A stretch of DNA of 64,000 nt from Rubripirellula sp. (GCA_965216875.1 OZ244207.1:4928001-4992000); one strand, 5' to 3'. Positions 1-64,000 are shown, numbered from the stretch's first letter. Notes: generated by a model not told the origin, from the letters alone. Translations and numbers: made by a program.

Positions 1-746
1 ATCTGTGGCAAACGGTTTTCGGCCAAGTCGTCCATATGCGACTTGATCAACGTCCGCATCTCTTCAAAGTGCGGGAAGTCAGGCTTCATCTGCTTGAGCA
101 AACACTCGCTCAGGTCACGCGCCGCGATCCCGGCTGGCTCGAGCGATTGGACGACGTCCAATGCGACCTTTGCAAGTTCGAGGTCTTCATCGGTGCTGCC
201 GGCGGGCAACAGGTCGGCCAGTGGCGTTCGCAAGCGGCCGCCATCACGTGCATCGAGCGTGCTGATGATTCGCTCGGCGATCTGTTCGACGCGATCGTCG
301 ATGTCCATCTCGGAGAGTTGGTGCAACAGAAAATCGTTCAGCGATTCGGGCCGCGACTGGGCATTAGCCATCAGGTCGTGGCGTCGGTCAGCATCTTCTT
401 GGATGCGGTTGGCCGATCGACGAAACGAATCGTCAAAGGTGTTGGGCATCTCCGAGAGCATGTTTTGCAAACGCTCGAAGTCCTCTTGGTTGTCATGGTC
501 GTTGTCGACAACCAATTCCTTTTCGTCTTCGCTGCGGGTGTCCTTGGTCGCTTCTTCGGTTCGCTCTTCGGGCGCCAGCGGATCGACGTCCTGCTGTTCC
601 AGCAACGGGTTCTCGTTCATCTCCTGTTCGATGCGTTCCTGCAGCGCAAGCATGGGCAGCTGCAAAATCTCCATCGACTGGATCATTCGCGGCGCAAGCT
701 TTTGCGTTTGGATTTGTCGGGCCTGGAGGCCCATCGACATTCGCAT
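1..746 (-). CDS. rpoN: RNA polymerase sigma-54 factor, N-terminal part (runs off window)
   Basis: Manual minus-strand translation from ATG at 746 gives MRMSMGLQARQIQTQKLAPRMIQSMEILQLPMLALQERIEQEMNENPLLE, the Gln/Leu-rich region I of RpoN. Not in the ORF track because it is truncated. Confidence 0.93.
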   Translation of the reverse strand, partial: MRMSMGLQARQIQTQKLAPRMIQSMEILQLPMLALQERIEQEMNENPLLEQQDVDPLAPEERTEEATKDTRSEDEKELVVDNDHDNQEDFERLQNMLSEMPNTFDDSFRRSANRIQEDADRRHDLMANAQSRPESLNDFLLHQLSEMDIDDRVEQIAERIISTLDARDGGRLRTPLADLLPAGSTDEDLELAKVALDVVQSLEPAGIAARDLSECLLKQMKPDFPHFEEMRTLIKSHMDDLAENRLPQ

Positions 747-923
747 GACAGCGATCTCGTGAAAAAGCGAAACTTCCTTGACGTCTAGACACCCTTTAGA
801 AGCGTCTAGTGAATCATAGGTCGCAGTCGGGTCGGAAATAGGTGCGAAAAACACCGCGTTTCACGGAAAAACTGGCATTCTCCCGGCTGACCCGCAACGA
901 CTCTGCGAATTCCGTTCCATTTA

Positions 924-1523
924 TTATAGTTTTTGCCGCCCCGTCAATGCGTCCGCGATCATTTCGCGGTTGGCATACTCCAGAACACTGCCGGCGGTGA
1001 TTCCCCGGGCCAGCCGGGTGATTTCGACCGGAAACTCGCTCAAAAGGTTGCTGATATAGAGCGAAGTGCCGTCGCCTTCGACCGTCGGATTGGTCGCCAT
1101 AATGACTTCGACAAAATTTCCGGTTCTGACCCGATCGACCAGCGGATCGATGGTCAGTTGGTCAGGGCCGATGCCATCGAGGGGTGCAATTCGGCCAAGC
1201 AGGACGTGGTAAAGCCCCTTGAAAACGCCAGCCTGCTCGAGGCTCATCAGATCGCGCGGCTGTTCGACCACACACAACCGGGTGGTGTCCCGCGCCGGGT
1301 CCGAGCAGATCGCACAGGTTTCGCTCTCGGACAGATTGAAACAGCTGGCGCAGTAGCGAACGTCCTGGCGGACACGGCGGATCGACTCGGCAAGCGCCAA
1401 CGCTTCCTGTTCGCTCACACGAAGAATGTGAAACGCGAGACGCTCGGCACTTTTGCGCCCGATCCCAGGCAGCCGCCCAAGCTGTTCGACTAATTCAGCA
1501 ACCGCCCCGGCATGTTCGCTCAT
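924..1523 (-). CDS. recR: Recombination mediator RecR
   Basis: LPGIGRKSAERLAFH HhH motif, C4 zinc finger (CASC..CAIC), Toprim 'VVEQPRD', 'ATNPTVEGD'. Start reassigned to ATG 1523, which overlaps the ybaB stop. Confidence 0.97.
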   Translation of the reverse strand: MSEHAGAVAELVEQLGRLPGIGRKSAERLAFHILRVSEQEALALAESIRRVRQDVRYCASCFNLSESETCAICSDPARDTTRLCVVEQPRDLMSLEQAGVFKGLYHVLLGRIAPLDGIGPDQLTIDPLVDRVRTGNFVEVIMATNPTVEGDGTSLYISNLLSEFPVEITRLARGITAGSVLEYANREMIADALTGRQKL

Positions 1524-1879
1524 CAACCGCCACCAGTCAGGTTGGTCAACATCTTGTCGATGCCGGGCATGTTCAAATCCATGTCGGCAACCATTTGACG
1601 AATCGATTCGGCATAGAGCGCCTTGGCCGCAGCACCTGCCGCGTTGGTCGCTTCCAAAACCGCTTGTTCCAATTCGTGGCCTTCGATTCCTTCGGAAATG
1701 GTCACCGACTCGACATGCCCTACGCCATTCATGACGATCTGAACACGGCTGCATCCCGAGCTGGCACTGACCGTTTCGCCTTTCATGCGGTCGTTAAGCT
1801 CTTGCAGCTTTTCCGGCATTGCCTGAACTTGGCCCATGATCGAAGCGATATTGCCAAGGTTACCCAATCCTTTGAACAT
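1523..1879 (-). CDS. ybaB: YbaB/EbfC family nucleoid-associated protein
   Basis: 118 aa, typical helix-beta-helix pattern, canonical position between dnaX and recR. Confidence 0.9.
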   Translation of the reverse strand: MFKGLGNLGNIASIMGQVQAMPEKLQELNDRMKGETVSASSGCSRVQIVMNGVGHVESVTISEGIEGHELEQAVLEATNAAGAAAKALYAESIRQMVADMDLNMPGIDKMLTNLTGGG

Positions 1880-1956
1880 TGGATCGATTCCTATTCCGTG
1901 TCAATTGTTTGTGAGGAACGTGTCTGGTTTATCGTAGCGATGAGGGCTTCAAATCA

Positions 1957-3828
1957 CTATCGCGGCTTGTCGATCCGCACAATCTCAGCTTCGAAGATCT
2001 CGATGCAAGATCGCACCGCCGGGTTGGATTCAATCTCACGCATCCGCTGCATGCGTGATGGCCGCTGAGCGGTCGGTTCTTTGGCCACAGCCTTGGCCTT
2101 GGGCGCGGCCATGTCGAGCTCCAAGGTGATTGCTCGACCTGCGACCTGAGAGACCGAATTGGCGATCGCCGTACGATGCTCCGGCAAATCACAACGACTC
2201 ATCGCCAGCTTCGACTCGGCCGGAAAAACCAACTTCAACTTGTCACTGCCAACGGGCACAACCGACTCGACTGAAAGTGCCAACGATTCGGTGATCGCTT
2301 CCAGTTGGCTGATTGCACTCTTCCAAACCTTTTGCACCGTCGGCGGATCCCAACGGTCGATCGAACGGCCAGAGGAGGGTGGAGCAAGCGTAGCAACAGA
2401 CGCGGACTGTGTTGCAACGGGCGCGGACTGTGTTGCGGCAGGCTGCGGTGTGGATTGCGACGGAGGGTGTGTTGATCCCGAAGTGGCTGGCGCTGAACTG
2501 GCTGCCCCAGCCGAAGGTTGCGGGTGGGCGGGGACAGACGCCGAGGAAACAGGCGAGGTCGGTGCAGATATGACCGGCGCTGATTGGGTTGGCGCGGTTG
2601 AGCCCGATTCAGACGCAGGCTTAGGCGCTACCCTGTTTTTTTTTTCGCCCGACGCTGCCGAGCCTGCTGCGGCCGCCAAGTCGGCGATGTTTTGCAAATC
2701 GGGGAGATTGCAGATTTGAATCAGCGTCGCTTCCAACAGCACTCGGCCGTAAACACTGTGTCGAATGCGGACGAGCGTTTGGTCCACCAACCCGACAACG
2801 GCCAACACCGTTTGTAATCCCCACTGATCACCGAGCGTCTTGAGTTCTTCGGCCAACGAAGCGGAGGTGTGCCGCTGCATCGATGCATCGCATCCGACGG
2901 TCACCGCCATCAAGTCTCGAAAGTACCCGAGCAATTGTTCGGCCAATCGTCCCGCATCGACTCCGGCATCGATCGCGGCGTCGAGTTGTTTCATTGCAGC
3001 CGATGCGTCGCGACCGGCCATTGATTTGGCAAGTGCATGAAGCCGTTCGTCGTCGGCGGTTCCCAACATTTGGTGAACCTGATCCGACGTCAGTTTGCCG
3101 TCACTAAAACTGAGGACCTGTTCGAGCAGCGATTGGCTGTCTCGCATGGAACCGGCGGCGCGACGTGCGATCAATTCAAGCGCGGCGTCTTCTGCTTCGG
3201 CCGATTCCGCCGTCACGATCTCGCGCAATCGCCCGACGATCTTTGTCACCTCGACGGGAGCGAAATCGAATCGCTGACAACGACTCAGCACGGTGATCGG
3301 AATCTTTTCCGGATCGGTCGTGCAGAAGATGAACTTCACATGTTCGGGTGGTTCTTCAAGCGTCTTCAAAAGCGCGTTGAAGGCCGGCGCGGTCAACATG
3401 TGGACTTCGTCGATGATGTAAATCTTGAACCGCGATCGACTCGGCCGAACACCAACGTTGGCGCGAAGACTTCGAATCTCGTCGATACCCCGATTACTGG
3501 CACCGTCGATTTCGATCACATCAACGTCTTCGCCCGCGTCGATCGCCTGGGCGACGTCGCTGCTGCCGTCCGGATCGGCCGTTGGCCCGCCTGGATCATT
3601 GAGCGCTTTGGCAAAGATCCGCGCCGTGCTTGTCTTGCCGACTCCGCGAGCACCGGTGAAGAGATAGGCGTGCCCGACGCGACTGGTTTCAATCGCGTTC
3701 TTGAGTGCGCGGCCGACGTGCTCTTGTCCAACCAGTTCATCGAAACCGCGCGGACGATAACGCCGCGCGACGACAACGTAGTTGCCATCTTTGGAGGAGG
3801 GATCGGGAGTGCCAGGAGAGTCAGTCAT
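1957..3828 (-). CDS. dnaX: DNA polymerase III subunit gamma/tau
   Basis: ARRYRP, Walker A GARGVGKT, EIDGAS, IIDEVHM, SRC motif. A Pro/Ser/Ala linker precedes the C-terminal tau domain. Confidence 0.98.
   Translation of the reverse strand: MTDSPGTPDPSSKDGNYVVVARRYRPRGFDELVGQEHVGRALKNAIETSRVGHAYLFTGARGVGKTSTARIFAKALNDPGGPTADPDGSSDVAQAIDAGEDVDVIEIDGASNRGIDEIRSLRANVGVRPSRSRFKIYIIDEVHMLTAPAFNALLKTLEEPPEHVKFIFCTTDPEKIPITVLSRCQRFDFAPVEVTKIVGRLREIVTAESAEAEDAALELIARRAAGSMRDSQSLLEQVLSFSDGKLTSDQVHQMLGTADDERLHALAKSMAGRDASAAMKQLDAAIDAGVDAGRLAEQLLGYFRDLMAVTVGCDASMQRHTSASLAEELKTLGDQWGLQTVLAVVGLVDQTLVRIRHSVYGRVLLEATLIQICNLPDLQNIADLAAAAGSAASGEKKNRVAPKPASESGSTAPTQSAPVISAPTSPVSSASVPAHPQPSAGAASSAPATSGSTHPPSQSTPQPAATQSAPVATQSASVATLAPPSSGRSIDRWDPPTVQKVWKSAISQLEAITESLALSVESVVPVGSDKLKLVFPAESKLAMSRCDLPEHRTAIANSVSQVAGRAITLELDMAAPKAKAVAKEPTAQRPSRMQRMREIESNPAVRSCIEIFEAEIVRIDKPR
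2636..2645 (-). other. A10 homopolymer slippage/frameshift site in dnaX
   Basis: Sense sequence GAA AAA AAA AAC (codons 395-398). The alternative frames stop at TAA 2621-2623 and TAG 2628-2630. Confidence 0.7.
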
Positions 3829-3874
3829 CAGACGGGCCGTATCACTCCGATCTCACAAAATCGGCAATCTCCGT

Positions 3875-3986
3875 CTTGTTCGGGGGTGGTACCCCTTACA
3901 CAAAGCTACGCCGCTTATGGCTGCTCCAGTTAAGGCCTGACCAGGTTCACGACTCACAGTCGCAAGAGGCACCACCTCCGAACAAG
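3875..3986 (-). ncRNA. ffs: Signal recognition particle RNA (small bacterial SRP)
   Basis: Long terminal stem (CUUGUUCGG..CCGAACAAG) and helix-8 core GGUCAGG-CCUUAACUGG-AGCAGCC. Lies just upstream of dnaX-ybaB-recR, a known synteny. Confidence 0.9.
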
Positions 3987-4164
3987 CGGGGGGCGGGAGA
4001 ATTTCCGCGGAGATTTCCCCCCTGTCGTTTCATTGGGACCGAACAGTCTACGGCAATCGTCGCTTGCCGAAAAGCCTCTGGTCCCGATTGAATCGCCGAG
4101 ACGATTCACTGGCAGTTTTGGCCCAGGAATGCTGGGCCAAAACAACCGAAAAGTCTCGTCGGGT

Positions 4165-5925
4165 CTACGATCGGCGTTTACCGCCGCGACCGCGTCCGCC
4201 ACCTTTTGACTTCTTGTGGTTCTCGATGTTGTTGTCGACCAACATCGAAACCGTGTCGAGCCAAGTGGGAACGTTGCCACGTTTGGAATCGTCGCCATCG
4301 CGGCTATCACGTCCACGCCGACCTCGACGCGAACGCGAGCGTGGTTCGTCATCATCGTCGTCGTCACGTGAGCGTCGCGAACGATCTTCGGCATAGCCGC
4401 GATCGTCGTCATCACGATCGCGATCACGCCCTCGCGATCGACCGCGTCGTCCGCGGCGAATCACTTCGGCTTCGACATCATCTTCATGGTCATCATCGAA
4501 CGCAGACGAATCGTCGTAGCTCTTTTCTGAATCGGAATCCGAATCGCGGCGTGCGTCCGAGTCACCTCGGCCTCGCCCGCGTCCGCCACGGCGTCCGCGT
4601 CGGCGCGAACGTCGCGGTTGCTCTTCGTCTTGCGAGTCGTCGCCGTCATCGTCGCGGCGCGAAACCAAGACTTCGTCATCAACCTCGTCGGCGCGATCCT
4701 CGTCATCGCGTCGATCGCGGTCATCCCGACGACCTCGACGACGTCCGCGCGGTTGTTCGTCGCGATCACGCTCAGCTCGCGCTTCGCCGCGTCGCGAACG
4801 ACCTCGTCCACGCGACTCTTCACCCGAATTGTCTTCATCGCGATCAGCGGAAGCTCGCGCCGACCGGTCACGCTCGGGCGATCGTTCTCGGTCAGATCGT
4901 GCACGATCGCCGGAACGTCCTCGACCGCGTCCATCACGGTCCGCGCGTTCTTTGCGTGGACGACGTTCCTCTTCCCGATCACCACTTTCTTGATCACCAC
5001 TTTCGGCGCGATCGAGATCTTCTTCGCTCATGCGTTGACGCTGACCACGTCGGCCGCGTCGGCTTCGGCCGCCACGCGAATCACGATCTTCGTCCCCTTC
5101 CTCACGTGAACGACGTCGGCGAGGTTGCTCTTCTTTGTCTTCCTCGCCTGAATCGCTTCGATCGCGAGAGCGTCCGCTTGGCTTGTCATCGCGCGAACGA
5201 TCGTCGTCGCGTGAGCGTCGTTCATCGCGGCGGCCACGGCGTCGTCGCGGTCGCTCTTTGGCATCGTCATCGCTACGGGAAACCGCTTCGGCAGCGGAAC
5301 CTGATTCGTCCTCACCCGACGGTTCTAGGGTAGCCGCCTCTTCGATCACTTCCGCGTCGTCGCTTTCGTCCACTGGTTCGGGGCCAAGGTCCAAACCCAA
5401 ACCGTCGCCAAAGCCTGAAGCTTTGCGTTTCTTGGTGGGCTTGGCCGATTTTTCCTGCTTCGACTTTGCGGGCTTCTTGAGAGCCTCGGTCACGACTGGA
5501 GATTCGCTTCGCGCCGGTGGCGCCGCAGGCTCAACGCCCAACTCGGCAGCCAAACCACCCCAAGCAGCATCAAGCTCGGAATCGTCTTCGGCGTTTTCCT
5601 CAGCAACCGGCTCGGCCTCTTCAGCCGGCTGAAAACCGGGCAACAACTTCTTGGGCACAACCGTCTTGAGAGCATCAAGAACGCTGCTTTCGGACTTCAC
5701 CTCGCCGTCGCTGGCTTCCGCTTCATCAGATGCTGCGGCTTCGACAGGTTCGGCAGTTTGTTTGGGATCGTTATCCTCGGTCGCTTCAGGCGGCGTGTCG
5801 TCTTGCTCGGCTGATTCGGACGCTTTGGCTTGGGCGTTGGCTTCTTTCGAATCTTCCTTAGGCGGATCTGCCGGGCCTGGGGTGCCCAGCAAATTGGCCA
5901 GGAAGTTCCAGTGGTCGGATTTCAT
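4165..5925 (-). CDS. Hypothetical intrinsically disordered protein with acidic N-half and Arg/Asp/Gly mixed-charge C-half
   Basis: 586-aa ORF with short hydrophobic motifs (HWNFLANLLG, AWGGLAAELG, VPTWLDTVSMLV) separated by low-complexity tracts. Confidence 0.8.
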   Translation of the reverse strand: MKSDHWNFLANLLGTPGPADPPKEDSKEANAQAKASESAEQDDTPPEATEDNDPKQTAEPVEAAASDEAEASDGEVKSESSVLDALKTVVPKKLLPGFQPAEEAEPVAEENAEDDSELDAAWGGLAAELGVEPAAPPARSESPVVTEALKKPAKSKQEKSAKPTKKRKASGFGDGLGLDLGPEPVDESDDAEVIEEAATLEPSGEDESGSAAEAVSRSDDDAKERPRRRRGRRDERRSRDDDRSRDDKPSGRSRDRSDSGEEDKEEQPRRRRSREEGDEDRDSRGGRSRRGRRGQRQRMSEEDLDRAESGDQESGDREEERRPRKERADRDGRGRGRSGDRARSDRERSPERDRSARASADRDEDNSGEESRGRGRSRRGEARAERDRDEQPRGRRRGRRDDRDRRDDEDRADEVDDEVLVSRRDDDGDDSQDEEQPRRSRRRGRRGGRGRGRGDSDARRDSDSDSEKSYDDSSAFDDDHEDDVEAEVIRRGRRGRSRGRDRDRDDDDRGYAEDRSRRSRDDDDDDEPRSRSRRGRRGRDSRDGDDSKRGNVPTWLDTVSMLVDNNIENHKKSKGGGRGRGGKRRS

Positions 5926-6406
5926 AAATGTCGTGTGGATGAGAGGGTGGTTACGCGGGACCCGATCGCGAAAGCGTAGGGGCGTCTAGCGAGGGAGCGA
6001 CGTGCGAAGGGGGATGCAAAAGGGCATCACAACCGGAAACATCGCCGTCGTGTCATCAAATTGGTCGCGTAGAAATTCGTCCAACCGGTGCCGTCGCGTC
6101 AGGTCAGTATTTAATAGGATCAGAGCTGTCTTTTTTGCTCTGTGGGCTCTCGTGCTTTGACTATATGTATAGCTCGCGACGTTTTTTCCCCCAAGGCCAA
6201 GCAGCTTTTCTCAGCAGGGGCAAACGCGGATTCGGCCCCCCGTCCTGCTCGCAGAGAGCCACCTGATTGTGGCTTCGCTTGCGTCAGCCCCAGCGAATCG
6301 GGGACTTTCGGCCGGTTTTGGCGTTTCGAGTCGGCCCACTCCGACAAGCAACTTCGCGGCAAAGTTTTTTCACCTTCTTCATCTTTTTGTGACCCGTTCT
6401 GCCCCC

Positions 6407-7558
6407 ATGGCTGATTCCGCTGCTCGTCCCGTTCGACCTCTGATTGTTTTGGGCACCCGCCCCGAAGCGGTCAAACTTTCGCCAGTCATCCTTGAATGCC
6501 AAAAGCGAGCGGGAATTGCCCCGATTGTCTGTAGCACCGGCCAGCACCGCGAAATGCTCGCTCAGGTCCTGGGGTATTTCGGAATCGAACCTGAAATCGA
6601 CCTTGGTTTGATGAAGCCTGGGCAGACGCTCGCGGGCTTGACCGCCAGTTGTATGACGGCGGTCGATCACGTGATTTCCGAGCAACAACCCGATTGCGTT
6701 GTCGTCCAAGGTGACACGACCACCGTGATGGTCGCTGCCATGGCCGCGTTCTACCACCAGCTTCCGGTCGTCCATGTCGAGGCCGGACTGCGAACCGGCG
6801 ACTTGCTTGCTCCTTGGCCCGAGGAATTTAATCGCCGAGTGGCGGGGATCGTGACGGACCTGCACTGCGCCCCGACACAACGGGCAGCGGACGCGTTGCT
6901 AGCCGAGTCGGTCGATCCGGCTCACGTTCGCGTCACTGGAAACACCGTCATCGACGCTCTCCTGTTTACCGTCGAAAAGGAGAGGCAAGATGACTCGAGG
7001 TGGCGAGAGAAATACCCCATGGCCACCGGCGACTCGGTCGTCTTGATCACGGGACATCGTCGCGAGAATTTCGGTGGCGGCCTGCAGCAGACTTGTGGGG
7101 CGATTGCCGACCTTGCTCGTCTGCACTCGGACACCGAGTTCATCTACCCGGTCCACCTCAACCCGAACGTCAAAGGCCCCGTTCACGAGTTGCTCTCTGG
7201 GCTGGCCAACGTCCACCTCGTGCCACCGGCGGACTACAACGAATTCGTTTGGCTGATGGACCGCGCGGACGTTGTTCTGACTGATAGCGGAGGCGTCCAG
7301 GAAGAGGCTCCTTCACTCGGAAGCGCCGTGCTCGTGACTCGCGAAAAGACCGAACGACCCGAAGCGCTCGAAGCCGGCTTGGCTGAATTGGTAGGCACCG
7401 ACCGCGAATTGATCGTCAAGCGAGTCAGTGAGTCGCTTGCTGCAAAGGCTGACAAAACTGATGAGCAAGCATCAGTCGTCAACAACCCCTACGGCGACGG
7501 AAAAGCGTCTCAGCGGATCGCCGACTGGATCATCGAAGCTTACCGAACACAGACCTAA
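6407..7558 (+). CDS. wecB: UDP-N-acetylglucosamine 2-epimerase (non-hydrolysing)
   Basis: GTRPEAVK, TGQHREM, VQGDT, HVEAGLR, PEEFNR, HRREN and TDSGGVQEEAP motifs. Confidence 0.97.
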   Translation: MADSAARPVRPLIVLGTRPEAVKLSPVILECQKRAGIAPIVCSTGQHREMLAQVLGYFGIEPEIDLGLMKPGQTLAGLTASCMTAVDHVISEQQPDCVVVQGDTTTVMVAAMAAFYHQLPVVHVEAGLRTGDLLAPWPEEFNRRVAGIVTDLHCAPTQRAADALLAESVDPAHVRVTGNTVIDALLFTVEKERQDDSRWREKYPMATGDSVVLITGHRRENFGGGLQQTCGAIADLARLHSDTEFIYPVHLNPNVKGPVHELLSGLANVHLVPPADYNEFVWLMDRADVVLTDSGGVQEEAPSLGSAVLVTREKTERPEALEAGLAELVGTDRELIVKRVSESLAAKADKTDEQASVVNNPYGDGKASQRIADWIIEAYRTQT

Positions 7559-7810
7559 CAGCGTCGCGAGCATTTGCCTCCAACAAACTGGCGGTTGAAA
7601 GCAAAACTGGTGCTCTGTCCCCGCCAGCGTCAGCCAGGGGACAGGCACTCGATGGGGGCAGCCAAAATGTCCGCGTTGGGTGCGCTATCCGCTCAAGCGT
7701 TCGTGGTGCTCTGTCCCCGCCAAGAGCATTCGCAGACAGAGGACAGGCATAGGCAATGTGGCAGAAGGTGGTCTGTCCCTGTGTCGAGGCGGGCCAAGAC
7801 TCGATGGCAC

Positions 7811-8242
7811 CTACCGTTTCGGCCAGAGAGACTCTGAGCTCGGGTTCTTCGATTCGGCGGGCGGGCTCGAAAGCGAAAAGGGCTCAAACCGCGGCTGGGT
7901 ATCGGACCGACATTCGCTCACGGTCGCCGAATCGGCTTCGGGCAAACGCGGAGCAACGCTGCTGGGCGCGTAGGGATCCACAGCGATCTGCGGTGAAGCA
8001 ACTTTGTGCGACACCCTTTTGATCACAGACTCATCTTGGTGCTCTGTCCCCGCGGCCACACGTGGGTGCTCTGTCCCCGCGGCTTGGTGCTCTGTCCCCA
8101 CATCGGGGCTTGGCCCCACATCGGGGCTCGAAGGTTGTTCGAGCACACCGCCAGCCTGGCGATTCCAACCGAGACCGCTGCAACCAGCCACCGCGATGGT
8201 CGTCGCAGCGGCGATCAAGAGTGTGCATGAACGAGCTTGCAT
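7811..8242 (-). CDS. Small putative lipoprotein containing in-frame repeat insertions
   Basis: Signal peptide with lipobox (AVAG-C), followed by a disordered body with 3x GTEH encoded by the repeat motif. Confidence 0.55.
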   Translation of the reverse strand: MQARSCTLLIAAATTIAVAGCSGLGWNRQAGGVLEQPSSPDVGPSPDVGTEHQAAGTEHPRVAAGTEHQDESVIKRVSHKVASPQIAVDPYAPSSVAPRLPEADSATVSECRSDTQPRFEPFSLSSPPAESKNPSSESLWPKR

Positions 8243-8626
8243 GGTCGTTTCATCGGCGCCCTACCAGGCTCAAGACCCGAATGTTTGATTCCAGCCGAAC
8301 GACCGTTGTGACCCGACAGACCGGCAAAACGCGAACAATTGGAAGGACCGAATCGACCACTACAACCGGTAATCTTTGCCATCAACCTTCCAATAGGGGA
8401 CAGGCACTCAAAAGGGGACAGGCACCTTCAAATTCATGACCCAACGACGGAAACCTGCATTGTTCCTGTGCTCTGTCCCCGGCGACGAGATATTGGCGCT
8501 CTGTCCCCAGGCGAAGCTCGAGCAAATGGACGGGTACCAAGGGGACAGGCACCTACAAATGCATGCCCCATCCCCGGAAGCCTGTTGCTTTGTTTCACGA
8601 ACGTTCCAAGGCGAGGAGACTGGGCA

Positions 8627-8700
8627 AACCGCGGATGAACACTGATCGACGCAGATGCCAGCACCGCTGATCTGCGTTCATGGGCGTTCATCTGCGGTTT
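8627..8700. repeat. Imperfect palindromic repeat (AACCGCGGATGAAC...GTTCATCTGCGGTT)
   Basis: Inverted arms visible directly. Resembles short-period palindromes that I recall flanking GxxExxY genes (not verified). Confidence 0.6.
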
Positions 8701-8860
8701 CCTTGCCTGTCCCCGGGCGAGGCTCGGTGCCCGGGCGAAGCTCGGTGAGATGTGCTCTGTCCCCGAGATGACAATTGGTGCTCTGTCCCCGGGCTGTGAG
8801 ATTGGGTGGTTGCTAGCAAAAAACCGGCGGAAAAATCGGCTTCAACTGCGGCTGCTACGT

Positions 8861-8888
8861 TTGACAAGCCTGCGACAATCAATACGAT
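8861..8888 (+). promoter_or_regulatory. Putative sigma-70 promoter
   Basis: TTGACA-N16-TACGAT, about 205 bp upstream of the alpha-CTD gene. Confidence 0.55.
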
Positions 8889-9092
8889 TTCGCCCCAGGG
8901 AATTCAAACATCAAGGATTCCCCATCTTCGCTGATCCGGATGACCCGTATTAGCGAACGATGCGATTCGGCAATGTCAAAGGGAAAAGACCTGTTTCGGT
9001 GACGCGGGTATCCAACACCAGCTCTCATCGATTTCGGGAAGCCGGATCAACGACCACGGGACCAAGATCACCAGGGAAAGAAGGAGTTTGGT

Positions 9093-9362
9093 ATGACCCG
9101 CATTCCACTGAGCCGCGCGGAAGAAGAAGCTCGCTTGCGTCGTGAGCGTCTCGACTTGAGCATCGCCGAAATGGGCTTGAGCGTTCGCACCACAAACTGC
9201 TTGGAAGAAACAGGCATTTTGACCGTCCGCGACCTGCTCAACGCGACGCCACGCCGCCTCTTGGCAATCTCGAACTTCGGCGAAAAGACGCTCGAGGAAG
9301 TCTACATCGCCCTGGAAAAGCTGGGCTTCTACCGCCCTAGTCGCGAGGCAGTTGCCTCCTAG
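9093..9362 (+). CDS. Stand-alone RNA polymerase alpha subunit C-terminal-domain protein
   Basis: SIAEMGLSVRTTNCLEETGILTVRDLL...ISNFGEKTLEEV matches the RpoA CTD consensus. 89 aa, with an AAGGAG RBS. Confidence 0.9.
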   Translation: MTRIPLSRAEEEARLRRERLDLSIAEMGLSVRTTNCLEETGILTVRDLLNATPRRLLAISNFGEKTLEEVYIALEKLGFYRPSREAVAS

Positions 9363-9401
9363 TCCAGACGGCAATTGCCTTCCATCTGCCACCGCCAGCA
9401 A

Positions 9402-9417
9402 TTGGCATCGTTCCTGC
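9402..9417 (+). promoter_or_regulatory. Possible sigma-54 (-24/-12) promoter
   Basis: TTGGCATCGTTCCTGC has correct GG-N10-GC spacing, about 150 bp upstream of the 9569 operon. Confidence 0.35.
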
Positions 9418-9568
9418 GGGCGCTGTCGGGCTGACCGTACCGACGTGACTCGGTTATGGCCAGTCGATTGCTTGCGTTAAGATGTCCCTTTGCCCACGCC
9501 GCGGCGGCTGACGACGCGGGAATTGTCGATGGGCGACGGTTTCAGTCCAACTCCGCTCGAAAGCATCG

Positions 9569-10630
9569 ATGCCTCGTTTTCCAAGACCATGGAGCAAGAA
9601 ACGGGGCGAGCGAATCGCTGCCGGAGCGCTGAGTGGAATCGCGGGTGAATTCGCTTTTTACGCGAGTCTGTTAATGGCTGGCGTCTTTGGCATCTCGCTG
9701 ATCATCATCAACCAGCTCGCACCCGAACGGGCCCTCAGTGTCGCGTCAGGTGCTCTCGAAACGAGCTTGAGCAGCTGGATTTTCGGTGTTTTGTCGGTCG
9801 CCTCCATCGCGACTGGCTGCGGTGGCCTGATTTTCCGATTGGTTCGAGCCGGCGCCAGCAGCGAACGGCGCAGTGTGCTGGCCAGTCGCGCTGGTTCGAT
9901 CGAAATCGTTGGCCCCATCCCGGAAGACAACCCAAAACTGCCTTCCGTTCCCCGTGGCCGGTCGCTGACCGATAGCCCGGGCGAACACCAAACTTATCGG
10001 CTCGCCCCCGAAACGGGAGCGGCCGGCGGATTGGTTGGCCCCGCCGTCCTGGCGCTGCTGTGGAACGCGGTTTGGTTCGTTCTGTTGGCGGTTGCCGTGT
10101 CAGGATTCTGGTACGGTCGCCCCCGCTACATCCTCGCCGGGCTGCTCGTTCCATTCGGCTGCATAGGAATTTGGTCGTTCCGCTATTTCCTGTCCCAGCT
10201 GCGTCAACACGCCGGTGTGGGACCGAGCATCGTCGAAATCAGCGCCCATCCACTTTGCCCAGGCGGAACCTACCAAGTCCACGTCGCCCAAATGGGGCGG
10301 TTGAAGCTAAAGCGGCTGAAAGTCCAGCTGACATGCGAAGAAGAGACGTTTTATCGCCAAGGAACGGACGTTCGCGTCGAAAGGTATGTGGCCTTTACCC
10401 AGGTTCTGCACAAAGAACGCGATGTAGACGTTGACCCGCAGCAGCCTTGGGAACAACAATTAACCTTCGATCTCCCCGAAAACGTGATGCATTCGTTTGT
10501 CGGTTCACACAATGCGATTCGGTGGAAGATTGAAGTGATCGGAGAGTCCCGTCCGTGGCCATCGTTCTGCCGAAGTTTTCCCGTCGTCGTCCATCCACCG
10601 GGCTTGCCGCTGAAACGCAGCCTGCGGTGA
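9569..10630 (+). CDS. Membrane protein (4 predicted TM) with C-terminal arrestin/Spo0M-like beta-sandwich
   Basis: Two TM hairpins, then a beta-rich domain ending FDLPENVMHSFVGSHNAIRWKIEV. Confidence 0.7.
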   Translation: MPRFPRPWSKKRGERIAAGALSGIAGEFAFYASLLMAGVFGISLIIINQLAPERALSVASGALETSLSSWIFGVLSVASIATGCGGLIFRLVRAGASSERRSVLASRAGSIEIVGPIPEDNPKLPSVPRGRSLTDSPGEHQTYRLAPETGAAGGLVGPAVLALLWNAVWFVLLAVAVSGFWYGRPRYILAGLLVPFGCIGIWSFRYFLSQLRQHAGVGPSIVEISAHPLCPGGTYQVHVAQMGRLKLKRLKVQLTCEEETFYRQGTDVRVERYVAFTQVLHKERDVDVDPQQPWEQQLTFDLPENVMHSFVGSHNAIRWKIEVIGESRPWPSFCRSFPVVVHPPGLPLKRSLR

Positions 10631-11076
10631 ATGTATCGCTATGCCGTGACGATGGGCTTTACGAAGCTGGCGGCGAGATGACGGTCAAGTGGCGCGTGTC
10701 TCGTGTTCCCATCGACGAACTTCAGGGAATTGAGATCTCGGTGCTCTGGCACACCGAAGGCAAAGGGGACGAAGACCTTCACGTCCACCACTTCCATCGC
10801 CTGGTCGAAAACCAGATTCGGCGCGCCGGTTTGGCTGACGAGCAATCCTTTTCCTGCGACCTGCCCGTCACCCCACTCAGCTATCACGGCCGTTTGATCA
10901 GCGTCCTGTGGTGCATTCGTCTTCGCCTGTTCCTCGGTGGATCACGCGAAATCGTTGCTGAACAACCCTTCCACCTGGTCGCCCCAGGGTCTCGGCGACA
11001 CGTCACGGTTGCAGCCACCGCAACCGAAGCCGCTGGCAGTCCCGGCACATCGACCAACGTGGCGTCGGCCAGCTAG
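10627..11076 (+). CDS. Soluble arrestin/Spo0M-like protein
   Basis: GTGA overlap with the upstream gene (start uncertain). Motifs 'LWHTEGKGDED' and 'CDLPVTPLSYHGRLISVLWCIRL'. Confidence 0.65.
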   Translation: MNVSLCRDDGLYEAGGEMTVKWRVSRVPIDELQGIEISVLWHTEGKGDEDLHVHHFHRLVENQIRRAGLADEQSFSCDLPVTPLSYHGRLISVLWCIRLRLFLGGSREIVAEQPFHLVAPGSRRHVTVAATATEAAGSPGTSTNVASAS

Positions 11077-11765
11077 TGTCGGCGATCCCATCCAATCCGT
11101 TCAGCACGCGGTTTGTTGCTCCCGGCGCGATCCCCTTCCGCTTTCACGCCAACGCCAATCCTCTTGGTGCCCACAGTGCCGAAACCATTGTCGATCAACT
11201 CACACGCGTCCGCTTTGGTGTGATTGTCGGTCCACATGGCTCGGGCAAATCGACCCTCCTCAAGTCAATGGAGCCGCTCGCCCGCAGTCGATTCAAGCAG
11301 CTCTCCCAAATCCAAACACATGCCTGTGAGTCATCGGGCTGGCGAGCATCGAGTCGACATCGGGCGACCGTTTGGCGAAGCGTGCGCCACAAACTCAACC
11401 AACTTGGCGACGGCGGATTGCTGATTGTTGACGGCCTGGAACAGTTGTCGCGTTTTGATCGATGGCGTTTGGTCGCGCGTGCGAAAGCCCGCGGCCTTTC
11501 GATTCTTGCTACCAGCCACAGTGAATCGGTCCACTTTGCGACACTCTACCGAACCGAGATCACCCGCGAGTTGGTTCAATCGCTTGCGGAAGAGCTCCTT
11601 GAGGATGCACCGCCAAAGATCCGCCAAGCGGTGGCCGAAGAATTAGATGCACGAGACTTGGCGAGCATCAACGATGTTCGCCAATTATGGTTTGACCTCT
11701 ACGATAGCGTGCAAAGCGAATTGATCGCCGCCAACGATTCGTCGTCCAAGGCCCTACGCGTCTGA
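11076..11765 (+). CDS. Small P-loop/AAA-type ATPase
   Basis: NPF N-terminal motif, Walker A GPHGSGKST, Walker B-like LLIVDGLE. Coupled to the upstream gene. Confidence 0.8.
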   Translation: MSAIPSNPFSTRFVAPGAIPFRFHANANPLGAHSAETIVDQLTRVRFGVIVGPHGSGKSTLLKSMEPLARSRFKQLSQIQTHACESSGWRASSRHRATVWRSVRHKLNQLGDGGLLIVDGLEQLSRFDRWRLVARAKARGLSILATSHSESVHFATLYRTEITRELVQSLAEELLEDAPPKIRQAVAEELDARDLASINDVRQLWFDLYDSVQSELIAANDSSSKALRV

Positions 11766-11849
11766 CAACTCTGCTCCGCTGAAACGTGCTTGGCCGAATT
11801 AATACTTGGCCGAGAAACCTGCCCACCGCACTTCGTTAAAGAACACCCA

Positions 11850-12611
11850 ATGGCTCAACGCTTGTCTGTCGTGATGGTGCATTCGCCGCCTGCTTCGCTT
11901 GCCGCCAGCCAATTGGCCGAAGCGATCGTCGGTGAGCTGATTGGATTGCGCGAAATCGACCTGACGCTCATCGGACCGATCGACCAACTAGCGGAGGGAT
12001 CGAGTGATCGGCTGTCGCTCGAGTCACTCTCTGGAGACGTAGCGCTTTTGGATTGGCAACCACCGTCGGCAATCATCAAGTCACTCGCAACGCTCAACTT
12101 CGTCGGCAGCCGCTCTCCTCATGCCAGCGATCCTCATGCTGGCGAAGCCGCCTCATCGCAGAAACACGCACCGCCCCAACCGTCAACGCGTCGTATTTAT
12201 GCGTTCGACCTTTCTCAGTTTTCACAACCCAAGGCGGTTTGCGATGCGCTCGTTCGACTCAAAGGGACCCGTCAGGTGCGCACCTTTGACTTGGCGCCAA
12301 CGCTGGGCGGAAAGACGTCGCCCATTGGAGGAAACGAAGGCTCGCAGCGTCCCGGGGCGTTGCCGGTAACCCAAGCTCCAACTTCCCAAGCTTCAACATC
12401 CGGAGCCCAGTCTCCTCCGACCGGGGCGTCACAAAACCAGTCTCCCCCTGAAGCTGGGAACGAAATGGCGGAACCGAAGTCGGCAACCCGATTCCAGCAG
12501 AAACCCGGCCAAAAGAGTGAAACGCCCGCTGGCTCCGATTCGCCTTCACAGGTCAAGCAACCGGATCAACTGGACGCCCTGATTGACCAACTCGATCAAC
12601 TCGACCCTTAA
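11850..12611 (+). CDS. Hypothetical protein with disordered C-terminus
   Basis: Globular-looking N-terminal 150 aa, Pro/Ser/Gln tail, terminal LDALIDQLDQL helix. Confidence 0.7.
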   Translation: MAQRLSVVMVHSPPASLAASQLAEAIVGELIGLREIDLTLIGPIDQLAEGSSDRLSLESLSGDVALLDWQPPSAIIKSLATLNFVGSRSPHASDPHAGEAASSQKHAPPQPSTRRIYAFDLSQFSQPKAVCDALVRLKGTRQVRTFDLAPTLGGKTSPIGGNEGSQRPGALPVTQAPTSQASTSGAQSPPTGASQNQSPPEAGNEMAEPKSATRFQQKPGQKSETPAGSDSPSQVKQPDQLDALIDQLDQLDP

Positions 12612-12719
12612 TCTCGGGCAACGAATTGCCATCGCAGGCTGGGGGTGATAATCTAGGATCGTGCGCCGAGCGATGCGGATGAACCGCCTCGGGACCTTTT
12701 TTATTTTCGGAACTTATTT

Positions 12720-13085
12720 ATGGCGGCCATCACCACACAAACAACTGGCGAGATTTTGGTCGTAGGCTTCACCGACAGCAAAATCCTCGATAGCCAACGC
12801 ATCGAGCAGGTGGGCAAGGAACTGCAAGACGCGGTGCCACAAGCGATTCACAAAAAGATGCTCCTCAACTTCCGTGGCGTCTCGTTCATGTCATCGGCGA
12901 TGATCACCAAGTTGGTCATGCTCAACAAAGGCTGTACGGCTCAAGGTGTTGCCCTCAAATTCTGTGAGGTTTCGCCGAACGTTTTGGAAGTCTTCAAAAT
13001 CACCAAGCTGAACAAGTTGTTCGATATTCAAGAAGGTGAAGAAAAAGCCGTCGCGAGTTTCGACAAGAAGGGCTGGTTCGGCTGA
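12720..13085 (+). CDS. STAS-domain anti-sigma factor antagonist
   Basis: 121 aa; LLNFRGVSFMSSAMI phosphoacceptor motif; 'VLEVFKITKL'. Confidence 0.92.
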   Translation: MAAITTQTTGEILVVGFTDSKILDSQRIEQVGKELQDAVPQAIHKKMLLNFRGVSFMSSAMITKLVMLNKGCTAQGVALKFCEVSPNVLEVFKITKLNKLFDIQEGEEKAVASFDKKGWFG

Positions 13086-13114
13086 TTCGCAACTCGGACG
13101 ACGAGCGGCTTACA

Positions 13115-13777
13115 GTGGACCCACGACATGACCAAACCGCTCGTTTGATCGAAAATGAACGTGCGCAGATTGGGCACGAGATTCATGATGGCCTGCTGCC
13201 TTTGATCTTTGCAGCCTCCGCAGGCCTCGGCGCTTTGATCGATGATCTCGCCACCGGTGGCGAAGAAGAAACGCCGCGATTGCAAAGGGCTCGCCAAGTC
13301 GCCGGATGGCTGGACGAAGCGATGCAATCGGGACGCCGCATTCTGACCGGCGTCTATCCACCAGAACTCAGCGATGGTTCGTGGACACACGCCGCGACCG
13401 CCTGTGTCGAACGACTGCTCGGTGACAAAGCGTCCTGTGTTCAGTGGAACCTCGACCCCGCGGTCAACGAACTCGATGCCGGCGATGCGTTGGCTGCGTA
13501 TCGCATCGTGATCGAAGCGATCCGAAATGCCATCAGCCACGGTGGTGCAACCCTAGTCGACGTGGTTGCTGCCAAGAGCGAAGCGGATGATTGGGTCATC
13601 TCAATCACCGACAACGGCTCGGGGTTTGAGCCGAGTGAGATCCCGAAAGACCGGTTCGGTTGCCGAGCGATGGCAGGTCGCGCCGAACTCGTCGGCGGTA
13701 CATTTGATCTGGAGTCTCGGCCAGGCGGTCCCACCAAAGTGACACTCACCCTGATCCCAGTGAGCGACACGCGTTAG
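13115..13777 (+). CDS. Histidine kinase (HisKA_3/NarX-type) lacking a sensor domain
   Basis: ERAQIGHEIHDG H-box, EAIRNAISHG N-box, DNGSGF G1 box, GGT G2 box. Confidence 0.88.
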   Translation: MDPRHDQTARLIENERAQIGHEIHDGLLPLIFAASAGLGALIDDLATGGEEETPRLQRARQVAGWLDEAMQSGRRILTGVYPPELSDGSWTHAATACVERLLGDKASCVQWNLDPAVNELDAGDALAAYRIVIEAIRNAISHGGATLVDVVAAKSEADDWVISITDNGSGFEPSEIPKDRFGCRAMAGRAELVGGTFDLESRPGGPTKVTLTLIPVSDTR

Positions 13778-13795
13778 CGTCGGGCCTTGTGATTG

Positions 13796-13856
13796 TCGCC
13801 TTTCGCTCCGCGAAAGCAGCGCCATCAAACGCAACTTTTGCGGAGCAAAAGGCGAC
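13796..13856. repeat. Palindromic dispersed repeat, family GTCGCCTTTCGCTCCGCGAAAG (copy 1)
   Basis: Inverted arms TCGCCTTTCGCTCCGCGAAAG / CTTTTGCGGAGCAAAAGGCGAC between convergent genes. Related copies at 45111 and 58776. Confidence 0.85.
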
Positions 13857-13975
13857 GATGCCAGAAGGCGGTTTCAATCACCACGCTCAGGCGAGCGTAG
13901 CGACGTTGAGTTCATGGCCCGAGTTCATGGCCCGGCCGCTTATGCGATCGCGGCTCACGAGATTCGGCTGGCGAA

Positions 13976-14218
13976 TCAGGAGGTCGTCGTGTCCATTTCC
14001 TTGAGCGACTTGCCCAAGCGTTTGCGTCCGCCGGTGTTCTTGCGCGACTTGGATTTGGTTCCTGTGTCACCCATGATCAACGCGGCGACATTGGGATGAA
14101 GCTCATCGGAATCGGCTGGCGTGCCAATCTGCTCGATCGCATCGCTGACGCCCAACAAAACGGATTGCCGTACGCCGTCGCGAAGCCACTCAAAGAAATT
14201 CACGTTCACGGGATCCAT
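13976..14218 (-). CDS. Small hypothetical protein
   Basis: 80 aa, amphipathic helix NFFEWLRDGVRQSVLLGVSDAIE, basic tail, GAGGG RBS. Confidence 0.7.
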   Translation of the reverse strand: MDPVNVNFFEWLRDGVRQSVLLGVSDAIEQIGTPADSDELHPNVAALIMGDTGTKSKSRKNTGGRKRLGKSLKEMDTTTS

Positions 14219-14360
14219 CCCTCATCGTGTATTGGTTCGACGCTTGCCCCAACACTGCGCTGTTTGGCAAACCTAAAACTAGCCTAATAGTCATCGGTTC
14301 GCTGACGCGTCTAGATTGACTTTTATTCCGTCGCAGGAAAACGGTCGCATTCCAGCAAAC

Positions 14361-14406
14361 ACCCTCCCGCTTGCGGGAGGGTCGGACGCTAAAGTCCGGG
14401 GAGGGA
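14361..14406. repeat. REP-like palindrome ACCCTCCCGCTTGCGGGAGGGT
   Basis: Perfect hairpin followed by a second hairpin CGGAC..GTCCG and GGGAGGG, downstream of apbE. Confidence 0.6.
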
Positions 14407-14432
14407 AGGAGCAAGGGAGAGTGTTTTTGACA

Positions 14433-15458
14433 CTAGCTTGGATCACGCTTCGTTGTACCCATCCGTGAAACAGCAGCAAACTCATCGGAAGACTCGTCGA
14501 CCCAATCGATTTGCTCGCTCGATTCGACCTGAGTTTCATCCTGACGCTGCCCCTCGGCGACGGCAATCGTGGCTGGCCGCTCCCAATCGGCATCCTCAAA
14601 ATTTGAGTCCTCGCCAGCAACGAACATCCCTGTCGAACAGGCATCCGCATCGCCAGCCGATGACATGATCACGGTCAACGACAATAGGTCGCCAGCAGGA
14701 TACCCCGTCCTTGGGTCAATCACGTGACCGTAGCGTTTGCCGCGATAGTGAAAAAACTGCTTTCCACTTCCGCTCGTCGCCAGAGCCGCGTCGCGCAGCC
14801 ATATCCCACCAAGACGGCGGTTGGGCTTGGTCGGATGCCCGATCCCCACGGCCCAACCTTTGCCAGACCCAGCCACTTGATCGCCTGCCGCAATCACACT
14901 GCTGGCCCCACCGTGAAACAGAAAGTCGGTCACACCAGCATCATGCAGCCGACGGGCAACCCGATCGATCGCATCCCCTTTGCCGATGCCACCCATATTC
15001 AACGACATTCCTGGGGTGGTGAACGCAATGGTCGAAGCGCCCGCGTCGAGCGACAGTTTGTGCGATCCCACCCGCTGTCGAGCCGCTTCGATTTCTTCCG
15101 AAGTCGGCTTTCGTCCACTGCGACTGAGAAAGCCCCAAACCTCGACGAGCGGACCGGCGGTGATATCAAACGCGCCGTCGGTCCGTTGGCTCCACAAGAC
15201 CGCCCGCTCGATCAACTCGAAGGTCGACCGTGACACGCGAACCGGTTGCTCATCGGCGACGAGATTGACGCGCGAGATTTCGCTGGCTGCATCGTAGACG
15301 GTGAGGCGTTTTTCGATTTCGTCGAGCTCGTCCATTGCTGCCACCGCCGCCTCGACCGCGCCGGCATGCTGTGGTGGAAGCAGCACGACAAACTCCGTTG
15401 CCATCGCCCGGTGGGTGACCTGAGTCACCATGTCGTTTTGTGGCGGAGTTGGTGTCAT
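14433..15458 (-). CDS. apbE: FAD:protein FMN transferase ApbE
   Basis: AMAT, SEISRVN, GAFDITAGPL, GGIGKG, ATSG and HVIDPRTG motifs. Confidence 0.93.
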   Translation of the reverse strand: MTPTPPQNDMVTQVTHRAMATEFVVLLPPQHAGAVEAAVAAMDELDEIEKRLTVYDAASEISRVNLVADEQPVRVSRSTFELIERAVLWSQRTDGAFDITAGPLVEVWGFLSRSGRKPTSEEIEAARQRVGSHKLSLDAGASTIAFTTPGMSLNMGGIGKGDAIDRVARRLHDAGVTDFLFHGGASSVIAAGDQVAGSGKGWAVGIGHPTKPNRRLGGIWLRDAALATSGSGKQFFHYRGKRYGHVIDPRTGYPAGDLLSLTVIMSSAGDADACSTGMFVAGEDSNFEDADWERPATIAVAEGQRQDETQVESSEQIDWVDESSDEFAAVSRMGTTKRDPS

Positions 15459-15856
15459 GAAATCGCGGGCTGCTTCCGATAAATAGGATTCTGGTCAACA
15501 GAGACGATGTGGAAAGCCAGCCTAACTCATGGTCGCGGTTCCCCCAATCGGCGAACCCGACGGGGCGATCCCGAGTCCATGATGTCGTTCCCATGACTTG
15601 CCAAATCACAGAACTGGCTGGTACCCGTTTTTGGCATGATGGGCCACGGCAGGGGGGTGCCGCCCAAATGAGGGCTACGGATCCAACGCCAACAGACCAG
15701 AGACGAGCAAAAAAGCCCCGAAACGAGGTTTTGGACCTGAAACGGGGCAAAATAGGGTGCTCATGTGCGGATTGGGTTGCGTGAATCAGTACGATCCCAC
15801 ACAATCTTCGCTTCGGCGTCGACAGGTAACTGTCGCCCACCGAGGTTGAAGCAAAA

Positions 15857-15945
15857 GGAGCGGTGGCTGAGTGGTCGAAAGCGCCGGTTTGCTAAATCGG
15901 TGAACCGGGAAACCGGTTCCGCAGGTTCGAATCCTGTCCGCTCCG
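15857..15945 (+). tRNA. tRNA-Ser(GCT)
   Basis: Acceptor GGAGCGG/CCGCTCC, anticodon loop TTGCTAA, long variable arm, GGTTCGAATCC T-arm; CCA not encoded. Confidence 0.97.
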
Positions 15946-16103
15946 CTTTGACAACCTACTACGCTTGGATAAGCAAAACAAAAGACAACACCATCGCGAA
16001 TTAGATCCCGATCCAGACAACACCTGAGCCGCTCGCCAAGCTTCACCCGGCGACACATTCGACGGTGTTACAAATCCAATCTGGTTTCGGTTACCGCATG
16101 GTC

Positions 16104-16176
<73 letters not shown>

Positions 16177-16369
16177 CTTCTTTTCTTTCTCGCGGTCGCG
16201 AGTCACCTTCACCATCAAAGTGTCGGTTATCAAAGGCATGCAGAGCGACAAACCGATCCAGTCGCTATAACCGGAACCGACTTTGCGGGCTGCCTTTGCC
16301 CGCTTCAACTTCCACTTGGCAGCGTTCGATTTCCAGAGGTGTGTTCCTCCCTCTCAAGGCGCTGGCTCA

Positions 16370-17692
16370 ATGGGTTTCCTGCATCGCGTTCGACAGCTCG
16401 CTATCGCGATTGCTTTCTGCGCGGTGATCGCTGGGAAAGGCGTCTCGCTGGCCCAATCACCGGCAACAAACGATGCCGGGAACGTCGCTACCAACAACCA
16501 AATGGGTAGCAACTCAAATGGCAACAAGGTACGACAACTCGGCAATGTCCCCGAAGATGTTGGCTACCAACTTCAAGAATCCAACCAGCGGATCGACGCT
16601 CTCTTTCAGCGCGCCCCGCTCGATCCCTTGCACGAGATTTGGGACCGCTTGAACGAGCGAACCAAAACGGGCTGCAACCTCGATATGGGTGTCAACTACA
16701 CCGCAATCTATCAATGGGCCGACACGACCGTTTCAGGGCCGAAGAGTGCCGGAGATGGAGACCTCGATTTCTTTGGCCGTTGGACACCCTTTGGATGCGA
16801 TCGCTGCTCCAATCAAGCAATCGTCTTCACAAGCGAATGGCGTCACAAATACTCACGCATCGCGCCAGACCAGTTGAATACGGGAACGGTTGGTGGAACG
16901 ATCGTCGGCTTTGACGTCCAAGACTTTTCACTTATCCAACTCTACTGGGAATCAGGCAAATACGAGGATGGCTTCATCACGCGCGCGGGCAAGATGGATC
17001 CTGCGTTGATCTACGATGGCGGCCGCTTCGTCAGTTCCAACTACGCGTTTTTCAGCCCCGCCTTTTCCGACACACTTACTGCGGCCTTGCCCGATGCGGG
17101 ACTTGGTATTGCGGGGGCAATCTACCCTACGGACGCCACCTACGTGCTCGGTGGGATCCACGATGCCAACGCCAAACGCAGCACGACTGGCTTCAATACG
17201 TTCTTCGGCGAAGGTGAACTGTTCAGCGCCTTGGAGTTGGGTTGGTATCCCAACGAGGGGAAAGTCGACGAAGGGATGTACCACATCACGTTCTGGCATT
17301 CCGACCCGCGCCGCAAAGCGAACCGCCGTGGCGATCGTGGCATCGCGTTGACAGCCGAACAACAGATCGGATGCGATGGCAAGATTGTTCCATTTCTGCG
17401 TTACTCATACGCCCATCGTGGACTCAACAACGTTCGCCAGAACCTTTCACTTGGCGTTGGCGTCGAAGAGGTCTTTGGCCAGAACTTTGACATCGCTGGC
17501 GTTGCCTGGTCGTGGCAAGAGCCCTCCAACAAAACGCTTCGCGATCAATATGTCTTTGAAACGTTCTATCGCTTTCACCTCACGCCGCACACGCACCTCT
17601 CGCCCGACATCCAAGTGATCATCGACCCTGCTAATGCACCCACCAAGGACTCGGTGACCGTCCTTGGCCTGCGGTTAAGAACGCTCTACTAG
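16370..17692 (+). CDS. OprB-family carbohydrate-selective porin
   Basis: Signal peptide, alternating beta-strands, C-terminal ETFYRFHLTPHTHLSPDIQVIIDPA...GLRLRTLY. Confidence 0.85.
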   Translation: MGFLHRVRQLAIAIAFCAVIAGKGVSLAQSPATNDAGNVATNNQMGSNSNGNKVRQLGNVPEDVGYQLQESNQRIDALFQRAPLDPLHEIWDRLNERTKTGCNLDMGVNYTAIYQWADTTVSGPKSAGDGDLDFFGRWTPFGCDRCSNQAIVFTSEWRHKYSRIAPDQLNTGTVGGTIVGFDVQDFSLIQLYWESGKYEDGFITRAGKMDPALIYDGGRFVSSNYAFFSPAFSDTLTAALPDAGLGIAGAIYPTDATYVLGGIHDANAKRSTTGFNTFFGEGELFSALELGWYPNEGKVDEGMYHITFWHSDPRRKANRRGDRGIALTAEQQIGCDGKIVPFLRYSYAHRGLNNVRQNLSLGVGVEEVFGQNFDIAGVAWSWQEPSNKTLRDQYVFETFYRFHLTPHTHLSPDIQVIIDPANAPTKDSVTVLGLRLRTLY

Positions 17693-17899
17693 AGACTTTG
17701 CTCGTGCAGTTCCTTACCAGTCGAAAGAGAGACCGAAAGATGAGGGACAGAGAATCGCGAGGGGCCGACGCGTGAAACCAATGAAAGGGACGAAAGTTTC
17801 ACCCAATCGGGTTGAGCGTTCGGAAACTCCGAACGCTTGCCCAAAGCCTTAGAATGGAATTCTCTTCAGCACCAATCGCCCCTCCAGGAGAAACGCAAC

Positions 17900-19144
17900 A
17901 TGCTCCGCAAACTCTTCGCACTCTCCTTGGTCTTGTTTGTCGCCGCTCCGCAATCCTTCGGAGGTGAAGAAAGCAAGACTTGGCCTGCTTCTGACAAAGC
18001 CAAACAGTTTGTTGATGACACGATTGTGATCGGGTTCTTCGCGAGCCCGTGGGGAACGGGCTGGACGAAAGACGAACACTTTCACGATTACCTCAAGCGT
18101 TCGCGTGCCGCTGGCATCACTGGGCATGACATGACGCTGGCCGCTGGCGGTTACACGTTCGATCAGTTTCTAAAAGAGCACCAAAAGTACCGCAACACGA
18201 TGGCTCAAACGCCAGGCAAGTATGCCTTCGTTCGTAATATCCGCGACATCGAACATGCTCACGTGACTGGCAAGACGGCCGTCATTTGGAACTCGCAGAC
18301 CGCGACGATCATCGATGGCGACTTGAACAAGATCGCGACCCTCAAAGAAATGGGCATCGCGAGCATCATCTTGGCTTACAACGATCTGTTCCGCACCGGC
18401 TCGGGTAGTCTTGCCGAATTCAATGGATCAACCGTCGGTGTGACGCCTTGGGGAATCTCGGTCATCGACGAAATGGTCAAGCACCAAATCATCGTGGACC
18501 TCAGCCACATGGGTCCAAAGATGACCATGGGAATCATGGATCACATGGAGAAAAACCATCCTGGCGTACCCGTCATCTTTTCGCATTCACTACCCGCAGG
18601 GCTTTATGGCGAAACCGCCGAAGCGACCGAGCGGGGATGCTATCGCAACATCAGTGATGAAGAAGCCGTTCGCTGTGCCAAGAGTGGCGGGTTTGTCTCA
18701 CCCACATTCACCGAATGGATGTTGGACGGCATCTGGCCGGACGACATCACGCCCCAGCAATGTGCGGACATGATTCACTATTACGTCAAACTGGTCGGGG
18801 TCGATCACGTGGGGATCGCGTCGGACGACATGTTCACAACCAAGCCAACGATGAACTTCGTCAAGGCCAACCCCAACCTCTACGCCGATGGCGGCTACAT
18901 GGTCAACGCCTTCAATCGAGGCGCCGATGGCTGCGGTGAACTTGCAAAGATTCTCCCCGCCGTGACCGACGAACTTTGGAAACGAGGGTACAGCAACGAA
19001 GATCTGGAAAAGATCTACGGAGGCAACAAGATGCGCGTCTATCGAATGGTTTGGGAGAACGTCGCTCCGAAAGACGAGCTGATCGATGTGAAGAAGCGTC
19101 GAGAGATGGTCAACGAGCTGCGTCAAAAGTGGCAAAGCCGGTAA
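17900..19144 (+). CDS. Secreted membrane-dipeptidase (peptidase M19, amidohydrolase fold) homologue
   Basis: AGGAG RBS, signal peptide, [27 protein letters not shown] and KIYGGN motifs. Confidence 0.88.
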
Positions 19145-19317
19145 GGATGACGCATTCGGTCATTTCATTCGACGAGAATCGCATCACCCGTATCAATCTG
19201 CGACGGCCGTGACCTGGCCCCGCCGAGCGTGCTGGTAAGTGGCCTCGCAATATCGACACAACTAGGTTGCGCAACTGAAAACTCAACCGACCGTCGCTTG
19301 TTTCCGACACCAGAAAT

Positions 19318-20604
19318 ATGAAAGTGTCGATTGGATTTCGGAAACTCATAATCGCTTGGGCGATCATCGCCTTGGCATCGCTGCTGCCTGAGCAATCGGC
19401 TTGGTCGCAAACAGTCGCTGCTCCGACCGACACACAAACATCAATCTACGACGACGTTTTGCAGTTCGGTGGTCCCAGCAGTGTCGCTGGCCAGCTTGCT
19501 GAAGACACCACCGGCGCCCCCGAGTTTCGTCTGCAGCGACTTCAAGACCTTGCCGCACCGTGGTACGACTTCAAAGAGCGACTTAATCAACGCGCGGGAC
19601 TGCAGTTTGGAATCGACGACTCGATTCTGTATCAAGTTGCAACCGATAGCCTCGGCGAGACGGACGCCGCAAGTGGGTTGGTACGCGTTTTTGGTCAATG
19701 GGAACTTGTCGGACGCGGCAGTGGCAATCCTGGCTTGCTCGTGTTCAAAGGTGAAGACCGACATCGAATCGGCACCTCGTTGACTCCTTTTGATCTCGGC
19801 TTCGAAGCAGGGTCGGTGGTTCCAACGGGCACGTTCTTTTCCCAATTCAATTTCTCTGTGACGAACCTGTTTTGGAAGCAGTACCTTTTTGATCGCCAAA
19901 TGGCCATCATCGTCGGCCGCATCGATGTGACCGACTTCATCGACATCTATGCGATGACCAACCCGTTGACCCACTTTTTGAATCTCTCGTTCTCGCTCAA
20001 TCCAACGATCGCCGCACCGAACCAGGGGCTCGGGGTGGCCGCCGGTGCGATGTTGACCGAGCACCTCTACGCGCAAGGTGGGTTTAGCGATGCCAACGGC
20101 CAACCAACACGAGCCGGCTTTGACACCTTCTTTGACGATGCCGAGTTCTTTAGCTACGTCGAGTTCGGTGTGACTTCGGCGCAAGATCGGATCCACCTCG
20201 ACAACGTTCACTTGACGCTTTGGCACACCGATGCGCGAACGGATGCCGGAACACCGTCAAGCTGGGGCGTCGCCTTCACAGCCCAAGAATTCGTTTGCGA
20301 CAAGTGGTTGCCGTTTTTCCGAGCCGGGTACAGCGACGGCGGCGCCGCGCTCATGCAAGCCACGGTGTCGACGGGATTGGGCTACCAACGCGAAAATCGA
20401 GATGTCGCCGCGTTCGGATTCAGCTGGGGAAAACCGGCCACCGGAGCGCTGCGAGATCAATACACGCTCGAGACCTTTTATCGGTTTCAGATGACGGAGT
20501 ACCTGGCGGTCACGCCCGACGTTCAACTGGTCATCGACCCAGCTCTCAATTCAAGCGTCGATGCGTTAGCCTTCTTCGGTCTCCGACTTCGCACCGCGTT
20601 CTAG
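19318..20604 (+). CDS. Second OprB-family porin
   Basis: Signal peptide, FGGPSSV, C-terminal ETFYRFQMTEYLAVTPDVQLVIDPA...GLRLRTAF. Confidence 0.87.
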   Translation: MKVSIGFRKLIIAWAIIALASLLPEQSAWSQTVAAPTDTQTSIYDDVLQFGGPSSVAGQLAEDTTGAPEFRLQRLQDLAAPWYDFKERLNQRAGLQFGIDDSILYQVATDSLGETDAASGLVRVFGQWELVGRGSGNPGLLVFKGEDRHRIGTSLTPFDLGFEAGSVVPTGTFFSQFNFSVTNLFWKQYLFDRQMAIIVGRIDVTDFIDIYAMTNPLTHFLNLSFSLNPTIAAPNQGLGVAAGAMLTEHLYAQGGFSDANGQPTRAGFDTFFDDAEFFSYVEFGVTSAQDRIHLDNVHLTLWHTDARTDAGTPSSWGVAFTAQEFVCDKWLPFFRAGYSDGGAALMQATVSTGLGYQRENRDVAAFGFSWGKPATGALRDQYTLETFYRFQMTEYLAVTPDVQLVIDPALNSSVDALAFFGLRLRTAF

Positions 20605-20639
20605 CTCACCCCATCACTCGAGCAACGCTTCATCCCTGC

Positions 20640-20765
20640 TGCCTCCTCTCACACACCTCTTCTCTCACGCATCCTCTTACGCCCGCTTTTTTCTGTCCCC
20701 CATCTTTCTGTCCCTCTTCCATCCTTCTTTCTGCCCACCTTTTTTCTGCCATTCTTTTCTCCTCC
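20640..20765. repeat. Pyrimidine-rich tract with TTTCTG(T/C)C repeats
   Basis: TTTTCTGTCCCCCATCTTTCTGTCC..TTTCTGCC..TTTTCTGCC seen directly. An inverted copy (21/24 identical) lies at 17731-17754. Confidence 0.65.
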
Positions 20766-20847
20766 TAGTCCTGCGGACTGATTGCCGTCGTGTCGCTATC
20801 CCATTGGAAACGGGTTTCAACACTCTGATGGAAAGGGGAAATGGGCG

Positions 20848-21246
20848 ATGGCTTACGTGTTCTTGGCGACCACGTTGCTTTTTGCTGGCTCGACCACTTT
20901 CCTTGCCATTGCGTTGTGTCGTCGCTCAACCGGGCTGAGAAAGACGAGCCAGAAGCAAGAGATGGCCGACCGGCAACTTCGTGCAACTCGACTTGAGTAC
21001 GAGAAATACGCGGCTCATACCGGACGGCTGAAATCGATCACCGAGCTCGACCGCTACATCGCTTCGCTGAAGGAGCTGGTCGGTCGGTTTGAATCCATTC
21101 AGTCTCTCGACCATCTCCTCGTTCAGCGGAAGTCGGACCTACAGCAAGCGGAAAAGCTACTGGACGAGCTTCGTGGAGATGCGATTTGTTGCAATGATCA
21201 CACAAAGGGGCTGCCAAATGGCGGAGTTCGATCGCATTCAGACTGA
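20848..21246 (+). CDS. Hypothetical membrane-anchored coiled-coil protein
   Basis: N-terminal hydrophobic helix followed by heptad-like charged helices. Confidence 0.55.
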   Translation: MAYVFLATTLLFAGSTTFLAIALCRRSTGLRKTSQKQEMADRQLRATRLEYEKYAAHTGRLKSITELDRYIASLKELVGRFESIQSLDHLLVQRKSDLQQAEKLLDELRGDAICCNDHTKGLPNGGVRSHSD

Positions 21247-21417
21247 TGACAAACTTGCCGATCCGACTCCCGACTGGGAGGGGTTTCGTCGGTCGAATTG
21301 GGTTGGTCTGCAAAGAAGTTTTTTGACTTGACGAACCGGTATAAACCGACCAACGTATACCTCAGCTGTCCTTGATTGGACAAAAGGCCACCTTCCCCAC
21401 TTGCTTTTAGCGTCTTC

Positions 21418-21843
21418 ATGGCCCCGGCAGCCCGCCACATTATTGTCAGCCTCCTGTGCGGCATGATCGCTTTCGGTCATGCTCCCGCTTGGCTGCATGT
21501 TGCAGGTTGTGAGCACGGAAATCACCTCGTCGAGGCTTCGACCTATCGCCCACAAGACGACGCTTGCTGTTGCCACCATGGCCATGACCACCAAGCCTCG
21601 GAAGCGGAAGAGGGTGAGCCGAATCCAGCGTCCCGGGGTCATCAACATCCTCATGGGCACGATTCAGACACCTGCGCAATTTGCCAATCGCTTGTAGCTC
21701 CGACTGGCGTCAAGCTTGATCTTGATCCCGTCGTGCATGATGAAGGCTTGGTTGCGGTTGCTGCGATTGCTGAACTTTCAGCACCGGCCCCAACACTTCG
21801 CTCCATCCCTCAGCCTCGTGGACCGCCTGCGCTCAACGCGTAG
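21418..21843 (+). CDS. DUF2946-like His/Cys-rich exported leader protein with C-terminal RGPP motif
   Basis: Hydrophobic N-terminus, CCCHHGHDH, HQHPHGHDSDTCAICQ (CxxC), and PQPRGPP four residues before the stop. Confidence 0.85.
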   Translation: MAPAARHIIVSLLCGMIAFGHAPAWLHVAGCEHGNHLVEASTYRPQDDACCCHHGHDHQASEAEEGEPNPASRGHQHPHGHDSDTCAICQSLVAPTGVKLDLDPVVHDEGLVAVAAIAELSAPAPTLRSIPQPRGPPALNA

Positions 21844-21929
21844 AGCCTCTGGTCACGATCGATGAGCTCCCTTGATGCGTTAAAGCGAAAGGGTGCTCAC
21901 CGACTTTGCCTGGACTATTGAACCAATTG

Positions 21930-22005
21930 GTCCCGCCTCGCGCGGTTCTGTTGGTCACGGTCCGACCAAACCCGATCAGCTGTTCCCGCGTGGCGGGGCT
22001 CTTTT
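21930..22005 (+). promoter_or_regulatory. Structured element (long stem, inner hairpin, short U tract) in the leader of the tad operon
   Basis: GTCCCGCCTCGCG pairs with CGCGTGGCGGGGC, with inner hairpin TTGGTC/GACCAA, followed by TCTTTT. Confidence 0.45.
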
Positions 22006-22260
22006 GCCAACCTGAAGCTTGAATCACACGCTTCAGTTCGGTGTTGTGGGGCGTGCGATCCGTCGGATGAGACGTTCGCAAAAAGAAGGAAACAATTCGA
22101 GGGTGGGTGATCAATGTGTCATAGCTTGTTGCTTCGACATGGCGAATCATCCGAATCGCTTTCGACTTCGCGCAGTCTTTGCTGGCCGCTGCTGCGTGGG
22201 GAACTTGGTCAGGCGGCTAATTCAACTCCAACTCGTTTTTCCCATAAGTGAGAAACAACT

Positions 22261-22608
22261 ATGCGTAAGATGCTTCGCAACAAGAAGGGTCAAGGTCTTG
22301 TCGAGTACGGTCTGATCATCGCCGGTGTTGCACTGATTTGTGCAGCTGCCGTTTCGGTTTTCGGACACAAAACCAGCGATTTGATCGGTGCCGTCGCAAC
22401 GATCCTGCCTGGTGCCCATGCAGATGACAACGGCCCAGTTGTTAGCGGCAAGCTGATCGAAACCACCGGTGCTGACACCGGCGCAATCGCTCTGGACGCT
22501 GCGACCATCCTTGCAAACACCGACACCGGTCGTTTGGACAACAACGTCTTCGGTGCAGCAACTGCTGCTGGTGGCGACGGATTCGGCGGCTTGATCCTCG
22601 AGCCGTAA
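22261..22608 (+). CDS. flp: Flp-family type IVc pilin (long form)
   Basis: KKG/QGLVEYGLIIA class III signal and Flp motif (G, E+5, Y+6), hydrophobic helix, extended C-terminus. Confidence 0.92.
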   Translation: MRKMLRNKKGQGLVEYGLIIAGVALICAAAVSVFGHKTSDLIGAVATILPGAHADDNGPVVSGKLIETTGADTGAIALDAATILANTDTGRLDNNVFGAATAAGGDGFGGLILEP

Positions 22609-22636
22609 GCCTGACCCATTTGCCAAGATTCGCAAG

Positions 22637-22667
22637 CCACGCACGGGGGACAACCACCGTGCGTGGC
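22637..22667 (+). terminator. Stem-loop downstream of flp
   Basis: GCCACGCACGG...CCGTGCGTGGC inverted repeat. No strong U tract, so possibly an mRNA stabiliser. Confidence 0.5.
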
Positions 22668-22698
22668 GATTGCGTTTCTGGCGAAGCGTTTTCAGTCA

Positions 22699-23124
22699 AT
22701 GATGTTCTACGCGATTTCGGTCATCGTTCTGCTACTTCTTGCGTTTGCCACCTTCTGTGACTTTCGCACGAGGGAGATCCCGGATTGGATCTCGATTGCG
22801 ATCGCATTGGTCGCGATCGTCAGCTCCGCGATGGGGTACCTCGGGCTCTCCTTGCCATTGGCCCTCACCGGTGGCGTTCTTGGGCTCCTGGTCGGCTATC
22901 TCCTGTTTCGATATGCCCAACTTGGCGGGGGTGACGCGAAACTGATTGCAGCACTTGGACTGGTTGTAGGGCCCGTCGGGATCCTCATTGTCCTGTTTGG
23001 AATGGCCCTTGCTGGCGGCGTTTTGTCGTTGGTTGCGATGCTTCGCGGTCAACGTGACTACGCCTATGTCCCAGCCATCACCGTCGGTTTTGTAGGATAC
23101 ATCGGTCTGGTTTCCCAGATATGA
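22699..23124 (+). CDS. cpaA: Prepilin peptidase (A24) TadV/CpaA
   Basis: DFRTREIPD and LGGGDAKL aspartate motifs, multiple TM, directly after flp. Confidence 0.93.
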   Translation: MMFYAISVIVLLLLAFATFCDFRTREIPDWISIAIALVAIVSSAMGYLGLSLPLALTGGVLGLLVGYLLFRYAQLGGGDAKLIAALGLVVGPVGILIVLFGMALAGGVLSLVAMLRGQRDYAYVPAITVGFVGYIGLVSQI

Positions 23125-23156
23125 ATTCGCTTCCGTTCTCCAGATGGATGACTAAG

Positions 23157-23630
23157 ATGTCAAAGAACCTCATTGCTTTGCCGATCGCCTGCATCACCCT
23201 CGTCGCAACCGCCTTGGCTCCGACCGCCAACGCGGACGACCACGCTGGCATGAAAAAGGAGCACCAAGCGGCTCATCGGCAACACGATCAGTGGGCTGCC
23301 GAGCATGCCAAATGGCGTGCTGAACATATGCGTGCCCTGGCACTGATTGCAAAATTACAGGCACGTATCTACGAGCATGAGGCAGAGCTGATTGAGCATG
23401 ACGAAGAGATTCGCGCTCATGAAGATCATGCCATGCACCATGGCGAAGAGATCGAAGCTCACGAAAAGCACGGCCACGATCACGATCACAACGCGCTCGA
23501 GAAAGAGCACGCTGATTTTAAGGCGAAGCATAAGGCAATGGCTCAAAAACATGACTCCGTCAAATCGGGTCACGAAGAGCTACACCAGTTGCTAAGCAAG
23601 TTGACGAAGTTCTTGAAGGCCGAGAAATGA
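23157..23630 (+). CDS. Secreted His-rich helical protein with heptad-spaced histidines (putative metal-binding)
   Basis: Sec signal ending ANA. 22 His in about 131 mature residues, mostly at 7-residue spacing. Confidence 0.85.
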   Translation: MSKNLIALPIACITLVATALAPTANADDHAGMKKEHQAAHRQHDQWAAEHAKWRAEHMRALALIAKLQARIYEHEAELIEHDEEIRAHEDHAMHHGEEIEAHEKHGHDHDHNALEKEHADFKAKHKAMAQKHDSVKSGHEELHQLLSKLTKFLKAEK

Positions 23631-23911
23631 ACCCCCGCTTTGGACGCATCCGTCGCGGTCAATCGCTTGTCGAATTCGCCGTCGTTGCTCTCGTCTTGTA
23701 CATGATCCTGGCAGCGATCTTGACATTCGGACATGCGATCTATGCCGCGCAAGGCTTACAAACCGCGGCGGATCTGGCGGCCAAAGAAGACACACATGCT
23801 CCGCTGCCTACGGATGATTCAATCGAATCGGCGGCAAGCTCTCAGGGCAACGCGACGGCGTCTTATGTCACAACGATGGTCGCCGCGAAACACCAACGCT
23901 CCTATCACTAA
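23627..23911 (+). CDS. Short TadE-like pseudopilin (possibly truncated)
   Basis: RRG/QSLVEFAVVALVLY class III signal. ATGA overlap with the His-rich gene. Only 94 aa. Confidence 0.75.
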   Translation: MNPRFGRIRRGQSLVEFAVVALVLYMILAAILTFGHAIYAAQGLQTAADLAAKEDTHAPLPTDDSIESAASSQGNATASYVTTMVAAKHQRSYH

Positions 23912-23982
23912 CGATTCAATTCACGCGGCATGGAGGCGAGCACCGTTCACAAGGAAGTAGTCAAACAAAAACGATCAGTACG

Positions 23983-26508
23983 ATGGCACAACGAAACTAC
24001 CGCAACTCTCGTCGCTCGCGATTGCCAGGTCTGCTACTTGCCGGCGGCGGCTTGTTTGCGCTAACCCTGTTCGGAATTGTCGGAACACTCTGGCTTGCGG
24101 GCGTTCCCCTAAACCCATTCGCTGCATCGCAAAAGGAAGATCCGTACATGGTTCGGATCCCAATCAATGCGCGACCGATTCCCGCTTACAGTCGCGTCGA
24201 TCGAACGCACTTGCTCAATCCCGCAGACCGAAGCTTGATGTTCCAACGTATTCCACCGCGGGCAGCCCTGGGGATGGCAGTCGTTGGTGTCGACCAAAGC
24301 GGATCTCATGTCGAAGATCGTGTTGTTGATGTAAAAAACGTCAATGACGAAGTGGTCTTTGTCGTTGCTGGCGGTCGCGAAGTGCGTCAAGCACAAACCT
24401 TCACCCTTGGTGGCGCCATTCTGAACATCAATGCGATCATTGGTCGAGTTGTAAAAGCAGACAAACGTGCCGGTCTCGGATTCCAAGAAAGCACGTTCTT
24501 TCCGCAAGGCACACCCGAGGGACTCGCCGGTGCGACCCCAGAAGGAATGCGCGCGATCACGCTCGATGCAACTCGCTTGACCGGTGTCCACTCACTCAAC
24601 GCGGGCGACATGATCGACTTGTTGGCCAGTGTTCCAACAGATGACGTTGATAACGACGACGAGTCAAACGAAAGCGAAGTCGAACTGCTCGCCCAAAACG
24701 CTCACGTGCTACGTCCGGTCTATGTACGCAACGAAGTGACTTCATCGGCATCGCTGATGAACGGACAAACAACGCAAAACCTGCCCAAGTACGAAGTGGC
24801 GATTGCCGTGGCGGCAGACGATGTGATTCGATTGCAGACGGCATTGAACCAAAGTTTGTCGATCACTTGTGTCGCCCACTCCATGAAACCAACGGACGGC
24901 AGCGAACAAAAGCCACCAGCCCCGGATCATCTCGTTCGTGTACCTGTCACGGTGCGCCCGATTCTGGCTTATCAAGTTGTCTCGCGCGATGCGTTTGTGA
25001 GCCCTGCCACTCGTTCACTAAAGACTGCAACGATTCCGCGTCAATTGGCCGATCGACTCGGTGCGATCACATCCGTCGATCAGGCGATTGGTGCGATCAC
25101 CCGCCAAGACATCCCCGCCGGTCGCTATCTCCGCCAATCGGACCTGCTCAAAGGGCCTCCCACAAACCAGCAATCGGCCGACAACATGGTTGAATCCAGC
25201 TTGGACGGATTCAACCAATCTGCCGACGGCAAACGATTTGTCGCAATGGTCCAGCAACCACAACAGCCGGCACCGGCAGCCACGGCGGTTGGCGACCGAC
25301 CTGCGATCAGCCGCTTCATCCCCGCCGGTCGCACCGCGTTTGCGATCCCACTCAATCGTGTTTACGGCGCCGAGCATCTTCAAATCGGCGATTCGATCGA
25401 TCTTCTGGCGAGCTTTTCTCTCGAACGACTACGAGATGAAGAAGAAACGGAAACGCGCCCCGACGGGACGGTCATCGTTCGCAAGTCCGAATCACTGACT
25501 CCCCGCACGACGCGTCGTAGCTGGGAAGAATCCTTTGGCAATCGAGCCGAACCTTGGTTTGTGGCAACCGGCGCGATCGTCGTCGCACCCGTCGGTTTTC
25601 CGGCACCGGCGGCCGCACTTCGTGCGATCGAGTCGGATACGGAAGTGTCGCGACCCTCCCAGCGAGACAAAACCTTTGAAGGCCCACCCGTCATCATTGC
25701 GGTAGAAAACCGCGATGTTGAAACCGTCGCCACCGCACTGGCGACGCGTGATGCACTGTTCACGGTTGCGTTCCATGCGGACGAGAACAACGTCGCGAGG
25801 CCGCAAGACAAGACCATCGCCATCGCCTCGGAACCGATGGATGCGTACAGCCCACTCAGTGAAACCTCGTGGCAAGGTAACCGCCGCCGTGTCGCAACGC
25901 GCGTCGTCTCGTCAGGCAACCCGCGATTCCAAGACGCTTTGACGCCCCAACAGTTGCAGAGCTATTTCGGCCGCACGTTGAGTGTCGAAAAGAACAACGG
26001 CGACTTCTTTACACCCGCTGACTTTATGCCTGAAGGGGCAGGGCAGGGGATCGGAGCCTCCGTTCGCCAAGGGTACACCTTGCTACCCGTAGCAGATCGC
26101 GATATTGAAGGAATTGATTCGTTCATAAGAAACGACACCGTCACGATCATGATCCGTGCCGTTTTCAAATCGCAACTCGCCCGCCAAGTCAATGCCGAAG
26201 ATGGCGTCGCCGCCTCTTTTGTGGTCGCCGAAACGGTCCGAGTCGTTCGTGAATCGGTTGGTGGCCAATCGATCATCGAAGTTCAAAACAAAGACCTCGC
26301 AAAACTTCAAGCTGCGATGGCACGATCGCTCACCGATCGAGAAGAAATGCGAGATCGATCGCACTTGGTCGCCGTCGGTTCCGTTCCCACCAACGACACC
26401 ACAAGTTCCGATTCGAAGATCGCTCCGTTTGACCCACTGACTGGCGTCAAAACGACTCAGATCATCATCGGTGGCGAGCGGAGCGTGAAGGTCTTTGGAG
26501 GTCAATGA
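23983..26508 (+). CDS. cpaB: CpaB/RcpC-like pilus assembly protein with three tandem SAF+RcpC modules
   Basis: N-terminal TM, with repeated motifs (RPIPAY/RPILAY/EPMDAY; GMRAITL/GRTAFAI; GDMIDLLAS/GDSIDLLAS). Confidence 0.8.
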   Translation: MAQRNYRNSRRSRLPGLLLAGGGLFALTLFGIVGTLWLAGVPLNPFAASQKEDPYMVRIPINARPIPAYSRVDRTHLLNPADRSLMFQRIPPRAALGMAVVGVDQSGSHVEDRVVDVKNVNDEVVFVVAGGREVRQAQTFTLGGAILNINAIIGRVVKADKRAGLGFQESTFFPQGTPEGLAGATPEGMRAITLDATRLTGVHSLNAGDMIDLLASVPTDDVDNDDESNESEVELLAQNAHVLRPVYVRNEVTSSASLMNGQTTQNLPKYEVAIAVAADDVIRLQTALNQSLSITCVAHSMKPTDGSEQKPPAPDHLVRVPVTVRPILAYQVVSRDAFVSPATRSLKTATIPRQLADRLGAITSVDQAIGAITRQDIPAGRYLRQSDLLKGPPTNQQSADNMVESSLDGFNQSADGKRFVAMVQQPQQPAPAATAVGDRPAISRFIPAGRTAFAIPLNRVYGAEHLQIGDSIDLLASFSLERLRDEEETETRPDGTVIVRKSESLTPRTTRRSWEESFGNRAEPWFVATGAIVVAPVGFPAPAAALRAIESDTEVSRPSQRDKTFEGPPVIIAVENRDVETVATALATRDALFTVAFHADENNVARPQDKTIAIASEPMDAYSPLSETSWQGNRRRVATRVVSSGNPRFQDALTPQQLQSYFGRTLSVEKNNGDFFTPADFMPEGAGQGIGASVRQGYTLLPVADRDIEGIDSFIRNDTVTIMIRAVFKSQLARQVNAEDGVAASFVVAETVRVVRESVGGQSIIEVQNKDLAKLQAAMARSLTDREEMRDRSHLVAVGSVPTNDTTSSDSKIAPFDPLTGVKTTQIIIGGERSVKVFGGQ

Positions 26509-26631
26509 TGATGAGTGCATCGAATCATCCGAGACGCATTCACCAGTCTGTGATCGAACTCCGAATTCGGCGGGCAACACCGAATCCACTTTTTGATTTC
26601 CGCCACGTGAACGTTCTTGAAGGAGCAGAGA

Positions 26632-27447
26632 ATGAATAAGCGCCGCAAAGGCCAAGCTTTGGTTGAGTTCGCTCTTGTTGGTTTTGCGTTAACGGCTCTC
26701 CTAATGGGCATTATCGGTATCGGTACGATGCTGATTCAGTCGACGGCTACCGCGTCGGCTTCGATTTCGGCGAGCATGATTTTTGACCTTCAGGTGGAAA
26801 AAGAAGACGTCAACAACGTCGAAGAGGTCTATGCCGCACTTCGAACGCTCAACCTCTACAACGATGCTCACTTGATTCTGGAGCCAGCCGATTACTTTGC
26901 CGAGACGTTCAACGGTGGTCCACTGGCAAGCCTTAACCGGCGGATGTTGCCGCTGTACCAATTCGATCGAGACCGAAACGTCTACCGGTACCCTGGGGCA
27001 CCTGCGTCGTACAACAACGGAAATGCAGTTTTAATCCCCCGCACGGCTCGTGACACAAGCGAGACCATCACGGCTTGGTATCGACCCGTTGAAATTGAAT
27101 TCGATCCGAACGTCACCGATCAGACCGTTTTGAACGTAACACTCAACATGGCGTCGCAACCCGCGACCCTGCTTTCCTATCCGACCGACGCACTGGGCAG
27201 GACGGTTGGGCTCCCACTGGTTGCCGATGATGGGACGGTCAACGTTCAAGCCAACCTCCCGGATGGATTTAATTTGCAGGGAGCGGGCGTGGTGAACTCG
27301 CCCTTCGCATCGACCAATCGGGGGCAATTCGGACTTGGCGAAATGAAGAACTTCGGCACGAATGTTCGGCCGTTTCGACGTGTTTTCTTTCACCGAGGGA
27401 CGTTCCGACTGAAGCCTGTTGAGGAACAAAATGGAACTCAACCTTAG
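26632..27447 (+). CDS. TadE/TadG-type pseudopilin
   Basis: RKG/QALVEFALV class III signal, AAGGAG RBS. Confidence 0.85.
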   Translation: MNKRRKGQALVEFALVGFALTALLMGIIGIGTMLIQSTATASASISASMIFDLQVEKEDVNNVEEVYAALRTLNLYNDAHLILEPADYFAETFNGGPLASLNRRMLPLYQFDRDRNVYRYPGAPASYNNGNAVLIPRTARDTSETITAWYRPVEIEFDPNVTDQTVLNVTLNMASQPATLLSYPTDALGRTVGLPLVADDGTVNVQANLPDGFNLQGAGVVNSPFASTNRGQFGLGEMKNFGTNVRPFRRVFFHRGTFRLKPVEEQNGTQP

Positions 27448-27559
27448 CGGTCATTCACCCTTTTTGCGGGCACCGCATCCATCGCTCCGAGATCAGGCGC
27501 GAGCTCAAAACAACGATATCGACGGTGGCCTCTTGGTTGCCGTGAACAGGTGAAGAGAG

Positions 27560-28816
27560 ATGTCAATCACGGCAAACATTTTGGTCTTTAGTGCGGACGC
27601 GAAGATCGCCGAAGAAGCGAACTTGGCGTTCAACGCGCTGCCTCAAACATCGGCTCGCTATCGAATCGTTGAAAACACAACGGCCTTGTTCGAAGCCCTT
27701 CGCAACCGACCTGTGTCACTGGTGCTTGCGGAGTTTCCCGAGGATCCGCGTGAGCTTCTTGAATGGGTACGACAGATTCAATCAGTCTCACCCAAAACGA
27801 AGATCGCCGCGATCTTGCCGCAAGAGGGCTTTTCCGAACAAAACAACGAATCGGCGCTGTTGATCGATGCGATGCGGTGTGGCGTTTGCGACTTCCTGAA
27901 ACGCCCCTTCTCGACAGCAGATCTGCAGCGGCTAATTCAGATCGACGCGGACAATCAAACCACCGCCGCACAGGCGGGCTCACCTGGCGCTGGCCGCGTG
28001 GTTTCGTTCATCAGCAATAAAGGAGGCGTCGGCAAATCGACCCTGGCAACGAACACGGGTGTCGCGATTGCAAGACGCGGTCAACAAAGTGTTCTGTTGA
28101 TCGACGGCTCGATTCAAATGGGCGTCGCCGCAGCGCTACTTGACCTGCAACCCGAAGCCACTCTGACCGACGTCGCGCGCGAAGTCGATCGGCTTGACCC
28201 CACGATGATTCGACAAACGGCCGCCGTCCATTCAAGCGGGCTGCACTTGATTGCCGCGCCCGCCGATGCCGTCGAAGCGATGGAAATCGACGACCTGTTG
28301 ATGGCTCGCATTTTGACAGTCGCACGGCAAACCTATGACGTCGTGATTGTCGACACCTTTCCAATGTTCGACCGCGTCGTGATCGCGGCTCTCGACCTAA
28401 GCGATCGTGTGTACGTGGTCCTCGAAAACGTCGTCCCCACTTTGCTTGGTGGCGTCAAGCTGCTTAGCGTTCTCGATCGAATCGGCTATCCGGCTGCCCG
28501 ACAATCGATCGTGCTGAACCGTCAACAACGTGTCACCGGAAGCTTGTCGGTCGATGATGTTGCCGATCGGATGGGACGCGACATTGATCATGTCTTGCCT
28601 TTTGACAAAAAGGTGGTCGCTGCTGCCAACTGTGGCGTCCCCATCGCGATGGCTCCGATCCGCCTGGGCGGGTTCAGCCGAGCGCTTGCGGGACTCGCCG
28701 ATGATGTTGCAGGCACGGTCGATTCCACGGCATCGCGCGTGGAAATGAACGAATCGAGCCTGCTTGCACCGGACGAATCGCCATTGGAAGCCACCTCGTT
28801 GGAGGACAACCAGTGA
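27560..28816 (+). CDS. cpaE: CpaE/TadZ (atypical receiver domain + MinD/ParA-like ATPase)
   Basis: Receiver-like N-terminus (DFLKRP), KGGVGKST, VVIVDT. Confidence 0.92.
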   Translation: MSITANILVFSADAKIAEEANLAFNALPQTSARYRIVENTTALFEALRNRPVSLVLAEFPEDPRELLEWVRQIQSVSPKTKIAAILPQEGFSEQNNESALLIDAMRCGVCDFLKRPFSTADLQRLIQIDADNQTTAAQAGSPGAGRVVSFISNKGGVGKSTLATNTGVAIARRGQQSVLLIDGSIQMGVAAALLDLQPEATLTDVAREVDRLDPTMIRQTAAVHSSGLHLIAAPADAVEAMEIDDLLMARILTVARQTYDVVIVDTFPMFDRVVIAALDLSDRVYVVLENVVPTLLGGVKLLSVLDRIGYPAARQSIVLNRQQRVTGSLSVDDVADRMGRDIDHVLPFDKKVVAAANCGVPIAMAPIRLGGFSRALAGLADDVAGTVDSTASRVEMNESSLLAPDESPLEATSLEDNQ

Positions 28817-30306
28817 CCGATTCGAATCGTGATCCCAAATCAACTCGCTCGGCTCGCGAACTGTTTGCACACGCAAGTTTGCGTTTGCCAGAAAACCGAG
28901 TCCGACGAGAAACGAGTCGCTCGGGAAGCAAACCGTTTTCAGACTCCTCGTCGCTTGACGCGCGACCAGGCAGCGCATCGTTTGCATCGGTCAAAACGGC
29001 GATGCACACGCAACTGCTTGAAGATCTCGACCGTCGCGATCGCATCACCGCAACCGAAGAAGAATTGACGGACCTGGTGCGTGACTTTGTTGCGGATGCT
29101 CTTGAAACTCAAGACTGGCCGCTCAACGACCTTGAACGTCGACAACTCGTTGACGATTTGATCGAAGAAACAATCGGCGTCGGTCCGCTCGCTCCACTGC
29201 TTGCCGACCCGGCCGTGACCGACATTTTGGTCAATGGCCCCTACACAGTATTCGTCGAACGGTTCGGACAACTCGAAGAAACCGATGTGCGTTTTCGGGA
29301 TGACGAACACCTTGTGCGCATCATTGGCCGCATCGCCGCTCGCGTCGGTCGCCGAGTCGATGAAAGCTCGCCGATGGTCGACGCTCGATTGCCCGATGGC
29401 AGCCGCGTCAACGCCACGCTTCCGCCGGTCACAATTGATGGGCCAACACTTTCGATTCGGCGTTTTGGTCGACGGCGATTGCGCTGCGATGACCTGATGC
29501 GATTGGGAATGTTCTCGCCTGCCATGCACACGTTCTTGCAGCTCGCCATTCGCGGCCGCGTGAACATGATCGTATCGGGCGGAACGGGCTCCGGAAAATC
29601 GACTCTCTTGGGCGCCATCGCGGAAGCCATCTCGGATAGCGAACGGATCATCACGATCGAAGACGCTGCCGAATTGCAACTCGACCAGCGTCATGTCGTA
29701 CGAATGGAAACGCGTCCCCCCAACATCGAAGGGCAAGGGCAAATCGTTGCGCGCGACCTCGTCGTCAACGCGCTTCGGATGCGACCGGACCGGATCATCG
29801 TGGGTGAAGTTCGCGCCGCCGAAGCACTCGACATGATGCAAGCGATGAACACTGGACATGACGGGTCGCTGACGACGATTCATGCCAACAGCCCTCGCGA
29901 TGCGGTCTCGCGACTCGAAACCATGGTGCTGATGGCTGGGCTGGAACTTCCCAGCCGCGCGATTCGCGAACAAGCTGTTTCGGCGATCGACATCATTGTG
30001 CAAGTTCGCCGCTACGAAGATGGCGTTCGACGCGTCCAATCGGTCTCGGAACTCGTCGGCATGGAAGGCGACACTCCGCAACTTCAAGAGATCTTTCGCT
30101 TTGTCTCGACGGGCAAGACCAAGCGACGTATCTCTGGTGAATACGTGGCAACGGGCGTGGTCCCGCGAATCGCTACACGGCTGCGTGAAAACCATGTCGA
30201 TGTGCCCATGGAATTGTTCCAGTCCGGTCCACGGTCCTTAGCTGGCACAGGTTTCGACCCAGACGATCGAGGCGTCGATGATTCGGAGCGCGACGTTCGA
30301 TGGTGA
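28813..30306 (+). CDS. cpaF: CpaF/TadA pilus ATPase
   Basis: [48 protein letters not shown]. Confidence 0.97.
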
Positions 30307-31190
30307 TCCTAAGTGTGATCGCACTCTGGTCTGTCATCGGATTGGTTGCGATCGGAACCTACCGACTGCACGTCAGTCGCCAACAAACGCTCGATCGATT
30401 CGTCGAAGCGACAGAGAGTTGGGCCGGCGGCGCTGGCACAAACGCGACCGCAAGAGAAGAGGAAGCGCCAACAGCATATTCCGCGCGTCGGCTATCTCGG
30501 CCCTGGATCTGGGCCCCTTGGGCAATCGGCGTCGGCATCGGTGTTTCCGCGTGGTGGATCTTTGGCTGGCCAGGCCAATACGTCTTGGCCATCGGCGCGG
30601 TCGTATCACTTCTGCTTAGCCAGGTTGAAGGTTTCTTATACATCCGTCACATCGCCAAACTCGAACGGCAGCTCGCCGACGCAATCGATATCATGGTCGG
30701 CGCGGTCAGTGCGGGTGCGGCTGTAGGACCAGCGATCGATTCAGCAACCGTTGAAACCGACAAACCTCTGAAACCTTACCTGCAAGAACTCTCGGGTAGG
30801 ATCCGCTTAGGCGATGACCCGATTGCTGTCTTCCGTTCGCTTGCCGATCGCGTCCCACTCGAAACGTTCATGCTCTTTTCGGCGTCGATGTCCGTTCACT
30901 ATGAAGTGGGCGGACGCTTGGCGCCAACGCTCGCCACGGTCGGGCGCACAATTCGCGACCGAATTGAAATCGCAAGACGCATCCAATCGAACATCGCGCA
31001 GTCACAATTCAGCACCATTGCCATCTTGGGTTTGATCTATCTGATCGCCGTGATCGTCTGGCGCAACGGCCCCGAGCCGATGGAGGATTTTGTGACGTCG
31101 ACGGTCGGTAGCTGGGCTGTTGCCGGATCGATCGTGTTTCAAGCGGTAGGAATCGTTTGGATGAACCTCATTTCGAAACCAAAGTTCTAG
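30300..31190 (+). CDS. tadB: TadB inner-membrane platform protein (T2SS F family)
   Basis: QLADAIDIMVGAVSAG, GGRLAPTL, TM pattern, position after cpaF. Confidence 0.9.
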   Translation: MVILSVIALWSVIGLVAIGTYRLHVSRQQTLDRFVEATESWAGGAGTNATAREEEAPTAYSARRLSRPWIWAPWAIGVGIGVSAWWIFGWPGQYVLAIGAVVSLLLSQVEGFLYIRHIAKLERQLADAIDIMVGAVSAGAAVGPAIDSATVETDKPLKPYLQELSGRIRLGDDPIAVFRSLADRVPLETFMLFSASMSVHYEVGGRLAPTLATVGRTIRDRIEIARRIQSNIAQSQFSTIAILGLIYLIAVIVWRNGPEPMEDFVTSTVGSWAVAGSIVFQAVGIVWMNLISKPKF

Positions 31191-31205
31191 ATCGGATCCG
31201 TTTCG

Positions 31206-32129
31206 GTGACACTCCTGACCCAGTTATTGCTATTCGCCGCAGTGATGATCACGCTGCTGTGCCTTGCGGCATGGGCGGTGATTCATTTACTGGGGCAACA
31301 ACGCACTTTGGACCGTTGGTTTCGCGACCACGACTCAAATCCGTCCGACAACGGAAACGAATCACCTCGTGGCTGGATCGGCAGATGGCTTTTTCTAGCT
31401 GGATACCGAACACAAATAGCACCGATCGTCTTCGTGATCACAACGATCGCGTGCATTGTCATCGGCATCGGATCGGCATCGCTTTTTGTCGCCTCAGGAC
31501 TGCAATCGGTGATGGAAGAGACCGTCGTGCTCGTACCAGGTGGTGTGGGCGAGACCTTCTTGCCCGTCGTCTGGGTCGCGCCTTGGATCATCGCCATCTT
31601 GCTGATTTGCTTGCCGCTGACGATCGTGCGTTCAGCGCGACGTCGACGCGTCGCAATGATCGAACAAGACCTGCCGCTGGCGATGGAATTGATGGCGACC
31701 TTGAGCGAAGCGGGACTCAGTTTCGATTCGGCTTTGCTGCGGGTTTTGAAAACGCGTTTGTCAGGCCGACCACTGGCTGACGAACTTCAGATCTATCAGG
31801 CCGATCTGCTTTCGGGCAGACCACGAATTGAATCCCTTCGCCGCTTGAGTAGTCGCATTCGCGTCGGCTCCGTATCGATTCTTGTCTCAGCGCTCGTGCA
31901 AGCGGAACAAATGGGGATGGGTATCTCTCGTGTCTTGCGAACACAAGCCGATGATATTCGTGCCCGCCGAAGAGAAAAGGCGATCGCGTTTGCCAACTCG
32001 CTGCCAGTGAAGCGTCTCTTCCCGTTGGTGATTTGCTTTTTGCCAGGGCTCTTCATTTGGACACTCGGTCCAGCATTTATTCAGCTCTTCAAATTGACCG
32101 AAACCTTCACTCGTGGCGGCGGGCTTTGA
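31206..32129 (+). CDS. tadC: TadC inner-membrane platform protein
   Basis: LPLAMELMATLSEAGLSFD, LVQAEQMG, VKRLFPLVICFLP. Confidence 0.92.
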   Translation: MTLLTQLLLFAAVMITLLCLAAWAVIHLLGQQRTLDRWFRDHDSNPSDNGNESPRGWIGRWLFLAGYRTQIAPIVFVITTIACIVIGIGSASLFVASGLQSVMEETVVLVPGGVGETFLPVVWVAPWIIAILLICLPLTIVRSARRRRVAMIEQDLPLAMELMATLSEAGLSFDSALLRVLKTRLSGRPLADELQIYQADLLSGRPRIESLRRLSSRIRVGSVSILVSALVQAEQMGMGISRVLRTQADDIRARRREKAIAFANSLPVKRLFPLVICFLPGLFIWTLGPAFIQLFKLTETFTRGGGL

Positions 32130-32476
32130 TGGCATCTCTCATCGATGAGGAAACGGGGCAAGTCCTTTGGAACGACTTGCTGCTTGCTGATAACTTTGCC
32201 CGTCGCGCGGTTGGATTGCTGGGCAAGAAGTCGCTGGAGTCTGATCAAGCGATCCTGATCCGGCCCTGCAGTTCCATCCATACGATCGGAATGCGAATGA
32301 CGATCGGCGTCGCGTTCTGTGACGCCGATGGCAACGTCTTGCGAGTCACACCCGCGGTTCGCCCATGGCGCCTTCAATTTGGACCACGAGGCTCGAAATT
32401 CGTCATCGAGTGGTCTTCCGACCACTCGCCCATGATCGATGTCGGCCAGCGTGTACGAGTCGTCAATCGTCCCTAG
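32129..32476 (+). CDS. DUF192 family protein
   Basis: ADNFARRAVGLLG, PCSSIHTIGM, FVIE. TGATG coupling to tadC. Confidence 0.88.
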   Translation: MASLIDEETGQVLWNDLLLADNFARRAVGLLGKKSLESDQAILIRPCSSIHTIGMRMTIGVAFCDADGNVLRVTPAVRPWRLQFGPRGSKFVIEWSSDHSPMIDVGQRVRVVNRP

Positions 32477-32480
32477 CCAA

Positions 32481-32592
32481 GTTCGTAGTACCGGCTTCAG
32501 CCGGAATCGTGCACAAGAGAACAGACAGACTTCCGCCTGAAGGCGGGACTACAAACGACAGCGACCAAATCAGTTCGTAGTACCGCCGGAAA
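32481..32592. repeat. GTAG-type REPIN unit plus truncated left arm, upstream of RAYT
   Basis: GTTCGTAGTACCGGCTTCAGCCGGAA...TTCCGCCTGAAGGCGGGACTAC. The next unit starts 92 bp later at 32573. Confidence 0.92.
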
Positions 32593-32676
32593 TTCATTTG
32601 ATGTTATTGACACTGAGGTATCGCGTGAGTCCACTGCGCATTCATTGGCGTACAAACGATGAGGGGCAGCCGCATT

Positions 32677-33273
32677 ATGTACGAATACCGCAAGTGGACC
32701 GAAGAACAACAGTCAAACGCGTTACTTGAGCGTGTCGCTCATGGACTTCCGCAGCACAGCCCGCCTCACGTCCCACAACCCCATGCGTTTCGCCTCATTA
32801 CCGGCGTTTGTTTTGAACACAAACCCATTCTCCGCTCAGCGCAGAGAATGAACTGGTTCGAGCAAGAACTGCTTCAACATCTCCGTCAGCAGTCTCTCGA
32901 CGTCTCAGCATGGGTTGTTCTTCCAAATCACTACCACGTGCTCGTAAAGATCCCGGACATCGAGTTGTTCGCGAAATCGCAGGGCCGGCTTCATGGTCGA
33001 ACATCATTCTTAATCAACAAGGAAGACTGCAAACAGGGTCGCCAGGTTTGGTTTCGGTTCTCTGACCGCGTGATGCGCAGCGAGAGGCACTATTTCACTA
33101 CGCTGAACTACATTCACAACAATCCTGTCAAACACTGTTACGTCGACAAATGGGGTGAGTGGGCGTTTTCGAGCTATCACTGGTATTTGCAAGAGAGGGG
33201 CAGGGCCTGGTTGGTTGATCTTTGGCGTGAATTTCCAGTTCTCAACTACGGCGATACCTGGGACTCCTTGTAG
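32677..33273 (+). mobile_element. REP-associated tyrosine transposase (RAYT, Y1 HUH family)
   Basis: AWVVLPNHYHVL (HUH), VW..DRVMRSE, YIHNNPVK (catalytic Tyr). Flanked by REPs. Confidence 0.93.
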
Positions 33274-33278
33274 CCCTT

Positions 33279-33592
33279 GACAGACTTCCGCCTAAAGGCG
33301 GGATTACGAACGGCGGCAGCCAAATCAGTTCGTAGTACCGGCTTTAGCCGGAATCGAGCGCAACAGAACAGACAGACTTCCGCCTGAAGGCGGGATTACG
33401 AACGGCGGCGGCCAAATCAGTTCGTAGTACCGGCTTTAGCCGGAATCGAGCGCAACAGAACAGACAGACTTCCGCCTGAAGGCGGGACTACAAACGGCGG
33501 CGACCAAATCAGTTCGTAGTACCGGCTTCAGCCGGAATCGAACGCAACAGAACAGACAGACTTCCGCCTAAAGGCGGGACTACAAACGGCGG
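33279..33592. repeat. Tandem array of 92-bp REPIN units (3.5 copies)
   Basis: Unit starts at 33328, 33420 and 33512, plus a right-half copy at 33279. Each unit has two inverted GTAG/GTAA-hairpin arms. Confidence 0.95.
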
Positions 33593-33755
33593 TCAGACTT
33601 CTGGGCTGGGAAAATGTAGCGATTGCGGGCTAAAGTCGGAGCTAAATCGTGCCGATTACAACGGTTGTTCCATGGTCGGACCAATTCCGGTTGATGGTGC
33701 GCCGTTCGGGCAGGCCGCAGCGGGATTCCACAATCATCCGCTCACACGATTGCTC

Positions 33756-35663
33756 ATGATGTCACCCGTACATCAATTCATTCGACTCACCGCTATGCGA
33801 TGCGCCGCGGTGATGCTTGGATTGCTGCCACTCGTAGCGATTGCCCAAGATCGCAGTCGCCTCCCTGAAATCTCAGGGGGTGGCCAACAACCAAACGCAA
33901 GTGCGCCCGCCTCCCGTCTCCAAGCCGGCTTTCCTCGCGAGTTGATCTTGCCGGAACCAAGCCAGGAGGCGAAGGACCGCGCAAGCAGGTTCGTTCCTAC
34001 CACAATCGACCCGGAATTGCCGCTTCGATTGGTGGTGGGCCGTCCCAAAGTGCTGCAACTCGCCGACACGCCAAAGCGGATCTACACCCCCACTGACTCG
34101 ATCATTCGCACCGAAGTGATTGACGAACAAAGTGGCAAAGAGATCGCCGTTACGGGCCTGGAAACGGGAGCGACAACGCTGATTCTTTGGTTCGATGACC
34201 CTACTGCTGATGGTGGACAGGTCTCGATCGCGTACGAAGTCCAAGTGTTTGCTGACCCACTTTACGCTCGTCCAGTCGAAGACATTCAAGGCGAACTGAA
34301 TCAGAAATTCCCCAACAGCTACATCGAACTTGATGAGATCGCCAACCGCTTGATCATTCGGGGTCAGGTGCCCGACGTGATCGAGATGTCGCAAATCCTC
34401 AATGTGTTGCTGGGCACACGCAACAATCGCCGCGGTAATCGTCAAGGACCGCCCGAGCAATCGATCAACATTGACAATGCGAGCCGGTTTGAACGCACAG
34501 GGGCTCGCCTCGACGCCGAGCGTGATAACGAATTCGCAAATCGCCTGATTGACCCGCAAGCGCTCGCTGCCGCCGGCATCATCAATCAACTCAAGGTCGT
34601 TGGCGAACAACAGGTCATGTTGAAAGTGACTGTCGCAGAGGTCAACCGCAGTGCAGCTCGCAGCATTGGTTTGAACTTTGGTGTTGAGAATAGCGCTGGC
34701 GACACCGTCTTTCAAACGCTAACTGGCAATTTGATCCAGAACCTTGGCAACAACAATGCCGGCCAAACCGGTGCCAACATCCTTGCATCGTTTGACATGG
34801 GGCAAGTTCAGTTGGCAATCGAGGCGTTGCGTCAACTGAATCTCTCGCGCACACTCGCAGAGCCAAACCTTGTCACCATGAATGGCGAACCGGCCGACTT
34901 CCAGGCTGGCGGGCAATTCCCAATTCCTGTGATCAGCAGCGGTGGCGTTGGCAACAACCTGCAAGGCGTTTCTTTCGTCCCATTCGGCGTCCAGCTTCAA
35001 TTTACCCCGTTCATCCAAGAACGTGACGTGATTCGGTTGCAGATGAATGCGGAAGTAAGTACACGCGACGAATCGCTCGGCACCAGTATTGGTGGCGGCG
35101 GTGGCGGAACACAGGTATCTGGCCTTAACAGTCGCAACTTTTCAACCACCGTCCAACTTCGTAGCGGACAAACGGTGGCCGTCGCAGGCCTGCTGCAAAC
35201 CAACTACGGTGCAAGTACGGAACGCGTCCCCTTTTGGGGCGATCTTCCGATCATCGGTGCGACCGGTGGGGTTAATCGCTCAAGTAGCGGCGAACAGGAA
35301 CTCGTCATCTTGGTAACGCCGCACTTGGTAGCGCCCGTTGATGCTTGCCAGGGACCGGCGATTCCCGGCGGCGACCTCTACGAGCCAACGGACATCGAAT
35401 TCTACATCTCGAACCGATTAGAAAGCCGACGCTCAAAAGACTATCGCGCATCCGTTCGCACGGACTACGGACGCCAATCACGCGCCGAACATTGCTGCCC
35501 TGAACGATTCTTGATCGGTGACATCGGCCCCACCGATCGTTGCTGCCCGCGACCGTTCTCAGCACCTCACCAAGCCGTCCCCCAAACTCGTCCAAACACG
35601 AGTGCTGGCGGAGCAACCCATCAGCAGTTGAGCGACTACATCGAGGGCCATACTGGTGAATAA
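33756..35663 (+). CDS. cpaC: CpaC/RcpA secretin
   Basis: QQVMLKVTVAEVNRS, LAEPNL, AGGQFPIP, FGVQLQFTP, VPFWGDLPIIG, ELVILVTP; start uncertain. Confidence 0.95.
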   Translation: MMSPVHQFIRLTAMRCAAVMLGLLPLVAIAQDRSRLPEISGGGQQPNASAPASRLQAGFPRELILPEPSQEAKDRASRFVPTTIDPELPLRLVVGRPKVLQLADTPKRIYTPTDSIIRTEVIDEQSGKEIAVTGLETGATTLILWFDDPTADGGQVSIAYEVQVFADPLYARPVEDIQGELNQKFPNSYIELDEIANRLIIRGQVPDVIEMSQILNVLLGTRNNRRGNRQGPPEQSINIDNASRFERTGARLDAERDNEFANRLIDPQALAAAGIINQLKVVGEQQVMLKVTVAEVNRSAARSIGLNFGVENSAGDTVFQTLTGNLIQNLGNNNAGQTGANILASFDMGQVQLAIEALRQLNLSRTLAEPNLVTMNGEPADFQAGGQFPIPVISSGGVGNNLQGVSFVPFGVQLQFTPFIQERDVIRLQMNAEVSTRDESLGTSIGGGGGGTQVSGLNSRNFSTTVQLRSGQTVAVAGLLQTNYGASTERVPFWGDLPIIGATGGVNRSSSGEQELVILVTPHLVAPVDACQGPAIPGGDLYEPTDIEFYISNRLESRRSKDYRASVRTDYGRQSRAEHCCPERFLIGDIGPTDRCCPRPFSAPHQAVPQTRPNTSAGGATHQQLSDYIEGHTGE

Positions 35664-36219
35664 ACGAATTCAACAAACACACTTTGCGGTCGCGATTGCC
35701 ACCGTCCTTTCCATCGCGGGTTGTTCACATCACAAAGGCGTGCTCAACGTCGACGCATGTGCGGACATCCCTTGTGGAGCCATTCCGGAGCCGCCTGGTT
35801 CAAAGATCTGCGCATGGGAAACGATCCAGGCAACCCAGGCTGCAGCCGATCAATCAGTCCTTTACATCTCAGATTTCGTCGGCACAACGACACAGTTATC
35901 ACCTGCCGCGACCCAGCGAATCGGGCGGCTTGTTCAAGCCGGTGCGGCCGAAAATTTGCCATGGGTCATCGAGTCCTCGGACGACTCGGATCTTGATGCA
36001 ACACGCGCCAATGCGTTAGTCGAAGCACTTGCCGAACTCGGTGTGGCGCCCATCGATGTAACCATCGGAACGCCGGCGGCTCTTGGACTGCGAGGCCCGC
36101 AAGCCGAGCGAATCGCTGGCAACGCTGGCAGAAACCGAAACTCGATCTCCAATTCACGAGCACGTACCGGCGGTCGCAATGGCGGTTTTGGCTTCGGTGG
36201 ATTTGGGAGGGGATTCTAG
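35656..36219 (+). CDS. Lipoprotein associated with the secretin (CpaD-like position)
   Basis: Lipobox SIAG-C, overlaps the secretin stop, Gly-rich tail. Confidence 0.75.
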   Translation: MNKRIQQTHFAVAIATVLSIAGCSHHKGVLNVDACADIPCGAIPEPPGSKICAWETIQATQAAADQSVLYISDFVGTTTQLSPAATQRIGRLVQAGAAENLPWVIESSDDSDLDATRANALVEALAELGVAPIDVTIGTPAALGLRGPQAERIAGNAGRNRNSISNSRARTGGRNGGFGFGGFGRGF

Positions 36220-36962
36220 TGAGCATGCAAATGACTCTTGCGAAGACGCTCACACTGGCTGGCTGTCTTTGCGTATCGGTCGGAGTCGGATGTCGGAGCA
36301 TCGACAATCCCGTGCGTCCATCGTCATTGCTTTCGCTTGACGCCAAGTCGCCAAGTAATGCACCGCCACTGGACAATCGTTACAACGAACGTCTCGTCTG
36401 TATCAAGACAGCGAAAACGGTCGCCGAAAAAGGTTATTCCGGCGAAGCGATCCAACTCTACGAGAAGGCTGAAAAGCTCGACGCAAGCGAACCGGCACTC
36501 GATCTTGAGTTGGCGCCCCTTTATGCGGAATCTGGCCAATCGGAAAAAGCGATCGCTCGCTACCGCAAGGTGATTGCCGCTGGTAACGCTGCGGCCGATG
36601 TCTACAACAACCTTGCCTGGACACTTCTCGAGAACGGCTTGCACAACGATGCTCTGCAAACATGCCAGCAAGGTTTGGCTCGCTGGGCTGACGACAAGCG
36701 TCTGCAGACGACTAACGCAGTGACTCATTATCACCTTGGCAACCGAGATCAGTCACTCGAAGCCTTCACGAGTCTCTACGGCACTTCCGCAGCGCATCAC
36801 AACCTCGCCATCCTCGACACCGACGCAGGTAACCTTGACATGGCTCTTCGGCATGCCGTCGCCGCTGCGGAGCTTCCCAATTGCGCCACCGAATCGATTG
36901 AGCTTCGCGACTCGCTTCGAACTCAGATCGCTTCGATCCAATCGCAAACGCTCAAACGCTAG
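36219..36962 (+). CDS. TPR lipoprotein (TadD/pilotin-like)
   Basis: Lipobox GVG-C, TPR motifs (AIARYRKV, VYNNLAW, AHHNLA). Confidence 0.85.
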   Translation: MSMQMTLAKTLTLAGCLCVSVGVGCRSIDNPVRPSSLLSLDAKSPSNAPPLDNRYNERLVCIKTAKTVAEKGYSGEAIQLYEKAEKLDASEPALDLELAPLYAESGQSEKAIARYRKVIAAGNAAADVYNNLAWTLLENGLHNDALQTCQQGLARWADDKRLQTTNAVTHYHLGNRDQSLEAFTSLYGTSAAHHNLAILDTDAGNLDMALRHAVAAAELPNCATESIELRDSLRTQIASIQSQTLKR

Positions 36963-37018
36963 CCCACCGAGTCGACGAAAACCGCCTACAATGATCGCTT
37001 TCAAAGCGACTGGGTGGC

Positions 37019-37741
37019 GTGTTGGACCGACTCAAGACAATCGTCGAGCAACCTGAAACGAAGTGGGGACGTGCGTTCGCACTCTCGATTCAGTTTCTGA
37101 TCGTCCTTTCGCTCATCACGTTTTCGCTCGAAACACTTCCTGACCTTTCGCCCAAAGTGCGTCTGCTGCTTCGAACAGTGGAAGTGGTCACGGTTGTCAT
37201 TTTCACGGTCGAATACCTGTTGCGACTTTGGGTTGCCGATCATCGGCTGCGTTTTGCCACCAGTTTCTTTGGCATCATCGATCTGTTGGCAATTGCTCCG
37301 TTCTACCTCTCGCTTGGTGTCGACCTCCGCACGGTACGAGCGTTTCGACTGCTACGTCTCTTTCGCATCTTCAAACTCGCTCGTTACAGCCGGGCGGCTC
37401 GACGTTTTCATCGAGCACTGGTGATCGCGAGGGAAGAACTCATCTTGTTCGGGTTTGTCGCGTTGATCGTGGTCTATTTGGCGGCGGTAGGAATCTATTA
37501 CTTCGAACGCGACGCTCAACCTGACAAGTTTGCGTCGGTGATCCACAGTTTGTGGTGGGCTATGGTGACGCTCACAACGGTTGGCTATGGAGATGTTTAT
37601 CCCATCACCGCCGGCGGCAGGTTTTTCACGTTCATCGTGCTGATCGCGGGACTCGGAATCGTGTCCGTCCCCGCAGGACTGCTCGCCTCGGCACTCTCGA
37701 AAGCGCGAGAGTTGGACATGCAAGAGAATGAAGACGCCTAG
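37019..37741 (+). CDS. Voltage-gated-type potassium channel (Ion_trans)
   Basis: S4 RAFRLLRLFRIFK, pore WWAMVTLTTVGYGD. Confidence 0.95.
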   Translation: MLDRLKTIVEQPETKWGRAFALSIQFLIVLSLITFSLETLPDLSPKVRLLLRTVEVVTVVIFTVEYLLRLWVADHRLRFATSFFGIIDLLAIAPFYLSLGVDLRTVRAFRLLRLFRIFKLARYSRAARRFHRALVIAREELILFGFVALIVVYLAAVGIYYFERDAQPDKFASVIHSLWWAMVTLTTVGYGDVYPITAGGRFFTFIVLIAGLGIVSVPAGLLASALSKARELDMQENEDA

Positions 37742-37762
37742 CAGAACGCGCTGCGTCGACAA

Positions 37763-38815
37763 TCATTCGCCGTCCACCGAAACGCCAGCTTTGGCTGCAC
37801 GTTTTTTCCAGCGATCACGCGCAAACTCTTGCAGGTCGACTTGCAGGTCTTGCTCGTCAACGATTTCGAGTCCTAGCAGTGTTTCGACAACATCCTCGAG
37901 TGTCACGACGCCAACAACGCTGCCGTATTGATCGTTCACCACTGCGATATGTGTCCGGTCCTGCAAGAGCTGTTCGGAAAGCTTAGGAAGTTTCCAGTCC
38001 GCGCCCACTATCAACACTTGGCGACGAAAATCGGCGAGCGTGCGATCGTTTTCGCCACGAGCATGGGCAAGCAAGAGTTCATCCTTGAGCACAAAGCCCG
38101 TGGTGTCATCGAGTTTGCCGTTGTAAACCGGCAACCGCGAAAGTGGAATCACGTCGTGCTCGGCAAACAATTCGCCAACCGTTTTCGATTCGTCAAACGC
38201 CATTGTCACGACGCGCGGCGTCATGATGTCCTTGACACTCAATTCTGGGAATCGGATCAGGGCGTTGAAGATCCCCAATTCGCCTTCATCCAGCGCACCC
38301 TGTTTCGCGCCGATCGCAACGGTCGCGGCGAGCTCCTCGCGTGAAAGCGAATGATGCGACTTGCCGCCAGACAAGATCCGTGTCAGTCGTTCGCTGAACC
38401 ATACCAACGGGTACAACAACAGAATCAACCACTCGACCGTCGTTCCGATCATCGGTCCAAGACGTCGCCAATAGAGGGCACCAATTGTCTTGGGAATGAT
38501 CTCGCTGAAAACCAAAATCAAAAGCGTCAGCACACCACTGACCACTCCCAAGTGGACGCTCTCAAGTGCGATTTTCGCTTGCGCCCCCACGCCAGCAGCA
38601 CCGACGGTGTGAGCGATCGTGTTCAAGCTCAAGATCGCGGCAAGCGGCCGGTCGATGTTGCTTTTGAGTCGGTCGAGTTTGTCAGCAGCAGCGGGTCGTT
38701 TGTCGCGTAGCGTGGCGATAAACGAAGGCGTGATCGACAGCAGCACCGCTTCAGCAATCGAACAATAGAACGAAAAGCCAATAGCGACACAAAGGTAGAC
38801 GATCAACAGAACCAT
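37763..38815 (-). CDS. CNNM (DUF21)/CBS-pair protein, CorB/hemolysin-like
   Basis: SIAEAVLLS, SEIIPK, DIMTPR, SRLPVY, GVVTLEDVVE. Confidence 0.93.
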   Translation of the reverse strand: MVLLIVYLCVAIGFSFYCSIAEAVLLSITPSFIATLRDKRPAAADKLDRLKSNIDRPLAAILSLNTIAHTVGAAGVGAQAKIALESVHLGVVSGVLTLLILVFSEIIPKTIGALYWRRLGPMIGTTVEWLILLLYPLVWFSERLTRILSGGKSHHSLSREELAATVAIGAKQGALDEGELGIFNALIRFPELSVKDIMTPRVVTMAFDESKTVGELFAEHDVIPLSRLPVYNGKLDDTTGFVLKDELLLAHARGENDRTLADFRRQVLIVGADWKLPKLSEQLLQDRTHIAVVNDQYGSVVGVVTLEDVVETLLGLEIVDEQDLQVDLQEFARDRWKKRAAKAGVSVDGE

Positions 38816-39018
38816 AATGTTTTTCCCTTACCACCACGATCTCGAGCCAGAGATTCGCCTCAAACACGCCGTCGGCAAATCCACTGGACGGGTGAGTGGA
38901 AATGATACTCGCAGCGGATCGAAAAGCACACGCCGCGTCAAACGCAAAAAGGCACGGACGAAGGAGGGGGATGCTCCTTCGTCCGTGCCGATGATTCTAC
39001 CTGCTAGACCGCTTCAGC

Positions 39019-39597
39019 TCACTGAGCTGGAATCGGTTGTGGCAAGTCGTCGGTCTTGATTTCGACCGGAGCAGGTGCCGCGTCGAGTTCGCGGTATTCC
39101 ATCGGTGCGCTGGTGTAGGGCGTTGCACCGTCGCAGCAACCCGCGTCGCAACCGGAATCGCAGCAACCCGAACCGCAACCCACTTTCTCGGCATTCCACG
39201 AGTACTTGCACTCAGGGCACTTGTACTTCTTGCTCTTGAGGACCTTGATCGTGCGAGTCTTTGCTCCGTTGTGCACGCAGTTGGTGCAGCCAGCGCCGTC
39301 GCAAGAGTCACAGCTGTCGCAGCAGCCACGAGCCTTTTTCTTTTGCCAAGGGAAGACAACGCGTGGAATGCAAATCACTTTGCACTCGATCTCGAAGCAC
39401 TTCTTCTCGACGTCGACCTGTTCGGCTTCCAGATTGCAGCAGTGGCCGCATGCGGGGCACAAGCCATCACAACCGGTTTGGTTGAGCAGTTTGAAATTCT
39501 TGCCACCTGCTTCGGCGGTGTTGGTCTGGAACACTTGACCGAGAGCAGCGACGACCAGTGCGGCCATCAGCACTCGCGAAATCGTTTTCATTGACAT
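39019..39597 (-). CDS. Secreted Cys-rich protein
   Basis: Signal peptide ending AEA, about 22 Cys in CxxC/CC clusters, AGGA RBS. Confidence 0.8.
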   Translation of the reverse strand: MSMKTISRVLMAALVVAALGQVFQTNTAEAGGKNFKLLNQTGCDGLCPACGHCCNLEAEQVDVEKKCFEIECKVICIPRVVFPWQKKKARGCCDSCDSCDGAGCTNCVHNGAKTRTIKVLKSKKYKCPECKYSWNAEKVGCGSGCCDSGCDAGCCDGATPYTSAPMEYRELDAAPAPVEIKTDDLPQPIPAQ

Positions 39598-39773
39598 GGG
39601 AAACTTCCTTGTAGTTGCCGGCCCCAACTGCAAGGTTCGAAAACCGAATTCTCCAATTCGATGTATCGACCGTTGGGACCAGCCAAAATGATTTGCTTAC
39701 ACTCAATAACAGTCTGTTGAACGCGAGCCGAACCGTTTGCCGAGTCGACTCGCGTCGCATTGAACACATCGGC

Positions 39774-41282
39774 TTAGAAGTCGATCATGGCTCGCAAGCC
39801 ATAGATGTTGTAGTTACCCGATTCGATGCCGGCACCGGCATCGCGGTTTTCGATCTTGCCGGTGATGTAGTTGAACTGCATCCGAGCGTTTGCGGTCCAG
39901 TACCAGTTCGCCCCGAAGGTGAATGCTTCGCCTTCGCCACCAAAGATGTCCTTGTTGCTGTAGTCGGCCTTTGAGTAGCGGCCAGCAATCTGCCATGCAC
40001 CCCAGCCACCGCCGCGGCAACCGTTGCACATGTCAACCAAGAAGAAGTTCTGGAATGGCACGGGACGACCGAGCGTACCGCTCTTGCGGCTCCATGGCAT
40101 GTGTTCGCCGGTCAGGAAGTAGCTGAGGTAGACGTAACCACCATCGAAGCGAGTCGTTGGAAGTGCTTCGCGGTTGACCCAAACGCTTTGGTACTCAGCC
40201 ACAACTTGGACTGCACCGACGTTCACAACACCTTCCAAGCCAATCAAGTCTTGGTAGTCAGCACCTGCGATGCGTCCGGTGTCGATCCAGCGATTGCTCG
40301 AACGACCTTCTGGACGCGTTCGGTAACGAGCTTCGTTGCCGTTTTGCGTACGCTCGGTTGCATCAGCGTGGCTGCCGGAGATCGCCCAGTGAGCGTATCC
40401 GCGACCGCCAGAGATGTCGTCGTACCAAATGGTGTTTGCCAAACGACCGGTGACTTCCAGTTGAAGGTGGTCGTCGATGTAGTTACCAAGCGATTGAACA
40501 TTGCGTTGGTTGTAAACACCGTAACGCCAGTTCCAACGTTGGTCTTTCGAAACGCTATAGGCGGCGATACCGAGACGACGAGCATCTTGGTTGTTCGCTT
40601 CGATCACGAACGGACGCTCGATGAAAACGTTGTATCGTGAACTGTTCAGGTGGTCCAAACCATAAGGACGTTTTTGGTTACCGACCAGGATGGTTTGCAC
40701 CACGGGCAGGTCATTCCATCCCAACCAAACGTCACGAAACTCGCTGCGATTACCGCCAGCGAATTCCATTTCGATTCGGTATTCCATGTTGTCCTTGACC
40801 TTTCCGCGAACGCCAAAACGAACGCGGCGGAAGCCGAGGCGATTCTGTGGATCAAGCGGGTTTCCGCCTGAGTCCTGGTTGAACCGAGAAATGCTCGGAT
40901 CGTTGCCAGTGTCAAATCCCCACGCGTCAGCGTGAACACGACCGACGATCTTCATCGTCGACTTGCTCGTTCCGCTCTTAACGATCGTGGGATCGCTGGC
41001 CTTTTCAGAAACCTTGTCCAGCGAGGTTTCGAAGCTATCCAGTTTGTCGTGGAAACTGGCGAACTTCTCCTCGATGGAAAGTTCCTTTTCCCCTTCCGCC
41101 AAAGCGTTGAAGGAAACTTGTTGGATCTCGCTGTCAGTCTCTACGGTCGATGGAAGACGCAGAGCGCGAAGCAGGGCTGGATCTTCGGCGGCTTGGGTGA
41201 CAGAAAGGTTAGTGAAGGTCGTCGCGGCAATACCGAGCGCGACCAGCAAGGCGCGCCGCGCCTTCTGCGTGATGCGAGTCAT
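39774..41282 (-). CDS. Phosphate-selective porin OprO/OprP family
   Basis: GFRRVRFG, GNQKRPYGLD..SS...FIER, YFLTGE, GAWQIAGRYS, GANWYW, terminal Phe. Confidence 0.92.
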   Translation of the reverse strand: MTRITQKARRALLVALGIAATTFTNLSVTQAAEDPALLRALRLPSTVETDSEIQQVSFNALAEGEKELSIEEKFASFHDKLDSFETSLDKVSEKASDPTIVKSGTSKSTMKIVGRVHADAWGFDTGNDPSISRFNQDSGGNPLDPQNRLGFRRVRFGVRGKVKDNMEYRIEMEFAGGNRSEFRDVWLGWNDLPVVQTILVGNQKRPYGLDHLNSSRYNVFIERPFVIEANNQDARRLGIAAYSVSKDQRWNWRYGVYNQRNVQSLGNYIDDHLQLEVTGRLANTIWYDDISGGRGYAHWAISGSHADATERTQNGNEARYRTRPEGRSSNRWIDTGRIAGADYQDLIGLEGVVNVGAVQVVAEYQSVWVNREALPTTRFDGGYVYLSYFLTGEHMPWSRKSGTLGRPVPFQNFFLVDMCNGCRGGGWGAWQIAGRYSKADYSNKDIFGGEGEAFTFGANWYWTANARMQFNYITGKIENRDAGAGIESGNYNIYGLRAMIDF

Positions 41283-41643
41283 GAGAAATCTTCCGTGATC
41301 TCTATGGAATATTTCGATTCCGACCAAGCGAGGGTCGGAGTCGGGCCTCTTGCCCAACATTAAGATGAGGAGAAATCATCCGCCTCGTAAGCACGTTTCG
41401 GAACGCTTGGCAAACGAATCTCATTAAGATTCCTTCATCAAAGGGCATGCCGCAGTGAGCCACCCGGCATAACCGGATCAACCATCGTTACGCGCAATCC
41501 GCGGACATGATGGTAGGAGCAACCGATACAACCCCTACCATCGGATCTGTCACAGTGTGCCCGAACAAGGGAACCTTGGCTAAGCTAGGGGCGAGAATTT
41601 TGAAGATTTGATTCATGCGTGGGCCCGCAAAAGGCGATAGCGA

Positions 41644-43074
41644 GTGCTCTTTAACAGCTACACCTTCCTGGCCTTCTACGCGATTGTCTTTGCGAGCTAC
41701 TTCGCGCTGCGCCGCTCGTTAAGGGCCCAGAACGGATTGCTGCTCATCGCCAGCTATGCGTTCTACAGTGCCTGGGACTATCGCTTCCTGGCTTTGATCC
41801 TTCTCTCGACAGTCGTCGATTTCGTCGTCGCTCGAAAGATTGAGCACCACCGGGACAAGGGTGGCGCCGCGAAAGGGCGCGGTCGCCGCTGGTTGATCCT
41901 CAGTCTGGTCGTCAACCTCGGCTCGCTGGCAATCTTCAAGTACCTGAACTTTGCGGTGGACTCGTTTTGTGCGTTGTCCGAGATGGTCGGCCTGCCTCTT
42001 TCGGTTACGGTGGGCAAGATCATCCTTCCGGTAGGCATCAGCTTCTTCACCTTCCAAACGCTCAGCTACACCATCGATGTCTACCGCGGTCGTGTCAAAG
42101 CGTGTCGCGACCCGTTGGCTTTCGCCGTCTACGTTGCGTTCTTTCCTCAATTGGTTGCCGGCCCGATTGAAAGGGCAACGCACTTTCTACCGCAAGTCCT
42201 CCGCTCGCGTTCGCTTCGCCGAGTCGATTTCGCGATCGGCACGCAATTCGTCCTCTATGGCTACTTTCTTAAAGTCGTCCTGGCCGACTCGATCGCCCCG
42301 CTCGTGGATCAATACTATGCCGACCCTGCGCGGTACGGAGGCTCGATTGCGTGGATTGCCAATTTAGGATTCGCGGTTCAAATCTACGGCGACTTTTGCG
42401 GCTACAGCCTGATTGCACGCGGCATCTCGCGATGGATGGGTTTTCGGTTAATGTCCAACTTCCGCCAACCGTACCTGGCGACCAGTCCCCGCGACTTCTG
42501 GACGCGTTGGCACCGTTCCCTTTCGCTTTGGTTACGGCGGTACCTCTACTTTGAACTGGGCGGCAGCCGACATGGTATGACCAGAACCGTTCGCAATTTA
42601 ATGATCACGATGGCCTTGGGCGGACTCTGGCACGGCGCCTCTTGGAACTTCGTGCTATGGGGAATCTTTCATGGGCTTTTGCTTGCCTGCGAACATTGGT
42701 GGATCGCCGCGAGGCCGTTTCGTACACAGTCGGCGGGACGGGCTTGGAAACCGCTTCAACGAGTTGCAACTTTCTCGATCATGATCATTGGATGGACGCT
42801 CTTTCGATGCGAGTCCACTGACGAACTGTCGACCGTGTTCACGTCGATGTTTGCCGGCCCCTTTGCGGACCATCGCGCGTTTGCCTTTCTTCAACCTGTC
42901 GCCGTGGCACTCGCCATCCTATTGGCAGTTGATGTTTGGAAAGAGACGAAATCGCATGAGCTCGTTTTCCTGCGTGCCCACCCAATGGTCCGCACCAGCC
43001 TGTACGTGTTCTTCGTGATCGCAGTGATGGCGGTCGGGTTTCGCCCCACCAGTTTTATCTATTTCCAGTTCTGA
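41644..43074 (+). CDS. MBOAT O-acyltransferase (AlgI/DltB family)
   Basis: MLFNS, LPVGISFFTFQ, FFPQLVAGPI, DFCGYS, FWTRWH, GLWHGA. Confidence 0.96.
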   Translation: MLFNSYTFLAFYAIVFASYFALRRSLRAQNGLLLIASYAFYSAWDYRFLALILLSTVVDFVVARKIEHHRDKGGAAKGRGRRWLILSLVVNLGSLAIFKYLNFAVDSFCALSEMVGLPLSVTVGKIILPVGISFFTFQTLSYTIDVYRGRVKACRDPLAFAVYVAFFPQLVAGPIERATHFLPQVLRSRSLRRVDFAIGTQFVLYGYFLKVVLADSIAPLVDQYYADPARYGGSIAWIANLGFAVQIYGDFCGYSLIARGISRWMGFRLMSNFRQPYLATSPRDFWTRWHRSLSLWLRRYLYFELGGSRHGMTRTVRNLMITMALGGLWHGASWNFVLWGIFHGLLLACEHWWIAARPFRTQSAGRAWKPLQRVATFSIMIIGWTLFRCESTDELSTVFTSMFAGPFADHRAFAFLQPVAVALAILLAVDVWKETKSHELVFLRAHPMVRTSLYVFFVIAVMAVGFRPTSFIYFQF

Positions 43075-43084
43075 GGATCTCGCT

Positions 43085-44149
43085 GTGAAACGAACGACAT
43101 CCTCGCCGGTCCGCTTGATCGCACAATTGGTTGCCGGCATTGTGATCGGATGCGTGTTGTGTGAAGGTCTATTGCGCGTGCTCGTGCCGCAAACGACCTA
43201 TTACTCAAGCTGGTTCACGCCGGGCGCCCATCAACTTGACCCCGAGTTGGGTTTCGCTTTTCGCCCAGGCTTTTCTGGCGACATGAGGAACGCCGACAAA
43301 GTCTGGCTCGAACCGATTCGGCTTGATGATCATGGCTTTCGCTTACCCGCCACCAACTTTGGCGTGGCTTCCGATGCGGATCAGGAGGACGTCAGCGATA
43401 TCATCATGTTGGGCGGCGCTTCGATGGCCTTCTGTTATGGCCTTTCTGACGCAGAAACGATTCATCATCAAGTCGCCGATCGCATCGCCGCCCCGGTTGA
43501 AATCTCGCTCGTTTCCTGGCCTGGCTTCACACTTGCTCAAGACATCCAGAAACTGCGTCGCCTAGACAGCATCAAGCCAGGCACGCTTGCAGTGGTGTTT
43601 GCCTATGGCGTGGAGGACTACGCCCCGGTCGATCAACGCAATGATCCGCCACGCGAGATTCGGCTCGTTCGCTCCGTTGCGATGCCCAACGATCCGGCGG
43701 CGTCCTGGGGCGGATCGCTGTATTATGAAAGCTACGTCGTCGCCGGGGTCTGTCGAACGATGGACGTGGTGTCTCAAATCATCAACCGATTGACCAGTCG
43801 GTTCAGCAGAGAAGCGGTCGCAGCCGACGCCGCGGAACCGAATTCGGCACCACTCGAAAACAGAGGACGCCGCCAGATTGACTTTGCCGTCGACCAGCTA
43901 GCCGGCATGGGCCTCGAGAACGTGGTCGTTGTAGCGCTCCCGCACCAATCGCAGTGGGTTGGTCCCGAAACGTTGACGGTTGACGGCGCCCGCGTCATCG
44001 ACCTGCGAGCCCTGCCACAATCACAAGCATTCGACTGGATCGCCTTTGGCCACTACGGACGACGATCGGCCGAGCACGTTGCCGAGCCCATTGCCGCCCA
44101 AATTGCCGAAGTCATTGGCGATGGCAGCGTTCGGGGCGCGTCGGAGTGA
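43085..44149 (+). CDS. SGNH-like partner of MBOAT (membrane-anchored)
   Basis: TM 'LCEGLLR', DPELG, GFR, block-I-like LGGASMAF, C-terminal FGHY. Confidence 0.6.
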   Translation: MKRTTSSPVRLIAQLVAGIVIGCVLCEGLLRVLVPQTTYYSSWFTPGAHQLDPELGFAFRPGFSGDMRNADKVWLEPIRLDDHGFRLPATNFGVASDADQEDVSDIIMLGGASMAFCYGLSDAETIHHQVADRIAAPVEISLVSWPGFTLAQDIQKLRRLDSIKPGTLAVVFAYGVEDYAPVDQRNDPPREIRLVRSVAMPNDPAASWGGSLYYESYVVAGVCRTMDVVSQIINRLTSRFSREAVAADAAEPNSAPLENRGRRQIDFAVDQLAGMGLENVVVVALPHQSQWVGPETLTVDGARVIDLRALPQSQAFDWIAFGHYGRRSAEHVAEPIAAQIAEVIGDGSVRGASE

Positions 44150-44402
44150 GCGTTTTGGCGCGCTCATGCGACCGTTAAAGAGTTCCGCGCCGCGCACTTC
44201 CGCACACTCGCGGCGATGGACACCCTGAAATCCCGTCGAAGTCCCGTTTGGAACGCCGCTTGCTCTCTACGTCCTCCGTTGGCCGCCGTGAATGGACCAC
44301 GACGTGAGTCGACGACGCTAGCCGCGAGCCACTGGAGAAACGGCTGCACCCTGTTTTTGTTTGCTTGGGGCTGGCGTCGTCGTCTCACTCACCTGTACAT
44401 CG

Positions 44403-44552
44403 GGTGTGTGCTTGCACGCAACGCGGTCCCGCAACAATGCCGGATCCGTGTCGCTGTCGCTCCTTGATCCGGCCTACAGACATCGTAGGGTGTTTGCTTG
44501 CACGCACCACATGCTTCTTCATCACCGGTGCGTGCAAGCACACACCCTACGA
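44403..44552. repeat. Composite of GTAG-type REP elements (second family)
   Basis: 26-bp inverted pair TCGTAGGGTGT(T/G)TGCTTGCACGCACC at 44483-44508 / 44527-44552, an extra arm at 44403, and GCCGGATC..GATCCGGCCTAC at 44440-44477. Confidence 0.8.
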
Positions 44553-44581
44553 ACGAAGAACACTCTCAAAGGGGTCCAACG

Positions 44582-45064
44582 ATGATCTCGACGCTGCCAA
44601 CTTCTGACCTCCAGGTACAAGATGTGATGACGCGCAACATCGTACGTGTTGCGCCATCGACCACCGTCGGGGAGGCCTTGAACCTGATGTTCGAGGCGAA
44701 GGTTTCGGCCTTGCCCGTTGTCGACGAAGGCGACCGCTGCTTTGGAATCGTCACCGCAACCGATTTGGTGGACCTGTTGAGGTCGACCGAACAAGCTCTC
44801 AAAAGCGACTTGCTTCACAACGACGATGCTCGTCAGGCGATCGAGGTTGTCCAACAGAAGTTTGACACTTCGCCAATTCGAGAAATCATGACGGAGTTGA
44901 TCGTGACCGTTGCCCCGGACGTCAGCCTCCAACGCGCCGCGAAAACGATGACGACAGAAAACGTGCATCACTTGCCCGTACTGGCCGATCGAAAACTCGT
45001 CGGTTTTCTTTCCTCGGCTGACATCGTGCGCGCGGTAGCATCAAATGAACCCAATTCACCGTAG
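44582..45064 (+). CDS. CBS-pair domain protein
   Basis: VQDVMT, SALPVVD, GIVTATDL, IREIMT, HHLPV, GFLSSADI. Confidence 0.92.
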   Translation: MISTLPTSDLQVQDVMTRNIVRVAPSTTVGEALNLMFEAKVSALPVVDEGDRCFGIVTATDLVDLLRSTEQALKSDLLHNDDARQAIEVVQQKFDTSPIREIMTELIVTVAPDVSLQRAAKTMTTENVHHLPVLADRKLVGFLSSADIVRAVASNEPNSP

Positions 45065-45110
45065 CGATGCTCGCCAGAGCGTTGTTTCGCGTCAGGCAAG
45101 TTTCGATAGA

Positions 45111-45172
45111 GTCGCTTTCTGCTCCGCAAAAGTTGCGTTTGCCGGCGCCACTTTCGCGGAGCGATAGGCGAC
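45111..45172. repeat. Palindromic dispersed repeat (copy 2)
   Basis: GTCGCTTTCTGCTCCGCAAAAG...CTTTCGCGGAGCGATAGGCGAC. Confidence 0.85.
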
Positions 45173-45577
45173 TAAGTGCGAATAGCGCGAACCGGACTCG
45201 GTCACTGCGCATCCTTGTCTTCTGCTTCGCGCGAATCCGACGGAGTGTCTTGCAGGTGGTGGAATAGTTAACGCCCCCGCCCAAATTGACCAGAGGCACC
45301 CCACACCAAGACCCTCAAATGAGCGGTTTTCTTCGGAAGCGAGCCACTTTTTAATCGTTTGGATGCGAGAAGGTGCAGCGAGGAAAAGTTTGCAATTCGC
45401 AATCTTTTCTTAGCCGTGTTTTTGAGACCTTCTATAATCGAACTTGGGTAAAACTTCTTTCCAGGCTGAGCGATCGTCACGTCTATGCCAGGTTAGGCAA
45501 GCGACTGCACCAATGATTTTCGGCTGGGCAAAGAAGCCCCGTGCGAGCGAACGAAACGCAAACATTGGGCGAGAGCG

Positions 45578-47527
45578 ATGACTGGTAACCAACACGACAT
45601 TCTGCAGCTCTACAGCGAAATCTATGAAAAAGATAAGCAGGTCACCTACTCTTTAAAGGAGTACCTGCAAGCTGCGAGCAACGACCCGAACCTTTACGCT
45701 TCGACTGCCGAGCGTATGGTTCAAGCGATCGGCGAACCCGAGTTCATCGACACGTCGAACGATTCGCGCCTCGGTCGTATCTTCATGAATCGCACGATCA
45801 AGACGTACCGTGCCTTTGAAGATTTCTATGGTCTCGAAGAAACCATCGAACGGATCGTTGGTTTTTTTCGTCACGCTGCGCAAGGGCTCGAGGAACGCAA
45901 GCAGATCCTCTATTTGCTGGGGCCCGTTGGTGGCGGGAAGAGTTCGCTCGCTGATGCGTTGAAGACGCTGATTCAACATCGCCCCGTCTACGTCCTTGCC
46001 GCTGGCGATGAAGTCTCGCCGATCTATGAAAGCCCACTCGGGCTCTTCAATCCCGACAGTATGGGAATGATGCTCGAGGAAGAGTACGGCATTCCGCGAC
46101 GACGTCTTCCCGGATACATGTCGCCATGGGCGATCAAACGTCTTGACGAATTTGGCGGCGACATTTCAAAGTTCTCGGTCGTTCGCGTCGTGCCCTCGGA
46201 ACAACGTCGCGTGTGCGTCGCAAAAACCGAACCGGGTGACGAAAACAATCAAGACATCTCCTCGCTGGTCGGCAAAGTCGACATTCGAAAACTGGAGCAC
46301 TTTGGACAAGACGACGCCGATGCCTATTCCTACAGCGGCGGTCTCAATCGAACCACGCAAGGTTTGCTCGAATTCGTCGAGATGTTCAAAGCCCCGCTAA
46401 AAATGTTGCACCCGCTTTTAACGGCAACCCAAGACGGCACCTACGTCGGCACCGAGAATGTGGGGGCGATGCCCTACCAAGGGATCATTGTTGCCCACTC
46501 GAATGAATCGGAATGGGAATCTTTTAAGGCCAACCGCAACAATGAAGCCTTCCTTGATCGCATCTGCGTGGTGAAGGTTCCCTATTGCTTGCGTGTCACC
46601 GAAGAAAAGCAGATCTACGACAAACTGATCCTGAACTCGGAACTGGGCGCCGCGCCGTGCGCGCCAGACACACTTGAAATGATGTCGCGTTTCACCGTCC
46701 TGACGCGAATGAAGGATCACGAAAACTCGAGTCTCTATTCCAAGATGCGAGTTTATGACGGCGAGTCGCTCAAAGACACCGACCCGCACGCGCGTACGGT
46801 CCAAGAATACCGCGACGCCGCCGGGGTGACCGAAGGCATGGATGGCATGTCAACTCGTTTCGCCTACAAGATCCTGTCAGAAACGTTCAACTTTGACACG
46901 CGAGAAGTTGCTGCGGACCCTGTGCACCTGATGTACGTGCTTGAAAAGGCAATTCGACGCGAGCAGCTTCCCGAAGAAACGGAACAGCGGTACCTGGAAT
47001 TCGTCAAAGAGGAGCTTGCCACGCGTTACGCCGAGTTCATCGGCAACGAGATTCGCAAAGCCTATCTCGAATCGTATCACAGCTACGGCCAAAACCTCTT
47101 CGATCGCTACATCGCCTACGCGGATGCTTGGATCGATGACCAAGACTACAAAGACCCCGACACCGGCCAGTTGATGGATCGCGACATCCTCAATGAAGAG
47201 CTGGAGAAAATTGAACATCCAGCGGGAATCTCGAACGCGAAAGACTTCCGCTACGAAGTCGTCAAATTTGCCCTGCGAGCACGTGCAAAGAACGAAGGGA
47301 AGAACCCCGAATGGACTTCGTATGAAAAGATCCGTGATGTGATCGAAAAACGAATGTTCGGTCAAATCGAAGAACTGCTTCCGGTCATTAGCTTTGACGC
47401 CAAAAAAGATAGCGAGGCCGAACAGAAACACACCGAGTTTGTACAGCGCATGACGCAACGTGGTTACACCAAACGGCAAGTCCGACGCCTGGTCGATTGG
47501 TATATGCGCGTCAGCAAATCAAGTTGA
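45578..47527 (+). CDS. prkA: PrkA/YeaG family serine protein kinase (AAA+)
   Basis: LEERKQILYLLGPVGGGKSS, TEPGDENNQDIS, EFVEMFKAP, AHSNESEW. Confidence 0.97.
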   Translation: MTGNQHDILQLYSEIYEKDKQVTYSLKEYLQAASNDPNLYASTAERMVQAIGEPEFIDTSNDSRLGRIFMNRTIKTYRAFEDFYGLEETIERIVGFFRHAAQGLEERKQILYLLGPVGGGKSSLADALKTLIQHRPVYVLAAGDEVSPIYESPLGLFNPDSMGMMLEEEYGIPRRRLPGYMSPWAIKRLDEFGGDISKFSVVRVVPSEQRRVCVAKTEPGDENNQDISSLVGKVDIRKLEHFGQDDADAYSYSGGLNRTTQGLLEFVEMFKAPLKMLHPLLTATQDGTYVGTENVGAMPYQGIIVAHSNESEWESFKANRNNEAFLDRICVVKVPYCLRVTEEKQIYDKLILNSELGAAPCAPDTLEMMSRFTVLTRMKDHENSSLYSKMRVYDGESLKDTDPHARTVQEYRDAAGVTEGMDGMSTRFAYKILSETFNFDTREVAADPVHLMYVLEKAIRREQLPEETEQRYLEFVKEELATRYAEFIGNEIRKAYLESYHSYGQNLFDRYIAYADAWIDDQDYKDPDTGQLMDRDILNEELEKIEHPAGISNAKDFRYEVVKFALRARAKNEGKNPEWTSYEKIRDVIEKRMFGQIEELLPVISFDAKKDSEAEQKHTEFVQRMTQRGYTKRQVRRLVDWYMRVSKSS

Positions 47528-47532
47528 CCCCG

Positions 47533-47596
47533 CCCGCCGGCGAATTCAGTGCCGCCCGCCAGCGGATTCAGTGCCCCCGCCAGCGGATTCAGTGCT
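47533..47596 (+). repeat. Three tandem 21-22 bp repeats CCCGCCAGCGGATTCAGTGC
   Basis: Directly visible between prkA and yeaH. Confidence 0.8.
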
Positions 47597-47642
47597 GATG
47601 TGCAGCCCGTCATCACGGCCACGCAACCAATCGAGATTCGCA

Positions 47643-48911
47643 ATGCATGTTATCGACCGCCGTCGTAACCCGACGTCCAAAAACCTTGGCAATCGACAGC
47701 GGTTTGTCCGTCGCGTCAAGTCACACATTCGCAAAGCGGTAAGTGACTCGATTCGCAAACGCAAAGTCGCCGACCTTGAGGGTGGCCAAGAGATCTCAAT
47801 TGACGCCAAAGACATTCGTGAACCCGCCTTTGGTTATGACCGCGCCGTGGGAAACCGCGACTATGTATTGCCCGGAAACAAGCGATACCAACGCGGGGAC
47901 CAGATCCAAAAACCTGGATCGGGCGGAGGCAGCGGAAGCAACGGCAGCCCTGATGGTGAGGGCGAAGACAACTTCGTCTTCGCGCTCACGAGCGACGAGT
48001 TCCTGGACCTCTTCTTCGAGGACCTCCAGCTGCCCAATCTGGCGAAGCGAAAACTCAAGTCGATGGCCACGCCGGCATGGTCGCGGGCAGGCTACACAAG
48101 CGATGGCGCACCTCAACGACTGAACACTTCCGAGACGATGCGGCGTTCGCTCGCCCGTCGCATCGCCATGCGACGCCCACGACTGTCCGATCGCGAAGAA
48201 CTCGAGGAGAGACTAGCCAAAGCCGAAGAGGAAGGTGACGAAGATCAGATCGCGCGCATCCGCGAGGAACTTGCCACGGTCAAGAAACGCATGAGCTCGG
48301 TCGCGTTTATCGACAACGTTGACCTTCGATACAACCGATTCGATCGCACACCACGCCCAACCACCCAAGCGGTGATGTTCTGCTTGATGGACACTTCAGC
48401 ATCGATGACCGAGGAACTCAAGGACCTTGCCAAACGCTTCTACATGCTGCTGCATCTGTTTCTGAAGCGTCACTATCGCTCAGTCGATATAGTTTTCATT
48501 CGTCACACCTACACCGCATCCGAGGTGGACGAGGAAACGTTCTTCTACGGGCGAGAAACCGGCGGCACCATCGTGTCATCAGCACTCCTCGAAATGAAAC
48601 GCATCGTTCAAGAACGTTACCCGATCGATGACTGGAACATTTACGCCGCCCAAGCGTCGGATGGACACAATTTTGACCATGACATGCCGTTGACGCTCAA
48701 TTTGCTCGAACAGAGCATTTTGCCGATGTGTCAGTACTATGCCTACATCGAAGTGGGTGACGAAGATCCGTCGTTCGACAGCCTGTTGTGGCAAGGTTAC
48801 GAATCGCTCGTCGTTCGTCACGAACAGTTTGCCCGCGCGATGGTTCAAGCCCCCGAAGATATCTTCCCCGTCTTTCACGATCTATTCACAAGTAAGTCCA
48901 CGCACGCGTAA
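47643..48911 (+). CDS. yeaH: YeaH/YhbH (DUF444) vWA-like protein
   Basis: IDRRRN..KNLGNRQRF, AVMFCLMDTSASM, ETGGTIVSSAL, WNIYAAQASDG. Confidence 0.96.
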   Translation: MHVIDRRRNPTSKNLGNRQRFVRRVKSHIRKAVSDSIRKRKVADLEGGQEISIDAKDIREPAFGYDRAVGNRDYVLPGNKRYQRGDQIQKPGSGGGSGSNGSPDGEGEDNFVFALTSDEFLDLFFEDLQLPNLAKRKLKSMATPAWSRAGYTSDGAPQRLNTSETMRRSLARRIAMRRPRLSDREELEERLAKAEEEGDEDQIARIREELATVKKRMSSVAFIDNVDLRYNRFDRTPRPTTQAVMFCLMDTSASMTEELKDLAKRFYMLLHLFLKRHYRSVDIVFIRHTYTASEVDEETFFYGRETGGTIVSSALLEMKRIVQERYPIDDWNIYAAQASDGHNFDHDMPLTLNLLEQSILPMCQYYAYIEVGDEDPSFDSLLWQGYESLVVRHEQFARAMVQAPEDIFPVFHDLFTSKSTHA

Positions 48912-48922
48912 GGGAGCAATCC

Positions 48923-50467
48923 ATGGCTGGCAAGTTGCTCTACAGCGGTTCCGAGTGGGATTTCGAAACGATCCAGCGGGTATACGAAGCTGTCGAACAG
49001 GTCGCTATCGAAAACCTGGGACTTGACGTCTACCGCAACCAAATTGAGGTGATCACTTCCGAGCAGATGCTCGATGCCTACGCGGCGATCGGTATGCCGC
49101 TGATGTACCGGCACTGGTCCTTTGGGAAGAAGTTTGCGCGAGAAGAGCTGCTCTATCGCAAAGGGGCTCAAGCACTGGCCTACGAACTTGTGATCAACTC
49201 CGATCCGTGCGTCTCGTACGTGATGGAAGAAAACTCGATGACGATGCAAACGCTCGTCATCGCGCACGCGGCCTTTGGACACAACCACTTCTTCAAGAAC
49301 AACCACTTGTTTCAGCAGTGGACGCGAGCTGATCGCGTGCTCGACCACCTCGCTTATGCAAAGGAGTTCATTGCCGGATGCGAACGCAAACACGGACTCG
49401 ATGCAGTTGAGAGCTTGCTCGATTCGGCACACGCACTCATGACACAAGGCGTGAGTCGGTATCAACCCAACCAATCGAAAAGCCAGGCTGATGAGTTGGC
49501 CAAATCACTCGCGCGACATGAGCACCACCAACAGACCTTCAACGACCTTTGGCGGACGGTCCCAACGCTCAAACAGGAAGACGAGCTGAGTGAGACGGAA
49601 AAACACAAAGAAGCCGAAACGCGAGCGATTCAACAAAAGCTTGACCTTCCCGAGGAAAACCTGCTTCGTTTTCTCGCCGAACACGCTCCGAAGCTCGCCG
49701 ACTGGCAACGCGAAATCCTGAACATCGTGAGCGGGCTCGCTCAATACTTTTACCCGCAGCGCCAAACCAAGCTGATGAATGAAGGCTGCGCGACCTTCAC
49801 TCACTACCAGATCATGAATCAGCTCTACGACGATGGCCGGATCGACGAGGGGGCGATGCTCGAGTTTTTGCACATGCATTCGGCCGTGGTGACTCAACCC
49901 AGATTCAACAGCCGGCGATTCTCGGGCATCAATCCGTACGCGCTCGGATTTGCCATGATGCGAGACATCGAACGAATCTGCACGGCACCGACCGACGAGG
50001 ACAAAGATTGGTTTCCCGAAATCGCCGGAAACCAGCGTCCGCGAGAAACGCTGCGGGATGCTTGGGCCGAATACCGGGACGAGAGTTTCGTCTTGCAATT
50101 CCTAAGCCCCACGCTGATTCGCGAGATGCACTTGTTTGCCGTCGATGACGAATCGGAATCACATTACTTATCCGTATCAGCGATTCACGATGAAGCAGGT
50201 TATCGCGAGATCCGCCGTCGACTTGCCGCGCAATATGATCTGCTTCGGCAAGAACCGAAAATCGAAGTTACCAACGCCGACCTTGCCGGCAATCGTCGCC
50301 TGGTTCTGACACACCGTGTCCGCGAGGAGCGTGTCTTGGAAAAAGAGGAATGCAATCGCACGCTGCGCCATGTCGCCAACCTATGGGGATACCGTGTGCG
50401 ACTCGTCGAAGTCGACGATGAAACCGGCAAGACATTGAACGAATACGATTCAGTCCCCATGCCGTAG
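48923..50467 (+). CDS. spoVR: SpoVR/YcgB family protein
   Basis: GMPLMYRHWSFGK, AYELVINSDP, HAAFGHNHFFKNN, QTKLMNEGCATF. Confidence 0.96.
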   Translation: MAGKLLYSGSEWDFETIQRVYEAVEQVAIENLGLDVYRNQIEVITSEQMLDAYAAIGMPLMYRHWSFGKKFAREELLYRKGAQALAYELVINSDPCVSYVMEENSMTMQTLVIAHAAFGHNHFFKNNHLFQQWTRADRVLDHLAYAKEFIAGCERKHGLDAVESLLDSAHALMTQGVSRYQPNQSKSQADELAKSLARHEHHQQTFNDLWRTVPTLKQEDELSETEKHKEAETRAIQQKLDLPEENLLRFLAEHAPKLADWQREILNIVSGLAQYFYPQRQTKLMNEGCATFTHYQIMNQLYDDGRIDEGAMLEFLHMHSAVVTQPRFNSRRFSGINPYALGFAMMRDIERICTAPTDEDKDWFPEIAGNQRPRETLRDAWAEYRDESFVLQFLSPTLIREMHLFAVDDESESHYLSVSAIHDEAGYREIRRRLAAQYDLLRQEPKIEVTNADLAGNRRLVLTHRVREERVLEKEECNRTLRHVANLWGYRVRLVEVDDETGKTLNEYDSVPMP

Positions 50468-50523
50468 CACTCACGGCCCGTGCCCCACATCTGCACACGG
50501 CGGACAGCCCCGACTGAAAACAG

Positions 50524-50775
50524 AGAGAACCACTAATCTCCTCAAATCGCCACTAATCTTTGTACTACTCATCTTCCCACTCTCTGATCAGTGTTCGATC
50601 AGCGGAGATGAGTGTTCCGCCCCCGAGCCTGACGAACCGTGTGTTGTGAGAATGCCGTTAGCAAGTAACAACGCTGACACCCAAAAACGTCAGCTGAGAA
50701 CCACTGATCGCCTCTAATCGCCACTCATCTTCCCACTCTCTGATCAGTGTTCGATCAGCGAAGATAAGTGTTCCC
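50524..50775. repeat. Two direct copies of an imperfect palindromic element
   Basis: ACTCATCTTCCCACTCTCTGATCAGTGTTCGATCAGCG at about 50567 and 50724, each preceded by AACCACT(A/G)ATC..AATCGCCACT. Lies between convergent genes. Confidence 0.8.
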
Positions 50776-50817
50776 GCCTTGCGTACGTTACGAACTGTGT
50801 AAGGATTGCAATCGAGG

Positions 50818-53800
50818 CTAGCTTCCAAAGTTGGAACGGAACGCGGCGAAGTCAAAGAGGTTCACCGCTCCATTGCCATCGTTGTCGAATTCGGGAAGAA
50901 ATGCAGGGTCGGCGGCGGGTTTGTTGTAGGTCCCGCGGAAGGCTGCAAAATCAAACAGGTCGACGATCCCGTTGCCGTTCCGATCGCCATATTTGCGATA
51001 GAAATTGTCGGCCGCAATCTCACCAAACACTCGGTCATCGCCATTAGCGCCATCACCGTTTCCGTCCAGGGACGCGCCACCACGGGAAATCCGTGATGCA
51101 TCAATGGTCAATTGATAGTCCCCATCCAACAACGTCCCGGAGGCATGGACCGATGGGCCCGTTGTGAACGTGAAGCGAACCACCGTCTTGCCGTCAACGA
51201 TGCTTACAACTGGCACATCAGCAACAGCTTGGCCCGTGCCTTTGTTGATGAAACGGAACGGATCGCCGTTCGAATCGTCAATATCAACGTGCGAATCAAA
51301 AGAAACGGTCACTGAATCGACTCGGGATCGTTGGGTTGCGCCATCATTGACTGTGATCGTTTCCACAGTTGGGGCAGCACCGATCGATACGCTGTAGTCT
51401 TCGACTTCCCCGTCGCCGGCTAGCCGCGTGGGCAAAAGGTTCCCGCTGGATGAGATCCGGATCCGCATGGCCGTGTCGCCTGACACTGCGCTAGCTGGCA
51501 CGTTGATCCCCAGATCATTGCTGCCTGCATCGACTGCGATTGACGTGCCACCGTCGAGGTGTTCGGCGGGATGGTCAAACAGGCCGTTGCCGTCAAAGTC
51601 GATCCAAGCGTCGACCAACGCGGGTTCTGACGCAGTGATCGTGGCGGACGCAGTCGCGCCCGCCATCAAAGTGCCGATCGTCACGAGGCCATCTTCATCA
51701 TCGCCACCGTCCGCGTCGTCACCCTGAGCGTTGGAGGTAGGCTGGCCATCCGCGTCCGCATCCACTGCGATCCCCAAGACTGGGCCCCCCACCAGAATAT
51801 GGTGCGGACCAGAAGAAGCTTGCAGTGTCCCAAAACTATCCTCGGCGTCGCCGTAATCCACCGGCACATGGGTCACAACGAACTGATCAAATCGATCAAA
51901 GGTGGCGCCGGTGTTCCCAGTATCGACTAACAATTGATAGAGAAGCGGAAGGTCGTTGATATCAACGAGCCCATCGCCGTTGAAATCGGCGGCTGGATTG
52001 AACAAATCGTTTTCTGAGAGATAGATCGCTTCGAAGGCAGCCATGTCATCTGGATCGACGTCACCATCGACATCGAGGTCACCCAAGCCCGCTCCAAAGA
52101 TCGTCGACGTGAATTGCCCTGGGAACCTTTGAACATTGACGTTGCCCGACATCTCGAACGTCACGGTTGTGATCACATGATTACCGTGCGTCAGGCCACC
52201 GAAGTCTTTGGTGAACAGATCACGATCGACTTTGTTGGCTTGACTATTCCCATCAAGCATTGCGATCACTTCTGCGTCGGACAAACCGGCCGGCAAATTG
52301 AGGAATGCATGAATGTTGTCGCCCGTTAAATCGTGCCGCACTTCCAGACGGCGGTCTTGATTGATCCCCGCAACGATCGGATCAAAACGAACCAACTGTG
52401 ATTCGGGCGGGAGTCGATCGACATAGATGGACTTTTTGAATGAACTATAGATCGCGTCACCTTCGCCAGGTTCACGATGGCGAAATGCGCGAACTTCCAA
52501 AAAGTGCATGCCTTCACTAAGCGTGGTTGCATCGATTGTTTGTCGGTAGGTGCCGTTGCCGTCAGCTTCAAAGAATCCAGGCTCCTTCTGCGTGACAAAC
52601 TCTTCGAATCCTGTCGAGACACCGCCGCCGCCAACAAAGTCAACGAAACCGTTGCCGTTCAAGTCGATGCCTGAATCAAGCTTAAGGAGCGCGTTGTCGC
52701 CGTCGGCAAACTGATCACGCACCGAACCAAGATGATTGACGGCAAACGTGTCAAGTTGAACATCAAACGCATCGGCGCTGATCACATCAATGCCGGCGAC
52801 ACGCGTCGTCCCGTTGGTTTCTGGTGTTCCGGAAGAGCCGTTCAAAGTGGCGGACACGTTTGTCAGGCTCAGTGCGCCCTGGGGTCCGGAGGGACCATAG
52901 ATGAAATAGCCGGTATCGTGGTGCGTGCCGTTTGGTGCAACGTTTCGTGGCACGCGAAGGTTGACGGTGCCGTCTTGGTTGACCACCAATACTTCCGGGA
53001 AGTCGTTGAACGGATCGATCGTGCCATTGGCGGCATTGCCCGTCAGATCAACCAGCGGTGTGCCTGGAGCGAAATTCGTCTGAATCGTCCGACTGTCAAA
53101 ACCGGCGTCGAGCCGATTGCTCAACACGACCAGCGACGACGCGTCACGCTCGAAGATCAACATCTCCTTCTCGTCGGCTCCCGGCGTTCGATCAATGTAG
53201 TTGCCGCGACCGTGGGTGTTGCGAATGCCAACGAGCTTGGTAATCGTTTCACCGAACTGGCCGCCAACCGCATCACCGCGACCATCCTTGGGAAAGTCTC
53301 GCCCGTCGCCAAATTGTTCTGCATTGAAATAGACGATTGCGTTGCCTGGCCGCATCAAGACGTACGCATGAGCGACGTTGCTTAGATGGGCACCCTCTTC
53401 GTCGTGACTGTTTACGAAGGCAACCCCTTGACTGCCGTTGTTGGCGAGTCCGTCGTCCTGGACATCTTGGCTGGCGTTCTTGATGTCGCGCCAATCGTTA
53501 ACGATACCGTTGCCGGTCAGGTTGTCGCGCATTGCAAAGAACAAAGGGAAGTCCAACGCGTCGCGGTTACCGCCAATCCGGCCTGGATCATTCGGGTTGA
53601 TGTCCTTTCGAATCAGATTTTGAATCGCCGCCTTATCACTCGAGAAGATCTCCGAAAACATGAATGTGTGTTCGGTGCTGCCATCGAGCAGTGGTGTTTG
53701 GATCGCCCGATAGACCGCCCGGTCCAAAAAGTTCAACACCCAATCGGGAAAGTGTTTGGCGGCATCCAACCGAAAACCATCCACGCCGATCTCTTGGATC

Positions 53801-54630
53801 ATCCACTGGGCATTTCGCATGATCAGCCCGAGAGCGTTTTCCGGAATCGGATCGCCAGCGCCAGGGTCTGATGTATTGAAGGGATAGACCGGGATGTCCG
53901 ATTCGCCAGTGGTCGGGTCGAACAACATGATCGGATCAAGATCGCGATCGGGATAAAACTGTGTGTTCGATGGATCGGGTTGATTTGCGATCGTCCCCGC
54001 AGGCAAGTTTCGATTGTCAGCCGGATCGACAGGATGCCGGATCAGTTGGTAGTTCTTTTCCTGAGCAATGTCGTTCAAGCCAGCCAAGCGGCCTTCGAGA
54101 TCGCCGCCAGAAAAGACACTGTGAAAGTCACCATCAATGTCGTCGTAGCCCTGTGAGTTGTTCCCTGCATTGAGCGTTAGTGCAAAGCCGGGATAGCCGC
54201 CTTGGGCAACAAAGTCAGGAGTGCTTAGGTCACGAAAGCCGTTGTGGTTGGGAATGAAGTCGGCGTAGACATTGAAGTCGGCATCATGCAACACATCGAC
54301 CAGCGTCTTGAGCCCTGTTTCTGTTCCATACAGCGTTGGATTGCCCGGGCCACCCAAGTCGAATCGATCGTAGACATCGTAGCCGACAGAGAAATTGCCT
54401 GAGTCGGCACGGCCAGTCGGAGGAATCCAAACCGCACCGTATCCAGCGTGGAAAAGATCCGCCGCGCGCTGCTCGGTGTTTTCGTACGTGCTTTCGAAAA
54501 TCTGCAGGATCGCTGGGGCGGAAGCATCGAGCATCTTTCGCTGCTCGAGTGGTTCGCACATCAATGCGCGAAACAGTCGACGCCGAGAGGGCGACAAACA
54601 AGAACTTGGTTTGCGGTGGGCTCGGTTCAC
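50818..54630 (-). CDS. Secreted GH13 alpha-amylase-family glycosidase with dockerin/EF-hand-like and GEVED domains
   Basis: Planctomycete extracellular signal RRRL..EPLEQRKML, GYDVYD, DFIPNH, GFRLDAAKH, SE, FVNSHD, DLDVDGDVD/DFNGDG, GEVEDY. Confidence 0.92.
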   Translation of the reverse strand: MNRAHRKPSSCLSPSRRRLFRALMCEPLEQRKMLDASAPAILQIFESTYENTEQRAADLFHAGYGAVWIPPTGRADSGNFSVGYDVYDRFDLGGPGNPTLYGTETGLKTLVDVLHDADFNVYADFIPNHNGFRDLSTPDFVAQGGYPGFALTLNAGNNSQGYDDIDGDFHSVFSGGDLEGRLAGLNDIAQEKNYQLIRHPVDPADNRNLPAGTIANQPDPSNTQFYPDRDLDPIMLFDPTTGESDIPVYPFNTSDPGAGDPIPENALGLIMRNAQWMIQEIGVDGFRLDAAKHFPDWVLNFLDRAVYRAIQTPLLDGSTEHTFMFSEIFSSDKAAIQNLIRKDINPNDPGRIGGNRDALDFPLFFAMRDNLTGNGIVNDWRDIKNASQDVQDDGLANNGSQGVAFVNSHDEEGAHLSNVAHAYVLMRPGNAIVYFNAEQFGDGRDFPKDGRGDAVGGQFGETITKLVGIRNTHGRGNYIDRTPGADEKEMLIFERDASSLVVLSNRLDAGFDSRTIQTNFAPGTPLVDLTGNAANGTIDPFNDFPEVLVVNQDGTVNLRVPRNVAPNGTHHDTGYFIYGPSGPQGALSLTNVSATLNGSSGTPETNGTTRVAGIDVISADAFDVQLDTFAVNHLGSVRDQFADGDNALLKLDSGIDLNGNGFVDFVGGGGVSTGFEEFVTQKEPGFFEADGNGTYRQTIDATTLSEGMHFLEVRAFRHREPGEGDAIYSSFKKSIYVDRLPPESQLVRFDPIVAGINQDRRLEVRHDLTGDNIHAFLNLPAGLSDAEVIAMLDGNSQANKVDRDLFTKDFGGLTHGNHVITTVTFEMSGNVNVQRFPGQFTSTIFGAGLGDLDVDGDVDPDDMAAFEAIYLSENDLFNPAADFNGDGLVDINDLPLLYQLLVDTGNTGATFDRFDQFVVTHVPVDYGDAEDSFGTLQASSGPHHILVGGPVLGIAVDADADGQPTSNAQGDDADGGDDEDGLVTIGTLMAGATASATITASEPALVDAWIDFDGNGLFDHPAEHLDGGTSIAVDAGSNDLGINVPASAVSGDTAMRIRISSSGNLLPTRLAGDGEVEDYSVSIGAAPTVETITVNDGATQRSRVDSVTVSFDSHVDIDDSNGDPFRFINKGTGQAVADVPVVSIVDGKTVVRFTFTTGPSVHASGTLLDGDYQLTIDASRISRGGASLDGNGDGANGDDRVFGEIAADNFYRKYGDRNGNGIVDLFDFAAFRGTYNKPAADPAFLPEFDNDGNGAVNLFDFAAFRSNFGS

Positions 54631-54781
54631 AAGTCTGAGACGATTGGCGGGCTAAGTAGGTGGTAATGAAGCCACTCAGTTTACTTAGTCGCAACCGCCG
54701 CTTGGCGATTCCCCCCCGGTAGGCCAAAGATGTTGGTTTCCCAGGAATCTGCGGCAAATGCCGCTGTCATCTCATGCGCAC

Positions 54782-55678
54782 TCAGGCCGCTTTGGCCCTG
54801 GTCGCAATTTGCTGATCACGCTCAATCACAGCCATGATGCTGTGACCACGGAGCTTGGTCTTGTTGGGGTAGAGTTTGAACGCCGACTTCACCAAGGGCT
54901 TGACGATCGCACGTCGAACCGACCGCCGCGGCAAATGCTCAATCAAACTATTGGCGTAACTGCTGTGATGATACTTCGCCAAAGGTTCGAATCGCACGTC
55001 GCGAAGCGAAAGCCCCAGCAACTTGCAGGTCTGTTCGTAAGACTGTTGGTCCAACCGACTCATGTGATGCGGAGGCATGTCCAACAAGTGCCAGTGAACA
55101 CGTTTGAAAAAGGAATCGGCATTGGGTGTGCAGAGAATCAAACGACCCTTGTCAGTCAAGACGCGCGACGCTTGGCGAACAAAGTCGACCGGATCGGGTA
55201 CGTGCTCAAGAACTTGAAACGCACAAACGATGTCGTAGCGACGATCGGTTTCTGCAACATGTTCGATTCGTGAATCGGTAACATCGAGCCCCTTGTCGCG
55301 GCAGATTTTTAACGCTTCTTCGTTGAACTCGATGCCCGACAGATTGTTGTATCCCGCATCACGGCACCGATCGAGAAAGCCACCGCCACCACAACCGATG
55401 TCCAAGATGGCTGCATCCTTGGAAAGCCCGCTGGGAAAACAATGGATCGCTTCCTGATACTCCCACTTTTCTTCCATGTAGTAGAAGTCGTTCTGGGCGA
55501 GCTGTTCGTAGAAGTTGCCCGACCCTGGCTGACAACCATCAAAACGCAAAATACCGCTCTCCGGGTCTCGCGCCAGGACAACTTGGTCGCCCTGAATGAA
55601 CTGCTCAATGTTGATACTGAAACTGTCTTGGTAACGCTTGACGAGTTCGTCCGAGTTCCAGGTAATCGATTCGGTCAT
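54782..55678 (-). CDS. Class I SAM-dependent methyltransferase
   Basis: ILDIGCGGG, FQVLEHVPDP, TPN, PPHH. Confidence 0.92.
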   Translation of the reverse strand: MTESITWNSDELVKRYQDSFSINIEQFIQGDQVVLARDPESGILRFDGCQPGSGNFYEQLAQNDFYYMEEKWEYQEAIHCFPSGLSKDAAILDIGCGGGGFLDRCRDAGYNNLSGIEFNEEALKICRDKGLDVTDSRIEHVAETDRRYDIVCAFQVLEHVPDPVDFVRQASRVLTDKGRLILCTPNADSFFKRVHWHLLDMPPHHMSRLDQQSYEQTCKLLGLSLRDVRFEPLAKYHHSSYANSLIEHLPRRSVRRAIVKPLVKSAFKLYPNKTKLRGHSIMAVIERDQQIATRAKAA

Positions 55679-55790
55679 GGAATAGCCTGAAGGCCAAAGA
55701 GTACGTGCGGAAGGAATTGCCCGTACCTCTTAGGAAAAATGCCCCCATGGCGTCAACATTGATGCGATCTGGATGCTGTTTCATCCGGCG

Positions 55791-56024
55791 TCAAAGCAAC
55801 TTACCAATGGCTGCGACGATCGCATCCTCACTTGGAAACTCGCCAGTCGCGAGCTTGGAATAGATCAGCTCACCGTCTACCGACACTTCAAAACAGCCAC
55901 CACTCGCCGGTTGAAGCTCAAGTCCGTCGAGCCGCTGTTTGTACTTCGTCAGAATCTTGGTCGCCAAACTGACGGCCTGCGGTTCGTAATTTCACGCTGC
56001 GCAATAACGCAAGTGGATCTTCAT
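55791..56024 (-). CDS. Rdx-family (SelW/SelT/SelH-like) selenoprotein, 77 aa, in-frame UGA at codon 11
   Basis: Manual translation: MKIHLRYCAA[TGA 55992-55994]NYEPQAVSLATKILTKYKQRLDGLELQPASGGCFEVSVDGELIYSKLATGEFPSEDAIVAAIGKLL. Shows CxxU and the GxFEV..DG.LIYSK...FP Rdx motif. Confidence 0.9.
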
Positions 56025-56230
56025 TTCGGCTTCCCGTTTCACTTGTGTTGTCCACACCCGTCGCCAGCAAAGAAGTTTAGCCGAGTTGCTTGCATTTAGC
56101 AGCATCCGAGCGAGCGGGGCTTCGACAGGCAGTATTGTGACCCAATTCGCATTTTGATAACCCGTCATTGTGACGGCACACGCACTTCCGCAATCAATTG
56201 CTAGCAGAACGCCTCCGCCAAGCAACCATC

Positions 56231-57028
56231 ATGTCAAAACTCTCTGACCTTAGTCGCAAACTACTGACGCGCGTGGGATTCCGTTCATCGGGATGGTTGC
56301 CGCAGACCATGCGGGCAGACGACGTATTCATTGTTGGCTATCCGAAATCAGGTAGCACTTGGATGCGTTTTCAGATTGCCAATCTATTGCGAGAACCTGA
56401 AGGCGAAGAGATCGACTTTCACAACTATCGATTCCACGTCCCGGCGGTTGGTTCTGAGCACGAAGAAGTCGCTGGCGATGGACCACGTGTCCTCTCGACG
56501 CACGCTCCCTATCAACGGCAGATGAAGAAGGTGATTTACATCGTGCGAGACGGCCGCGATGTTTATGTTTCGTTCTATCATCACCTCAAGAGAACGCTAC
56601 CACCGGGAACAACCTTCAGTGAATTCCTTGCTCAAAAACAGTGGCCCTGCCGTTGGTCCGAGCACGTCAACGGTTGGCTCGACAACGCCAGGTTGGATCA
56701 ACTGTTGCTGGTTCGGTATGAGGACATGTTCACCGATGGTGTTGAGCAGCTTGCGAGGGTCGCCGAATTCGCAGGCTTGGATCGCAGTCGTGATCAAATT
56801 GCCGATGCCGTCGCACGATCAAGTTTCGATCGCATGAAACGAACCGAAACCGAAAAGGGTCGGTACAACAGCGAAGAAGGCCCCAAGAACTTTGTACGCA
56901 AAGGGGTCGCGGGCGATTGGACGACCACCTTCTCGCCAGCCGACATCGAACTCTTCAACGATTTGGAAGGATCGGGAATGAATCGTATGGGTTACCGGCT
57001 AATCGCTTCGAATCAACAAGCGGCCTAA
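56231..57028 (+). CDS. PAPS-dependent sulfotransferase
   Basis: 5'-PSB YPKSGSTW, 3'-PB YIVRDGRDVYVS, RYED, RKGVAGDW. Confidence 0.95.
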   Translation: MSKLSDLSRKLLTRVGFRSSGWLPQTMRADDVFIVGYPKSGSTWMRFQIANLLREPEGEEIDFHNYRFHVPAVGSEHEEVAGDGPRVLSTHAPYQRQMKKVIYIVRDGRDVYVSFYHHLKRTLPPGTTFSEFLAQKQWPCRWSEHVNGWLDNARLDQLLLVRYEDMFTDGVEQLARVAEFAGLDRSRDQIADAVARSSFDRMKRTETEKGRYNSEEGPKNFVRKGVAGDWTTTFSPADIELFNDLEGSGMNRMGYRLIASNQQAA

Positions 57029-57105
57029 GTTTGTGGTAGCAACACCGCACTGTCCGTAGCTCGCAACGGCGAATCGCGGCTATCCAATGTCATGCGGAGC
57101 ATGAC

Positions 57106-58605
57106 CTACAACCCTGCATCACGTTTATCGAGCTTGCCAAATTCTGGCTTGGTCGGTTTGTAGGGTTTCATCTCGCCGTCGCGCGACATCAAAAATGTAT
57201 GTTCGCCGTAGCGAATCAGATGATGGCGGCGCACCATGTCCATGTTCCATTGAATCGGCGCCTCAAAAAGATTCATCGGACGAGCTTCGTCAGGCACGCC
57301 CACGGCAACAAGTGCTTCAATGCTGCTTTGCCAATTCGGTGAACTCGGCAGCGTTTCACTCCGCGACGGAGCGAGCTTGATCCACCCCACTGTGATTTGC
57401 CGGCTTCCTCGAATCCAGTTGATGGACGAGATGTACCCGATTTCGAGATGACGACCGCTGCGGCGCACGAAGCAATCACGAAGCTCTTTGTCGCCGAGCT
57501 TCGGGGGCGCCGGGAACAGGCTGCCGGTCAGGTGGATGTAACCATCATCCGCCGTCGCCACGCCGCTGCGATGCTCGGGTTCGACGTTGGCAACGGATGT
57601 TGAAACATCGCCGAGCGTTTTAAAGCCCGTCTTTTGCTTTTGATGGTCGATCCAGCGATAGTCTCCTGTCCAACACTGCCCGCCGCCCGCATCGAGAATC
57701 ACACAGCTTCCATCGGCACGAAACGAAATCCCAAACGTTGGATCCGATCCGTCCGCCGCAACTTCGATCCAATCACCGATCACTTCCTGTCGGTCCATTC
57801 CTGTCGGCCATACCCAATAGGTGACGCCAACGATGGCCAACACAAACAATCCACCAACAAGCACATCGGCACGTATCCTGATCGACTTTTTTGGTTTCCC
57901 CCGTCGCAAATCGGTACGAAGCTGTTCGCTGTAGTCTTCGAGACTTGGATCTTCTTCCAGTTCCTCGATCGGCCCAGCGAATTCATCAGCAATGTCGGCG
58001 GCTCGACTTGCCGGCGCGTTGGTTGCGTTTGGCGACTCCGACACGGGGCTCGATTGGACAACCGCCACCTGTGCGATTTGACTCTCCACCGGTGCTTCCG
58101 TTCTTCGCTCGCCGCGCCAACGCGAGTGGACCGGATGTGATGGGTCAACGCGTTGTGGGTGCGGCGCTGTGTTGGCAGCGGCAAGCCGCCCTTCCAAACA
58201 TGCCGCCAACACGTTGATACGTGTCACGGTGATCCATGGGTTTTGGTCACTGGTCGTTTCGGTACTCGGCGGAGGCTGACCATTGATCACTTGAACGAGT
58301 GCATCTTCGGGCAACATGCCGCGAACGGCGAACCCAATGAGTTCGCGAAGCTTGAAAGGACCGTCAAACGAATCGTTGACCCCAGTCAATCGAAACTCGG
58401 GAACATGCGTGCCGGCGGGATGGGGCAGGGGAGTCTGTTTTTGAGAAAACAGACCGATGTCGCCGGCACGCATCCACGGTCCATTTTCGGAACCGCCGAC
58501 CTGGGTCGCGGGAAGAACGATTCGTGCCAAGGCGGCTTCGCGCAATTCGATCCCCGTGAAAGGGCCGCAGACAGCGCGTTCGGTCTTGATGTAGAAATCA
58601 GTCAT
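57106..58605 (-). CDS. Membrane protein with two GYF_2 (DUF4339)-like domains
   Basis: GPFTGIELR and GPFKLRELI repeats, each followed by W; central TM; C-terminal beta domain. Confidence 0.75.
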   Translation of the reverse strand: MTDFYIKTERAVCGPFTGIELREAALARIVLPATQVGGSENGPWMRAGDIGLFSQKQTPLPHPAGTHVPEFRLTGVNDSFDGPFKLRELIGFAVRGMLPEDALVQVINGQPPPSTETTSDQNPWITVTRINVLAACLEGRLAAANTAPHPQRVDPSHPVHSRWRGERRTEAPVESQIAQVAVVQSSPVSESPNATNAPASRAADIADEFAGPIEELEEDPSLEDYSEQLRTDLRRGKPKKSIRIRADVLVGGLFVLAIVGVTYWVWPTGMDRQEVIGDWIEVAADGSDPTFGISFRADGSCVILDAGGGQCWTGDYRWIDHQKQKTGFKTLGDVSTSVANVEPEHRSGVATADDGYIHLTGSLFPAPPKLGDKELRDCFVRRSGRHLEIGYISSINWIRGSRQITVGWIKLAPSRSETLPSSPNWQSSIEALVAVGVPDEARPMNLFEAPIQWNMDMVRRHHLIRYGEHTFLMSRDGEMKPYKPTKPEFGKLDKRDAGL

Positions 58606-58775
58606 CAACCACGGGCGACGGTAGCGAAACGGGGCGTTCCCAGAAATCCGCCCCACGTCGCATTGTAGCCGACACGTTCACAGCAGTCGCTGTGCCATTT
58701 CCTGAGCCGTGATCGCCGTAGCGACGCTCGCCCGAGCGTGGAAGTAGCGGCACCGACCTTTCATCAGAAACATCG

Positions 58776-58837
58776 TCGCCTTTCGCTCCGCGAAAGGCGC
58801 GTAGGGTGACGCAACTTTCGCGGAGCGAAAGGCGACG
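58776..58837. repeat. Palindromic dispersed repeat (copy 3)
   Basis: GTCGCCTTTCGCTCCGCGAAAG...CTTTCGCGGAGCGAAAGGCGAC perfect arms. Confidence 0.88.
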
Positions 58838-58908
58838 ATCAAGAATCACAGCCATCAGCCAGAGTGCCATCGGCACACGTGTCATGCACAGCATGACCTA
58901 CGTTCACC

Positions 58909-60147
58909 CTATCGTGACTTGACGTCGTAGACCAACAACACGCTTTGATCGCGCAGGTACATTTTCCCGTTGGCGATCACAGGGTGAGCCCAAGCCCGTT
59001 CATCAGTCCGAGAGGGCTGATCAAAGTGACTCACTTCGATCATGTCATCTGTGGTCGCTTTGATCAAAGCGATCGGTCCCGATTCACTTCGCAGATAGAA
59101 GTGGCCATCAGCGTAAACCGTCGCTCCCTTGCCAATGCTTCGGGCATTGAAGTTCAACTCGCCCGATTCAATTTCGAGGCATCGAAACGTACCACCGCTC
59201 GATCCAAAGACATGATCGCCGAGCAGCAGGACACCACCGTGGTGATTGGCAATCGCTTTGCTGGCGTAAATCTCTTCGGTCGACCAGTCAGATCCGATTC
59301 GAAAACCGTTACACCCGACGCCGTACGATGAGGTGACAAATACGATGTCGCCTGAAACGACCGGTGTTGCAACGACTGCCGTCTTGCCTTCGCGATCGGC
59401 TTTCCAAATCAGCTTGCCTGTGTCGGGTTCGATCCCCGCAACACTTCGGCCGGTCAATTGTACATATTGCCGCTTGCCATGAATGGTGGCGACAATCACT
59501 GAAGAATAAGCTGCCGTGTCCGTCCACTCGGTGGTGCGCCAAAGCGTTTCGCCACTCTTACGATCAAGCGCGACGACCGTACCTTTGTTGCCGCCAGGGG
59601 TGCAGATCACTTTGTTGCCATCGACGAGTGGCGATTCACTGTAGCGCCACCCCGACATCATCTTGCCACCAAGATCGTCTTCGAGTTCGACCGACCAAAG
59701 CAGGTCACCACCCTCACGTTGCACACACGCGATGGTGCCATGTTGATTGAGCGTAAAGATTTGGTCGCCATCCACCGTCGGTGTACTGCGTGGTCCTTTG
59801 TAGCGTTTGTGACCGCCGCGCTCGCCGATCTTGGTCTTCCACGCAATCTGGCCATCGTCGTCCGAGAGCGCGATCAGGTAACAGCCGTCTTCGAGATCCC
59901 CGAGCGTGTAAACGTAGCCATTGGCCACCGCAACGCTCGAATAACCTTCGCCAAGTCCGTCAGCCTTCCACTGCATCGCTGGACCGCCCTCGGGCCACTC
60001 TTTAAGCAGACCGGTTTCCTTTGAAAGTCCATCCCGATTGGGACCACGCCACTGTGGCCAATCTTCGGCGACAACACTACTAGACAAAAACAGCGTAGCC
60101 GCAACGAATGACAGACACGCTCGGCGCGATAGGCGATCGACTTGCAT
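58909..60147 (-). CDS. PQQ-like beta-propeller repeat protein (planctomycete expanded family)
   Basis: Signal peptide, DWPQWRGPNRDG, repeated ALD..G..lW, WAHPVIANGKMYLRD. Confidence 0.93.
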   Translation of the reverse strand: MQVDRLSRRACLSFVAATLFLSSSVVAEDWPQWRGPNRDGLSKETGLLKEWPEGGPAMQWKADGLGEGYSSVAVANGYVYTLGDLEDGCYLIALSDDDGQIAWKTKIGERGGHKRYKGPRSTPTVDGDQIFTLNQHGTIACVQREGGDLLWSVELEDDLGGKMMSGWRYSESPLVDGNKVICTPGGNKGTVVALDRKSGETLWRTTEWTDTAAYSSVIVATIHGKRQYVQLTGRSVAGIEPDTGKLIWKADREGKTAVVATPVVSGDIVFVTSSYGVGCNGFRIGSDWSTEEIYASKAIANHHGGVLLLGDHVFGSSGGTFRCLEIESGELNFNARSIGKGATVYADGHFYLRSESGPIALIKATTDDMIEVSHFDQPSRTDERAWAHPVIANGKMYLRDQSVLLVYDVKSR

Positions 60148-60268
60148 GAGGATTGCTCGGTCGGTGGGAAGGGAGCAGCGTTCGACAACGACCGCCGCGG
60201 TAGGCATTGACGCAACATTCTAGCCTATCCGCGTCGGCCAAACCGCAACCCATCCCTCCGGCCGGGAA

Positions 60269-60742
60269 CTAGTGTGCCCGATGCGGGATCAACATCGCCA
60301 CGTTTTCAGCCTCATGATCCTCATGTTGCTCCAGCGCGGCAACAAACGATTCCACTTCATTGATCGCCGATTGCCACGACTCGAAGGGTGGCTCAAGTTC
60401 ATCAAGCCGATCCACCAAATCGTTCAACCGATCAAGCAACACTCGATGGTCGCGGATTGCCTGGCGCCGCGTTGCGCTGACCGCAACGCACTCAGGCGAG
60501 TATAAACCGGAGAGCTGGTTGGTGATCTCGTTCTCGCGTTGGAAGTGTTTGGCGAGTTGCCGCCGCAGCGACTTTAGCCGCAATGCGGTTTCGCCAAATC
60601 GTGGGATGCCTAGCTGACTCACGTCACTCATCCAATGTCGGACATCATCAAACTCTTCTTCGATTCTTCGGTCTTCGACCTTCCATTGACCGAAAAGGGT
60701 TTGGAGCCTTTCTTCGTAAATCACGTTCATCGTTCGACTCAC
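60269..60742 (-). CDS. Hemerythrin-like (HHE) domain protein
   Basis: HFQREN, DH and HEDHE helical motifs. Confidence 0.75.
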   Translation of the reverse strand: MSRTMNVIYEERLQTLFGQWKVEDRRIEEEFDDVRHWMSDVSQLGIPRFGETALRLKSLRRQLAKHFQRENEITNQLSGLYSPECVAVSATRRQAIRDHRVLLDRLNDLVDRLDELEPPFESWQSAINEVESFVAALEQHEDHEAENVAMLIPHRAH

Positions 60743-61227
60743 AGGGATGCCTCGGCAGTCCCGACGGGCTCAGCCGAGAGGGTAGATGCTTCTCGTCATC
60801 TTCTCTTATTAGGTGTGTCCGAGGTGAATTAAACAACTACTGTGCAGGTGAGATGCCAAAGTGACCCGAATCCGAACAAGCGGTCTCAACTTTTTGAAAA
60901 CGATCGATAACGGCCCCGTTTGCGTTCAGAACCGATACAAGCAATACGCTGGGCGTGGCGTTTTGCCTCGGTTTTTCCCCGAGATTCGCGTGAATCTCCC
61001 TGGGTGGCTCAACGATTGGGCACAATCTCGTGCGCGGTATCGCCCACCAATGATCGCCGGCGACCACTTTTTGAAAAGGTCCACCCGATTCGCGGTCAAC
61101 AGCGCCCCGTCCCCACTTCCTTGACGCCCCTACTGTTGAGCACTATCGTCGGCAACTTCTCCGAACCAATGATTGTCTATTCCATCAAGTGTTCGCTCGA
61201 ACCCAATCCAAACTAGGGACGGTTTTG

Positions 61228-61944
61228 ATGGCACGTTCTCCCGCAGGACTGGTTGAACTCTTTGCTCCTCGTAGCGATTTGCTTCAAGACTTTTCGTTCG
61301 CAGATTTCCCATCGCGATTGTTGGGCTGGCATGGTCCGACGATCGATCTCGATGCGGGCGCAACCCACTATGGGTACATCGCAAGCGGCAATGCCGAAAT
61401 CGAGTTTGGCGATTATCGATACCCACTTTCCGCTGGCATGTATTTTTGTGTTCCGCATGCCATGCGATTGGTCGGAAATGGAACGGGCTTTATCGCGTCG
61501 CGAATCGACTACCGCGGACTGTTTCAGCTTGGCGGCCCCGTCGAATCGACCGGACGACTGAGGTACATCGATGGTTGTCGCGACACCCTGTTGATCGGAC
61601 CGCCGGTCATCGGCGATCCGTGCTTGAACTTGCTTCACATCCCACCGGACACGCGACAAACGTCGCACACCCATCCGTCCGAGCGTCTCGGGATGATCGC
61701 GGCGGGGCGAGGCGTTTGCAAAACGTTATCCGGAGACCTTCAACTCGAACCGGGCATGATCTTTTCGATCGAATCGGAGGGAGTGCATAGCTTCAACACA
61801 AACGATGAGTCACTGCTTGTCATTGCGTGGCACCCCGACAGTGATTGTGGCCCGTCCCACGAAGACCACCCCATGATCAATCGCACGATCATCGACGGGA
61901 TTTCGGCTTCAACGCTTGCGACCAAAGGAGAGTTGAATCGATGA
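61228..61944 (+). CDS. Cupin-fold metalloprotein
   Basis: QTSHTHPSERLG and GVHSF cupin motifs, RYIDGC, WHPDSD. Confidence 0.85.
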   Translation: MARSPAGLVELFAPRSDLLQDFSFADFPSRLLGWHGPTIDLDAGATHYGYIASGNAEIEFGDYRYPLSAGMYFCVPHAMRLVGNGTGFIASRIDYRGLFQLGGPVESTGRLRYIDGCRDTLLIGPPVIGDPCLNLLHIPPDTRQTSHTHPSERLGMIAAGRGVCKTLSGDLQLEPGMIFSIESEGVHSFNTNDESLLVIAWHPDSDCGPSHEDHPMINRTIIDGISASTLATKGELNR

Positions 61945-62903
61945 AGTGTCCGAAGTGCGGCCACAACCATCCGGCAAAGCAGGGCATGAAATGCTCGAGC
62001 TGTCGCTATCAGTTTACTTTCAACCCAAAGTCATGGTCGTCACCGGGAATCACGGACGGAAAGTTTCTCTCGTACATTCGCGGCGCGAGCGCAAACGACA
62101 CGGTCTACTTCACGCGGAATCACTTGTATTCGGTCTACTGCCGAAAACAACGTCCTGCTCGTGGCTTTTGGATCGTTGCTGCCGTGATCGCAGCTGTCAT
62201 GAGCGCGGCATGGTTGTTGGATGAAGATCCCGCCTACGTTCGTGGCGTTCTCGCTCTCCTGTTTTGTGGTTTCATGATCTGGCGAGCCTTCGTCGTCCGG
62301 GCCAAGTGCGTGAAGAAAAAGAAGTTCTTCAAGTGGATCGATCAGTGGCAAGCGAAAGGTCACTTGATCGAAAAACTGATCGAAGCCCCAACGCTTCATC
62401 AGCCGCCGCCGCACTGGAAAGAGTCCGACATCTACGACTACGGTGTCGAGAAAATCGTGATCGTCGAGCGCGACATCTTGGTCGATTGGATGGTGCTTAA
62501 CAATGCTCACGCTCAGCAAAAGGCGCTCGTCATCAGCGAGAGCGGGTACCCAAGTTATCTAATGCCCATCGCCGAAAAGTTGCTGCGCGAGAATCCAACA
62601 CTCCCGATCCATTTGCTGCATGACGCAACCCAAAACGGATTGCAGATGGAAGCCCGCATCCGGCAAATGAACTTGCCCATCGCGGGACACCCGATCACCG
62701 ATTTGGGAATGAAACCCGACGATTTCAAACGCATTCGCCGCATCCGCAATGTTCATGACAGCGATGGAGGAGAACTGGAGATCGACTTGCTCGGATTCGG
62801 AATGCTCGCTGGCGGAATGGTGCTCTGCACGGAATTGGGGCTCGAGATTTCCGGTCTTCTGGATGGATCGGACGGGGCGGACGACGTCGGTGACTTTGGT
62901 TAA
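61941..62903 (+). CDS. Zinc-ribbon + 2 TM + Toprim-like domain protein
   Basis: CPKC..CSSC N-terminus, two TM helices, IVIVERD / SGYP / LLHDA..G. ATGA coupling to the cupin gene. Confidence 0.7.
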   Translation: MKCPKCGHNHPAKQGMKCSSCRYQFTFNPKSWSSPGITDGKFLSYIRGASANDTVYFTRNHLYSVYCRKQRPARGFWIVAAVIAAVMSAAWLLDEDPAYVRGVLALLFCGFMIWRAFVVRAKCVKKKKFFKWIDQWQAKGHLIEKLIEAPTLHQPPPHWKESDIYDYGVEKIVIVERDILVDWMVLNNAHAQQKALVISESGYPSYLMPIAEKLLRENPTLPIHLLHDATQNGLQMEARIRQMNLPIAGHPITDLGMKPDDFKRIRRIRNVHDSDGGELEIDLLGFGMLAGGMVLCTELGLEISGLLDGSDGADDVGDFG

Positions 62904-62929
62904 TCGCCCTCGACAACGAGACTGCAACC

Positions 62930-64000
62930 TTGATTGATGCCATTGTCGGTTCTGTTGGTGCCAGCAGCGAAGAGCGATTGCGATCCATGGCGCAATCCAT
63001 TGCGCATCGCGGACGCTGGCGTGACGACCAATTTCGACAATCTTCTCATTGGTCGATCGCACGCATCGCTCATCCATGCACCACAACGATTGGGATCCCC
63101 ACAGGATCGCGTTTTGCGACCGACCGCGATTTGACGGTCGCCTTTTGTGGCTACTGCACGAGCACGTCTTTCTCTGGCCGCAAGGATGATCGTCCATTCT
63201 TGCAATTGATCGCCGATGAATATCGCAAGCACGGACTCGATTTCGCCAAGCCGGTTCGAGGGTCCTATTTGATCCTCGTGGCCGACCATGAATCGGGAAA
63301 AGTTCATATTGCTCGTGACGGAGCCGGGGGACGAACCCTGTTTTATGGCAAAGCGGGCGACCAATGGCTCTTTTCATGTGAACCAAAGTCGATCACCTCG
63401 CAGAGCGCCTTCTCAGCCAAAATCCGACCGGCGGCGCTTGCCCAGTACCTTTCGTTCAGCTTCACGCCAGGTGCCGGCACCATGCTGGAAAACCTGTACG
63501 AATTGCAATGCGGTCACGTGGTCACTCTCGAAGCGGGCCAAACGCCCAAGCTTCACAACTTCTTCCCGTTCGAACAGTTCGAATGGGATGGCGAACAACC
63601 GGACATCAGCGACCAACAATGGGTCGATCGCACTCGCGACGCCGTCGCGAGTGCGGTCACACAACGTCTTCCTCAAAGTGGCGAACCCGTTGGCGTCTTT
63701 CTTTCCGGCGGGCTCGACTCGAGCATCATCGCAGCGGAAGTCGCAAGGCAACATCAAGGTCCGGTCTATTCGTACGCATTGCACTTCGGTCCCAACTATC
63801 CGAACGAACTCTCCTTTGCCAAGTCAGTCGCTGATCGCGTAGGAACGAAACACCACGAGATTTTGATCGAACCAAAGAACTTCGTTTCGCGGATGCGCCA
63901 GATGGTTTGGCATCTCGATGAACCGATTGGCGATCCCATCACACAACCCAACTTCGAATTGGCACGTCGCGTTGCCGACGATGTTTGCGTCGTGTTCAAT
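62930..64000 (+). CDS. Asparagine synthase (AsnB)-like amidotransferase/ligase, runs off window
   Basis: Manual translation from TTG 62930: IDAIVG..IAHRG..ARDGAGGRTLFY..FLSGGLDSS..HLDEPIGDP. Confidence 0.88.
   Translation, partial: MIDAIVGSVGASSEERLRSMAQSIAHRGRWRDDQFRQSSHWSIARIAHPCTTTIGIPTGSRFATDRDLTVAFCGYCTSTSFSGRKDDRPFLQLIADEYRKHGLDFAKPVRGSYLILVADHESGKVHIARDGAGGRTLFYGKAGDQWLFSCEPKSITSQSAFSAKIRPAALAQYLSFSFTPGAGTMLENLYELQCGHVVTLEAGQTPKLHNFFPFEQFEWDGEQPDISDQQWVDRTRDAVASAVTQRLPQSGEPVGVFLSGGLDSSIIAAEVARQHQGPVYSYALHFGPNYPNELSFAKSVADRVGTKHHEILIEPKNFVSRMRQMVWHLDEPIGDPITQPNFELARRVADDVCVVFN

Follow-up and report, generated by a model that had tools for sequence, protein, structure and literature searches.

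A CruR/CutF-like leader heads a Tad/Flp pilus operon in Rubripirellula and may place pilus expression under metal control

We analysed a 64,000-nucleotide stretch of the Rubripirellula sp. genome (GCA_965216875.1 OZ244207.1:4928001-4992000, hereafter the window). Pfam profile searches of positions 21418-36962 identified a full tad set with all genes on the + strand, in which CpaF/TadA, TadB, TadC, CpaE/TadZ, CpaB/RcpC, a secretin, TadE-like and TadD-like TPR proteins are encoded in one co-oriented cluster. Together with motif reading, this confirmed the preliminary description, which had reported a complete co-oriented tad locus with a CxxC...RGPP ORF at its head. Downstream of that ORF lie the Flp prepilin gene (22261-22608), the CpaA/TadV prepilin peptidase gene (22663-23124; Peptidase_A24, 61.9 bits) and a gene for a His-rich protein, followed by a TadE-like pseudopilin gene (23627-23911; TadE, 38.4 bits) whose product is truncated at 94 aa as compared to 307 aa in the same-genus orthologue. 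CpaB/RcpC (23983-26508) carries repeated SAF/RcpC regions (RcpC and SAF in Pfam) and scored 64.4 bits against TIGR03177, below the cut-off of 71. Next are a second TadE-like pseudopilin of 276 aa (26617-27447; TadE, 24.0 bits), a CpaE/TadZ-type ParA/MinD ATPase (27560-28816; AAA_31 and CbiA in Pfam), the CpaF/TadA secretion ATPase (28813-30306; T2SSE, 219.2 bits), the platform proteins TadB (30300-31190; T2SSF, 49.1 bits) and TadC (31206-32129; T2SSF, 51.5 bits) and a DUF192 protein (32129-32476; PF02643, 47.6 bits). Synteny comparison showed that the tad gene order is maintained among relatives and that the DUF192 gene keeps the same place in their tad loci.

A REP-associated tyrosine transposase gene (32659-33273, + strand; NF047646, 85.7 bits against a cut-off of 80) separates the DUF192 gene from cpaC. 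It is present in one copy in the whole genome and is absent from the same-genus locus, where the DUF192-cpaC distance is 72 nt; judged from sequence, it is an insertion and lies outside the pilus system. The CpaC/RcpA secretin (33672-35663; Secretin, 138.9 bits; T2SS-T3SS_pil_N) is followed by genes for two putative lipoproteins, one of 187 aa without a family assignment (35656-36219), the other a TadD-like TPR protein (36219-36962; TPR families in Pfam). Lipobox-like motifs (IAGC/LAGC) were read from the translations of both, and the two genes also follow cpaC in three further genomes. Within the 64-kb window, no gene for Fur, ZigA or a metal transporter was found. Tad/Flp pili such as Cpa of Caulobacter and Flp-Tad of Aggregatibacter have the full component set seen in this locus. 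Unlike in those systems, the DUF192 gene, the leader ORF and the His-rich exported protein are part of the present operon; Flp is about twice the usual Tad Flp length, and CpaB reaches 841 aa with its repeated domains.

The heading ORF (21418-21843, + strand) encodes 141 aa with 14 His and 7 Cys. Its layout comprises an N-terminal hydrophobic segment (IIVSLLCGMIAFGHAPAWLHVAG, read from the sequence and kept in 9 relatives), a His/Cys-rich stretch, HDSDTCAICQS, a 44-residue spacer, RGPP and a four-residue tail. The CxxC is CAIC (residues 86-89) within an invariant HD.D.C..CQ, and RGPP occupies residues 134-137, leaving 4 residues before the stop. The preliminary description had likened this to DUF2946-type leaders; the CxxC, the 44-residue spacer and the RGPP near the stop bear this out, but the Pfam cut-off was missed (PF11162, 18.0 bits, E 0.005, cut-off 23.7; profile positions 10-117 of 117 covered). 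Our DUF2946-like (CruR/CutF type) assignment uses motifs and spacing together with this sub-cut-off match. A relative's leader upstream of flp scored 21.5 bits with the same profile. Residues W25, H27, V28, C31, H54, H81, D82, D84, C86, C89, Q90 and RGPP were invariant across 9 relatives. In the first leader set (nine leaders from four genomes) the spacer between CxxC and RGPP measured 44 residues in six and 46 in three, with a tail of 2-4 residues and no conservation of spacer sequence, and over 28 loci of a larger order sample it measured 42-47 residues, 44 being the most frequent. This constancy of length despite drifting sequence suggests a ruler between the ribosome tunnel and a sensing site and not a folded protein. 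Among relatives the arrest-type motif is RGPP or RAPP, the tail is 0-9 residues, the His-rich runs vary (7-17 His) and sequence identity drops to about 30%. The R-[GA]-P-P codons showed synonymous variation across 57 leaders, which points to selection on the peptide. A six-frame search of the 8.26-Mb genome with C..C-(38-52)-R[GA]PP-(0-9)-stop returned exactly 4 ORFs, all four of them leaders. These sequence features support the conclusion that the heading ORF is built on the plan that defines DUF2946-type (CruR/CutF) leaders.

Pfam DUF2946 has as its prototype CruR (Bp2923), located 5' of bfrG in Bordetella pertussis (Roy et al. 2022, PMC9426467). It is a small exported first-cistron product (PMC9426467), as the product of the present ORF is predicted to be. 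Shared between the two are a CXXC, a spacer held at about 45 residues, an R-x-P-P arrest-type motif 3-4 residues before the stop, and a long intergenic region ahead of the genes under known or presumed control. CruR has RAPP where RGPP is found here, and relatives of the present leader also use RAPP. The CruR gap is 162 nt with a Rho site, as compared to 417 nt with a conserved U-tailed hairpin here, and CruR controls a TonB-dependent transporter whereas Tad pilus genes lie downstream here. CutF, 5' of cutO in Rhodobacter capsulatus (Ozturk et al. 2023, PMC9973294; preprint 10.1101/2025.02.05.636593), is an exported leader that is also DUF2946-like; it combines a Cys motif with prolines near the C-terminus (PMC9973294), these being CxxxC and PPP instead of CxxC and RGPP. 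CutF reportedly senses periplasmic metal during co-translational export (PMC9973294; 10.1101/2025.02.05.636593), and across a short gap it melts a stem-loop over the following gene's ribosome-binding site; here the gap is longer and the hairpin is far from both genes.

The leader is framed by two conserved elements that are new here, a promoter-like motif and a hairpin. The promoter-like motif, TTGACGAACC-N16-CGTA (21328-21357, + strand), lies about 60 nt 5' of the leader start and presumably resembles ECF sigma promoters (AAC...CGT). Of 57 distinct leaders, 10 have it upstream, in each case 323-422 nt ahead of the CxxC codons, and two of the four occurrences of the strict pattern in the 8.26-Mb genome are before leaders. 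Downstream, 86-165 nt past the leader stop, is a GC-rich hairpin with an apical GGUCCGACCAAACC and a U-rich tail (21929-22008, + strand). Its MFE of -41.4 kcal/mol (z -4.35) was equalled in 0 of 200 shuffles, and a terminator-like match falls within it (21984-21998), with a short U-run of 3-4 U. In a 13-sequence alignment 90.7% of cells were paired, as compared to 37-49% when the structure was slid, and 25 cells carried double changes (4-13 when slid; 0 of 500 shuffles), with double changes in 10 of 21 pairs. The motif was found 3' of 14 of 57 leaders and had no Rfam match. A REP element reading was rejected, as the 14-mer core occurs only twice in the 8.26-Mb genome, both times 3' of a leader. 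We predict from sequence and covariation that the hairpin is a terminator or attenuator. As it begins 86 nt after the stop codon, it is too distant for direct melting by a stalled ribosome. Alternative pairings were looked for and none was convincing; one such idea was rejected. The leader-to-flp gap of 417 nt also contains a conserved block about 55 nt upstream of flp and has room for a separate flp promoter, which this block could be.

The 115-aa Flp prepilin matched Class_IIIsignal (30.2 bits) and scored 19.1 bits with Flp_Fap, below the cut-off of 32.2. It has the processing motif KKGQG/LVEY (KKGQG-LVEYG), its C-terminal part is long and includes an invariant LPGAHxDDN, and it is 90% identical to Flp of a same-genus genome. 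In a 301-genome sample of the order Pirellulales this Flp type was found at 30 loci in 22 genomes. A same-strand leader was located 175-480 nt 5' of flp at 15 of the 30 loci (354-480 nt at most loci), corresponding to 14 of the 22 Flp-bearing genomes, and was not found before flp in the other 8; three further genomes in a sample of relatives also had it. Several of the census genomes are close relatives, so these counts are not independent. The pairing is present in at least five families, and the comparison supports its conservation across the order. At the 28 leader loci the adjacent gene encoded Flp (6), a DUF1559 prepilin-type protein (14), a PilD-like peptidase (1), a DUF58-like protein (6) or an unknown product (1), so that 21 of 28 leaders directly precede a prepilin-type or prepilin-peptidase-like gene. 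Other leaders head operons whose last gene encodes a permease weakly similar to Cu/Zn efflux transporters, or operons containing ExbB-like and CobN-like genes. The surrounding gene order varies, with the His-rich gene inside, before or divergent from the cluster and the leader following a DUF1559 gene in one genus.

The preliminary description had also placed a secreted protein with 22 mostly heptad-spaced His between the peptidase and a pseudopilin. This held up: the ORF (23121-23630, + strand; 169 aa, 22 His) is coupled by ATGA overlaps to cpaA upstream and to the tadE-like gene downstream, and 13 of its 22 His have another His at +7, a number reached by 0 of 5000 shuffles (shuffle mean 3.4). 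No Pfam, NCBIfam or PDB family matched it. An AF2 model predicted a helical hairpin (pLDDT 84.3) with many His exposed on the helices, and H48, W58, H107, H130, H137 and H151 are invariant in the family alignment. By sequence, the protein founds a family that has no name and was found in Planctomycetota only; all 19 database clusters of this family are unnamed or hypothetical. In 4 genomes its gene is part of a tad locus and in 4 more it is a divergent neighbour of one, while elsewhere the gene before it is of the Fur family or the gene after it exceeds the cut-off of the NCBIfam ZigA zinc-metallochaperone model (605.2 bits against 600). ZigA (COG0523) is a zinc-starvation protein, and ZinT and the ZnuA loops are His-rich periplasmic zinc binders. 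The likeness to these zinc proteins lies in the adjoining ZigA-model and Fur-family genes of relatives and in the many exposed His; in sequence and fold the present protein, an all-helical hairpin with heptad-spaced His, is unrelated to ZigA, ZinT and ZnuA. In the order sample the gene was found in only 6 of 22 Flp-bearing genomes, it is absent from most leader-linked tad loci, and some family members lack a signal peptide and are distant from pilus genes. The protein probably serves as a metal-binding partner in the periplasm, buffering metal or handing it over. The preliminary description had asked whether orthologous tad loci lack both metal-related genes; on checking, the leader and the His-rich gene were both found to recur.

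Comparison of the conserved leader-pilin wiring, the cis-elements and the His-rich gene context supports the hypothesis of metal-gated pilus expression. By analogy with CruR and CutF, the nascent leader would stall its ribosome at the RGPP near the C-terminus, and the Cys/His-rich segment of the leader, by binding metal, would set the amount of transcription that runs past the terminator-like hairpin to flp and the rest of the pilus genes. We hold it somewhat better than an even chance that the leader heads the Tad/Flp operon and controls it in this way; that the ribosome is arrested, that metal is sensed and that downstream expression is coupled to this are steps that we infer from the analogy. 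As a low-confidence guess, the metal-free leader would stall and transcription would proceed, such that the pilus is made under metal scarcity. Four candidate RNA runs were searched and yielded no coverage. Copper is no better supported than zinc, and zinc is at least as likely.

The leader could instead be an arrest peptide of the SecM, VemP and MifM kind, watching over export, membrane insertion or the formation of disulfides in the periplasm and tuning prepilin-type production to the capacity of the envelope machinery, not to metal. The genes that follow 21 of 28 leaders all need membrane insertion, the N-terminal membrane segment is unusually conserved with an invariant AWLHV, and the CutF preprint (10.1101/2025.02.05.636593) models the CutF cysteines as periplasmic disulfides. 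SecM (RAGP) and the RAPP-type arrest peptides that this preprint cites share a C-terminal R-A/G-P/G-P in an exported leader before envelope genes. These secretion-monitoring peptides have neither a Cys/His-rich segment nor a fixed CxxC ruler and precede Sec components and not pilins. However, the variable His-rich runs (7-17 His) and the adjacent Fur, ZigA-type, CobN-like and Cu/Zn-efflux-like genes suggest metals, and copper is reportedly sensed by both studied family members, CruR and CutF. We regard this explanation as unlikely. We also find it improbable that leader and tad genes are separate transcription units, with the hairpin as an ordinary terminator, a separate promoter for flp, and a leader product that is a small metal-binding protein anchored in the membrane and does no more than accompany the pilus genes. 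The hairpin with its U-rich tail does resemble an intrinsic terminator, and the 417-nt gap with the conserved block before flp would suit such an arrangement. The U-tract of only 3-4 U is nevertheless like that of leaky terminators, the CxxC-RGPP distance holds at 42-47 residues despite the drifting spacer with RGPP 0-9 residues from the stop, and CruR and CutF reportedly both escape detection as stable proteins.

That the leader-tad juxtaposition reflects chance or inherited synteny is hardly credible: several genomes are closely related and their counts not independent, but the pairing occurs in five families, the gene order around it varies, leader identity falls to about 30% and nothing else in the genome matches the leader pattern. 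A further alternative makes the Tad pilus a metal-acquisition device, in which the fibre or the accompanying His-rich protein captures extracellular metal or a metal chelate and imports it. Such leaders reportedly stand before TonB-dependent receptors in Proteobacteria, and they stand before pilin-type genes here; the long Flp C-terminal part with its LPGAHxDDN and the translational coupling of the His-rich protein within the operon also fit. No chelator synthesis or inner-membrane metal importer gene was found in the locus or the 64-kb window, however, and most leader-linked tad loci are without the His-rich gene, and we consider this very unlikely. The earlier proposal of chelator export, display or retrieval by way of the pilus likewise gained no support, the window containing no chelator biosynthesis or uptake gene.

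In a broader and quite improbable extension, prepilin-type fibres (Flp pili and the many DUF1559 pseudopilin-like proteins) might replace TonB-dependent receptors under metal-sensing stalling leaders across Pirellulales, with the Tad pilus and its heptad-His partner directly capturing or handing over zinc or copper, beyond attachment. To our knowledge, regulators described for Tad pili are all transcription factors and none is a leader peptide. If the proposed control of flp and the pilus genes is true, a metal-responsive leader switch would be a new kind of control for Tad adhesion pili.

Translation and Pfam scans of the window confirmed that, as the preliminary description had proposed, a complete Tad/Flp locus lies at 21418-36962 with all genes co-oriented on the + strand. 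A leader ORF of 141 aa (21418-21843) is followed by flp (22261-22608), cpaA (22663-23124), an ORF of 169 aa encoding an exported His-rich protein (23121-23630), a first tadE-like gene (23627-23911), cpaB (841 aa, 23983-26508), a second tadE-like gene (26617-27447), cpaE (27560-28816), cpaF (28813-30306), tadB and tadC (30300-32129), a DUF192 gene (32129-32476), the secretin gene cpaC (33672-35663) and two lipoprotein genes, the second encoding a TPR protein (35656-36962). Three features had been overlooked earlier: a gap of 417 nt between the leader and flp, a REP-associated tyrosine transposase gene (32659-33273, +; NF047646, 85.7 bits against a cut-off of 80) between the DUF192 gene and cpaC, and the shortening of the first pseudopilin to 94 aa as compared to 307 aa in the same-genus relative (G002). 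The transposase gene is single-copy, opens a 1.2-kb gap within the operon and is absent from the same-genus locus, where the DUF192 gene and cpaC are only 72 nt apart. After cpaB the relatives carry a TadG-like gene of 337-409 aa; the window instead has the 276-aa TadE-like gene, whose product resembles the first TadE of the relatives. Gene comparison indicates that the pseudopilin set of this locus is rearranged.

Flp itself is about 115 aa long, with a hydrophobic helix running directly into LPGAHx[DE]DN and then a Gly/Asp-rich tail. The LPGAHx[DE]DN motif is kept across eight Flp orthologues and could be a putative cation-binding site. Upstream of the leader, at 16283-20604, a membrane dipeptidase (M19) gene lies between two OprB-family porin genes. 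Porin-like genes also adjoin the leaders of a second locus in this genome and, judged by N-termini only, lie downstream of leaders L122 and L124-L126 from other classes of the phylum. A 132-aa ORF (20848-21246) that lies between the leader and the porin gene matched no family, nor did tblastn detect it in the same-genus locus; it may not be a gene. The genome also carries a second, diverged tad-like gene set split over two places (~6.48 Mb and ~6.79 Mb of G000:C1), with CpaC (32% identity) and CpaE (28%) at one and CpaF (48%) and TadC (31%) at the other.

The ORF heading the locus was described earlier as a His/Cys-rich CxxC...RGPP protein, and its translation bore this out with 14 His, 7 Cys, a CAIC motif and a C-terminal RGPP. 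The Pfam profile PF11162 (DUF2946) aligned over its whole length and scored 18.0 bits, under the cut-off of 23.7. After a hydrophobic N terminus comes CAIC, which exactly 44 residues separate from RGPP, and four more residues lead to the stop; it is by this design, not by Pfam score, that its sequence marks the ORF as a CruR/CutF-type leader. Nine relatives from four genomes have W25, H27, V28, C31, H54, H81, D82, D84, C86, C89, Q90 and RGPP in common, and keep the spacer at 44 (6/9) or 46 residues (3/9) with its sequence unconserved; among 28 leader loci of the order Pirellulales the CxxC-RGPP spacer measured 42-47 residues. A six-frame search of the 8.26-Mb genome for C..C-(38-52)-R[GA]PP-(0-9)-stop returned only four ORFs, all of them leaders. 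The codons for R[GA]PP differed freely at synonymous sites when 57 distinct leaders were compared, for Arg, Gly/Ala and Pro alike, so that selection acts on the leader peptide. Roy et al. 2022 (PMC9426467) mention a few homologues in Planctomycetes, and their Table S1 gives a few planctomycete proteins with no neighbours.

Genome comparison indicates that the pairing of leader and flp is conserved. A search of 301 genomes of the order with the Flp of the window matched 22 of them, from which 30 loci were examined. A same-strand leader lay 175-480 nt before flp at 15 of these loci, which come from 14 of the 22 genomes and from five families; among the 15 leaderless loci, the upstream sequence was shorter than 900 nt in four, and some were extra tandem flp copies. 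The pairing was also present in three further genomes from the sample of relatives. A leader profile search detected 28 places in 23 of the 301 genomes, and the next gene downstream was a DUF1559 prepilin-type gene in 14 cases, flp in six, a PilD-like peptidase gene in one and an unknown gene in one, so that a prepilin-type or prepilin-peptidase-like gene followed 21 of the 28 leaders. The remaining six preceded a DUF58-like gene that is the first of a DUF58-transglutaminase-MoxR-permease operon. In the 401-genome phylum sample the leader profile matched only 10 genomes, and no leader before flp was found among the matches outside the order.

Two more leaders occur in the second locus of the window's genome (6.185-6.188 Mb), one before a PilD-like gene and the other 216 nt before an Flp paralogue that is 88% identical. 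The gene order of this locus (L022, G000:C1:6184664-6188052) is porin gene, promoter motif, leader, hairpin, PilD-like gene, second leader, Flp paralogue and TPR gene; the PilD-like protein is 575 aa long with an A24 N-terminal domain only, the second leader is low in His, and no assembly genes were found within the locus. A 46-residue spacer with a 2-residue tail was seen in leader L023 of the same genome (G000:C1:1132000-1152000) and in L020, L025, L073, L075 and L077. Leaders of this type head a conserved operon of DUF58-like, transglutaminase-like, MoxR ATPase and ArsP_1 permease genes, the permease being weakly like Cu/Zn efflux transporters. At L083 (G260:C45) and L084 (G156:C2) a DUF1559 gene comes after the leader and hairpin, and beyond it lie small ORFs, an ExbB/MotA-like gene and a gene for a CobN-like chelatase (1400 aa), possibly a metal-handling operon around a pilin-like protein.

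Conserved elements flank the leader on both sides. A promoter-like motif, TTGACGAACC-N16-CGTA, lies at 21328-21357, about 60 nt before the leader start, and was found at constant distance upstream of 10 of 57 leaders. Its AAC...CGT layout is one we take to resemble ECF sigma promoters. Of the four copies of the strict pattern in the genome, two stand before leaders, and no sigma factor or metal gene was found at the other two (6126424 and 4479481). Downstream, 86-165 nt past the leader stop, is a GC-rich hairpin (21929-22008) with GGUCCGACCAAACC at its apex and a short U-rich tail, which folded at -41.4 kcal/mol (z -4.35). Its core motif follows 14 of the 57 leaders. When 13 of these 14 sequences were aligned (L036 left out), 90.7% of cells were paired as compared to 37-49% with the partners slid, and two-sided changes occurred in 10 of 21 pairs, a level of covariation reached by 0 of 500 shuffles. 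An Rfam search of 19000-38000 at E up to 1 gave nothing at the hairpin and one chance-level match elsewhere. The whole module of promoter motif, leader and hairpin was also found before DUF1559, PilD-like and TPR genes, which marks it as a portable unit of control.

The His-rich protein carries 22 His that had been noted as mostly heptad-spaced, and 13 of them have a His at +7, against a shuffle mean of 3.4 and with 0 of 5000 shuffles reaching 13. The translational coupling to the pseudopilin gene claimed at the outset was seen as an ATGA overlap, and a second ATGA overlap joins the ORF to cpaA. No family was found in Pfam, NCBIfam or the PDB, where a profile search returned only a designed helix bundle (E 0.002). 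AlphaFold2, run with a 13-sequence alignment, modelled a helical hairpin (helices 40-117 and 123-168, mean pLDDT 84.3); Foldseek of this model against the PDB gave nothing below E 5 and no similar solved structure. The ESM Atlas matched one unnamed planctomycete cluster only, and a search of 5.8 billion proteins gave 19 clusters, all unnamed and from Planctomycetota wherever labelled. H48, W58, H107, H130, H137 and H151 are invariant in the family and H55, H100 and H103 nearly so, mostly seven apart. The gene lies within the tad locus in four genomes (the window's, G002, G013 and G248) and divergent, 1.0-2.8 kb from flp, in four more (G254, G260, G071 and G210). A Fur-family gene adjoins it in G254 and G057; in G071 and G210 it heads a gene string that includes a gene passing the NCBIfam model for the ZigA zinc metallochaperone (605.2 against 600 bits), and in G057 it precedes a leader-DUF58-transglutaminase-MoxR-permease operon whose permease is weakly like Cu/Zn efflux transporters (71 bits against 300). 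Against a pilus-specific role, the gene was found in only six of the 22 genomes of the order sample that carry this Flp, and some family members have no signal peptide and are encoded well away from pilus genes. Neither the His-rich family nor the hairpin had an entry in the family libraries searched. Overall, the Tad system is genuine, its leader module is genuine and conserved, and a new His-rich family goes with it.

The best-supported reading, towards which we lean slightly, is that pilus expression would be gated by metal. If the leader works like CruR and CutF, its nascent chain would stall at RGPP as the Cys/His segment just leaves the ribosome or enters the translocon, and metal binding would alter the arrest, thereby setting downstream gene expression. 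Four sequencing runs presumed to be RNA and carrying the same species label gave no coverage of 21200-24000, which counts neither for nor against this reading. In CutF a ribosome-binding site is melted at short range, whereas here the gap of 417 nt holds a terminator-like hairpin, and for this reason a transcriptional mechanism of the CruR kind would be likelier. A stalled ribosome would sit 86 nt upstream of the hairpin. A classical attenuator with alternative pairings was considered; the 223-nt fold comprised three independent hairpins with no evident switch. Pairing of the hairpin loop with the RGPP codons (GGACCG with CGGUCC) was rejected because these codons occur in only two of the 14 hairpin-bearing leaders. 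The hairpin was also considered as a REP element tied to the nearby transposase gene, and this was rejected since its 14-mer has only two copies in the genome, each after a leader. Counts of C minus G along the gaps revealed no consistent C-rich, G-poor stretch of the kind expected of a Rho site.

Alternatively, flp may be transcribed from a separate promoter of its own. The block GGTCAGGCGGCTAA at 22195-22215, about 55 nt before flp, is conserved across three genera and may serve as a promoter of flp, as an operator or as a processing site; a sigma-70 promoter scan of 20500-24000 gave 0 sites. Under metal-gated expression through the leader, we guess that the pilus would be made when the metal is scarce, because CruR works in this way and the neighbours in relatives are of zinc-starvation type; which metal it would be is likewise a guess. 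That the pilus itself takes a direct part in capturing metal would be a bold possibility, which we consider improbable.

Many bacteria rely on Tad pili for attachment, surface sensing and colonisation; to our knowledge the known controls acting on these pili are transcription factors. In the article text of Ozturk et al. 2023 (PMC9973294), which surveys downstream neighbours, those named are metal efflux, TonB-like and chaperone genes, and 'pilin' appears solely as a signal-peptide class in a legend. No full-text literature joining arrest peptide, pilin and copper was found, and among papers on DUF1559 or on Flp/Tad pili of planctomycetes none addressed the subject in its title or abstract opening. 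Within this scope, no published account places a DUF2946-type leader ahead of a Tad pilus. A known kind of regulation would here be wired to an unexpected target, a Tad pilus. The promoter motif, leader and covarying hairpin form a compact module that can be moved into reporters, allowing arrest, the sensed ligand and read-through each to be tested directly. DUF1559 is among the largest unexplained protein families of Planctomycetota, and the same leader design before DUF1559 genes offers a first experimental handle on it. If true, a nascent-peptide switch before flp would be a new regulatory layer for Tad pili and would make the sessile way of life of marine planctomycetes dependent in part on the supply of trace metals.
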